Assembly: GCA_951406725.2 (NCBI GenBank) | Contig: OX597816.1 | Span: 39,618,001 to 39,682,000, forward strand | DNA from: Octopus vulgaris | Lineage: Eukaryota | DNA: 64,000 nucleotides | Reading direction: 5' to 3' | Shown: one piece after another, positions 1-64,000 of the stretch | Position numbering within the stretch: position 1 is the first letter of the stretch | Layout of the letters: each line of letters starts with the position of its first letter | The notes under the pieces: model-generated | Databases searched by the model: none | Seen by the model: only the letters and a program-made list of their open reading frames with translations | Told to the model about the DNA's origin: nothing | Made by a program: the position numbers and the translations under genes

Positions 1-9
1 CACGCTGCA

Positions 10-49
<40 letters not shown>

Positions 50-156
50 CTGCTCGCTTAGCCAGCGGGGTGGCGTCATTCGAAGGCTAAAACAATGCGA
101 ACGCATTGTGACCAGTGATGTGTAACAACATCTGATGGTCTGGTCGGTCACGTGAT

Positions 157-195
<39 letters not shown>

Positions 196-219
196 AAAAT
201 GTATGCACAAATATGTTTG

Positions 220-356
<137 letters not shown>

Positions 357-669
357 TTTGCATCTAGATATTTTATGCCTGTATGTTCACGCGTGTCTGT
401 ATTTGTGTGTATATATATATATGACTGTATACGTACATATCTATATGTATGTACGTACGTACGTTGTATCTATTGTACCTATTGCTTTTCGTTTATTTTT
501 ACATTTCATGTTTTTTTCTTCAACAGTCAACAAAAAAAAAGCAACATATTACGAACACCCTCATCCACCAACCCAACTCCCCACATACAATTAGTCGCAT
601 AGTTGTCTAGCAGCAGTCAAGCGAACAATCAAAACAAACCAAGACAAACTAATGAGAGTACGTCTAGGC

Positions 670-812
670 CAGCGTTTTTCAAACTTTTTTTTGTCGCGAC
701 CCACTGAAGGGTCGAGACCCAGTTTGAAAAACGTTGGTTTATATTTGCACTTTGCACCCACTTGCGTTTTTTTTTTTCTGAAAGGTCGGGACCCACAGTT
801 TGAAAAACGCTA
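670..812. mobile_element. hAT-type MITE
   Basis: Terminal inverted repeats (TIRs) CAGCGTTTTTCAAACT / AGTTTGAAAAACGCTA and an 8-bp target-site duplication (TSD) GTCTAGGC / GTTTAGGC. Confidence 0.75.
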
Positions 813-879
813 GTTTAGGCGGTTGTCCTGCCTGCTAGAAATAGTAGCAAAATCTCTTAGATCTAGGACAGATTGGGAA

Positions 880-1625
880 ATTTAAGCTCCTTATAAGACT
901 GACCATGGAATGATCTGCCAGAAGTTAAGGGATCTTGGTATTACAGGAAAACTCGGAGAATGGCTCTTTGACTTCTCATTGCAAACGGTTTTCTCTCTGC
1001 AAAGTCACCTGTAATAAGTGGTATACCTCAAGGCAAAATTCTGGGACCATTATTATTTATCATCACCCTATCAGGTATAAGCTCACAAGTGCACTCGACC
1101 AACCTGACGAACTACGCCTATTACTCAAGAGCATCGATGGCTGTCCAAACTCTTGAAGATGTCACATTTTTATAATGAGCTAAACCTCATTTATCTATGG
1201 GTAGATAAAAACAACATGAAATTGAAAATATCAAAATTTCAGGTTCTGCATTACGGAAGGAAAACGCACAAATCATTATTTGACACAAGACAACACAATG
1301 GTTCAGAGCGCTAATGACATACAGAACTTGGAGTAATCCTGTCAAATGAGGTATCTTTCATCAGTCACATCACCAAACTGACCTCTGAATGCAGACATCT
1401 CATGAAATGGATCTTACGAACCTTCGTGAAAAAACAACCGGTAGTTTTGCCGACTCTGTGCAAAACTTTACTTCTGAGCAGATTAAATTACTGCTCACAG
1501 CTTTGGCCTCCAAACTCATTTGGTTTCATGGAATAGATTGTAAAATAACTGTAAAATAACTTCGGTTATAAGTCTTAATTACTGGGAATGTCTGAAAGCT
1601 CAACGTCTCAACTCTTTTTGAATGC

Positions 1626-1675
<50 letters not shown>

Positions 1676-1960
1676 CACTGTCATGTTCCGAATTTCGGCA
1701 TTAGAGAGAATTTCAATGCACCAACAGGTAGATATTGTTAGCTTCCAAATACACCACCTTTCAGAATCACGAGCAAAAATACGCTATTGTACCAATCTGA
1801 TATTTAGAGGCCCTCAGTTGTTCAACTTCCTTCCTAAAGAAATCAGAAATATATATAAGACTTCTACTGAAGCATTAAAAAAGCAACAGCAAAAAAAACA
1901 AACAAAAACATTGGATAAACCCCTAATGGACGAAACCGGACAAGCCAACTATTTAAAGAT
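880..1960 (+). mobile_element. Decayed CR1/L2-group LINE, reverse transcriptase to 3' portion
   Basis: Frameshifted peptides DHGMICQKLRDLGITGKLGEWLFDF, VISGIPQGKILGPLLFII, WVDKNNMK and RGPQLFNFLPKEIRN. Confidence 0.85.
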
Positions 1961-2151
1961 ACACGCACAGACCAACTTCCAACCATAAAGCGATAACAAA
2001 ACTGAAAGAAAATAAGTTAAGGCGGTGCTCCAGTATGGACGCATCATACGATTGAAACCACTAGAATAATAAAAGAAAAATATTACGGAGATGTACTTGC
2101 ATAGCAAGTGACCTGATCTGAGATCGTGTGCTGGAACGAAAGCAATTGCTG

Positions 2152-2238
2152 CGTGGAAAGTGTTTATAAGCCATTTAAGAAACACACAAAATCCGATTTT
2201 GTGTGTTTCTTAAATGGCTTATAAACCACCTTCCACGC
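2152..2238. repeat. Near-perfect palindrome (arms of about 43 bp, 1-nt centre)
   Basis: ...TTATAAGCCATTTAAGAAACACACAAAATC-C-GATTTTGTGTGTTTCTTAAATGGCTTATAA... The same end (CACGCTGCAA) abuts (TA)n at position 1. Confidence 0.8.
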
Positions 2239-2651
2239 TGCAAAAGAAAAATATATATCTGCTATATAAATGAGTGTGTAAGTGTGTATTTGTATATCAC
2301 CGAAAGGCTCTGAAATGGCGCGTCCTAGAGAAAAACGGATTTGATTTTCGAAATCTGAGTCCCAAAGGTTTTCGATAAATATTAATCAAGAAATATAATT
2401 TACTACGAGAAATAACTCGACTTTCGGATCGCCAAACCTACAACTCTCTATTTGTTCTATATGTCAATAAGTTTCTCTCTGTTTTTTACATTTCCCCCTC
2501 TCTATATATATTTACCAGGCCCTTTCTCACTGTTCCTCTGCATATGTATATCTCTCACGCTTGCTACTCCCCACTCTCTTCATATGATACGCAATTGCTT
2601 TTATTTTGTTTAAAAACTTCGTTGTATTTTTTTAGTTTTATTTTGTAATAG

Positions 2652-3171
2652 AAACAGATTGGGTTTATTTACCTTTGTGAAGAAAAAAAGATACCCTTCT
2701 CCCCACCCCTAACCCTAACCCTAAAAGAGATTGAAATGCAATAGATCGATTCTAGGGTTATAATTATGGGTGACAATTTCATATGACACCGCTAGAAAAA
2801 AACATGAAATTGTCACCCATAATTATGACCCTAGAATCGATCTATTGCATTTCAATCTCTTTTAGGGTTAGGGGTGGGGGAAGGGTATCTTTTTTTCTTC
2901 ACAAATATAAATAAACCCAATGTGTTTATTAAACGAGGGACATATTCGTACGGCACAAAATGCTTTTTAACTCAATAGACGCCAGTGATTGGTTGAAATT
3001 GCAGAAATTGAAGAAATTAAAGACCAAATATCTTACAAACAATAGAATTTTCTCAATAAAGCCAAGAGAAAAAGATGTTTTATAAACACATTCTACCAGT
3101 ATACGAAGTTTAAATTTTTTTAGTTACCTAGAAATTATGTTAAAAACTGCCGTTCAAACCGAAAAGATCCC
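2652..3171. mobile_element. Non-autonomous DNA transposon fragment with an internal inverted repeat of about 130 bp containing CCCTAA/TTAGGG units
   Basis: 2652-2783 pairs with about 2803-2927. The 3' part (aaagatgttttata..cacattctaccagtat.cgaagttt..aaagatccc) matches the MITE at 41919-42745. Confidence 0.65.
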
Positions 3172-3300
3172 AATTCATTACAAATATAAGGGTAACGAAT
3201 TATTAATTTAATAATTAATAAATTTTACCAATTAGTTTTGGTATGGAAAGAGAACCATTATCGTAAGAAAGTTTACAAAAAGTTTTTTTTATATATAAAT

Positions 3301-3572
3301 ATAATTAAGGGTTAAACAACAAGCCGCTTCACCACATACCGAAAATTTAAAAATAGCAGCTGATGTCGAGAATGAATTTGTATAATTCTAACCCAGAAAC
3401 GCGTCCACAATTAATCGAAGACTGTTTGATTTCGTTATTTTTCTCTTTTTACCTATGTGAGTTACAAATGTTGTTATCTGTGGAGTAATATCTGTAGTAA
3501 AAAGGAATAAGCTGTCTTTGGCTGCTATTTCTAAATTTTCGGTATGTGGTGAAGCAACTTGTTGCTTAATCC

Positions 3573-3580
<8 letters not shown>
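3301..3580. mobile_element. Fold-back cassette with imperfect inverted ends of about 60 bp, related to the terminus of B
   Basis: ATAATTAAGGGTTAAACAACAAG...AAATAGCAGC versus GCTGCTATTT...CTTAATCCTTAATTAT. Internal degenerate CTGATG...GAAACGCGTC. Followed by (TA)n. Confidence 0.65.
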
Positions 3581-3617
<37 letters not shown>

Positions 3618-3625
<8 letters not shown>

Positions 3626-4726
3626 CAACAATTGAGGGTAAAATTAATTAATTAATCAATTTCACCAAGTATTCAGTATGCAAAGGGACCATTTAAGGCG
3701 AATTCAAATTATTACATTATATAAAAGGGCTTAGTAAAATAAATTACTTTGCCGCATACTGAACTCATTAGAAATAGCAGCTAAAAAACTTTTTTAAAAC
3801 TATTTCCAATACTTAAAGAAAATCTCTCATATAGTGTTTGCTCAATTCAACTCACGAAAGTATGAGGGTAGAAACATTAAAAAATCAAATGCAAAGGTTA
3901 TTTGAGAACGTACGTTTCAAGATTAGTCAAAATCGACACTTCTATCATCAGCTCAGAACTCCCTGGTTTGGATTTGAAAACACTGAAAGTAGGAGCATAC
4001 CTTTTCGGCTTCCCATCGCCTCTGAAGATCTACTCGAAACTAACAGTGCCAGCAAATTCAAATATGCAAGCGAAGAATTTCTGCTCTCCCCCTTCCACCA
4101 GCGTGGGTTAAAATCAGCAAACAACATGCTTTTTTTCGGTAAAATCCGAGGCATTAAATAGAGAGAGATGAATAATAATTTGAATTCGCCTTAAATGGTC
4201 CCTTTGCATACTGAATACTTGGTGAAATTGATTAATTAATTAATTTTACCCTCAATTGTTGAAATTATAATTCATCTCTCTCTATTTAATGCCTCGGATT
4301 TTACCGAAAAAAAGCATGTTGTTTGCTGATTTTAACCCACGCTGGTGGAAGGGGGAGAGCAGAAATTCTTCGCTTGCATATTTGAATTTGCTGGCACTGT
4401 TAGTTTCGAGTAGATCTTCAGAGGCGATGGGAAGCCGAAAAGGTATGCTCCTACTTTCAGTGTTTTCAAATCCAAACCAGGGAGTTCTGAGCTGATGATA
4501 GAAGTGTCGATTTTGACTAATCTTGAAACGTACGTTCTCAAATAACCTTTGCATTTGATTTTTTAATGTTTCTACCCTCATACTTTCGTGAGTTGAATTG
4601 AGCAAACACTATATGAGAGAGATTTTCTTTAAGTATTGGAAATAGTTTTAAAAAAGTTTTTTTAGCTGCTATTTCTAATGAGTTCAGTATGCGGCAAAGT
4701 AATTTATTTTACTAAGCCCTTTTATG

Positions 4727-4730
<4 letters not shown>
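3618..4730. mobile_element. Interleaved double inverted repeat A-B-A'-B' between (TA)n tracts; probable Penelope-like element derivative
   Basis: A at 3618-3714 pairs with A' at 4173-4269 (about 97 bp). B at about 3716-4173 pairs with B' at about 4270-4730 (about 460 bp, near-identical, which explains the mirrored ORFs). B carries a hammerhead-like motif. Confidence 0.75.
4488..4540 (+). ncRNA. Hammerhead-like motif; identical mirror copy at 3903-3955 on the - strand
   Basis: TGAG-CTGATGA-(imperfect stem II)-GAAAC-GTAC-GTT-CTCA, with palindromic ACGTACGT. Confidence 0.55.
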
Positions 4731-4817
<87 letters not shown>

Positions 4818-6242
4818 TATATACATACATATATGTACGTACCTACCTCTACATGTATATACACATTCATATATGGGTACAGGACACCAAAAAAAAAAAA
4901 CGTCGAACACAATGAGAAACGAAAACATAAACACAAAACCAAGGAAATGGACATTTTTCTTAAACAACGAAAAAATAGAGTACAGGACATACAAAACAAG
5001 GAAAATTCCCCTTCTTCAGTCGCCTTTGTTTCATCTACTCCACGTTTCGAAGGTATCCTGTAAAAGGTCATGGGTACCGCTTTTGTCTTTTTATTTGAAG
5101 ATAAATGAAAATCGGAAAAAGAAAAAAAAAAGGCGTGACGGTCAGGACTGGAATACTCTTGATTCTGATTCTACTTACTCAGGTATACTCCTGAGGTTGG
5201 GTTAAGAAATATATACTCTCGAGGTTGAACAAAAACCAGGTATCAAATAGCGAAATAAAACCTTTTGTTACCAATACCACCACCACCACCACCACCATCA
5301 TCACCACCACAACTGCCACCACTGTTACTACTATCACACTTATAACCACCCCTACAACCTCTACCACTACATTCACCACCACCATCTCAATGACCACCAC
5401 CACCACCAACACAATTACCCCCACCCTTTATATCACCACCAACACCGCCCCCCCCGCCGCCGCCGCAGCCACCTGTTACCGTCCAACTGCTGTTACATTG
5501 CAAGCATTGTTTCCTGGCTTAATTTCTCAACATATTGATTTCATTTGGATGTATGTCGTTATTTAACCCCAGGTAGGCTCCGATATAAAAGATCTATGTT
5601 GGATTTTATTATTGCTGTTGTTGTTTAACGCCAGGTCATCGCTGATATAACAGACCGTTATTGTGCATGTTTTGAAGTACCGACTGAGCACGAGGGGCGA
5701 TGTAATCGACTTAATCACTCTCCTAAATTTATGGCCTTACACCAATTTTGGAAACCATTATTGTTGTTTCATCCCAGGTCAGTCCTGATAAAAGAGCTCA
5801 ATGATGAGTGGGAAAGTTGTTATACAGGTATATTAGATGCTGTATTTAGAATTTCGCTTTATATAGACAGTTTGGAATTCTTTTATTACTTGTTTACTAG
5901 AAGTCAAGAATGTTTGGAAACGCACGGTTTCGTAAAGGTTACGAAACTGTAACATAGATACAAAATGTTCAGATGTACATATTTTTGTTAAGTCCTAAAT
6001 GCATGAGATAGCTATAGATCTTTTATCTTTTACTTGTTTCTGCAGCCATGCTTGTGTACCGCCTTGAAGGATTTTACTCGAACAGATTGACTCTAGTACT
6101 TAAGCCTGGTACTTATTCTAACCGATTCTGTTCTCCAACCGCTAAGACACGGGAACGTAAACGAACTAACACCGCGGTGGTGCTGGGACAAACATAGACA
6201 CAAAAACACACGCACACATACACATAGATGTCTACGACGAGT

Positions 6243-6383
6243 CACTAGCGTAGCTAGAGTGTGTGCGGCCTTTCAGTTTGCCGCTCCTGGGCCCCCACAA
6301 CAGGTACGTATTACCTACAGTAGACCCAGAAGTGCCGCCCGGGCGCGGACTTCGCCTTCCACCCCACTCTAGCCATGCTAGTG
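6243..6383. mobile_element. hAT-type MITE inserted in a SINE
   Basis: TIRs CACTAGCGTAGCTAGAGT / ACTCTAGCCATGCTAGTG and a perfect 8-bp TSD, CGACGAGT. Confidence 0.8.
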
Positions 6384-6772
6384 CGACGAGTTTCCATACA
6401 GTTTCCGTTTGAAAAATTCAATCACAAGGCATTAGTCAGTTCGGGACTATAGTAGAAGACACTTACCCAAGGTACTGCGCAGTGAGACTGAACCCGTGAC
6501 CACATCCACACCGGCACCATATACAACATATAACATATTTAGTGCGATTTCCATGTTTGTTCGTTAAGAAGTGTGTAATATGTGCTTATAAAAATGCAAT
6601 ATGTACAGAAAATATTCTAACGACTTTTAATTTTTAAAGCTCAAAAACTTCAGATATAGAAGCAATATATTCAAAACGTTTCAAAGTGCGTTTCTAAAGA
6701 ATCAAGAAACATTGCTGGGTCAAAAACAGAAGTAGATACCTTCTAGCAATTTAGTAACACAACGCGGTTAAA

Positions 6773-7167
6773 TCTTTATATATAAAAGTGAGGTTGTGTG
6801 CTGTCTGTCTCCTACGATTTAGATTCCTAACTACTCCCACATTTTGCGGTGCAGTTTAACCAAAACCGGGTATCTTATAGTCGTGATTCATATCGAGCCC
6901 TTCTGGGTATTAGCGCGCGTCTACGATGAGTCTACGATTAAAAAAAAATTTACCATCAATTTTTCCCATTTTTAGTGCATTTTTGGCATATATAAGGGAA
7001 GTAACTCTCTAAAAATTTATTATTAAATCTCAGAACGTAAAAAGCTACAGTAACACCCCCCTCTTTGTAGTTAGCCATATTGAGATGGCTATTATACTTT
7101 ACATCTCTAAAATGCTTATATAGTTATTTCCCTTACAAACCCGAGCAACGCCGGGCGATACTGCTAG
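6773..7167 (+). mobile_element. Non-autonomous Helitron
   Basis: 5' TC after A, 3' hairpin CCCGAGCAACGCCGGG then CTAG before T, and no TSD. Confidence 0.85.
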
Positions 7168-8512
7168 TTCAGTATAAATTTAAACTTTTTTCATGACGTG
7201 TTAAAATTATCGTCTCGGAACAAGAATTTAGTCATCGATAGAGTTTTATAGTTGAAACATGTCAAGAGACCAGGTGGCAATTGGGTGACGAAACGTTTGA
7301 CGGCACATGAAATAAGTTTAAAATGAATTTAACAGCTTCGTATGTCATTAAATGGCTCTTTTATGATGTTTCATCATACAGTCATCATACAGTTTTATCA
7401 TACAGTCTTTTTTTTTTGAGAGTTTTGCTCAAGAACACAATGCGTCAACCGGTTCAGGAATTGAAACCACAATTTTACGATCATAAGTCCAACACTCTAA
7501 CCACTAAGCCAAGCGCCTCCACTGCAGAATCGTTGGCACACCGAACAAAATGCTTAGCGGCATTTCGCCTGTCCTTACGTTCTGAGTTCAGACTATACCG
7601 AAGTCAACTTTGCCTTTCATCCTTTTGGGGGTCGATGAAAGGAGTACTAGTCAAAAGGCACCGACAGATTAAGTACCAAGCTTAAAAATAAGCACTGGGG
7701 TCAAGTTGTTCGATTAAACACTCCAAGGCGGGGCCCCAGCGTGACTTCAGTCAAATGACTAAAACAAGTTAAAGGAAAAGAATAGGGATAAAAGAAATCA
7801 AGGGACGCCGTTTGCAAGAAAAAAACATAGTTAAGTCAGGCTTAACGTATTTAATGTAATGATTATAATTATTTCTTTTTTTTTTTTATTGCCCACAAGG
7901 GGCTAAACGTAGATGGCACAAACAAGGACAGACAAAGGGATTAAGTCGATTACATCGACCCCATTGCGTAACTGGTACTTATTTAATTGACCCTGAAAGG
8001 ATGAAAGGTAAAGTCGACCTCGGAGGAATTTGAACTCAGAACGTAACGGCAGACGAAATACCTATTTCTTTGCTACCCACAAGGGGCTAAACGTAGAGGG
8101 CACAAACAAGGACAGACAAAGGGATTAAGTCGATTACATCGACCCCAGTGTGTAACTGGTACTTAATTTATCGACCCTGAAAGGATGAAAGGCAAAGTCA
8201 ACCTCGGCGGAATTTGAGCTCAGAACGTAATGGCAGACGGAATACCGCTATTTCGCCCGGCGTGCTAACGTTTCTGCCAGCTCGCCGCCTTATTATGTAA
8301 TGATTATAATTATTTCTGATTAGCTTTCTGATTCTCCCTGCAATAAGTGTAGTGGCAGTAAAACTTAACAATTGACTGTAAACCTAATTATTGACTTTTA
8401 ACTCGACCATTGACTTATTTGACGGAGGATGGTGTTCCTGAGTAAGATCCTTAAACGGAGTTATCTCACTCATTTACAAGTGTCAGGCCTTTATCAGATA
8501 TTGAAAATACTA

Positions 8513-8816
8513 ACTCCTCCTCCTCCTCCTCCTCTTCTTTTTCCTCTACCTCTCCTCCTCCTCTTCTTCTTCTTCTTCTTCTTCCTCCTCCTCCTCCTTT
8601 TTCTTTCTCCTCTTTTTCTTCCTCCTCCTTCTCCTCCTTTTCTTCCTCCTCCTTCTTCTCCTTCTTCTCCTCCTCCTCCTCCTTATTCTCCTCCTTATTC
8701 TCCTCCTCCTCCATCTCCTGCTCCTCTTTTTCCTCCTTCTTCTCCCTCTCCTCCTCCATCTCCTCCTCCTCCGCTCCCTCCTCCGCTCCCTCCTCCCCCC
8801 TCGCCTCCCTCCTCCA
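8513..8816. repeat. Polypyrimidine (CCT/CTT)n tract followed by (CA)n
   Basis: About 300 nt almost purely C/T; source of the spurious poly-Pro and poly-Glu ORFs. Confidence 0.9.
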
Positions 8817-8865
8817 CGAACACGTTGATAGAATTTCACGACCACACGCATTCAAATATTCTTAC

Positions 8866-11870
<3,005 letters not shown>

Positions 11871-12505
11871 ACTGAAAATATACATTAATACAAACAGGAA
11901 AAAAATTAATCCAACAAAAAATAGGCACAAACTAAATTTGACAGCATATGTTACAACAGTTTGTTTGTTGATCACACAGCTTATAGTTCTTTCTTCATTT
12001 TTACAGTGACATCGTTTCGTGTCGAACTGTGTGTATCTGGTAACTTTCTTTTAACATTTACATCAAACCATAAACATTTTGGAGGATAAAAAATTAAAAA
12101 AAAAATGAAACACAACACCTTGGAATTTGGAAAACAACACTAAATTATCAAAGTAGTGTATAGTAAAACGGTGTTATGTGGAATTTGGGGTAACATAAAT
12201 AGAGAAATAAGGAGAAATAGATCGATGTGATAGTAGGGAAAATAGAAAGCAAGAAGATAGAGAGAAAAAAAAAGAAGAGAGTGAAAAATCGTTTACACAC
12301 ACGCACAAACATACACACACACATCTATGCATATGTATTCAGTTGTATTTTAGAAATTGTCGTTAAAGATATTGTATTTCTTTCCTTCCCCGTTAATATA
12401 TAATGATCGTTGGTATTTCCTTTTGACAGTTTACCAGCAGATACTGTAACTGGACTACTTTAAGCAGACGACAAATAGAACGACGGCGAGGAAAGACACG
12501 TCAAA

Positions 12506-12655
12506 ATGAATCGGGAAACACACGATAGTTATAAGAAAATACGGGACCAGTGTTTTAAAGATGGAAAGCTGTTTGAAGACAAAGATTTCCCGGCCAATTA
12601 TCGGTCTCTTATGCAAAGAGGTATTAACCCTAACATTACCTGGAAACGGCCTCAC
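12506..12655 (+). CDS. Calpain (CysPc) coding exon 1: MNRETHDSYKKIRDQCFKDGKLFEDKDFPANYRSLMQRGINPNITWKRPH
   Basis: Calpain N-terminal motifs LFEDxDFPA and WKRP. Acceptor ttttgacAG ends at 12429 (UTR part from 12430), ATG at 12506, donor GTAAGT at 12656, phase 0. Confidence 0.93.
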
Positions 12656-13221
12656 GTAAGTAGTTCGATTTTCTATGCTTTTATAACTATAAATATTGAC
12701 CCTTCCCCTATTTCCTTCATTCCACTTGCATGATAATAGTCACGAAACCCACCAAACGACAAGCGTTGTCGTTATTGTCCCAACAGAGCACGGCCATCAA
12801 CGTCGCCACCATCAACCACCGACACCATCATCGCCACTATTCTCAGTACATATTTACTGTCAAACCTTGCATGCAAGCGCGTCTCTGTGAATGTGCATGC
12901 ATGACAGTAGATGACATTTGTTTTTTCTCTGAATTTTTGAGATGACGTTGTCATTATTATAACATTGATACAAGGCGCCGGACAAAATGTTTAGCAGCAG
13001 TATTTCTTCCGACTCCTGACGTTCTGAGTTCAACTTCTGCCGAAGCCGACTTTACTTTTCATCCTTTCGGGGTCGATAAAATAAGTACTTGCTGAACAGA
13101 GATGGTCATTGTAATCGACTTGGCCCTTTCAAAAGTTAAGGTCTTGCGCTAAAATTTGAAACAATATTATACAATGATATAATGCGGCATGCTAGCAGAA
13201 TCGTTAGCACAGCAGAATCGT

Positions 13222-13370
13222 TAGACGGGGGATCACTCGGCTCGTCCGTCAATGAAGAGCGCGGCTATCCGCGTGAACTGATGCGAATCGCAAGACTCAG
13301 TGAACATTGACACCTCGAACGCACATTGCGGCCCCGGGATCCCATCGTCCCGGGGCCCCGTCCGGTCGAG
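13222..13370 (+). pseudogene. Orphan near full-length 5.8S rRNA copy in calpain intron 1
   Basis: GGATCACTCGGCTCGT..GTC.ATGAAGA.CGC.GC ... TCGAACGCACATTGCGGCCCCGGG...CCCGGGGCC matches the eukaryotic 5.8S core. No 18S or 28S sequence was seen next to it. Confidence 0.9.
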
Positions 13371-14031
13371 ATTTTTAAAAAAAACATAAAAGGCGACGAT
13401 CTGGCAGAATCGTTAGCACGCCGGGCAAAATGCTTGGCGGTATTTCGTCTGCCGTTACGTTCTGAGTTCAGATTCCGCCGAGGTTGACTTTGCCTTTCAT
13501 CCTTTCGGGGTCGATAAATTAAGTACCAGTTGCGCACTGGGATCGATGTAATCGACTTAATCCGTTTGTCTGTCATTGTTTGTCCCCTCTATGTTTATCA
13601 CCTTGTGGGTAGTAAAGAAACAGGTATTTCGTCTGCCGTTACGTTCTGAGTTCAAATTCCGCCGAGGTCGACTTTGCTTTTCATCCTTTGGGGGTCGATA
13701 AATTAAGTACCAGTTACACACTGGGGTCGATATAATCGACTTAATCCCTCTGTCTGTCCTTGTTTGTCCCCTCTATGTTTAGCCCCTTGTGGGCAATAAA
13801 GAAATAAGAATCGTTAGCACGTCGGATGAAATGTTTAGCAGCATTTCTTCCGGCTCTTTACGTTCTTAGATCAAATTCCGCTGAGGTCAAATTTGCCTTT
13901 CATCCTTTGAGATTCAGTAAAATAAGTATCAGTTGAGCACCGAGATCAATGTCATGAACCGTCCCCACCACCTCCCTCTCTTAAAATTGCTGATCTTGTA
14001 CCAAAAATTTAACCATTATTACACATTGATA

Positions 14032-14280
14032 GTGGAGGCGCGTGGCTTAGTGGTTAGGACGTCAGCATCATGATCGTAAGATTATGGTTTCGATTCCTGG
14101 ACCGGGCGACGCGTTGTGTTCTTGAGCAAAACATTTCATTTCACGTTGCTCCAGTTCACTCAGCTGGCAAAAATGAGTAACGCTGCGATGGACTGGCGTC
14201 CCATCCAACTGGGGAACACATACGCCATGGAAACCGGGAAACTGGGCCCATGAGCCTGGCTAGGCTTTAAAAGGGGCTCG
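14032..14280 (+). mobile_element. Fourth tRNA-derived SINE family (GTTGTGTTCTTGAGCAA..CACTT..GCTCCAGTTCACTCAGCTG body). Related copies at 30905-31245(+), 17988-18130(+), 56836-57085(+), 15900-16045(-), 16200-16372(-), 40400-40602(-), 7420-7520(-)
   Basis: A/B boxes plus a shared central domain seen in multiple copies. Confidence 0.75.
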
Positions 14281-17200
14281 TTTATATTTATTATTACACA
14301 TTGCTATAAGACGGCGAGCTAGTAGAATCATTAGCACACCGGACAAAATGCTTAGCGGCATTTCGTCTGTCCTTACTTCCAGAGTTCAAACAATACGGAG
14401 GTCGACTTTGCCTTTCATCGTTTTGGGATTGATAAAATAAATATCAGTCGAGCACTGGGGTTGATGTAATCAATTAGACCCTTCCCCCAAAATTTCAAGC
14501 CTTGTGCCAGTAAAAGAAACAATTATTATACATTGATATATTTACACTTCATCCTTTCGTGTTCGACAAACAAAAAGAAAAAAAAAAGGTGCCCACCCAG
14601 GCCGTGGGTTGGTGGAAATGCTAGGTTAAAGGGTCAGGCAAGATGCTTTGCGATGTCTATTCCAGCTCTTTGTGTTTTGAAAGGAACGTCTCCAACGACA
14701 TTGATATCGGGCTGTATTGGTCCAAGCTGACGGCGTCTTCCTTATATAAATAAACATGGGTATCGTTGAAAGAGTTTTTAGAGTAAAAGATTTTCATGTT
14801 GACGCTCTGTAAACCAGCCATGTATATAACACCAGAGTTGTCTCCCGTGCTTGCTGACCTGTTCGGAACAACACTAATTATTAACTAATATTGCTTTTTA
14901 GCCCTTGTTTGATATTGTATTGTTGACTAGTATTGCTTTTAGTCCTTATATTATTTTTTTTCCCGCGACATCTTTTACCTGCTTCAGTCATTAGACTGCG
15001 GCCATGCTGGGGCACAACCTTGAAGAATTTATAGTCAAATGAATCGACTCCAGTACTTAATTTCTCTTAAGCCTAATACTTAATATATCGGTGCTGTTAC
15101 CGAACTGCTAAGTTACGGAGACGTAAACACACCAACACCGGTTGTCAAGCGGTGATCACACACACGCACACACACACACGCGCGCGCGCGCGCACACACA
15201 CACACACACACATACACACACACACACACACACAAACACATACAAATATATATTCGACAGGCCGTTTTCAGTTTCCGTCTACCAAAGCAACTAACAAAGC
15301 TTTGGTCGACCGGATGCTATAGTAGAAGACACTTGCCCAGCGTGCCAAGCAGTGAAACTGAACCCGGAACCATTTGGTTGAGAAGCAAACTTTATACCAC
15401 ACAGCTACGTCTGCGTAATAATTTATTATTGAATTATTTTTGTTGTTACCCACAATAAATATACTAACATTCACCCCATTGATTGTTGGCGGATATTAAG
15501 ATCCACATCTTTCTCCTGTCATCCGTTTTACATCTCTAGTAAGGTACTGTTGTCATATTTTATATTCACAAGAATTCTCTCAGATAGATTGGAAGCCAAA
15601 GATTATTAAGATGTAGATCATCGATTTATTGCTTTGGAGCTGAGTATCATTAGCAACTTTAGAGATGTTGGTACCCATTTTTAAAAAATTGTTTCTAGAA
15701 GGTTTTTAAAGCGCTTCTTAAAGCATTATGAATGCTTTATAAATATTTCATTCAAAAGTTGGTCACCCATAGAATAGGTCTGTCACGAGTCCTAGGATCC
15801 ATAAAGCACCAGCTTCGCCTGGTCTCCATAGCTCATAAGTTACTGAAATTACAACACTACCTCTTGAACGGGATGCCATTCTGTCGTAAGTCAACTTCCC
15901 AGCTATTGATGGAATTCATTATCAGCTGAGAGGACTGGAGTAATGTGAAATGAAGTGTTTTGCTCAAGGACAAAACGCACCCCTCGGTCTAGGAATCTTA
16001 CAATCGCGAGTATATTATTCCAACCACTAGGCAACGCGCCTTCGCTCACCTGTAGAATATTACAATAAAACTATAACCGTCACCAGGCTTGCACAAATAA
16101 TATTAGGTGCCTATGTAATAGCAAGCAGACACAGATACCCTCTCAGCTCTCCTGGGTGCAACAGCTGGAGGAAGGGAGAGGAACCTCTACAAGTGCTCGG
16201 TTGGTACTCATTTCAGGAATTCAGGAATTCAATTACAACCGAGTAGATAAGAACAACGTAAAATGAAGTTGTTTGCTCAAAGACACAACGTTCTGCTCCA
16301 CCCGTTGTCGGAATCGAATTTACGACACCCTGATCGTGAGCCTAATACGCTAACCACTCGGCCACGCATCACATCAACAGAATGTACATGGAGCACATGG
16401 CATAGTGGTTAGAGCAGCGGACTTGAGGTCGAGGAAACACGGGTTCGAATCTCAGACCGGGCGATGTGTGTGTTTATGAGCGAAACACATAAGCTCCACG
16501 CGGCTCCGGCAGAAGGTAATGGCGAACTTCTGCTGACTCTTTCGCCACAACTTTCTCTCACTCTTTCCTCCTGCATCTTGCAGCTTACCTGCGACGGACC
16601 GGCGTCCCGTCCAGGTGGGGAACCTATACGCCAAGGAAACCGGGAAACCGGCGCTTATGAGCCAGGCATGGCTCGAGAAGGAACAAACAACATCAAACTT
16701 GAAAATAATTTGCGGTTGAATTCTGTAACATTAGGGGACGAAACCAATTACTGTAAGGCTTCTCCACCGGTTTTGTAATTTTTTTTTTATATAACCACTA
16801 CACGGACTTTTGTAGTAGGGATGTCTAAAGTTTCTTAAACTTTCACCACACAGTTGAGCTCGAGCTCGGTATATAACTGGTACTGATTTTATTCATCACA
16901 GAAAGAAACAAGACGTGAACCATTTTTGACACAGACGGTTGTGATTTGAGGGAAATTTAACCACTATTTATAGCATGTAGAGTTTTCTTTGTTTGCTAAA
17001 CCTTTTTGTTATTTCCCAAGGCGAAGTCTGAAGTAAACGAAAGTCGTAACAAATCGTCAAGCCATAAGTAATTTAGTCATTCAGCATTACTAAACATTCA
17101 CATTAATGAAGATTTAGTGCAATTTTTCGGTGGTTGATGCGGAAGAAAGGCATTTTTATCATTAATCATTTTGTTGATTAGTATAGCTTTGGGGTGTTTT

Positions 17201-17287
17201 GTAGAATCTGATAAAGACTATGACATGACAATCTTAGAGTGTCTTCATGAAAGAGTGTTAACAAAAGAATGCTGACACTGCGAGATG

Positions 17288-17380
<93 letters not shown>

Positions 17381-17772
17381 AGTGATATTGAACAAATGAA
17401 AAGACAGAGAATAGATGAGAAAACGAGAGGAAAGAGGGTAGATGGAGAGAGAAAGAGAGAGAGAGAGGAAAGAGAGAGGAAAGAGGGTAAATGGAGAGAG
17501 AGAAAGAGGGGGTAAATGGAGAGGGAGAGAGAGAGAGATGAAGTGACAGAGAGCAAATGAAAAGATAGAGAATAAATGAGAGAAGGAGAGAGTGAGAAAA
17601 AGAGAGAGGAAAGAAGATAAATGGAGAGAGAAAGAGAGAGAGAGAAAGAGAGAAAGAGAGAGGAAAGAAGTTAAATGGAGAGAGAAAGAGAGAGAGAGGG
17701 AAAGAGGGAAAGAGGGTAGATTGGGAAAGAAAGAAAGAAAGAAAGAGAGAAGGAGAGGGAGAGAAAGAGGTA
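17288..17772. repeat. (GATA)n/(GA)n and degenerate polypurine tract
   Basis: Direct inspection; includes a recurring AATGGAGAGAGAAAGAG subunit. Confidence 0.9.
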
Positions 17773-17933
17773 AGTGAGCAGGGTGAATGATAAATAAGAC
17801 TAGAAAAATTATATAAAATGAAGGGAAATAAGTTACATACATACAATAACACATATATACATGCAAAATCATACACATACATACATACATACATACATAC
17901 AAGCATTCATGTATGCATACTCACATATATACT

Positions 17934-17973
<40 letters not shown>

Positions 17974-18914
17974 GAGTCACTGAAAATGTGACGCGTAGTG
18001 GTTAGGGGTATGGGTTTTACGATCATAAGGTCATGCGTTCGGTCCCTGGGTTAGGCAATGCGTTAAGTTCTTGAGCAAGACACTTCATTTCACGTTGCTT
18101 TGGCCTACTCTGTTTTAAATGAATACCAGACTAGTTCCAGACGGATTATGTTCTAAGAAGGAACGATCCGTGTGGAACCAGGGAGTTTGGAGGCAACACG
18201 AACAAGAAGTGGAGGCGAATGTGTCTGGAGAACCTGAGTAATATATTTCGATGTCTCAGTTAATCAGCATTGGCGGATGGCAGAAATGGTTGGGCGTCGA
18301 ACAAAATGGTTTAAAATATATTTCTCCAATATATTTACTACCCACAAGGGGCTAAACACAGAGGGGAAAAACAAGGACAGACAAACGGATTAAGTCGATT
18401 ATATCGACCCCAGTGCGTAACTGGTACTTAATTTATCGACCCCGAAAGGATGAAAGGCAAAGTCGACCCCAGCGGAATTTGAACTCAGAACGTAAAGATG
18501 GACGAAATATCTATTTCTTTATTACCCACAAGGGGCTAAACATAGAGGGGACAAACAAGGACAGACAAACGGATTAAGTCGATTATATCGACCCCAAGGT
18601 GTAACTGGTACTTAATTTATCGACCCCGAAAGGATGAAAGGCAAAGTCGACCTCGGCGGAATTTGAACTCAGAACGTAACGGCAGACGAAATACGGCTAC
18701 GCATTTCGCCCAGCATGCTAACGTTTCTGCCAGCTCGCCGCCTTAATGGTTTAAAATATTTGATTACGTCTCTTTATGTCCTTTTGCTGTCTAGCTTCGA
18801 CAGTTTCTGACATAGCAAAGTGGAAACTAAAGCAAGCAAGCTATCAAGCAAACAAACAAGAAAAACAGTGGCACCTAATATTTTGGTGGTTGGATATATT
18901 TAGTTACTCTTACT

Positions 18915-19405
18915 TTCTTAACTCGTTCGTTCCTTCTGGAGCATCGGTCCTCGACGACTTTTCTCCACTATTCTCGGCTCAGTTCGCTTTCTGCATTTTC
19001 AGCCCCTATTCAGTATCTCGTCTCCAGCTATTTTAGGGCGTCCTCTCTTCCGCCTCCCTTGCTAGCTGCAAGTCAGGGGCTGACGTGTAATGTAGTATGT
19101 TGGTTTCCTTTCGGATTTTGCTGCACTGCCTCATGTGTTTCCCTGAGGGAAGGCCTTCCTCACCCAGGTTTTGTTACTTTGAATTGTTCTTTTGGATTCT
19201 AGGTAGGGCTGAAGGCCCTACAAAAATCCGTTTTTATCTCTGCAAAAAGGTTAGTCCGTATTAGTTTGGCCCCTGTCCTTTAACTTGTCTATTATGGGAG
19301 GCCCTACCGGAGCTTGCGCTCCACTGGCATAGTTCTCATTGAGGCATAGGAGTCACTATACCGCAACAAGTACTGGACCTTGCGGTGGGCTGGATACACT
19401 AGATG
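18915..19405 (-). mobile_element. RTE-like LINE remnant; similar short remnants at about 43125-43270 and 61610-62010
   Basis: Minus strand encodes GRRKRGRP close to a short 3' end, typical of RTE-clade C-termini. Heavily decayed. Confidence 0.5.
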
Positions 19406-19430
19406 AAAGAAAGAAATGAAGGAAGAGGTG

Positions 19431-19491
<61 letters not shown>

Positions 19492-19520
19492 ACACACACA
19501 CACACTCACCCCACACACAT

Positions 19521-19576
<56 letters not shown>

Positions 19577-20467
19577 CCCCAACACACATGCACACACACA
19601 CACACACACACACACACAATGTTATTGTTACAGAGAAAAGCTTCCATCCTTTGTTTGAAATCAAACACAAGTAAAGCAAATAATATTCCGAATAATTCAT
19701 GGCGAATAGATATTCTCTATCCTATGTATACCATTATCGTCTGTTTTGTAACAAAATAGACCGCCACCAATATTTGCTTATTCATGTAAGCTTTCTGAAG
19801 TGTATAGGTAAAAAAAAAAAAGTCTCGTTCATTTAGCCTTATACTGTGGTTGCTCTACCTGCTAGAAATAGTTGCAGAATATATATTTCATTATTACCCA
19901 CAAGGGTCTAAACACAGAGGGGACAAACAAGGACAGACAAAGGTACTAAGTCGATTATATCGACGCCAGTGCGTAACTGGTACTTAATTTATCGACCCCG
20001 AAAGATGAAAGGCAAAATCGACCTCGGCGGAATTTGAACTCAGAACGTAACGGCAGACGAAATACGGCTACGCATTTCGCCCGGCGCGCTAACGTTTCTG
20101 CCAACTCGCCACCCAGTTGCAGAATACACACCAGATCATACCCTACTATCTTAAAAATGGAAGGCACACTGTATAATGTACTCCTGAATAAAAAGTATGT
20201 CCGAAACGCCAGACTAAAAAGTAAAGTAATAAGTCTAGATGTCCACGGATGGAACGTCTTCGATCTTAGGTTTGCTGGATCAGTTTAAACAGCACCAACA
20301 ACAGTAAATAGTCTAAAATTTCCTTTTATGTATGTATGTATGTATGTATGTATGTATGTATGTATGTATGTATGTATGTATGTATGTATGTATGTATGTA
20401 TGTATGTATGTATGTATGTATGTATGTATGTATGTATGTATGTATGTATGTATGTATGTATGTATGT

Positions 20468-20526
<59 letters not shown>

Positions 20527-20529
<3 letters not shown>

Positions 20530-21445
20530 ATGGTGTTATCGATAAGTATCCGGACGGTTGCCATAATAACGAAGTTAAAGCACGCAGAATGAAGCGGTTT
20601 GGCACAAACTGACCTTGAACTCTGCTGTGCTTGCGCACTAAGTTTTAATGGTCTAGCTCACTTCCGCTGTTTACAGCAATGCTTGGAAGGAAGGTGTGTA
20701 GCGTGTGATCGTCGCATTGACCATGGCAGAGTGAGTTGAGCAGAGAATCTGCATCAAATTTTGTCAAAAGCTTGGCGATACCTGCTCAGAAGCCTACGCA
20801 AAGTTTTCAAAAAGATTTCATCGTTCTCGACACAATCAAGGAGACCTTGTGCAACTAAAACCCGAGTGTCTTTTTGGTCAGCTGAAAGCAGTTTTGGCAC
20901 AAACTTGGCAGACAGCTTGGTATACCTAAATCTTCAGTGATAATGGACTGAACTGAACCCTAATTAACCTGAGGCATAGGAGTCACCATCCGTGAGTTAT
21001 TAGATAACTCATGGATGGTGATTCGACGATTTCCCCCTCACAGCTGCAAGCACGTATGCGATGTATTTCTCAGTTCCGCTGGTTGCGGGTCTCCCAGAAT
21101 GTTCGTTAATATCGACATGTTTACGGTCATTTTGGAAATGTCTGAACCACTCGTACACGTGTCTGTGGCTCATACACTCCTCTCCATACACTTTCTGTAA
21201 CATCGACGCAGGCCTCTGAGCAGGTGTCGCCATGACAACTTTCTCTGTCATGGTCAATATGACGATCACACGCTACACACCTTCCTTCGAAGCACAGCTG
21301 CAAACAGCGGAAGTGAGATTGAACGTTAAAATTTAGTGTGCATGCACAGCAGAGTTAACTCTGCTTCGCTCTGCGGCTTCACTCTGCGTCCTTTAGCTTC
21401 GTTACTATGGCAACAGCTCGGATAATTTTTGGTCAGACCTTGTAT
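20527..21445. mobile_element. mariner-derived element with two inverted 5' ends
   Basis: Transposase N-terminal peptides on both strands (VEQRICIKFCQKLGDTCSEA; KVYGEECMSHRHVYEWFRHF..SGRPATS). Inverted arms of about 200 bp. Confidence 0.8.
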
Positions 21446-21619
21446 ACATATTTTTTACTGTTAGCTGAGTCAATTGAATCGACACAGTATTTATTTTCTT
21501 TTAAGCCTGGTACCTATTCAATCAATCACTTTTGCCGAACCGCTTAGTTACGAGGGCATAAACACACTAACACCGGTTGTGAAGGTGTGATAGAGGTCAA
21601 ACACAGACACAGACACACG

Positions 21620-21658
<39 letters not shown>

Positions 21659-21812
21659 GACGGGCTTCTTTCAGTTTCCGTCAACCAAATTCACTCACAA
21701 GGTTTTGGTTGGCCAGTGGTTATAGTAGAAAACACTTGCTCAAGGTGTCACGCATGTGGTTGGGAAGCAATGCTTCTTACCACACAGCTACACCTGTCCC
21801 TCATATAATATA

Positions 21813-22030
21813 TACAAGAGGGTGCTGAAAAGTTCCTGACCTTAGGGGTGTCGCGAAAGGCCTGGCTGAAGGCTCAACCTTTCGAATTTTTTTACAAGGC
21901 TTAGAAAAACTGAAGGATCGCTGCAATAAATTTGTGAATCTGGGAGGGGGAATATGTTGAACAAAATCATAATTAACTGATCCTCCTGTATTTTCTTATA
22001 CCCAAATCCAAGAACTTTTCAGCTCCCCAC
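21813..22030. mobile_element. Short mariner-type MITE
   Basis: TA-CAAGAGGGTGCTGAAAAGTTCCTG at the left end and CAAGAACTTTTCAGCTCCCC at the right end. Confidence 0.6.
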
Positions 22031-22398
22031 TCCTGGTGTGTGTATGTATGGATATATACATATATGTATCACCGTGAATACCGTGACCGAACAGGCTATC
22101 AGATGCTGCTACACACCGCTGGTCACAATGCGCTTCGCATTGTTTTTAGCCTTCAAATGACGCCACCCCTCTGGTTAAGCGAGCAGGCCAACAGAAGAAA
22201 GAGTGAGAGAAAGTTGTGGCGAAAGAGTACAGCAGGGATCGCCACCACCCCCTGCCGGAGCCGCGTGGGGCTTTAGGTGTTTTCGCTCAATAAACACTCA
22301 CAACGCCCGGTCTGGGAATCGAAACCGCGATCCTACGACCGCGAGTCCGCTGCCCTAACCACTGGGCCATTGCGCCTCCACACAGACACAGACACACG

Positions 22399-22461
<63 letters not shown>

Positions 22462-23087
22462 CTGTATGTTTGTGTATGTACATAAATCATATTCTACTAT
22501 GAATTAGCCTCTGACAGACAATTCGATAACGCAAAATCTCCCAAACCATATCTGCCATTCCTATATTTATATTTAGGCATGTCACCGACCGTTACATGTG
22601 TTGCAGAACAACGTCGTAGATCCAGTCAAGACTGGCGTCATGTTACCTTTTTTTTCTATTCAAACCAATCCCAAAATAAATTTATTCAACAGATATCCAT
22701 ACTAACATTTGCAGTTCCTATAAATAGTTACTTTATTCATTAACACAAGTCAACTTAATTGAGACTGCGAAAAAAACAAACAAACAAAAATTCCACAACA
22801 ACAACAAAAAAAGAAGAAAAAAACAATACAATCTGCTATTCAACTTACTGATCACGGAAGCTTAAAAGACAAATGAAACTTGATGCAATTTGAAATGAGA
22901 AATTTGAGGACACAGGCTGTATTCCTCAAACTAGGTTTCGAAGTGCTCCAGGTTTCTGTAAAAACGTTCTGGAGTACCACGAAATAAAGATTTGTTTTGT
23001 TGTGTCTGGGGAGAACATTCTCTTTTAGTGCCTTGTAATTTAACACACTCACCGGTAAAATTTCCACTCATTTACTTATTTATTTTT

Positions 23088-23124
23088 CTAAAATTTTCGC
23101 TGCGTCTAGCAGCCTTTTCAATAG
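23088..23124 (-). ncRNA. Minimal hammerhead-like motif (U3-A8 variant)
   Basis: Minus strand reads CTA-TTGAAAA-g-GCTGC(tagac)GCAGC-GAAA-AT-TT-TAG. It overlaps a 16-bp inverted repeat (23111-23126 / 23133-23148). Confidence 0.55.
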
Positions 23125-24260
23125 TTGTGGATAACTATTGAAAAGGCTACAGAATATGCTTCAACACACGAACTCACATAAAGAATCTTGCAAACCAAAT
23201 TAAAAAATGAGAGAGTTGCTTTGATATAGCTTAAATATAGCTTAATTACTTATTTAAACATAATGCATTCGTAGGCGCAGGTGTGGCTGTGTAGTAGGAA
23301 GCTTGCTTCCCAACCACATGGTTCCAGGTTCAGTCCCACTGCGTGGCACTTTGGGCAAGTGTCTTCTTCTATAGCCTCGGGCCGACCAAACCCTTGTGAA
23401 TGAATTTGGTTGACGGAAACTGAAAGAAGCCCGTCGTGTGTGTGTGTGTGTGTCAGAAACTGAGAGAAGCTCGTCATATATATATATTTATGTGTGTGTG
23501 TTAGTGTGTTTATGTCCTCGACCATCACTTGACTACCTATGTCGGTGTGTTTACATCTCTGTAACTTAGCGGTTCGGCAGAAGAACCGATAGAATAAGCA
23601 CCAAGTTTACATAGAATAAGTCCAGGGGTCGATTTCTTCGACTAAAAGGCGGTGCTCCAGCATGGCCACAGTCAAATGACTAACACAAGTAAAAGAGTAA
23701 AAGAATCATAGTTTACATAATATTTTAATAAGTTGCTCTTTTTTTGCTTGTTTCATTCATTGGACTGCAGCCATGCTGGAGCACCGCTTTGTCGCGTTTG
23801 TCGAATAAAAAAGACATGTCTTAGAGTCTGGTATTTATTCTATCAGTTGTGAAATGGTGGGAGGCCACTCTCTCTCTCTCTCACACACACACACGCACAC
23901 ACATATACATGTGTAGGACTTCTCTGAGTTTCCGTCCACCAAATTCACCAACAAGCTATTGGTTGCCCAAGTTTCTGCGCAGTGGAACCGAACCCGAAAC
24001 CACGTAGTTGCAAAGCAAACTTCTTAAGCACACAGCCATACCTACGGCTATATACACTCTATATTTTCTTTTTAAATATAAATAAATCCTAGCTTTAAAA
24101 CAATTTTTATTTATGACAAGCAAGCCTGTAAAATATAAACATGGATTCTGTGATTTTTTTTGAAAATCGTATAAAGATACTGCAATAAAATACGTTTCAG
24201 AGAATTTCGAAACAATATGTGCTTAGTGGGTACTCCTTGTTTCGTACATTTACTGCTATA

Positions 24261-24405
24261 TATAGATGTTTTCGATCTAGTTTGGATTCTTTACCATCAA
24301 ATTTGAATTCTTTGCAATCAAATTTGAATTCTTTGCCATCAAATTTGAATTCTTTGCAATCAAATTTGATGGCAAAGAATCCAAACTAGACCGAAAACAT
24401 CTATA
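24261..24405. repeat. Hairpin whose centre has expanded into 4 x 21-bp tandem repeats
   Basis: TATAGATGTTTTCG.TCTAGTTTGGATTCTTT ... AAAGAATCCAAACTAGA.CGAAAACATCTATA. Repeat unit ATTCTTTGC(C/A)ATCAAATTTGA. Confidence 0.85.
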
Positions 24406-24627
24406 ATACATAGATATTGATATTTGTCGGAGGTCCGTGACCTATGGGAAAAACTACAGTCGATTAAATCAAACTCAGTACTTAACTAGTTAATTTATTA
24501 ACCTTGAAAGGAGGAAAGAAAGGCAAAGTAGAGTCCATAGGGGTAGTTACTCAAAATATAAATTCAATAAATCTTTTCATAGTGATTTTTTGAGACGCTG
24601 GAAAATTATATTTATTTTTATTAATAG

Positions 24628-24694
24628 GAAATTGTCGAGAAACCAGTGTTCCTTCGCGAAGCCAGCTATTATGATTTAAATCAAGGAGAACTTG
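24628..24694 (+). CDS. Calpain exon 2: EIVEKPVFLREASYYDLNQGELG
   Basis: Acceptor ttaatAG and donor GTAAGT at 24695. 67 nt, phase 0 to 1. Carries the DLxQGxLG oxyanion motif and is in frame with exons 1 and 3. Confidence 0.93.
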
Positions 24695-27600
24695 GTAAGT
24701 ATTTCTAACTAAATATACAATAATATATTGACATTTATTCACTTATTCCTCTCTCAGATACACGTCTCTCCTGAAATTCTAACCCATCTCTTCTCATCAA
24801 GATACGTTTCCTATCCCACCATCTTTCCGGAAAGCGATGTCAGCGTTTACGTAACATTTATACGCACACATATACATACCCCACACCACACACACACATT
24901 CACACTCCTCTCATCTGGATATTAGCAAAAGATGCTCGGTTGCTGAAAGCAACCCTTCCTCATCTGTTTTCCCTTTTCAAATTCTTCCAGCAGTTTTTCA
25001 ACTATTCCACATTTTCTGTAGGGACATTTAGTCCAACTCGCCTGTGTGTAAAGCCATCCCCCTTACTCTTACTCTTTTTACTCTTTTACTTGTTTCAGTC
25101 ATTTGACTGCGGCCATGCTGGAGCACCGCCTTTAATCGAACAACTCGACCCCGGGACTTATTCTTTTGTAAGCCCAGTACTTATTCTATCGGTCTCTTTT
25201 GCCGAACCGCTAAGTAACGGGGACGTAAACACACCAGCATCGGTTGTCAAGCAATGCTAGGGGGACAAACACAGACACACAAACATACACGCACACACAC
25301 ACATATATATATATACATATATACGACGGGCTTCTTTCAGTTTCCGTCTACCAAATCCACTCACAAGGCATTGGTCGGCCCGGGGCTATAGCAGAAGACA
25401 CTTGCCCAAGGTGCCACGCAGTGGGACTGAACCCGGAACCATGTGGTTGGTTAGCAAGCTACTTACCACACAGCCACTCCTGCGGCTTGGTAACTTTAAT
25501 TTATATAAATTCTCCCAGCTATCACATTCCACCTACAACAACATCACAAATATAGAGGCCGAGATGTTTGTCATTCTGAGCAGTTTGCAAAATTTAGTAT
25601 TATTTCTGCCTTTCCAAATTACCTTTAGCTCCTTTTACTTAAACTATAGATTTAACCAGTCATCAATGGATCTTCTTCCCATCAGATCGTCTGCTGATTG
25701 CTTAATTTAAGACAACTCACCTTACCCTACGTTATACAGCAACTACTTGGCTGAAGCACTGCCTACGTAGTAGACATAGAGATATGTCAAATTCACATCT
25801 TATACGTAGATTAAAAAAAATAAAATGATGAACAACTTTAATCGATTTTCGACCCTTATCTCTTTATTGTCCACAGGGGGCCTAAACATAGAGGGGACAA
25901 ACAAAGACAAACAGATTAAGTCGATTATATAGACCCCAGTGCGTAACTGGTACTTATTTAATCGACCCCGAAAGGATGAAAGGCAAAGTCGACCTCGGCG
26001 GAATTTGAACTCAGAACGTGACGGCAGACGAAATACGACTACGCATTTCGCCCGGCGTGCTAACGATTCTGTCAGCTCGCCGCCTTATTGGTGTCTCATT
26101 AGTAGTGTTTATGTTACTTTACCAATCTCAGAGAATATACTGTCTATGATATATTTCATTGACTTTTCTGCTTGCAAATGTGCTTCACCTCAAATCTAAT
26201 CCGGACAGCTAAGTGACTGACCAATAAACTTACTCCACTTTGCACTTTGCATGCGAAAACTCCATAGACCATAGATTTCATAAATATACCGACAAGACCA
26301 ACAGCTTCTCTAACAAATACTCTACCGAAGGTAAGTAATATGCAACTGGTAATTTCGCACTCAACATTTCATTGGTAACGTTTTATTTTCATTGCCGCTT
26401 AAATAAATTTATATATTTGTGAATATACTTATGTAACAGTATACACACACATACACACACACATTCACATGTAAACCCACATGGTTTACATGTGTGTAAA
26501 CATTTATCTATATCTCCGTAGATTTAAAAAACGACGACCCACCTTTATAGATTTTCGACCCTTATTGGGGATTAATCAGAAGTGTCTACATCACTTGACC
26601 AATCTCAGAGACACAAGTAGCACCAATCCATTTATATACACATTAAATCTATTTAGAAGCTTTCAGAGATCTGGGGCCACTAATTTGCATGTGTTTAACA
26701 CTTCATTTAATATTAAAGACCTGTCAACGGAAACCCAGTCAACGCAGAATCAAGCTATGAAAAAGGGACTTCCGGTAGGTGAAGAAAAACAAAAGAATGA
26801 CAACAGTGAATGTTAAACGAATCTGAATGAACTAAACAGAAATAACTGGCGACTTAAGCCCTGATGTACGTAAAGTAATAAACCTTCGATAAATGTATTC
26901 TCGTCGCCACCAGTTTGCTATATGTGTGTATATTATTCCGACCTAACGAGGTGCCTCAACTGAAGTTCCTAATTCAACTGAAACTTATACATACATACAT
27001 ATATACATACATACATACATTCTGCATGCATGAAGTGGATTCGATCCACCATAGCCAAATTTAAATTAACACTGCAACAGAACTTTTCCCATGATGGAAC
27101 AATTGTTTTTCTTTGACAGCAGTTTTACATTTTCCAGATGCCTTTAGCTAGGCCGAAATAATGTCTTCACCACTTGACCCTTTCTAACCTCTTCTACTTC
27201 ACCAAAAGCTAGAGTGGAGATAACAAGACCACCAACTAAATCTATTGTTTTCAATGATATATCTATCCTTCTAGATAGTTAAAAAAGCAAACATACCCCA
27301 AGCAAAAGTCAGTTAAGTCACAGTCGGTGACGACTCAACGAGGTCTGGCTGACCAGCCTTGGTCAGAGGGAGAAATGAAGTTTACGGTCAGCAACTGTGA
27401 GACAACGTTCCACAACCTACAATTCTCACTAGCTCCATTCTGTTCTCTTACAGCATCATTCTATCTCTCTGTGTACTTACTACTAAACAGTGAAGAGGAC
27501 ACAAACACAAACTTTACTTTGCATGCTTTTGGATTTATCATAACCTGCCCGTCGAGGCAAGGTATTTGTAACGTAACGGTAAATAAATACTTTCTTAAAA

Positions 27601-27790
27601 CTTCATACATTGTTCATCTTCCACATCTTACAGTATGCCGTTATAACAACTTTACCAATCTTAACCATTACACACACACACACACACACATACATATATA
27701 TATATATTCCATATGAATACTTTGATATCTGTTTCTCTATGTTTGTAATAAGTTTGACATCGACTAATCCTATGATTTGTTTCCTTATAG

Positions 27791-27901
27791 GGAATTGCTG
27801 GTTCATTTGTGGTCTGAATTCACTTATTGTCAACAGCAAGAAGAAATTCCAAAAAGTTGTCCCTCCTAACCAGGGCTTTGAAAAATCAGACCATTATGCT
27901 G
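27791..27901 (+). CDS. Calpain exon 3 with catalytic Cys: (G)NCWFICGLNSLIVNSKKKFQKVVPPNQGFEKSDHYA(G)
   Basis: Acceptor ttccttatAG and donor GTGAGT at 27902. 111 nt, phase 1 to 1. GNCWF and KVVP..Q.F...YAG motifs. Confidence 0.95.
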
Positions 27902-28178
27902 GTGAGTATCTGACACAGCAGTTTAATAAGCATAATAATAATAATAATAATAATAATAGTAATAGTTTCAAATTTTGCGTAGAGGGCACAAACAAGGACA
28001 GACAAAGGGATTAAGTAGATTACATCGACTCCAGTGCGTAACTGGTATTTAATTAGTCGACCTTGAAAGGATGAAAGGCAAAGTCGATCTCGGTGGAATT
28101 TGAACTCAGAACTTAATGACGGACGAAATGCCGCTAAGCACTTTGTCCGGGTGCTTACGATTCTGCCAGCTCGCCGCC

Positions 28179-28213
<35 letters not shown>

Positions 28214-28422
28214 TCTTTCTGCTATAGGCACAAGGCCTGAAATGTGTGGGGAGGGACTAAGTCGATTATATCAATCCAAATGCTCAAGTAGTATTTATTT
28301 CATCGACCCCGAAAGGATGAAAAGCAAAGTCGTCCTCGGCGGAATTTGAACTCAGAACGTGAAGACGCTAAACATTTCGCCCGGCGTGCCGACGATTCTG
28401 CCAGCTCGATTCTGCCAGAATT

Positions 28423-28467
<45 letters not shown>

Positions 28468-29158
28468 TTCAAATTTTGGTATAAGGCCGACAATCTGGTG
28501 GGAGAAGGAATTCGATTGTTTAAAAATTGTGGTTCACTTTCGTTTTGGGTCACTTTTTTTCTTTGTACTCTCTTCACCGATAGTCTAGACATTCTTCCCC
28601 GTTACCATCACCTTCCTCTTGTCATAGGGCTATGGAGTATTATTGTTTCTGGTTAGTGTTACGAGGTTTGGAATTTGCCCTTGTTGCTATTGCTTTAGAT
28701 GCATGTCCTCCCTCACTTCCCTCACGGTCTCCTAGTTGGTTTCAGGTTTTGAGAGCAAAGTGTTCACCTCCATTGGTAGTGTTTTTGGGTGCAATAGATT
28801 ATTCTGGACCTTGTGGATATTTCGTTGCTGTTCTCTATCTTTTAGTTTCGCCATTCCTTTGAACAGGCACCACTCAAATATTTTTTTGTGACCACACTTG
28901 TAGCAACTAGACTTCTTCTATCAGTCTATGCACTATCACTTTCGTACCCGCATACGCCATCGAAAGAAGCCCTGTGGAGGTCTTGTCGTATTCGGAGTTC
29001 ATGAGCACATGAAAGTCCTTTGAGGGCACACCCTACCATACCACTCACTACTTACTCATGATAAGTTACGAAGGAGACGACGAACAAAGAAATAATGCCG
29101 TTCTCAACATCCTTGGCCATGCACCTCATCTTTCGTCGCCCCAGATACGGGAACAAGT

Positions 29159-30348
29159 ATACGTGCTCTGATCAATAAGTATCCGGACTGTTGCTATAGT
29201 AACGAAGCTAGAGCATGGAGAGTGAAGTCGCTTGACACAGATTGACCTCCAATTCTGCTGTGCATGCGCACTAAGTTATAACGCTCTAGCATAGTTCCGC
29301 TGTTTACAGCAGTGCTTGGAAGGAAGGTGTGTAGCTTGTGATCGTCATATTGACCGTGACAGAGAAAGTTATCATGCAACTGAAATCCGAGTGTCCTTTT
29401 GGTCAGCTGAAAGCAGTTTTGCAACAAAGTTGGCAGACGCGCGTCTTATACTCAAATCTTCAGCGATAATGGACTAAACTGAAAGTAACTAATCTGCACA
29501 TCTTCTGATAACTCACAGATGGTGATTCGACGATTTCCTGTCACAGCTGCAGGCACATCTGCGATGTTTTTCTCAGTTCTGCTGGTTGCAGGTCTCCCAG
29601 AGCACTTGTCAATATCGACATTTTTTTCTGCCATCTTGGAAACGTCTGAACCACTCGCACACTTGTCTGCAGCTCATACACTCCTCTCCATACACTTTCT
29701 ACAACTTTGCGCAGGTCTCTGAGCAGGTATCGTCATGACAACTTTCTCTGTCATGGTCAATACGACGATCATACGCTACACACTTTCCTTCGAAGCACTG
29801 ATGTAAACAACAGAAATAAGTTAGAACGTCGAAACTTAGTGTGCATGTACAGCAAAGTTGAAGGTCAATCTGTGCCAAGTGGATTCACTCTGCGTGCTTT
29901 AGTTTCGTTACTATGGCAACTGTGGAGGCGCAATGGCCCAGTGGTTAGGGCAGCGAACTCGTGGTCATAGGATCGCGGTTTCGATTCCCAGACCGGGCGT
30001 TGTGAGTGTTTATTGAGCGAAAACACCTAAAAGCTCCACGAGGCTCCGGCAGGGGATGGTGGTGATCCCTGCTGTACTCTTTCACCACAACTTTCTCTCA
30101 CTCTTACTTCCTGTTTCTGTTGTACCTGTATTTCAAAGGGCCGGCCTTGTCACTCTCTGTGTCATGCTGAATATCCCCGAGAACTACGTTAAGGGTACAC
30201 GTGTCTGTGGAGTGCTCAGCCACTTACACGTTAATTTCACGAGCAGGCTGTTCCGTTGATTCGGATCAACCGGAACCCTCGTCGTCGTAACCGACGGAGT
30301 GCTTCCACTATGGCAACAGTGTGGATACTTATCGATCAGACCTCGTAT
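29159..30348. mobile_element. Second copy of the same mariner-derived element, interrupted by a SINE at 29922-30306
   Basis: Termini TACG.G.TCTGATC.ATAAGTATCC and GGATACTTATCGATCAGACCTCGTA. Transposase peptide SGRPATSRTEKNIADV..NRRITICELSE. The SINE is flanked by TSD ACTATGGCAAC. Confidence 0.8.
29922..30306 (+). mobile_element. Third tRNA-derived SINE family (GGAGGCGCAATGGCCCAGTGGTTAGG head). Related copies at 16388-16691(+), 22070-22381(-), 43435-43737(-), 45934-46267(+), 48984-49341(+)
   Basis: A box TGGCCCAGTGG, B box GGTTTCGATTCC. Near-identical copies at 29922 and 45934. TSDs present. Confidence 0.85.
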
Positions 30349-32105
30349 AGCTTGTTGTGTATCGCACTTGTTCTGCTTGCTTACTTACTGTGTCTTCATT
30401 TCTGAAATAGAGTTAAAGGTCAATCTGTGCAAAGCGGATTCACTCTGCGTGCTTTACTTTCGTTACTATGGCAACAGTCTAGATACCTATTGATCAGACC
30501 ACGTATATCCTGTTGTATATCGCACCTGTTCTGCTTGTTTACTTGCTGTGACTTCGTTTCTGAAATAGAAGCCGATACGGCTTGCCTCGATTTACTTCAC
30601 CCCTTGCACATGTTGTTTGATTGATATAAAGAAATCACTCGCTATATATAAAGAAATCACTCGCTTTTCTAGCAAATAGATATTAGTAATTTCTAGTCAT
30701 TTGTTTCCTTTCTTGCTCTTTAGTATCGTGATCAGAATGAATTGCATGTTGCTTGGCTACGAAAATTTACCACACTGATCAAAATTGTACAGAAGCATCA
30801 ATAATGAATGTCTGAGTGTTGCCGGTGACGCTTACAAATAAAGACACTAAAAAAATTCTTGACTTGATAACACCTTCAGACGTCGAAATTCGTGGGCATA
30901 TGCTAGGCGCATGGCTCAGTGGTTAGAGCGTCGAGCTTACGATCGTGAGGTTGTGAGCTCGAATCCCGGACCGAGCTGCGTGTTGTGTTCTCGAGCAAGG
31001 CACTTTATTTCACGTTGCTCCAGTTCACTCAGCTGTAGAAATGAGTTGCGACGTCACTGGTGCCAAGCTGTATCGACCTTTGTCTTTCCTTTGGATAACA
31101 CTGGTGACGTGGAGAGGGGAGGCCGGTATGCATGGGCGACTGCTGGCCTTCCATAAACAACCTTGCCCGGACTTGTGTCTAGGAGGGTAACTTTCTAGGT
31201 GCAATCCCATGGTCATTCATGACCGAAGGGGGTCTTTACCCTTTATGGTAATAAAGACACTACTTTTTCATTTCATTTTGTGAATATTTTCCTTTTTGAG
31301 ACAAAGAAACAACCTTTTTTTTTTTCAATTATTTCTTTGCGAATAACTGTTTTTCTTCAGTATCTTTTTGTGTTTTCGTGTATTGGGGCGTTTATTTTTG
31401 TCGTCGTCGTTATTGTTGTTGACCAATTATTTACAAATGTCCAAAGAAAAATAAGTGAAGAACAAAAGAAGAGTGACATTTTTTATCAGGTTTGATAAAG
31501 GAGATGAGTTAGAAACTCGTACGAGACTATTTCCGTATTTGTATTCTTAAAAAGAAAGAAAGAAAATGTTAACAACAACACTGATAATAATCTCTTCTAA
31601 TATAGGCTCAAGGACAAAAATTTTGGGACGAGGGACTAAGTTGAGCACTGGAGTCGATCTAATTGACATACCACTCCACGCCCCGAAATTGCTGGCCTTG
31701 TACCAAAATTTGAAACCAGTGTTAGTACATTCTTACTTACCTATATTTTGCGTCACGCTAAGGGAAGTAACTCAAGGGAAAAAATAGAGAAAACTAAAGG
31801 ACAATGAAAAAGGAAGAAGTAATCAGAGAGAAAAAAAAAGGGAAAATAGAAAGGCGGTGGCAGCAGTGGTGATAGCGTTCATTTGTTGTTTGTGACGGCT
31901 GTTTGACGTTGGTAATCATTGTAGTGTTGGTGGCGGCGATGACAATTACTTTGCACTAAAGCGCATGCGTTAAATCATAAATCATTTCACGAAAATATGC
32001 AGTTCGCTACCAGCAACTCACTACTTACAAAAACCACCACCATCACTATTAATTAATACTCTTTCAACATCGTAATCACTACAAACTGTTACAATTATCG
32101 ATCTA

Positions 32106-32484
32106 CTAGCAGTATAGCCCGGCATTGCTCGGGTTTGTTAGAACTGGAATTTTTTGAAAAGTAAATATTTTGCATTATGTAGCTTATTATTCTCTGTAAG
32201 TGAACATTTTTCTGGTTGAAATACACCGAAAAATGGCGACACAGCAGTAAAAAAATCGTAAAAAATAGGGATTTTCATAGAAAAAAAAGCACCTTTTTGA
32301 TGTAAATAATTTTTGGTCTTAACATGGTCCGATTTGATTTTTTTCTTCTACGGAATGAAGAGCAAGCCTTCTTCTATCATACTCTCAGGGTCTCGGAGGA
32401 GATAGTGTTAGTTGAGGCTACCAAGCCTGCCACACACACACACACACACACACAGACAGACAACTTCAGCTTTGTATATAAAGA
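32106..32484 (-). mobile_element. Non-autonomous Helitron
   Basis: Minus strand reads A|TCTTTATATA ... ACCCGAGCAATGCCGGGCTATACTGCTAG|T. Termini resemble 6773-7167 but the interior differs. Confidence 0.85.
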
Positions 32485-32546
32485 TGTATGTATGTATGTA
32501 TGTATGTATGTATGTATGTATGTATGTATGTATGTATGTATGTATG

Positions 32547-33051
32547 TCTCCTCTATTTTTTTTAATTATTATAATTCTTCCACTGAGGAGAGAGCTGGCT
32601 TCCAACAAAGAGACAAGGCTCCACCTTTGGGATGTAGTTAACACAGACAAATTCACATTTGGAACTTGAGAAAAGTCTTTCATATTTTTACTGTTCCACT
32701 CACAGATTGCACTTGTAATGTACGAATTAGCCGGTCGAATTCTCTTTCTGAAAATCCCAGTTTATCCAGTTTATCATTTAAGCATTTACTAACAAAACCT
32801 AGTCCTCCAATTATTATTGGTATGAATATGAATTCATAGTCTGGATATAGAAGCTGGAGGTTTCGAAGAAGTTGTCCTTAGATATCCTCTTTTTCTTTGA
32901 TTTTCAAAGAGATATTTATATATGCAGCGCAGCTGACCTTTATGACGGTACATACCTTTGTCCCTCTGTCCCAAATAACAATATCCGGCCTGTTATCTTT
33001 ACATTTGACAGAAGTTTTGATAGGAATATTCCACCAATATTCCTTTAGTTG
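32547..33051 (-). mobile_element. 5'-truncated R4/Dong-like non-LTR retrotransposon (restriction-like endonuclease domain) inside (TACA)n
   Basis: EYWWNIPIKTSVKCKDNRPDIVIWD..VSC..KEKEDI*GQLLRNLQLLYPDYEFIFIPIIIGGLG..SGTVKI*KTFLKFQM*. (TATG)n on both flanks. Confidence 0.8.
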
Positions 33052-33098
33052 GTATGTATGTATGTATGTATGTATGTATGTATGTATGTATGTATGTA

Positions 33099-33133
<35 letters not shown>

Positions 33134-33571
33134 TTAGTTTGGTGACAAGGGTGCATGTGACTAAAGCCCGGTAATGTTTTATATTCGGGTTTAATAAGAG
33201 TCAGGATAAAGAACATCAAGAGATACGAAGACAAGTTAAAGTTGACTGCCACATTTATTTTGCCGCTAAAAGAAAATACAGCAACTAATGTACATGAATA
33301 ATTCTGTCAAATGAAATACATAGGTTTTTCGTGCTTCTTAAAGATGAAGATGTACGCGGGAAAAACACAAAACGTGGCGACAAGGAATTCTGCTTACAAA
33401 TCTCTCCCCACTGAAGCTACAAAGCGGAATAAAACAGCTTTCATGCCGAAGATCCGAGCTTGCTCGTAGGGACACACCGCACTGAGGAATTAGCTGATGT
33501 TAGCGCGCTTGGCTAGTCTATCACACATATGTGTGTGTTTGTGTGAGTGTATGATTATATATCTGCATAGC

Positions 33572-34171
33572 AAGGCGGCGAGCTGGCAGAAACGTTAGCA
33601 CGCCGGGCGAAATGATTGGCGGTATTTCGTCTGCCGTTACGTTCTCAGTTCAAATTCCGCCGAGGTCGACTTTGCCTTTCATCCTTTCGGGGTCGATAAA
33701 TTAAGTACCAGTTACGCACTGGGGTCATTGTAATCGACTTAATACCTATGTCTGTCCTTGTTTGTCCCTTCTGTGTTCAAACCCTTGTGGGTAATAAAGA
33801 AATAGTTATTTCGTCTGCCGTTCCGTTCTGAGTTCAAATTCCGCCGAGGTCGACTTTCCCTTTCATCCTTTCGGGGTCGATTAAATAAGTACCAGTTGCG
33901 CACTGGGATCGATATAATCGACTTAATCCGTTTGTCTGTCCTTGTTTGTCCCCTCTATGTTTAGCCCCTTGTGGGTAATAAAGAAATAGGTATTTCGTCT
34001 GCCGTTCCGTTCTGAGTTCAAATTCCGCCGAGGTCGACTTTGCCTTTCATCCTTTCGGGGTCGATTAAATAAGTACCAGTTGCGCACTGGGATCGATATA
34101 ATCGACTTAATCCGTTTGTCTGTCCTTGTTTGTCCCTTCCGTGTTTAGCCCCTTGTGGGTAGTAAAGAAAT
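33572..34171 (+). mobile_element. tRNA-head / Nin(Deu)-domain SINE family, trimeric copy (184-bp unit). Other copies at about 7885-8291(-), 13390-13805(+), 18333-18744(-), 19884-20110(-), 25860-26086(-), 40709-41020(+), 47215-47445(+), 50120-50515(-), 57575-57873(+), 58330-58907(-), 59209-59436(+), plus many older fragments
   Basis: Pol III A/B boxes (TGGCAGAAACG, GAGTTCAAATT) and a conserved GCCTTTCATCCTTTCGGGGTCGATAAA.TAAGTACC core. Family naming is from recall. Confidence 0.85.
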
Positions 34172-35494
34172 ATGTATAGCATTCTTTATTTATATAGCGT
34201 CCTTTGGCCATTAGCACTTCTCTCTGTTAAACTCCCCTCTTTCTTTTATTCCTGCCACTTGGTTCAGTCTACCTCCTCTTCTTTCAACTGAAAGCTTTTT
34301 TTTTAAAAGAGTATCACAAATGTACGTGGGTAGAAGCATATTAGTATTATAGAAAAACATTCTAAGCATGTAGACATATATTCAAACAATAAATAACTAT
34401 ACGTACTGCAATTGTGAAGTATCAAGTGTCAAAATGTACATACATGCACATCTATAAAAGCAATTAGGATAAACACAAGTTTCTATTATTTGTTCCTGCT
34501 TATTCACTATTGTGGTCGTTTGAACTTCTGCATGGGATGCTCCTGGTGCAAACTGGATGCGCTTAACCATAACAGATCATCAGGGAGTGCTTATTGCATT
34601 ATGTTACAAAGAAATATAAATTGTAAAGAACAATACCACAATGCTGGAAGCAGACTGGATGACGATAACCTGAACTCAACAGTAGCAGTCGTACGTTTAT
34701 TTGTACACACTAGACATACACACAAGACATACATACATACATACATACATACATACATACACACACATACATACATACGTACATACATACATACATACAA
34801 ACAAACATACATACATACTTACATACATACTTACATACATACATACATACATACACATACATACATACACACATACATACATACAAACATACATACACAC
34901 ACACATACATACATACATACATACATACACACACATACATACATACATACATACATACATACATACATACATACATACACACACACACATACATACATAC
35001 ATACATACACACACACACATACATACATACATACATACATACATACATACATACTTACATACATACATACATACTTACATACATACACACACACACATAC
35101 ATACATACATCATACACACACACACATACATACATACATACACACACATACATACATACACACACACGTGTCTGTGGAGTGTTCAGCCACTTACACGTTA
35201 ATTTCACGAGCAGGCTGTTCCGTTGATCGGATCAACCGGAACCCTCGTCGTCGTAACCTACGGAGTGCTTCCATCCATAAGGAATTGTATAAAATAAATT
35301 CTTAAGATATTTTGAGTATTGTAGAAGTATGGCTCATAAATTTTAACAGCAAAATCTTATATGGACCCTAGAGGCAATATGGATCCCAGCTAAGAACCAC
35401 GGAGTTAGAGGGTTGCGTTACTAAATATCGTTTTAAATGCAGGTTATTATTATGCTTTGTTAATAAAATAAAAACACATTTGTCATTTATTAAG

Positions 35495-35654
35495 GTATAT
35501 TCCATTTCCGGTTTTGGCGATTCGGAAAATGGGTCGAAGTTCTTGTGGATGATCGACTTCCTGTAAATCGAGGGACTGGAAAACTTGTCTATTGCCGCAA
35601 CATAGAAGAACCAGATGAATTTTGGAGTCCTTTAGTAGAGAAGGCATATGCAAA
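35495..35654 (+). CDS. Calpain exon 4: (G)[52 protein letters not shown](K)
   Basis: Acceptor ttattaAG and donor GTAAGA at 35655. 160 nt, phase 1 to 2. Hallmark motifs [14 protein letters not shown] and [11 protein letters not shown]. Confidence 0.96.
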
Positions 35655-37665
35655 GTAAGAAACGTACTTTTTATTATACATGATGCGATTTTTAGGCTTA
35701 AAGAAATTATGAGACCTTCTTTTTAAAGGCTTTGACAAAAGGGGAAGGATAGCGCCGCTCATGATCATTTTCAAGGTTTCTTAGATAAGGATGGTGGTGG
35801 CGATGATAAATGGGGTGAGTTATCCTCAAATCAAAGACTTTAACGAAATGCTTGCAACATAGTGGACTCTGTTAAAGTTATCAAAGGACGAGGTGACGCT
35901 GGTGTTGCATTTGGCTATAGTTTAGTCTACCATCCAAGAACAGAATCGATCCCTCAGAGAGAGTTACAGTTTCTATCGATCAAATTTCTCTTACAAGTCT
36001 TCGGTAGACACTAGGCTGTGGTGGAAGAGACACTTACCCAATGTGTCATTTAGTGAAATCGAACATGAAACCTTATTGTCACGAAGTAAAACCACGCCTG
36101 CTAATCATTTTTAAGGCAATATTGGTTTCAAATTTTGGTAGTTTCGGGGAAGGGGCTACGTCGACCCCAGTGTTCAACTGGCCCTTATTTTATTGACTCC
36201 GAAAGGATGAAAAGCAAAGCCGATCTCGATGGAATTTGAACTCAGAACGTAAAAACGGACGAAATGCTGCTAAGCATTGTACCCGGTGCGGTAACATTTT
36301 TGCCAGCTCGCCGCCTTAATTTAAGGCAATACTAAAAAAAAAAACAAACAAAAAAAAACGAAGAAGGCGATGAGCTCTCAAAATAGGGAACATGTCGGGC
36401 GAAATGCTTAAAAGATTTCGTCCATCTTTGCGTTCTGAGTTCAAATTCCTTTGCGGTCGACTTTGTCTTTCATCTTTTCGGGTGTTGATAAAATGAGTGC
36501 CGGTTGAACACTGGATCGATGTAAGAGACATAACGCCTTCCCTGAAACTGCTAGCCCTATGTCAAAGCTCGAAACCTGTATTAAAAAAGAAGAATACTGC
36601 AAACTAAGAAATAATTATGTATAAGTCATACAATGTTAGGTTTTTCTGAAACATCTTTGCTTTATAATATTTCGACTTTTATATGACATTGATATTTTTG
36701 GTATTCCTGAAAGGAAATGGATTTCACCACATTTAAGATGCTCCAAAGTCATGTCATATGCACGACGGTATCTCTACAACTTCATCACTAGTTGAGAAAT
36801 CAAGAAAGGAAGATGTTTTTATCTTTAGATACTTTCTTCTGATGACTGACTAATTTAATCTCTCAATCTTTAAATCTCTTTAACGCGGCAAGCTGCCTGA
36901 ATCATTACCGTGCCGGGCAAAATGCTTATCGGCATTTTGTCTGTCTTTACGTTCTAATTTCAAATTCCACAAGAGTCAACTTTGCCTTTCATCCTTTCGG
37001 GGTCGCTAAAATAAGTACCAGCTGAACTCTGAGGTCAATGTAATCGACTTAGCCCCTCTCCTGAAATTGCTGGTCTTATGCCAAATTTGAAATCTTCAAA
37101 TCTTTCTTTAAAATTGCGCTTTATATTGTGCTGTATATTTGACAGAGAACAATACTGTTATGTTTAATAAAACAGTTTTGAACCAAAATTTTAGATTATT
37201 TTTCTTGGTTTGACATTCAGGATTTGAATTGCTGCAGCCAAATACAATAGATGAAATCACATCTTGTGCTGCAGTTGCGCTTTCCACATTAGGACTGATA
37301 CAAGTCTAGGCTCATTTATGGAGATTCTGGGCTGCCTAGACGTCGGGATACCTTTCTCGACATAGCTAGTGTAGTCCAAAGGAGAGCTGAGAACTATTTT
37401 TAGCTCCTGGAAAATAATCGTGTCGAACATCGGACAACTTCGGGCGGCGGGGGGCTTCAATCTAATTTCTGATAATGTTTACTCTCTAGCTTTGTCATAC
37501 AAGGCAGTGAGTCTATATATCCATAGCTGCGGATCTGTAATTTTAGATAGGCGTCCAGAGCAAGCACTGTCAACCGGAGCCCCTATTGAGTTTCATCGTA
37601 TATTGAATTAGTGATTGAGGTCACTTCCCGATAGCCACTACACACACGACACACACACAAAGATA

Positions 37666-37735
<70 letters not shown>

Positions 37736-38022
37736 GCGTGTTACATTTTGGCCAGTTATATGCCATCTACAGTAATACATTGTTTGAGATGATATCAAAA
37801 ACAGACCCACTCAATTTACCTATATTGAGTATGCTTTTGTACCTCGTACAGTATAGTGCTAATAAACTTAATTACAGGTACTTTTATTTTATTTTATTAT
37901 TTAAGTAAATTTAGTAATTGTATTATTGAGTGTGTGACCCCCACCCCGATTCGTAAAAAAGTCAGCTATCTGGAATGAACTTAGAACCAAAGGTTCTGGA
38001 AGATCGATGCTGTACATGTATA

Positions 38023-38075
<53 letters not shown>

Positions 38076-38258
38076 CAGATATACATATTTATAAATATTT
38101 ATATATAAGTTTCCAAACTATGCAGAGATAATTAAAAATATATCTCGTACACAAATAGTAACGTATCCTTTATTTTCTATGGTTTTTCCACAGAATTTAA
38201 TCATAACGAGCAATAATAAATCTTAGAGCGAGTTATAAACAGTAGCTGCAACACATCG

Positions 38259-38668
38259 TGACGTATATTTGCCATTTAAATATGGCTAACCCCTAAGGGT
38301 GGATGCTACTGTAGTTTGTAGCCCCAGGAGGACACCTCTTCCAGCTGGCTATAGACACACTTTCTGTGCCCAATCAGTATTTGCAAAGGGAAGCCATCCT
38401 TCCCGTCTCCAACTTATGATACACACGGACTCGAGTTTCTGGATATTGACCCATCATCGGCGTGTGACAATCACAGTTGTCGATGAAAAGTAGGTTCCCT
38501 TCACAAATCATAAGTTGGAGACGGGAAGGATGGCTTCCCTTTGCAAATACTGATAGGGCACAGAAAGTGTGTCTATAGCCAGCTGGAGGAGGTGTCCTCC
38601 TGGGGCTACAAACTATAGTAGCATCCATCCTTAGGGGTTAGCCATATTTAAATGGCAAATATACGTCA
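38259..38668. mobile_element. Long hairpin element (arms of about 162 bp with few mismatches) with a hammerhead motif in the loop
   Basis: Arm 38259-38420 is the reverse complement of 38508-38668; the mirrored ORFs 38299+ and 38374- reflect this. Confidence 0.85.
38422..38466 (-). ncRNA. Minimal type I hammerhead ribozyme motif (U4C core variant)
   Basis: Minus strand reads CACACG-CCGATGA-TGGGT(caat)ATCCA-GAAA-CTCGAG-TC-CGTGTG: 6-bp stem I, 5-bp stem II, palindromic stem III, GUC cleavage triplet. Confidence 0.75.
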
Positions 38669-38751
38669 TAATCATAACAATTATATCCAAAATCGTCAGT
38701 TAGAAACTAACCCTATTTTCTTTCATATTTGATTGCATCAATTTACTCTAG

Positions 38752-38929
38752 ATTGAATGGATGCTACCAGAACCTTACAGGCGGTTTAGTGCACAACGCT
38801 TTAGCAGATATGACAGGGGGTTTGTCTGAGAAAATAATTTTGAAGAAGGAAAAAAGAACTCCAAAAGAGCTTTTTGAAATAATTAATAAAATGTGGAAAA
38901 TGGACACGATGATTGGAGTGCTGGTCCAC
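38752..38929 (+). CDS. Calpain exon 5: LNGCYQNLTGGLVHNALADMTGGLSEKIILKKEKRTPKELFEIINKMWKMDTMIGVLVH
   Basis: Acceptor ttactctAG and donor GTAAGT at 38930. 178 nt, phase 2 to 0. G.Y..L.GG....AL.D.TGG..E motif. Confidence 0.95.
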
Positions 38930-38948
38930 GTAAGTAAAAACTATATTA

Positions 38949-39740
38949 CACTACCGTGCAAAAGTCTTAGACCACTTTAAATTATTGTAAATTTGTATTA
39001 ACTGCCAACTTATAAGTGAATGTTCCGCATTGCGTTTTTTACAGATGAAACATTGAGTTATTTCCAAACCTAATCTTTTGAAGTAGGGGTTTTGAATGAG
39101 AGGGAAAGATGCGAAACGATCACCAAAAAACGGCCGTGCAAAAGTTTTCGGCTTCCTCATAAACCAATCAAGAAACAGTGTTTTAAAACAGAAAAAAATG
39201 TCTATAATGAAAATTCATTACAAGAAGTTTATGTACATTGTTAATATTACGTGTGGCTTCCATTAGCTTGAATAATTGCTTCAGTGTGCCTGGCAAGAAA
39301 TACCTACAAATCCTTCGCCGTCTTCACAGGTATGAAATGCCATTCTCTGTGGCTGAGCTCCTACAATTCTTCAAGATTGTGTGGATTCTTCTGACGAACT
39401 CCTCTCTTTGGTTCTGTCTCCATTCGCTCGATGATATTTAAGTCAGGGCTTTGAGCTGGCTATTCTTTCCATTCGGTAACACCTTCATCAACCAGACTCT
39501 GTTGTGTTGCACGCGATCTGTAGTATGGAGCTCCATCATGCTGAAAAGTCTCACTTTCATCTAAGATTGGTATGAAATTGTCCTTCAGCAACTGGATGTA
39601 TTTGACATTATTCAATTTACCGTCAATTTTAACCAACTTTCTTGAACCATCATTTTTTATGTATCCTTAAAGCATTAGACTCTTACCCCCGAACATTACT
39701 ATAATCGTCGTGTAACGTGGATCGTTTCGCTTTGTAACCA
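38949..39740 (-). mobile_element. Tc1-like transposon, 3' half (pseudogenised transposase plus right TIR)
   Basis: Minus strand FQHDGAPYYRSRATQQSLVDEGVTEWKE*PAQSPDLNIIE. TIR TA|CACTACCGTGCAAAAGT, with an inner direct repeat CCGTGCAAAAGT at about 39133. Confidence 0.85.
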
Positions 39741-40056
39741 GCGAGAATTTGTCAGAAGGCCTACAGGAGGGGCGATGGATACTTTCCTCCAGAAGGGACA
39801 ATGCGTACCCTGTGCGCAAATAATTTGTTTTCGTAAATTATAGTGTGGTTTACAATGCGTTGCTTGCCCATGCTTTTTAACTGAACTGAATTAAGCTTTG
39901 TAAGTGTGTGTTTGACTAAACTTGCTTATCGGGAAATTTCTAAGTTCGATTTAAAAAGAAAAACAAATTTAAGTATCACCGTTATGAGTATTTATACTTC
40001 GGTGAAATTAAGAAATCAACTCGTAAATACACAAAACCCTCGAATCCATCACTGTA

Positions 40057-40110
<54 letters not shown>

Positions 40111-41564
40111 TATATGTATGTATATTTGTATGTAGCCACACGTGTCTACGCGCGTAAGTACAGGGTAATAAAGATACCGTATTTGACGGAATACAAAGCA
40201 CATTTTTCCCTCTTCAAAATGTGTCTTAACACGTAACCCAGGGTCCTATATGCGAAGTTGGGATTCCCATAAGCAAATTTTATCCCTGACGTTCACTACT
40301 ATACTTATTACAGTAACCATGTTAGATATTTTCACTATCGTGATTACTTGCTTTATGTTCACCAGTATTATTAACACCTCCTACGATTAGAACATTTCAT
40401 CCGCCCCTGGACGAGACACCGGTCCGTCGAAGGGTTAACTTCCCAGCTATTGTTGGAACTCATTTACAGGTGAATTTACTGTAGTAAAGAGAAATGAAAT
40501 GTCTTGCCCAAGAACACAACGCATCACCTGGCCAGGTAATCAAAACCACAATCTAACGACCGTGAATGCAATACTATAACCACTAGGCTACGCAGCTTCA
40601 CAAGTAACACCCAAAACGCTTGAAAAACAAACAAACAAGCTATTTTCAAAGGACATAACAAAGGTGAACATAGCTGCCATACTACACTCGAAATATAAAC
40701 ACACTGTTAAGGTGGCGAGCTGGCAGAAACGTTAGCACGCCGGGCGAAATGCGTAGCCGTATTTTGTCTGCCGTTCCGTTCTGAGTTCAAATTCCGCCGA
40801 GGTCGACTTTGCCTTTCATCCTTTCTGGGTCGATAAATTAAGTACCAGTTACGCACTGGGGTCGATGTAATCGACTTGATCCGTTTGTCTGTCCTTGTTT
40901 GTCCCCTCTGTGCTTAGCCCCTTGTGGGTAGTAAAGAAATAGGTATTTCGTTTGTCTTTATGTTCTGAGTTCAAATTCCGCCTAGGTTGACTTAGCCTTT
41001 CATTCTTTCGGAGTTGATTAAATAGATCAGTAAGAAGGAGACACCTCTCACTGTAACTTTAATGGCCCTAGATAGATAGATAGATAGATAGAGAGAGATG
41101 GGACGGGTGGACCAGAGCTATACGGACCCTCGAAAACTACGGCTGGGTTACGAAAATGGTCACACATACGGTAGGTGCGAGTAGCAGTGCATCCAGCAAA
41201 TAGCTAACTCCATCAGCCAGAGTATTAAAGTAACAGTAGATTACCCTAGCAATCACCCTAACTATAGGCTAACGGTTTTAGACACAGAACTCTGGCTGGA
41301 AACTAAGAATAATAAGGTCCAGATCCTTCGTTCTCTCTATGCCAAATTCATGTCCTCTAAATATCCGGTCCACATGAACGCAGTGATTGCGGACAACACC
41401 GTGTTCAATATCCCGCCGACGCCGAACCAGCAGCAGTAGCAGCGACAGCAGCAGCAGCAGCACGAATGGAACAATAACACCTCCATCGCTCTACACAACA
41501 TGATGACTAATGAGAGAAAAAAAAGACACAGATACAAACAGTATTATGCCTAAACTCATGCATA

Positions 41565-41836
41565 CAAAAGACGGGGTCACTCCGAAAAGCTCTATCTGCG
41601 ACGATTTCATCTCAATCGAAGGAGAGGGGCTTTCTCTGTCCGGATTGTGGATCCGTGGAATAAGCTGCCGGACGAGATAGTGAAGATGCCAACGACCGCT
41701 CGGTTCAAAGTTTCTTGATCAGAAATGGCCTGAACTCTTTTGCATGAACACTCTCCCTGTACATAACTCCATATCCCCCTAATTGGCCTTGCTTTTTGCT
41801 TTTTGAGCCAAAAAATTAACTTAACTTAACTTAACT
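41565..41836 (+). mobile_element. 3' end of a CR1-group LINE with (TTAAC)n tail
   Basis: RRGHSEKLYLRRFHLNRRRGAFSVRIVDPWNKLPDEIVKMPTTARFK, followed by a short UTR and TTAACTTAACTTAACTTAAC. Confidence 0.8.
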
Positions 41837-41918
41837 ATACCTAGAACGGAATGAGAAAGAAAAACAACAGAGAAATAAATGAATAAATAAATGAAAGAAT
41901 AATTAAATAGAAGACACG

Positions 41919-42217
41919 GGGGATCTTTACTTTTTGACCTACAGATTTAAAAAATATTTTTTTGTAACTAAACACTTTCAAACTTCGGGCACTGGTAGAA
42001 TGCGTCATATAAACTATCTTTTACTCTTTTACTTGTTTCAGTCATTTGACTGCGGCCATGCTGGAGCACCGCCTTTAGTCGAGCAAATCGACCCCGGGAC
42101 TTATTCTTTGTAAGCCCAGTACTTATTCTATCGGTCTCTTTTGCCGAACCGCTAAGTGACGGGGACGTAAACACACCAGCATCGGCTGTCAAGCAATGCT
42201 AGTGGAACAAACACAGG

Positions 42218-42251
<34 letters not shown>

Positions 42252-42745
42252 CATATATACGACAGGCTTCTTTCAGTTTCCGTCTACCAAATCCACTCAC
42301 AAGGCATTGGTCGGCCCGGGGCCATAGCAGAAGACACTTTCCCAAGGTGCCACGCAGTGGGACTGAACTCGGAACCATGTGGCTGGTTAGCAAGCTACTT
42401 ACCACACAGCCACTCCTGCGCCTCATCATTTTTGAGAAAAACTTATATTTACGAAGTTATTTCACGTCAAAGTACAAACACACGAACGATGTCATAAATA
42501 AAAGTGACAAACGAAAAATACACTACCGATAGTTGTTGTTGACAAACAACGGTAGTAATTTTATTCAGCTGAATATACGTCATTGATTGGTTGAAATTAC
42601 CGAAATACAAGAACTTGGACGTGAAATAACTTCGTAAATATAATTTTTTCTCAAAAATTCTAAGAGCAAAAGATGTTTTATATGACACATTCTACCAGTA
42701 TCCGAAGTTTGAAAGTGTTTAGTTACAAAAAATTATTTTTTGAAT
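41919..42745. mobile_element. MITE with long inverted termini, interrupted by a CORE-type SINE (about 42016-42422)
   Basis: TTTTTGTAACTAAACACTTTCAAACTTCGG..ACTGGTAGAATG at the left end versus CATTCTACCAGTATCCGAAGTTTGAAAGTGTTTAGTTACAAAAA at the right end. Confidence 0.7.
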
Positions 42746-43303
42746 TTGTAAGTCAAACAGTTTGGTAAGCAAACTCGTACACACACACACAAAACATATT
42801 CACACGCACACACAATTACACAGATACAGACGCAATCGCATGCACAGATAAGCATACACACCATAGAAAGACAGAATGGACTAAACAGAACAGGAGAAGA
42901 CACGTGGGAGGGAGATTCGCTGAAGAGGTCAGAAGATGTGTGTCGAAAGGTTTTAGACAAAGGACACTAAAATAATAACAATAATAATAATGCTGAAGTG
43001 AAGAAAAAATACATAGTGCGTGTATTTATTTAGCAAAAAAAAATGACCGCCCCGAAATATAAAAATAAAGAGGAAATCGTTAAAAAATTTCATACCATAA
43101 TCACATCAGTCAGTCATATCTTCTTAATCCTTTAACTCCAGGTCGTCAGCAAGAGATCTCCATCTGCTTCGCTCTTTGACAATAGATTGCAGTTGTCCCC
43201 CGGTGTTGCTACCTCTCAGTGCTTCCATTTCTGTGGACTTTTCCCATATTGTTTTTGGTTTGCCCATTTTGCTTATTCTATTTTAATTTTGCTTTCTTTT
43301 TAG

Positions 43304-43387
43304 GGAGAAGATGGTCAGCCACTAGAACAAGAAACCGAAGAAGGTCTCGTTACAAGCCATGCGTATGCTGTCACGAAAATTGCGACG
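43304..43387 (+). CDS. Calpain exon 6 with catalytic His: GEDGQPLEQETEEGLVTSHAYAVTKIAT
   Basis: Long polypyrimidine tract plus tAG, donor GTAAGA at 43388. 84 nt, phase 0 to 0. GLV..HAY.VT motif. Confidence 0.95.
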
Positions 43388-44131
43388 GTAAGAAATTATC
43401 ATCAAATCTCAATGTAACTAACATTCATTAAGAAGTTTGTTCCTTCTCGAGCCGTGCCTGGCTCATAAGGGCTGGTTTCCCGGTTTCCTTGGCATATAAG
43501 TTCCCTACCTGAACGGGACGCCGGTCCGTCAGAGGTGAGCTGCAAGATGCAGGAGGAAAGAGTGAAAGAAAGTTGTGGCGAAAGAGTCAGCAGAAGTTCG
43601 CCATTACCTTCTGCCGAAGCCGCGTGGAGCTTAGGTGTTTCACTCATAAACACACACATCGCCCGGTCTGAGATTCGTACCTGCGATCCCTTGACCGCGA
43701 GTCCGCTGCTCTAACTACTAGGCCATGTGCCTCCACACATTAAGAAGTATTTATACTAAAAAGTATCGCTACTAGATGATGTATGGTTCGATATTGGCAG
43801 GGGGGTTGCAAAAATTACTTAAGGTTAATGGCAACAAGTTTATTAAGTTTTGATATAAATTTCATTGAAAAATAAGGTATTTTTAAAAATCCTGAAATTA
43901 CAGCTGTAATCATAATGTTTTATACTAAATTATATAGAAAAATAATGATATATAGGAAAGTTTTAATATTAAACTACTTAGATATTTTCTTTCTAATGTT
44001 GGTACAAGGCCATTAATTTTGAGTAGATAGGGGTACTTTATTTTATCGACCCCAGGGAGACGGGGATGAAGGCAAAGCTTACTCGGTGGTATCTGAGCTC
44101 AGAATATAAAGAGTCGGAAAATATTCCGCTA

Positions 44132-44300
44132 TAGGCGTAGGAGTGGCTGTGTTGTAAGTAGCTTGCTTACCAGTCACATGGTTTCGGGTTCAGTTCCACT
44201 GCGTAACACCTTGGGCAAGTGTCTTCTACAATAGCCTCGGGTCGACCAAAGCCTTGTGAGTGGATTTGGTAGACGGAAACTGAAAGAAGCCCGTCATATA

Positions 44301-44376
<76 letters not shown>

Positions 44377-44606
44377 TATATATATGTATGTATGTGTGTC
44401 TGTGTTTGTCCCCCAGCATCTGCTTGACAACCGATGCTGGTGTGTTTACATTCCCGTAACTTAGCGGTTCGGCAAAAGAGACCGATAGAATAAGTACTAG
44501 GCTTACAAAGAATAAGTCCTGGGGTCGATTTGCTCGACTAAAGGCGGTGCTCCAGCATGGCCGCAGTCAAATGACTGAAACAAGTAAAAGAGTAAAAGAG
44601 TAAAAA
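44132..44606 (+). mobile_element. tRNA-head CORE-type SINE with internal (TA)n/(TG)n tract and (GAGTAAAA)n tail. Other copies at about 6020-6520(-), 14970-15415(-), 21455-21800(-), 23273-23705(+), 23745-24050(-), 25062-25483(-), 42016-42422(-), 51112-51545(+), 57140-57370(-), 63370-63670(+)
   Basis: GTGGCTGTGTGG..GGTTCAGTCCC head, ACCTTGGGCAAGTGTCTT CORE-like segment, shared 3' end CCAGCATGGCCGCAGTCAAATGACTGAAACAAG. Confidence 0.85.
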
Positions 44607-44689
44607 ATGTAATCTCTTGCTCTCTCGAGCTTACCCTCGAGGTATAGTGCTTATTTAACCCTTAGGTAAGCAAGACTGACTGACTGGTT

Positions 44690-44800
44690 CGCGTGACATC
44701 AGGATATTATTTTTACCGGAAGATAGGGTTTCATCCTAGCTCCCGTAACTGAGTAGGGTTTCATATCACCTTGAGGTTTAGGTGGATTACGGTTTAAAGG
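44690..44800. repeat. Unclassified dispersed repeat, second copy at about 50878-50982
   Basis: CGTGACATCA.GATATT..TTACCGGA.G.TAGG.TTTCATC.TAGCT.CCGTAACTGAG..GGTTTCATATCAC occurs in both. Confidence 0.7.
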
Positions 44801-46974
44801 ACTGATGATTTTTAATCAAGACTATACAGTTTAAAATTATCGTCCCTATTTTTGGCTGAAATATCTTGATTTTTATAAGATTAGTAAAACCAAGAAAATC
44901 ATCCGAAGACTACGCGAATTTAAGCCATTTGACAGCGAATAGATTAAATAGTTTCAGGATCTATTATCAATTTAAGGACAAAAATTATAGTGGTTACTAC
45001 ATCAACAACAACAACAACAACAACCAGCAGCAGCATCACCACCATCACCACCACTACCATCACTACCACTACCACCACTACCACCACACCATCACGACCA
45101 CCACCACCAGCACCTCCACCAGCACTTCCACCACCACACCACCACCACCACCACCACCACCACCACCACTACCACCACACCATCACCACCACCACCACCT
45201 CCACCACCGTCACCACCACCGCCGCCGCTACTACTACTACTACTACTACTACATTTATTCCTGTACTGTGCTGTGACCGAGTTTTTGAGTATCTTTAATT
45301 CCATTAACCCTACAAAGATAAGTGAGAGAGGATAGCTGGATGGAGTAGAACAGCTTTAATTGAAAATTCTTGAGTATTTAGAAGTTTACAGTAACGAGAT
45401 TGGATATTTTTGTTTCATTTCGATATAAAATCATAAATTTATACTCGAGTAAAACAAATCTCAGTGACGTTCATGACTTTCCGTTAGACATTAGTTGCGC
45501 AAAAGAAGTATCCATAGTTCTAACCCTTTGCCCCATAAGTTTTTACTTATCCCTTGTTTCATACGTTCTGAGTGATATAAAGCTTTCCTTTAATAAATTC
45601 TAAGTTACTCTGGAGGTTGAAAAATCGGGAATGTGTATCATATATGATGTGTGGACACCAAGGATGACATATGACACAAGACAGGTTAAGTGGACGCAAC
45701 CAATTTTCAGACTTGGTTCTGATTTTTATATTTCTTGCTATAAATCGATCTCCATTCTACTGTTAATTTATCGATCATTTTTTGATCGTTTATTTCTTAT
45801 TTTGTTTTGATTTTAGCACAGTGACTCATTTAAATTCCGTTTACGCATTGAAGTTTCAGTTAAGATCATGAATTTAAGAATGTGTAACTATTTTACTTCC
45901 AAACGGGTTGTTATACTGGTATGTGTAGTAGTAGTGGAGGCGCAATGGCCCAGTGGTTAGGGCAGCGGACTCGCGGTCATAGGATCGCGGTTTCGATTCC
46001 CAGACCGGGCGTTGTGAGTGTTTATTGAGCGAAAACACCTAAAAGCTCCACGAGGCTCCGGCAGGGGATGGTGGTGATCCCTGCTGTACTCTTTCACCAC
46101 AACTTTCTCTCACTCTTACTTCCTGTTTCTGTTGTACCTGTATTTCAAAGGGCCGGCCTTGTCACTCTCTGTGTCATGCTGAATATCCCCGAGAACTACG
46201 TTAAGGGTGCACGTGTCTGTGGAGTGCTCAGCCACTTACACGTTAATTTCATGAGCAGGCTGTTCCGAAGAATGTGTAACTATTTTACTTCCAAACGGGT
46301 TGTTATACTGGTATGTGTAGTAGTTATTCTTGCTGGTGCATCATTACACACATTTATTTCAACTACAGATATATGTTCTAACCCTTTGCCTTATTAATGA
46401 GCTTTAATATTTAGAGAGCCGTGGGTTCAAATGCTACTGAGGTCGACTTTGCCTTTCATCCTTTCAGGTTCGATAAAATAAGTACCAGTGGAGCACGGGG
46501 GTCGATGTAATCGATTTACCCTCTCCACCGAAATTGTTGGCCCCGTGCCAGAATTTGAAATCAATATTTAGAGAGCTGAAGGCGGCGAACTGGCAGAATC
46601 ATTACCGTGCCAGACAAAATGCTTAGCGGCATTTCATCCGTCTTTACGTTCTGAGTTCAAATTCCACCGAGGTCGAATTTGCCTTTCATCTCTTTCAGAG
46701 CCGATAAAATAAGTACCAGTTGAACACTGGAGTCGATGTAATCGACTTATCCCTTTCTCCGAAGTTGCTGGCCTTGTGCCAAAATTTGAAATCAATATTT
46801 AGAGAGCCGGAAACAATCACATAATTGCAGTGTTACAAGCACTTTTGATCTGCGACTATCTTACGATGGTAAAATTCTTTCTATTATAGGCATAAGGCCT
46901 ATAATAGACGGAGGGGATGAGTCAATATCATCGACCTTACTATAGCTTTGTTAAGCTATACGCAAACTAGTGGA

Positions 46975-47185
46975 GATGAGAATACATTTATCAAAGGTTT
47001 ATTACTTTACGTACATCAGGGCTTAAGTCGCCAGTTATTTCTGTTTAGTTCATTCAGATTCGTTTAACACTGTTGACATTCTTTTGTTTTTCTTCTCCTA
47101 CCGGAAGTCCTTTTTTTTGCTGCTGACCAACTTCCTAGTTAACCCGCAGGATTCGTGACAGTTCGTCTGTCACGAATCCTGCCCT
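46975..47185. repeat. Unclassified dispersed repeat of about 190 bp; further copies at 47568-47766 (same strand) and 26760-26905 (opposite strand)
   Basis: Shared TTATTACTTTACG.ACATCAGGGCTTAAGTCGCCAG.TATTTCTGTTTAGTTCA.TCAGATTCGTTT..CCTACCGGAAGTCC. Confidence 0.8.
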
Positions 47186-47987
47186 ACACACACAACAATA
47201 TTATGTAAATATGGAAGGCGGCGAGCTGGCAGAAACGTTAGCACGCCGGGCGAAATGCGTAGCCATATTTCGTCTGCCGTTACGTTCTGAGTTCAAATTC
47301 CGCCGAGGTCGACTTTACCTTTCATCCTTTCGGGGTCGATAAATTAAGTACCAGTTACGCACTGGGGTCAATGTAATCGACATAATCCCTTTGTCCGTCC
47401 TTGTTTGTCCTCTCTATGTTTAGCCCCTTGTGGGTAGTAAAGAAAAATAAATATTATGTAAATATCAACTTTGGTACAGAATTACTGGTAGAATGATATT
47501 CCTGCAGTGCATGCAGACAATTTGGCCCAGCTAAGAATTTGAATGTCTAACTTCATGGCGCTAATTTTTATCAAAGGTTTATTACTTTACGCACATCAGG
47601 GCTTAAGTCGCCAGCTATTTCTGTTTAGTTCACTCAGATTCGTTTCACACTCACTGTTGACATTCTTTTTTCTTCTCCTACCGGAAGTCCCTATTGTTTT
47701 TCTACTGATCAACTCCTTAGCTAGCGAAGTTTCTGTCTACAGTTCGTCTGTCACGAATTCTGCCTTTCATTAGTACTGAAAGGGTACTTATTTTACCAAC
47801 GCCGAAAGGAAGAAAAGCAACGTTGACCTCGGCGGAATCTGAACTCAGAATGTAAAGACGTACGAAATGTCGCTAAGAATTTTATCCGGCGTGCTAGCGA
47901 TTCTGTCAGCTCATCGCCTTTGAGTATCTTGAAATAAATTTTCTTTGCCATCCATCCATCCATCCATCTATCCGTCTCTCAGTCCGT

Positions 47988-48059
<72 letters not shown>

Positions 48060-48525
48060 TTGACCGACAGACTGCGATATTTTAGTCCCTAAGATATAAG
48101 AAGCGGGGGAATAATACTTGACGATCATAGCTGGAATGCTCTTAATCATAGGTCTGTTCAATCAAGGCTTACATAGGGCTAAGTAACTAACAAGAACTAC
48201 AACCGGAAAGTAAAATTCATAGAAATTAACAACATGGACCAGCAACAGACAAGATATTTCTGCTTAAATCTTTACACACTATAAAAACAAACAAACAAAC
48301 AAAAGAAGTCAGGTGCTGGAATCCTATAGAAATAGAAACGCAGAATTGTTAAGCTTTTGTGTGAGTGACAAGGCTACAAAAGATATAATGAAACCTAAAG
48401 GTAGATATGAATACCGAGGTTATTGTTGGACTAAAAACTACATTCCAACGTACCTAAAGCAATCTATTAAAGGAAAATCACGTGAGACCGAGAAAATTCA
48501 TAGTTTGAACCAACACACACACAAA

Positions 48526-48578
<53 letters not shown>

Positions 48579-48622
48579 AAACACACACACACAAACACAA
48601 ACACACACACACAGACACAGAC

Positions 48623-48719
<97 letters not shown>

Positions 48720-48731
48720 AACACACACACA

Positions 48732-48787
<56 letters not shown>

Positions 48788-51275
48788 GCAGTTAACAAAC
48801 TTGAATAGATTCATAAATTCATAATGCATTGAAGAAGGAATTCTAATATTAGAGAGCGATCGTTTTTTTTTTTTTGTTTGTTTTCTGACGGAAAGCTCTG
48901 CTTTGAAACATTGGACAAACTTATTGACTGGCACAAGCTTATTTAATTTTATGGCCTTTATGAATCAACTTGGCAAAACTGCGTTAGGGCAGCGGACTCG
49001 CGGTCATAGGATCGCGGTTTCGATTCCCAGACCGGGCGTTGCGAGTGTTTATTGAGCGAAAACACCTAATTTTCACACTCAAGTAGAGTCATTCTCACAC
49101 TAAAGTAGGATCATTCTCAATCCCAAACGGTCATTCTAACTTACTTCCTGTTTCTGTTGTGCCTGTATTTTAAGGGGCCGGCCTTGTCACTCTCTGTGTC
49201 ACGCTGAATATCCCCGAGAACTACGTTAAGGGTGCACGTGTCTGTGGAGTGCTCAGCCACTTACACGTTAATTTCACGAGCAGGCTGTTCCGTTGATTCG
49301 GATCAACCGGAACCCTCGTCGTCGTAACCGACGTGCTTCCACATATGAATCAACTTAGCAAAACTGCTTTAAATGCAAAGTCTGCGCACACAAGCTGAGT
49401 CATTCTTACACTGAAACAGTAATTTTCACACTCAAGTAGAGTCTCATTCTCACACTAAAGTAGTATCATTCTCAATCCCAAACGGTCATTCTAACAATAA
49501 ATTAGTCATTCTCACACTCATACAGTCAATTTCAAACTCGAGCCACCATCATCACACTCAAGCACAGTTATTCTAGTAGTGAGAAATTTATAATAAATAT
49601 ATAAGCTATAAAAATGTCAGGATATTTTTTTCTTTTGATTCGTGTTCTAGTTTATTGTATATTTGATAAGATAGACACAAGTCCAGTTTCTGGAGGAAGG
49701 GCTTAGTCGGTTACATCGACCCCTGTGCTCAACTGGTACTTATTTTATCGGACCCTGAAAGGATGAAAAGCAAAGTCGACCGAGGCGGAATTTAAACTCA
49801 GAACGTAACAACCGAAATACCGCAAGATAGCTTGTCTGATGCTCTAAGGATTTTGTCTATACCACTTCAAGTTTACTATTTTAACCAATTAATGCCCATA
49901 GTATGTTTTAGAATAATTATCATTTCACCAACAAGTGAATTTTATAGAAAGATATTTATTTAAACATAGATGTTGGCTTTAAATTTTGGCACAAGTCCAG
50001 CAGTTTCGGGGAAGGGGCTTAGTCGGTTACATCGACCCCTGTGCTCAACTGGTACTAAGTTGACCTAGGCGGAATTTAAACTCAGAACGTAGCATTTTAC
50101 TCAGTATGCTAACGATTCTTATTTCTTTATTGCCCGCAAGGGGCTAAACATAGAGGGGATAAATAAGGACAGACAAAGGGATTAAGTCGATTACATCGAC
50201 CCCAGTGCGTAACTGGTACTTAATTTATCAACCCATAAAGGATGGAAGGCAAAGTCGACCTCGGCGGAATTTGAACTCAGAATGTAACGGCAGACAAAAT
50301 ACCTATTTCTTTACAACCCACAAGGGGCTAAACAGAGAGAGGACAAAAAGGACAGACAAACGGATTAAGTCGATTATATCGATTCCAGTGCGTAACTGGT
50401 ACTTATTTAATCGACCCCGAAAGGATGAAAGGCAAAGTCGGCCTCGGTGGAATTTGAACTCAGAACGTAACAGCAGACGAAATACGGCTACGCATTTCGC
50501 TCGGCGTGCAAACGTTTGTCTGTCCTTGTTTGTCCCCTCTGTGTTTAGCCCCTTGTGGGTAGTCAAGAAAAAGGTAAATTGAAATGAAATATCAAGTAAG
50601 ATGAAATTAACTTCCAGATGCCACCCAGGGGTGATTTGAAATCGGTTTTATTCCCCGATCCCACCTCTCTCTTCATGTTCCATGCTTCCAGGCGTCGGCG
50701 ATCATGAGCCTTCTTGATATGTCTTAAGATTCATGACTTTCTTTCGGAAGGATTTTTGCAGTCGTTTCCCGTAGTCTTGTTCCAGTGTATTTACATTTTA
50801 CGTTGCTAGTTTCCTGCCCTCTGGGGATTATCCTCGAGGCAGATGGCCTTTTTAACCAGGTGGGGAATATCTGGTGCACGTGACATCAAGATATTCGGAT
50901 TACCGGAGGTAGGATTTCATCTTAGCTTCCGTAACTGAGAATGGTTTCATATCACTTTAAAGTTTAGGTGAATTAGGATTAAACTTAAATTGCTTTTAAG
51001 GTGACAGCAGTCACTGGGCAGCGACTTCATATTACCCCTAATTCACGAACAATCTGATTCCTCAGGAAGGTAACTCAACACCATTTCAGTTGGTTGTCAA
51101 TTACAAATAAATAGGGGCAGGAGTGGCTGTGAGGTAAGTAGCTTGCTTGCCAACCACATGGTTCCGGGTTCAGTCCCACTGCGTAGCACCTTGGGCAAGT
51201 GTCTTCTACTTTAGCCTCCGGCCGACCAAAGCCTTGTGAGTGGATTTGGTAGACGGAAACTGGAAGAAGCCCGTC

Positions 51276-51321
<46 letters not shown>

Positions 51322-51683
51322 ATATGTTTGTGTGTCTGTGTTTGCCCCCCCCCCCACATCACTTGACAACCAGTGCAGGTGTGTTTAAGCCTCCGAAACT
51401 TAGCGGTTCGGCAAAAGACACCAATAGATTAAGTAGTAGGCTTACAAAGAATAACTCCTGGGGTCGATTTGATTCGACTAAAGGCGGTGCTCCAGCATGG
51501 CCGCAGTCAAATGACTGAAACAAGTAAAAGAGTAAAAGAATAAACGAAAGAAATACAAACAAAATATTGATATTGTTCGGAACAATGATATCTTCAAGAT
51601 TTGAATAATTACGTTTGACAGTATAGATTTGATAGAAAGCTCCAGGTCAATTTACCGACGGAAACTGCTGCTACTACTGCTAG

Positions 51684-51724
<41 letters not shown>

Positions 51725-53028
51725 TGTACATAGTATATATGATCAACTACATACTAGTGGTAACTATAACAATAAAATGAAAAGAAACGAATTATGTATA
51801 ATTCATAAACAGAATGGCGTTCAGTAGCCTAAAGCAAATGAAAATATTGATCCACAATTAGTTATGTGCAAGGCAGTACTGCCCGGTTATGCAAATACCC
51901 TATATAATCAATAATATATTCACATTTAAATGGATTCATATTTTTTTCTAACCTTAAATAGGGATTTCAGATAATGTTCCGTAGAGATAAGCGATTTTAC
52001 TAACGGATCATCAGATGCGGCTGGAAGTTAAATTCTAACATTGACGATGGTTTTCAAAACTGCTAGGGGACTAAAAGATGTCTAATGATATCTATTTTGG
52101 CTTTTTGAGTTCTGACTGTAACGTCTACCAAGCTGTATCGGTCTAAGTCGGCGGCCTTTCACTTGCACAAATATTGCTGGCGGAGAAAGGAGACGGCTTG
52201 CATGCATTGGCAACCACTAGTCTTACTCACAAATTTCACACTGGTCTGCATATACGTGTACATTTATCGATGGAGGCCCCAAGATAGGGGTCATGGTTTT
52301 CGCATTCATCAATCTTTTCATTGTAGTTTTCAATATAAAGTCTTCAACAGACGATTAGTATTCTTTTACGTAGCTTTTCTTTTAAGATTCCTTTATATTA
52401 CATTAATATACCATCTTTGAATTGCTTAGGGAAGCAGCAGCGTAACTAGGAAGTGGGGCAATGTGGGACGGTCCGCTTTGGACGACGCTTTTTAGGGGGT
52501 TACAGTTTTAGTCTGCTGTATAAGCCTGTATAAGTTACATTGGCCGGGGTTGGAGAATTCAAGAGCTACCGTAGCTGCATCACAATACAGAACATGGTTT
52601 CAGAAAAAAAAAAAATTTTTGTTTTTCTGTAATGCTATGATTTTTATCACCGAACTTCTACATGTATGCACGCACATACACACTCACACGCAAACATACA
52701 CATAGGAATTTGTGGTGTACTCAATACTTGTAATGAGTTAAATAGTTATTAAACTATAGCGCCTTACTAGTAATATTTCATTACCCGGAGTAGTATTACC
52801 GCACGATTTCGGCAACATGTCCTATTCATGTATCTCTATACAGGTTACATATATTGCATCATACCTTGATGCTGTGTGGATTGAGACCCCCGTTGACAGG
52901 CTACTGATATCAAATAAAGTGTTAAATATTTACGACATGCAAATTAGTAGCTTCAGTTCTCTGTAGTTTCTAGATTTGTTGGGTATACAAACAAATTGTC
53001 TCTGAAACTGGTCAAAGTGACGTTGTCA

Positions 53029-53069
53029 TCTCTGATGAGAATCCAATAAGGTTCGAAAATCGATTAAGA
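53029..53069 (+). ncRNA. Minimal hammerhead ribozyme motif (canonical CUGAUGA core)
   Basis: TCT-CTGATGA-GAATC(caataa)GGTTC-GAAA-ATCGAT-TA-AGA. Palindromic stem III; stem I is only 3 bp. Confidence 0.65.
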
Positions 53070-53265
53070 CTTGTTCATCATTATTTTTTTTTCAATCTAC
53101 GGAGAAATAGTTGTTCTTTTTATATATCTACTACATCGGTTAAACACACACACACACACACATGTAATAAAGTACTAGCCACGTACTGGGGTCAATGGCA
53201 TCAACTAATCACCTATCAAAATCACTGGCCTTGTGCCTAAATTAGAAACCGTTGTTATATAGATA

Positions 53266-55005
53266 ATAGCTGAATTACTCGGCGTTGCCCAGGTTACTGC
53301 TGTTTTTATCCAGATCAGTGAACAACAAATACGAAGATATATATATTTTTCTCATAACTATTTCAAGATATCTATATTTTATTAAAAAATACTCAAATTG
53401 TAATGATTATAGAATTTAGAACGGAAAATCTGTCAATCTTGAAGCACCTCAGGATAAACAATATTCATTGTGTAATTTTTTGTTGGTGTCCAAATGAATA
53501 AATTGTTGCTGTTTCCAACTTGTGAGCAACCAACATAGAGTTGGCCATGAGAGGAGCATGTAATAGAGGGATGAAGCCCTACTAACTGGAGGGATTGACT
53601 CTGAGATTTGTTAAATGAAATACCAAAACTTTGTTTTATTGGAAACTGAAGCCTCTGAAATTCAAATGAAATATCTGTTGGCATGAAAGGAAATTTCGGA
53701 ATAAAGACATTTTCTTCTTTATGACTTCCTGTTGTGATTGTTGCCTGTAGGACATGGGACTTTATGGAAGTAACAATTAAGCCAGTTCCATTACACAGGC
53801 GAGGTGGGTTAAGATTCTTAAGCAACAAATTGAGAGCATCCAGTTTTAGTGTCAAGTTATGCGGTGGTATCCCAGTGGGTTTAAGTGTGTTCAGAAATTC
53901 AACAGGGTATTGAACAGCCTGAACTTGATCGACTGTTGTATGAATTGATGGAAAAGTCATTTCTGATGTATCTGTTAATTTTTGAAGTTCATGATTGAGT
54001 TTATCAACCATTTCTTTAGTTGGAGCCTTTATAGCTTTTTCACATAACATGTTTACGTTAGTGTAATTGACAATCACACATACACTCACACGAACATACA
54101 CTTCACATACAATGAAGCACACGTACACTCTCACATACACTGACATACGTATACGAATACAGGCACACACAGACAAACATTTACGTAACGAACGCGCAAA
54201 CACACACACACTCACATACACATACACACTCATATAAAATGTGTGGTGGTGGTCGTAGTGGTATAAAATGTCCTTTACTGTGTGGTACGTAACGGACGCG
54301 CAAGCATACTCACACTCACAAACACATACACACTCATATACAAACTACGTCGTCGTCATTGTAGTATAAAATGTCCTTTACTCTGTCGTATGTAACGAAC
54401 GCACAAACACACTGACAGGCGCATACACACTCATATATAAAATGTATCGTTGTCGTGGCGGTATAAAATGTTCTTTACTATTTTGTACGCAAGGAAGGCG
54501 CAAACACACACACACTGACAGACATATACATATTCATATACAAAATGTGTCGTCGTCGTCGTGGTATAAAATCTTTACCATGTTGTAGGTAATAAACGCG
54601 GAAACACACACACTGACATACACATTCATATACAAAATATATCGTCGTCATCGTGGTATAAAATCTCCTTTACTATGTCGTACGTAACGAACGCACAAAC
54701 ACACATGCACATGCACTGACAGACACATAAACACTCATATACAAAATGTGTCGTTATCGTGGTATAAAATCTCCTTTACTATGTCGTGCGTAACGAACAC
54801 GCAAGCTCACACACACTGACAGACATATACACACTCAAATACAAAATGTGACGTAGTGGTGGTATAAAATGTCCTTTACTATAGTTGACTATAAAAAGAT
54901 TATCTTCGAGAAAATGTTATATTGTTTTAATCCAAATGAAAATAAAAATTACATGTTGTCATTCGCGGTGGAGCCGTTTGAGAACGCATAGGGAACAGAC
55001 AGACC

Positions 55006-55091
<86 letters not shown>

Positions 55092-55118
55092 AAGAATTAT
55101 ATATATATAGAGAGAGAT
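53266..55118 (-). mobile_element. Internally deleted Helitron retaining the C-terminal PIF1-like helicase coding region and a minisatellite of about 100 bp
   Basis: ORF 53433..54233 contains YPVEFLNTL.P.GIPPH.L.LK, LCNGT, RLQFPIK..F...NKSQ.QSL, HGQLYVGCS and NIVYPEVL. 3' hairpin CCTGGGCAACGCCGAG. 5' end TC..TATATATATAATTC is approximate. Confidence 0.85.
54180..54885. repeat. Minisatellite of about 100 bp, about 7 diverged copies, inside the Helitron
   Basis: GTATAAAAT(G/C)TCCTTTACT recurs at about 54261, 54364, 54461, 54564, 54656, 54762 and 54862. Confidence 0.85.
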
Positions 55119-55246
55119 AAAATCGACTGAAAGCTGTTCAGCAAGCAAGATGTTTGGTGAGGATGGCTAGCTTTTCTAGCAACCTAAATATGACGACATG
55201 GAAAATAGTCCTATTAAATGTCCCTTTATAAATATATTTTATCAAG

Positions 55247-55332
55247 GTTTCACTCCAAGGAAAAAAGGAATACTTGATTCGACTTCGTAACCCATGGGGT
55301 AAGACCGAATGGAAAGGCAAATGGAGCGACAG
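55247..55332 (+). CDS. Calpain exon 7 with catalytic Asn: [28 protein letters not shown](S)
   Basis: Acceptor ttttatcaAG and donor GTATGT at 55333. 86 nt, phase 0 to 2. [15 protein letters not shown] motif. Confidence 0.96.
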
Positions 55333-57361
55333 GTATGTAAATATTTATAAGCGTATAACACTTTCTGCCTATTCACGCGTGTCTGCACGCAGGTTCTATA
55401 ACAATAATGCTTCGTTTGTGGACAAGTGTTGTGTCAACTAAAAGTCAATGCATATGATATACATAATATATAGTTTAAAACAGTCAGATTGCGGGCGACA
55501 GAAAACCAGTTAAATATGAGACAGTCAGCTTATTTCGCTTCATCAACCAAAAGCATCAATCTTTCAGTGTTGTGACGGTTGAAATACTGTATTTTTCGGG
55601 ATGCACGTCGAATGTTTTAGACTAAGATTTAAACCAAAAAGGTGGGTAGAGTTATACACTAAGACAACTATAGAGAACTTAAAATTCCATGTGAAATCAC
55701 TGAAATTTTACAAATAACATTTAAATACAAAGAAACAAAGAAACGGAAAAAGGGAAAAACGGTAAAAAAAGGTGGGTGGGGGTGTTAAGCCTCAGAAGGT
55801 GGAGGGGAGTGGCCAATGAGTTACGCACCCCAGAACACAGGGTGTGCTCAGCCGTGTCTCGAAGTAATCACTGCGATAGTATTATCGTGGGGAATGGTTA
55901 ACGACACTCGCTGCAGCAGCCACTCCTACTCGCAGGGCTCATTTCTCAGACAGGCCGCCGTTATCCTGATTTTGCGGAGGAAATCGGTACTGCGGGGTCC
56001 TAGTACACCTGAGGTCTCGACAGCGAGCGGCACAAACTGATAGCGGTCAGTCAGGCCTCTGTATTTATTTATTTATTTATTTATTTATTATTATTTTTTT
56101 TCTCTCTTCTGTGTTACGGGTAGCGATACCCGGATTTGCAGCTGATGCAGCAAATTTGGAGCCTGAGAACGTGTCACTGCTCTTCGCATTCCAGGATTTG
56201 GAAAGACAGTGATAATGTTTTAATTACTCCAACTTGTATGCCGGAAATTAGGGTATTCGAATGGTTGTCTTTTCTTGCTGGTGTGCTGGAATATCTTGTG
56301 GAGAATTGGGTTTGCTTTTTGCTTTCTTTGCTGGATTGGAATAGGGGCAATACCCATGGCATTCCCAGGCCTTCCTAGACAGGTGATGCAAAAACTTTGG
56401 ATGTTTTTCCCGAACCATTTATAAGTCAACACCTGCAGAAAAGGTATGAGTAGGGAAGAAATTCTAGTGGACCAATGTTCTTGGAAGGAAGAACCGGGTG
56501 AAGTTATGAGTGCAGGCCCTGGGGGTAGTGGACACAACAAAGAAGATGAGCGGAGGGGAGGTGAGTGGGACGAAAATGACTGAGATGATGGGACATGAAC
56601 CCAACCAGCTCCGTGGAGAAGAGGCATTATAGCAGTAGTAGAAAAGGTAGAGAGTTAGGGACACTACGGCCGAATGGTTAAGAAGGTCGCTTTGCAACTA
56701 ATGAGTGCAGGTTTCATTCCACCGTCTAATATTTGGGCATATGTGGTTTTCTATAGGCGCAGGTGTGGCTATCGCTAAGAGACTCGCTTTATAACCATGT
56801 GTATATAATTACTTATTATTTTGAAAGTAAAGTGAAGGCGCGAGAATTGATGGTGAGGATATTCAGCTCATTTTGCTCCAGTTCACTCATTTGGCAAAAG
56901 TGAGTTGTAACAATTCAAAGGGCCATCTTCGTTACATTTTGTGACGCGCTGAATTTCCCTGAGAACTACGTTAATGGTACGCGTGCTTCGTGGAATGCTC
57001 AACCACATACACGTTAAATTCACGAGCAGGCTGGTCCGTTGATAGGATCAACTGGAACACTCGTCGTCGTAACCGACGGAGTGCCGCTTTTTCTTTTAAT
57101 CCGAAAATGACAAATAGCATTTGTTTTATAAAATAAAATTGTTACTCTTTTATTTGTTTCAGTCATTTGACTGTGGTCATGCTGGAGCACCGCCTTTAGT
57201 CGAGCAAATAGACCCCAGCACTTATTCTTTGTAAGCTTAGTACTTATTCTATCGGTCTCTTTTGCCGAACAGCTAAGTTACGGGGTCGTAAACACACCAG
57301 CATCGGTTGTCAAGCGATGTTGGGTGGACAAACACAGATGCACAAACATATACATAGATAC

Positions 57362-57432
<71 letters not shown>

Positions 57433-58207
57433 CCAGCATGGCCACAGCTCGTGAGCTGAAACTAGATGAAATAATATATATATATATCTTTTATTAAATT
57501 TTAATACTTTTGATATTTATATAAAAAAAAAAATAAATAAAATAATATATAAATATAAAAATATACATACATGCATCTTTTCGGGGTCGATAAATTAAGT
57601 ACCAGTTTCGCACTGGAGTCGATGTAATCGACTTAATCCGTTTGTCTGTCCTTGTTTGTCCTCTCTCTGTTTAGCCCCTTGTGGGTAGTAAAGAAATAGG
57701 TATTTCGTCTGCCGTTATGTTCTGAGTTCAAATTCCGCCGAGGTCGACTTTGCCTTCCATCCTTTATGGGTTGATAAATTAAGTACCAGTTACGCACTGG
57801 GGTCGTTGTAATCGACTTAATACCTTTGTTTGTCCCCCTCTATGTTTAGCCCCTTGTGGGCAATAAAGAAATAAGGAATGACATGTCTTGTGGGGTATTT
57901 TGAGCCTGGCGGAGTTTGTCCTTCTCCAGGTCTTGATACAACTAATTTCTTTTAGATGGAAAGCATGAGACATGAGAGAGAAAAAGAGAGCGAAAAAGAG
58001 AGAGAAGAATCGACCTCAGTATTTGGCTGCAACATAATTTATTTATCGAATAAGTAAAGCTGACTTCGATAGGACTTGAACGGGACGCATCTTATCCAGC
58101 TCTATAACGATTCTGCCGAACTTAGTTCGCTCGTAACAAATTGTAAACGGGCGCTGTAACTTTTAGTCGAAGCAGAGTTCCTTCCCTTTTTTTCATCATA
58201 GGTGAAA

Positions 58208-58248
<41 letters not shown>

Positions 58249-59760
58249 TGTGTGTGAGTGTGTGTGAGTGTGTGCGTTTGTTCGTGTGTGCATGCGTCAG
58301 TACTGAATGTTTTTTTTTTATATAATCTTTACTCTAGGCACATGGCCCGAAATTTTTGGGGATGGGGGCCAGTAGATTAGATCGACCCCAGTACGCTACT
58401 GGTACTTAATTTATCGACCCCAAAAGGGTGAACGGCAAAGTCGACCTCGGCAGAATTTGAATTCGGAACGTAAAGACAGACGAAATACCTATTTCTTTAC
58501 TACCCACAAGGGGTTAAACACAGAGAGGACAAACAAGGACAGACAAACGGATTAAGTCGATTATATCAACCCCAGTGCGTAACTGGTACTTATTTTAATC
58601 GACCCCGAAAGGATGGAAGGCAAAGTCGACCTCGGCGGAATTTGAACTCAAATCGCAGCGGCGGACGAAATACCTATTTCTTTACTACTTATAAGGGGCT
58701 AAACACAGAGAGAACAAACGAGGACAGACAAACGGATTAAGTCGATTATATCGACCTCAGTGCGTAACTGGTACTTAATTTATCGACCCCGAAAGGATGA
58801 AAGGCAAAGTCGACCTCGGCGGAATTTGAACTCAGAACGTAACGCAGACGAAATACCGCTAAGCATTCCGCCCGGCGTGCTAACGTTTCTGCCAGCTCGC
58901 CGCCTTAATGTTGTTTTTTATATATAATACAAGATAACTGAATCTCATTGTTTATATTTGCGTTTTAATAAAATTAAATCCGAATAATCATACGAAAATG
59001 TCTCTAAAAGATATTTGTGTTTGTGTGCGTGCGCACGCAGGCGTTTTGTGTTACACACACACACATATATATATATTGCAATTTTCTTTTTTATGCGTAC
59101 CTATGTAGTATGCGTGGGCATACAGAAACTATTTATAGGTGTGCATATGTGTCTATCGATATTCGTACGCATATTTGTGTAGGTAGGTGTCGGTATATGT
59201 GCGTGTATAAGGCGGCGAGCTGGCAGAAACGTTAGCACGCTGGGCGAAATGCGTAGCCGTATTTCGTCTGTCGTTACGTTGTGAGTTCAAATTCCGCCGA
59301 GGTCGACTTTGCCTTTCATCCTTTCGGGGGTCGATAAATTAAGTACCAGTTACGCACTGGGGTCGATGTAATCGACTTAATACCTATGTCTGTCCTTGTT
59401 TGTCCCCTCTGTGTTTAGCCCCTTGTGGGTAATAAATCTTGTGTCAAGATAGATAACTGAGAAGTCGTTAAACAAATCCTTCAACGGATTGTCTTCAGCT
59501 GCTCCCGTCACTGGACATAAAGAATAGAGTTTGGTCAGCATAATAAGGTGACTGTTAAAATTCAAAGGAAGTTAACTGCTACAGGCCTTGCTAACACGGT
59601 ACTTCTTCACCGATACTTGTTAGTTTATCTGGTCTCATATTGCATTAATGGTATCAACGAATCCATAAACCACTAAGATCAAGTGTTCTCCAATGTGATA
59701 TCTTTAACACAGTAGGCAACGTAATTGAATACTAAATGTAGTCTGTATCCAAGCTTTCCA

Positions 59761-59921
<161 letters not shown>

Positions 59922-59954
59922 AATAATAATAATAATAATAATAATGATAATAAC

Positions 59955-60041
<87 letters not shown>

Positions 60042-60045
<4 letters not shown>

Positions 60046-60603
60046 GCCCTGATGCAGTACCAGACAGTGGCTCTCATGGCTTCTGATCTTAACTGATTGA
60101 AAGTGTTATCATGTACATTGTTTTGTATTGGTATAAAAGATGGGCCGCAGCAAATATTCTGCTCAATACCACAGATTTGCTTGTCAGTTGTTTGACCTTA
60201 ACCAGTTGAGCATGTCCCTTAGTGGCTGACGATATGTGCATCTCTGATCACGAGGAGAAGTAGTGGGTGGGGGGCATCATAGCCATCTGTTGAGAGAGAT
60301 TCTTTGGAGTTCGAATAATTCACCTCAGGAAACATGGGTGTTTCGTTCAACATCCTTAAACAACCCTTATTCAGGGACCTTTTGAGCGGGATGGGTTACT
60401 CGATCAGAAGAGAATTCTAACTGGGACCCACCTGCAAGGTCATGTGCTGTTTATCTTGAAAAGAGATCACCATGTCGCGCACACATGGTTGTGATGCATG
60501 TGCCTGGTGTACCCTTATCAGCAGGGTAGTCATGATGGGTATATTGGGTTTCGTATATTTTACCCCAGTGCCACTTTGATGGCATGCACTGCTCTCTCAC
60601 TCA
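60042..60603. mobile_element. Non-coding element of about 560 bp embedded in (TAA)n; candidate non-autonomous microsatellite-targeting retroelement
   Basis: Unique sequence directly flanked by AAT repeats on both sides (59761-60041 and 60604-60620). Confidence 0.45.
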
Positions 60604-60899
60604 ATAATGATAATAATAATATCTTAGCCAAGAGCGACGGTGGTTATAGATACCAAAATGTAGTTATAATCTGGTATAGAAACGCTAAATTTTGAATTAA
60701 ATTCTTACAATTAATTTCTTATTTTATCATCCATTTCAACAAAGAAATTGTTTTCTTTTTGTGAAACCTAACAAACTCTGTTATACTGACCGATTCTTCG
60801 CATTCTAAATAAAATATAGAAAGCTATTCATGAGGGATTGCACGCTGTTTGATGTATGAAATCACACTTTTCTCTTTCGATAGTGGTTAAAATTACATA

Positions 60900-61411
60900 C
60901 CGTAAATCCTCGAGTATAGTCCGCCCTTGAGTATAATACGCAGGGGATTTTTAGGGGGCTGTACCTCTGAAAAACTTAAACCTTATGTATAATACGCACT
61001 CCTTCTCTAACTTGAGTTAAGGAGGTCTATATAACGTCCTTGGTTTGTAAAAATGTACACTGTAATGTCCTTTATTATTATTGTATATATTACATAATGC
61101 AAACGTGTAGCTTTTTTGTGCATTTTATTTGCAGAAAATAAAGAAATAACAGTAATAACGTTTAACGAATGTTGCTTACTGCAGGTTATGGATGATTCTT
61201 TTATGACTTCATTGCTTTCAGGCTTAGCTTAAGGTATTTTCGTGCCCTACATCACGAAATGCGTCTGAATAAACATTGCCGGACAGCAAATAGAAACTCG
61301 GAAATTGCTTAGAAAATAATTTTCATTTCTAACCTCGTATATAGTATACACTAGGGATTTTGACCTTTAAATTTTGAGAAAAAAGTGCGGATTATACTCG
61401 AGGATTTACGG
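60900..61411. mobile_element. pogo/Tigger-type MITE
   Basis: TA|CCGTAAATCCTCGAGTATAGTCCGC ... GCGGATTATACTCGAGGATTTACGG|TA. Confidence 0.85.
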
Positions 61412-62970
61412 TAGTTGGTGACGGCCGGCGGATTGTGCACAAGTTTATTTTACAACTAAGTACAACGTTGGATGTAAACCACTTGGAGACAATTTCTGTG
61501 CTGAAGCCTTCCCTAATTTGAGGGCTATGATGGGATATACCTAGAAATATAATTTCTGAGATAGGATCAGGAATGATTCCTATACGACATCAAGGATACT
61601 TTCCTAAGCGCTTTGCCCCTTATAGAGCATAGGCTATCGACGACTTATCTCCCCTGTTCTCAACTATGCGCTGTCTGTCCCGCTTCTTTTCATTTGGACC
61701 CCCGCTTTTTCAGCTGTTTCACTATCTCGACTCTTTGAAGGAAGGGCTTTTTCTTTCCCAGGTCTTGTTGGTTTTGAATTGTCATCGATGCTTCTGTAAC
61801 TTTGCTTCTTTTCAGGTAGTAGTGTTGGCACTACAGAAACCAAAGCATCAGCTGTGGGAAGGGGTAGTCTATATTAGCCTGGCTTCTGTCCTGTGACCTG
61901 TCCTGCATCGAAGGCCGACCAGTGGCTTGCACTCAGCTGACGTAGCTCTCAGGATCAGTGAAGCTCATAAGCCACCACATCGCAACAAGGACTGGGCCTT
62001 GTGTTAGGATATCAAAAGGAGTTGGTATAGAATTAATGAGACTTTAACCAGTCAGCTTCCTTCATGTATCTAAAGTATGTGGGGTTCAATTTGTTGAGTA
62101 GTAAGTTCAGTGACGTACCGTGGATTTAGGAAGCCCTGTGCGGCGCTCAAATTGCCCGCTCCGTTTCTTTAGACATACTTCCTTATCTTTTTATCTCTTA
62201 GCTTTCCTTTTCTTTTTTTTTTTTTTTGTAACTACATAGTTTCGGGTTAAGTTCTACTGCACGGCACTTTTCTCTACTGTTCCTTTGATCTGTTGTATAT
62301 AGGGAATGTAAATAATTTTTTTATAGTCTTTTTGGAGAACCTGAGCATTTCGAGGTTCTGTATACATGCACACATGTATGTATGTATGTATGTATGTATG
62401 TATGTATGTATGTATGTATGTATGTATGTATGTATGTATGTATGTATGTATGTATGTATGTATGTATGTATGCGCGGGGACATAGAAATAATCGGACTGA
62501 ATACCCGATCGCGCGGTTAAACCATTGGGTGTGAAGGACTCCTAGCCTTTGTTAGGGCATCCTTCTAGGAGAAGGCAACTGGGATAACTCCGACATAAAG
62601 CCTGCGGCTCAGTGGTTACCGATGATGTTGACTTGTTCTTCTTTTCGGATTATGGCTGCTGTTGCTTAGTGAGTGGGTTTGACTCAGTGCACAGCCTTTG
62701 CTCACTTTAAAAAAAATCTTCTTGTACAGGCATTGCACGATAACAACATTGATTAAGCTTCGTGCAATGGCCATACTCGATAACGAGGTGGCAGCCATCA
62801 TGTATGTATGTATTTCATTATTCAGTTTTATTTCAAGATCTCTTGTCACTAGAGAAAAATATGGTTTCTAGCCTATATCCAAGGTTACGTGCGCACGTGT
62901 GATTGTGTTTATTTTATATAAAAATTAGACTGTACAAATATAAAAATTATCAAATCATCATATTCTTCAG

Positions 62971-63048
62971 TTCACAGGAATGGGAAAAGATAGATGCCGA
63001 AGAGAAGAATAAATTAGGTTCATTGGAAAAGAACGAAGGAGAATTTTG
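62971..63048 (+). CDS. Calpain exon 8: SQEWEKIDAEEKNKLGSLEKNEGEF(W); gene continues beyond the window
   Basis: Acceptor tattcttcAG and donor GTAAAA at 63049. 78 nt, phase 2 to 2. S.EW..I....K..L.....GEFW motif. Confidence 0.92.
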
Positions 63049-63664
63049 GTAAAAAACATTTTTTGGTTTATTTAGAATTAAAATGGCATTTTGCAAATAC
63101 AGACAGCTCATAATTAGTCTTGAATCTTTGCAAACATGCACAATAATTATTAGTTTTATTATCAGTGATGTGTTATGATAAATTTCTATGATGTTCTATT
63201 CTACAAGGTCATTTAATGTTGCCTCTAACACGTAGGGAATTGAGCACATTCATTATTTCGATCTCATTAATTTTTAATTATTACTTTCTAATCACTTTTT
63301 AGGAAGGATCCCAAACTAACAACCGTACAAGATTTGAACTGAGAGTATAAAAACATGTAGCTAAACAGGCACAGGCGCAAGTTTATTTCCCAACCACATG
63401 GTCCTGGGTTCAGTCCCACTGCGTGGCACCTTGGGCAAGTGTCTTCCACTGTAGCCTCGGGTCGACTAAAACCTTGTGAATGGATTTGGTAGACGGAAAC
63501 CGAAAGAAGCCTGGCGTATACATGTATATATCAGAGTGTTTACGTCCCCGTAACAATTAGCGGTTCGGTAAAAAGAGACCGATAAAATAAGTACCAGGTT
63601 TAAGAAACAGAAGTGTTGGGTTCTGGTGCCCCGGCATGGCCGCAGTCTAATGAGTGAAACAAGT

Positions 63665-63716
<52 letters not shown>

Positions 63717-63910
63717 AGATAAGAAAATGGAGAAATACATCTAAATCAAATATCAATTACCAGATAATACTCAATCACATACTTTATTAAACCACCACAT
63801 AAGAGACTGTAGGGTTAAATATAAAAAGCAGAACAAATCAGTGTACATAAAGGAATGTACATAAAAAAGTTATCCCATAGAGGGTTGCATTTACAACCCC
63901 TATCTCAATT

Positions 63911-63955
<45 letters not shown>

Positions 63956-64000
63956 CAGCAAAATTAAGGAACGGCCATAATAGGCCATATATATAAGATA

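Follow-up and report, generated by a model that had tools for sequence, protein, structure and literature searches.

A 461-bp non-coding insert of an abundant hammerhead family, likely of Penelope type, in intron 4 of an Octopus vulgaris calpain gene

An intron of a calpain gene in Octopus vulgaris contains a long, near-perfect inverted repeat with a hammerhead ribozyme motif in its loop, which raises the questions of how such a structure arose and whether it matters to its host gene. These questions were addressed in a window of 64,000 nt, the whole stretch of DNA analysed here (OX597816.1:39,618,001-39,682,000, assembly GCA_951406725.2); coordinates are 1-based positions on its plus strand. 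We conclude with good confidence that the structure is a 461-bp non-coding insert of an abundant hammerhead family, likely placed in calpain intron 4 by a Penelope-type RT/endonuclease, and probably neutral for the gene.

Anatomy of the insert and its hammerhead

The original prediction described an inverted repeat with 162-nt arms, and these were found at 38259-38420 and 38507-38668 with 4 differences between them; the distance from the end of the right arm to the start of calpain exon 5 is 83 nt, also as predicted. The spacer measures 86 nt rather than 87 nt, and the insert does not start with the left arm at 38259, but reaches 51 nt further left, to 38208. The whole insert spans 38208-38668 (461 bp). 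It is bounded by a 10-bp exact direct repeat (38198-38207 and 38669-38678, plus strand), a candidate target-site duplication that is the longest exact repeat between the flanks and has a chance of occurrence of ~5e-4 to 1e-3, and AATT flanks it externally on both sides. Because the last 3 nt of the left 10-mer are also family sequence beyond the tail (microhomology), the duplication, as read from one allele, is 7-10 bp long.

Alignment with contigs of the repeat family, described below, divides the insert into two unequal copies. The first is a 5'-truncated sense copy on the minus strand. It consists of a 51-nt tail (38208-38258), where family depth begins and which is an optional 3' extension found on one side only, the left arm (38259-38420), which is the 3' part of the copy and is contiguous with both tail and spacer in family contigs, and the spacer (38421-38506), which is its 5' part and contains the hammerhead and the 5' strand of an extended helix I. 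This copy is joined head-to-head to a shorter inverted copy, the right arm (38507-38668, plus strand), which is also 5'-truncated and lacks the tail. The inversion junction at 38507-38508 has a 2-nt microhomology, with family contigs aligning through 38508 and the right arm from 38507. The inner end of the right arm falls 7 nt short of the predicted ribozyme cut site.

Both arms carry a letter that is rare in the family, C at 38409 and at the mirror position, where the family has T in 97.6-99.5% of depth, which indicates that the arms came from one source RNA. Each arm has gained 2 private substitutions since insertion. The arm divergence of 2.5% corresponds to ~3.5 Myr (95% interval 0.9-8.8) on a rate scale borrowed from PMC13282606 (JC 0.09 = 25 Myr), an estimate that ignores RT errors and gene conversion. 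The repeat is high-copy and its exact locus is known from the assembly alone, so that the inverted layout might be thought an assembly error. The private substitutions in each arm argue against this, and a misjoin would not make a flanking duplication, a one-sided tail and ends that match those of the family; we consider such an error very improbable.

The spacer contains a type I hammerhead motif on the minus strand (38422-38466), which reads as originally described. Helix I (38466-38461 paired with 38427-38422, 6 bp) is followed by the core CCGAUGA (38460-38454), a 5-bp helix II, GAAA, a palindromic helix III (38436-38429) and GUC, with predicted cleavage between 38428 and 38427. The unusual C instead of U at core position 4 was confirmed (38459). 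A hammerhead descriptor gave this single match in the 64 kb, and a strict descriptor gave 0 matches in 30 order-3 Markov sequences of 64 kb. The Rfam model RF00163 (Hammerhead_1) matched 38422-38466 over its whole length with 17.3 bits (E 0.076, 131-nt query), below the gathering threshold of 34 bits, and no hammerhead was among the 113 matches of a whole-window Rfam scan.

The motif is real, but calling it well-formed, as the original prediction did, was generous. Helix II opens with a U-A pair instead of the usual G-C and includes one G-U, a single A precedes G12 where G10.1-C11.1 is usual, in the monomer helix III has only 2 bp, and in the minimum-energy fold helix I survives but the core is mispaired. 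A monomer constrained to helices I and II and an unpaired core is less stable by 3.8 kcal/mol. Two copies of the palindrome can pair as an 8-bp duplex (-10.7 kcal/mol), which the free dimer fold does not adopt. On the descriptor and sub-threshold Rfam matches, we class the motif as a dimer-type C4 hammerhead whose activity is predicted.

Overlooked in the original prediction was the setting of the motif: the minus strand of 38370-38510 folds into a long stem that prolongs helix I and is capped by the hammerhead. The extension, predicted from the fold and from shuffles, is imperfect and adds 34 pairs (38379-38508). The fold has a z of -4.77 on the minus strand (0/200 shuffles as stable) versus -2.38 on the plus strand (2/200). 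The stronger fold on the minus strand, on which the hammerhead also lies, confirms this strand as the RNA strand of the element.

The repeat family and the origin of the insert

Part of the stretch was present in 20 of 24 listed public runs; no RNA run containing it was among those listed, which says nothing about expression. The family was read from the contigs of 4 runs, drawn from 3 studies and carrying 3 organism labels, aligned to 38110-38530 at 80% likeness. No contig in these 4 runs covered 38110-38184 or 38515-38530; the records were filtered, and such holes are uninformative on the presence or absence of the insertion. Summed depth peaked on the arm at 0.37-2.1 million, compared with a median of 7-47 for long pieces (8 listed per run), and fell to 750-9,000 at 38500-38514. 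Because summed contig depth is not copy number, the ratios of peak to median (40,000-54,000) and of depth at 38459 to median (1,200-3,900) are orders of magnitude only, and put the family very roughly at tens of thousands of copies. A 24-nt family motif matched neither metagenome contigs nor viral contigs (0 in each).

Mixed AT-rich loose ends, with an agreement of 0.45-0.52, piled up before 38209 (32-42 contigs, 4/4 runs) and before 38258 (33-39 contigs, 3/4 runs among the 24 of 957 loose ends listed), which indicates that the family has two fixed 3' ends separated by ~50 nt. On the left arm side the insert extends to the outer of these ends, and on the other side the right arm comes to a stop no more than 1 nt from the inner end. 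Strand switches were found at no fewer than nine other breakpoints among the 15 of 18 joints listed, each in one contig. The differing breakpoints suggest that inversion is recurrent with variable junctions, although joints at 80% likeness may derive from other repeats.

The proposal of a fairly young Penelope-type inverted insertion is borne out by these features. The locus has a 5'-truncated copy with an adjacent inverted copy, head-to-head; an optional tail at one end, given by two fixed 3' ends (38209 and 38258); a short duplication, exact over 10 bp, at both boundaries; and AT-rich targets, seen in the loose ends and in the AATT outside the duplication. To these are added the recurrent inversions and the 2.5% divergence. 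The footprint reported for endonuclease-bearing Penelope elements consists of an inverted pLTR, an optional 31-bp tail, an 8-10-bp duplication, as in Adineta, and head-to-head junctions (PMC3846280, PMC8557442). A truncated inverted copy, a head-to-head junction, a one-end tail, a duplication and AT-rich targets are found in both. The octopus insert differs in its 51-nt tail against the published 30-40, in its very high copy number and probably non-coding source, and in lacking an RT/GIY-YIG frame, neither ORF being found in the 461 bp, which also gave no Pfam match. The absence of these ORFs sets it apart from an autonomous Penelope-like element.

In vitro, the Anolis Poseidon enzyme PAc was reported to cut and extend both DNA strands, with two RT start sites bounding the tail and a preference for ATT (PMC11167929). 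The octopus tail likewise lies between two start points, and the AATT beside the duplication resembles the ATT preference. By analogy, a staggered cut ~10 nt apart in AT-rich DNA would supply two primer ends. The cDNA made from the first would begin at the tail end and read through the ribozyme, and that made from the second would begin 50 nt further in and halt just short of the cut site, after which the two cDNAs could be joined via the 2-nt microhomology. The RNA copied would probably be a retrozyme-like unit of ~353 nt. No autonomous partner element came to light in the analysis. Simple fold-back priming of one cDNA can yield an arm with the identical microhomology, and in PMC3846280 head-to-head junctions are attributed to self-priming on an antisense template, which competes with two-ended priming as an explanation. 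Fold-back priming leaves unexplained why the arm stops at the second fixed end of the family, and we rank it below two-ended priming.

A MITE or foldback DNA transposon would also account for inverted arms that are long and nearly perfect and for a short duplication at the flanks; the arms would then be terminal inverted repeats and the hammerhead a chance or captured motif. The data speak against this: the duplication sits 51 nt from the left arm, family depth is not flat but strongly polar, and the inversion points vary among copies (nine or more others among the joints listed). Further, the spacer belongs to the family sequence and runs on into a single arm, and family variants improve helix II, the G-U of this locus at 38443 being G-C in 92-96% of family depth. 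The transposon reading is already largely refuted, and we give it hardly any weight.

The source of a Penelope-type insertion can be approached through the family sequence on either side of the insert. Beyond the tail, further family sequence is marked by a loose end before 38205 (11 contigs in one run and 18 in another, agreement 0.75-0.78); beyond the 5' truncation it is marked by one behind 38508 (9-17 contigs per run, 4/4 runs). The far ends of the two loose-end consensuses overlap by eye, which would close a unit of 304 + 49 = 353 nt. Measured against the consensus of one run, the overlap agreed at 9, 7, 6 and 5 of 10 letters over the four runs, and because no contig spans the closure, it is suggestive only. 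We propose that the source unit is probably ~353 nt long, non-coding and retrozyme-like.

In an alternative that leaves the insertion mechanism unchanged and supplies a different source RNA, the insert would be the stump (pLTR end and inverted pLTR) of an autonomous Penelope. One frame is indeed open for 44 codons across the spacer and ribozyme, family sequence extends on both sides, autonomous Penelope stumps with exactly such a layout have been published (PMC8557442, PMC3846280), and recently active Penelope families are reported for Octopus vulgaris (PMC13282606). Against this, the two continuations seem to join up within 49 nt, the 44-codon stretch had no homologue among longer proteins (a search that is weak for 44 residues) and no Pfam match, and the long helix I and the size suit small structured RNAs. 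We consider an autonomous source possible but less likely than a small non-coding unit.

A non-coding source would bring the family close to the metazoan non-LTR retrozymes, whose non-coding units span about 170-400 nt. Mussel retrozymes measure 350-390 bp (PMC7229834), close to the 353 nt proposed for the octopus unit, and a 2026 preprint derives animal retrozymes from Penelope ends (10.64898/2026.07.22.740005). Non-coding sequence, a structured RNA, a type I hammerhead, here with a short palindromic helix III and a C4 core, and a link to Penelope ends are common to both. The octopus copy differs in being shorter than one unit, inverted instead of tandem, and C4, with cleavage and circles that are putative. 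Because the locus contains less than a full unit and the 64 kb a single hammerhead, with no tandem arrangement here, we regard it as a retrozyme-like repeat mobilised by Penelope rather than as a true retrozyme.

Dimer-type hammerheads have been described in Penelope ends; they depend on dimer formation and show poor cleavage in vitro (PMC4209133). The octopus motif shares with them the 6-bp helix I, the short dimer-requiring palindromic helix III and high variability within a genome; in the same comparison, an extra base between positions 9 and 10.1 is likely, with C at 38453 in 67-92% of family depth. C4 in about half of the depth, the A before G12 and the sub-gathering Rfam score set it apart. 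A possible parallel to Anolis PAc, an ATG that starts at core position 9 and lies 27 nt ahead of the cut, was considered and dropped, as the family C at 38453 abolishes it.

Both the architecture and the RNA class are already known. Penelope-type inverted stumps with hammerheads have been described in many animals, and this locus is unremarkable in itself; the interest is in its family. A search of paper listings turned up no work on hammerheads or retrozymes in octopus, and the supplements of PMC13282606 and PMC4209133 may list the family.

Core position 4 and the depth step at the ribozyme

By implication, the original prediction treated C4 as a decayed U4, and it proposed a family consensus as the means of deciding whether U4 is ancestral. 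U4 made up 23,512/42,266, 54,726/157,929, 4,442/12,997 and 29,621/65,528 of depth in the four runs (56, 35, 34 and 45%), counts that were made against a C4 reference and that under-count subfamilies leaving the alignment at 38404, 38411 and 38474. No letter besides U was listed at ≥5% for position 4 among the rows listed, and the remaining depth is presumably C4, which corresponds very roughly to 550-2,200 C4 copies. Both letters are thus common in the family, and either may be ancestral. Since C4 is common in the family, the C4 source was mobile and C4 is not a lesion private to this copy, contrary to what had been implied. The site (38459) lies in a CpG.

A natural U4C hammerhead variant of a viroid is reported to have considerably lower activity in vitro and yet to retain infectivity (cited in PMC3088659). 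The core change is identical in the two systems. The viroid form is a variant of a pathogen RNA, whereas the octopus C4 is common to hundreds to thousands of genomic copies.

Loose ends shared among contigs at 38404, 38411 and 38474 point to at least one sister subfamily that differs between arm and ribozyme. In one sister-subfamily consensus, the helix III palindrome was changed and could still self-pair via G-U.

Family depth dropped 6.3-, 3.8-, 7.7- and 4.1-fold in the 4 runs between the bins 38410-38424 and 38440-38454, across the predicted cut, and the 7-nt shortfall of the inverted arm from the cut site was noted alongside this drop. One conceivable explanation is that the Penelope enzyme copies self-cleaved RNA, so that most cDNAs would end at the hammerhead. 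Uncut RNA would let the ribozyme be copied, so that the read-through minority would be enriched for the slow C4 core. We regard this proposal as rather unlikely. None of the 24 loose ends listed (of 957) marked a sharp family 5' end at the position of the cut, and the contig tabulation of the 4 runs listed no place with many ends. In addition, subfamily divergence begins near the depth step, and a circle closed by religation would be copied straight through in any case. The report on the Anolis enzyme describes no reads ending at the cut and no requirement for cleavage in vitro (PMC11167929), whereas the depth of the octopus family drops across the ribozyme.

If the proposal held, a C4 lineage would be present at hundreds or thousands of loci, and tens of thousands of insertion ends would constitute a natural assay of cleavage use. 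The hammerhead may or may not matter for the transposition of Penelope-like elements and retrozymes, the ribozyme being dispensable in vitro for Anolis PAc (PMC11167929). A huge family with U4 and C4 cores and a depth step at the ribozyme makes a direct genomic test feasible.

The hairpin in the calpain transcript and other elements of the window

The calpain gene lies on the plus strand, with five coding exons counted by motif (near 12512, 24628, 27791, 35495 and 38752) and the insert in intron 4. The three exons tested match PF00648 (E 2.5e-8, 0.003 and 0.0028). The best of these matches is coding exon 5 (38752-38929, ends read from sequence), and because this exon is 178 nt long, its skipping would shift the frame. 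Outside the hairpin, 38707-38751 (plus strand) contains candidate splice signals for the 3' end of intron 4: a branch point, a pyrimidine tract and an AG acceptor. The candidate branch point, judged by consensus, is CTAAC at 38707-38711, and the hairpin ends 38 nt before it.

With the motif on the minus strand and calpain on the plus strand, the ribozyme is antisense to the calpain pre-mRNA, as originally stated. Because the pre-mRNA carries the antisense strand, and the ribozyme is single and of the dimer type, it should not cut calpain RNA. The arms are predicted to pair in the pre-mRNA at 161 of 162 positions (3 G-U, 1 A-A; -353 kcal/mol, z -33.9), and such a long near-perfect duplex in a transcript would be a suitable ADAR substrate. 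Octopus shows very high levels of hyper-editing, which are linked to long duplexes (PMC5625713), and squid intronic editing overlaps repeats (PMC9068888). From these precedents, ADAR editing of the 162-bp duplex is likely, but would be ordinary. Insertions of this kind create ready-made perfect intron hairpins and may plausibly contribute to the high level of repeat editing in octopus, and nothing singles out the calpain copy.

A stronger claim would be that the hairpin is a splicing regulator of calpain, in which ADAR editing or the duplex itself alters the inclusion of exon 5 or opens a frame-breaking cryptic exon. The stability of the predicted duplex, its end close to the candidate branch point and the editing precedents speak for this. 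So do two splice-like sites. The best of 26 acceptor-like sites in intron 4 (38191-38193) lies just left of the insert and has 15/20 pyrimidines against 13 for the real acceptor, and one of 4 donor-like sites in the intron (38490-38495) sits in the hairpin loop. By these scores, which are crude counts, acceptor 38193 and donor 38490 could delimit an exon of 296 nt that contains stops in every frame.

Such a role is opposed by a predicted fold that includes exon 5, in which 38700-38755 pairs with the insert at a probability of ≤0.003 and looks much alike without the insert. A shorter fold that leaves out most of exon 5 gave a single position of 38700-38755 a pairing probability of 0.50 with the insert, against a mean of 0.058. 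The splice signals lie outside the duplex, and the insert is young and one of very many. The gene region, from 12500 to the window end, holds 23 other inverted alignments of ≥100 nt with arms ≤3 kb apart and 70-92% identity, so the calpain hairpin is the most perfect but not the sole duplex. All 3 of the 3 transitions give G-U on the plus strand, a pattern with a chance of 1 in 8. Overall, a regulatory role in calpain splicing appears improbable.

Several other elements were observed in the window. Calpain intron 1 contains a diverged full-length 5.8S rRNA-like copy (13217-13375, plus strand; RF00002, 106.5 bits, threshold 42), which is followed by an A-rich run and a SINE and is possibly a retroposed pseudogene or a SINE head. 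A complex young fold-back at 3618-4733 has arms at 3823-4184 and 4259-4620 (99%) around a 74-nt spacer, and a 97-nt perfect inverted piece at 3618-3714. Its 108-codon arm frame had no Pfam match and the descriptor found no canonical hammerhead in it; it is possibly another Penelope-type insertion.

A 56-nt segment at 7042-7097 has 79% identity to the outer end of the arm and is either an older captured relative of the arm or a common motif. It lies inside an element at ~6860-7170 that ends in a GC-rich hairpin and CTAGT, which we take to resemble a Helitron 3' end. A later calpain intron contains a fragment of a Pif1 helicase 2B domain (53433-54344, minus strand; PF21530, E 4e-11), probably a Helitron remnant. 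Further short fold-back or palindromic elements lie at 2146-2243, 2652-2927, 3290-3591 and 24261-24405.
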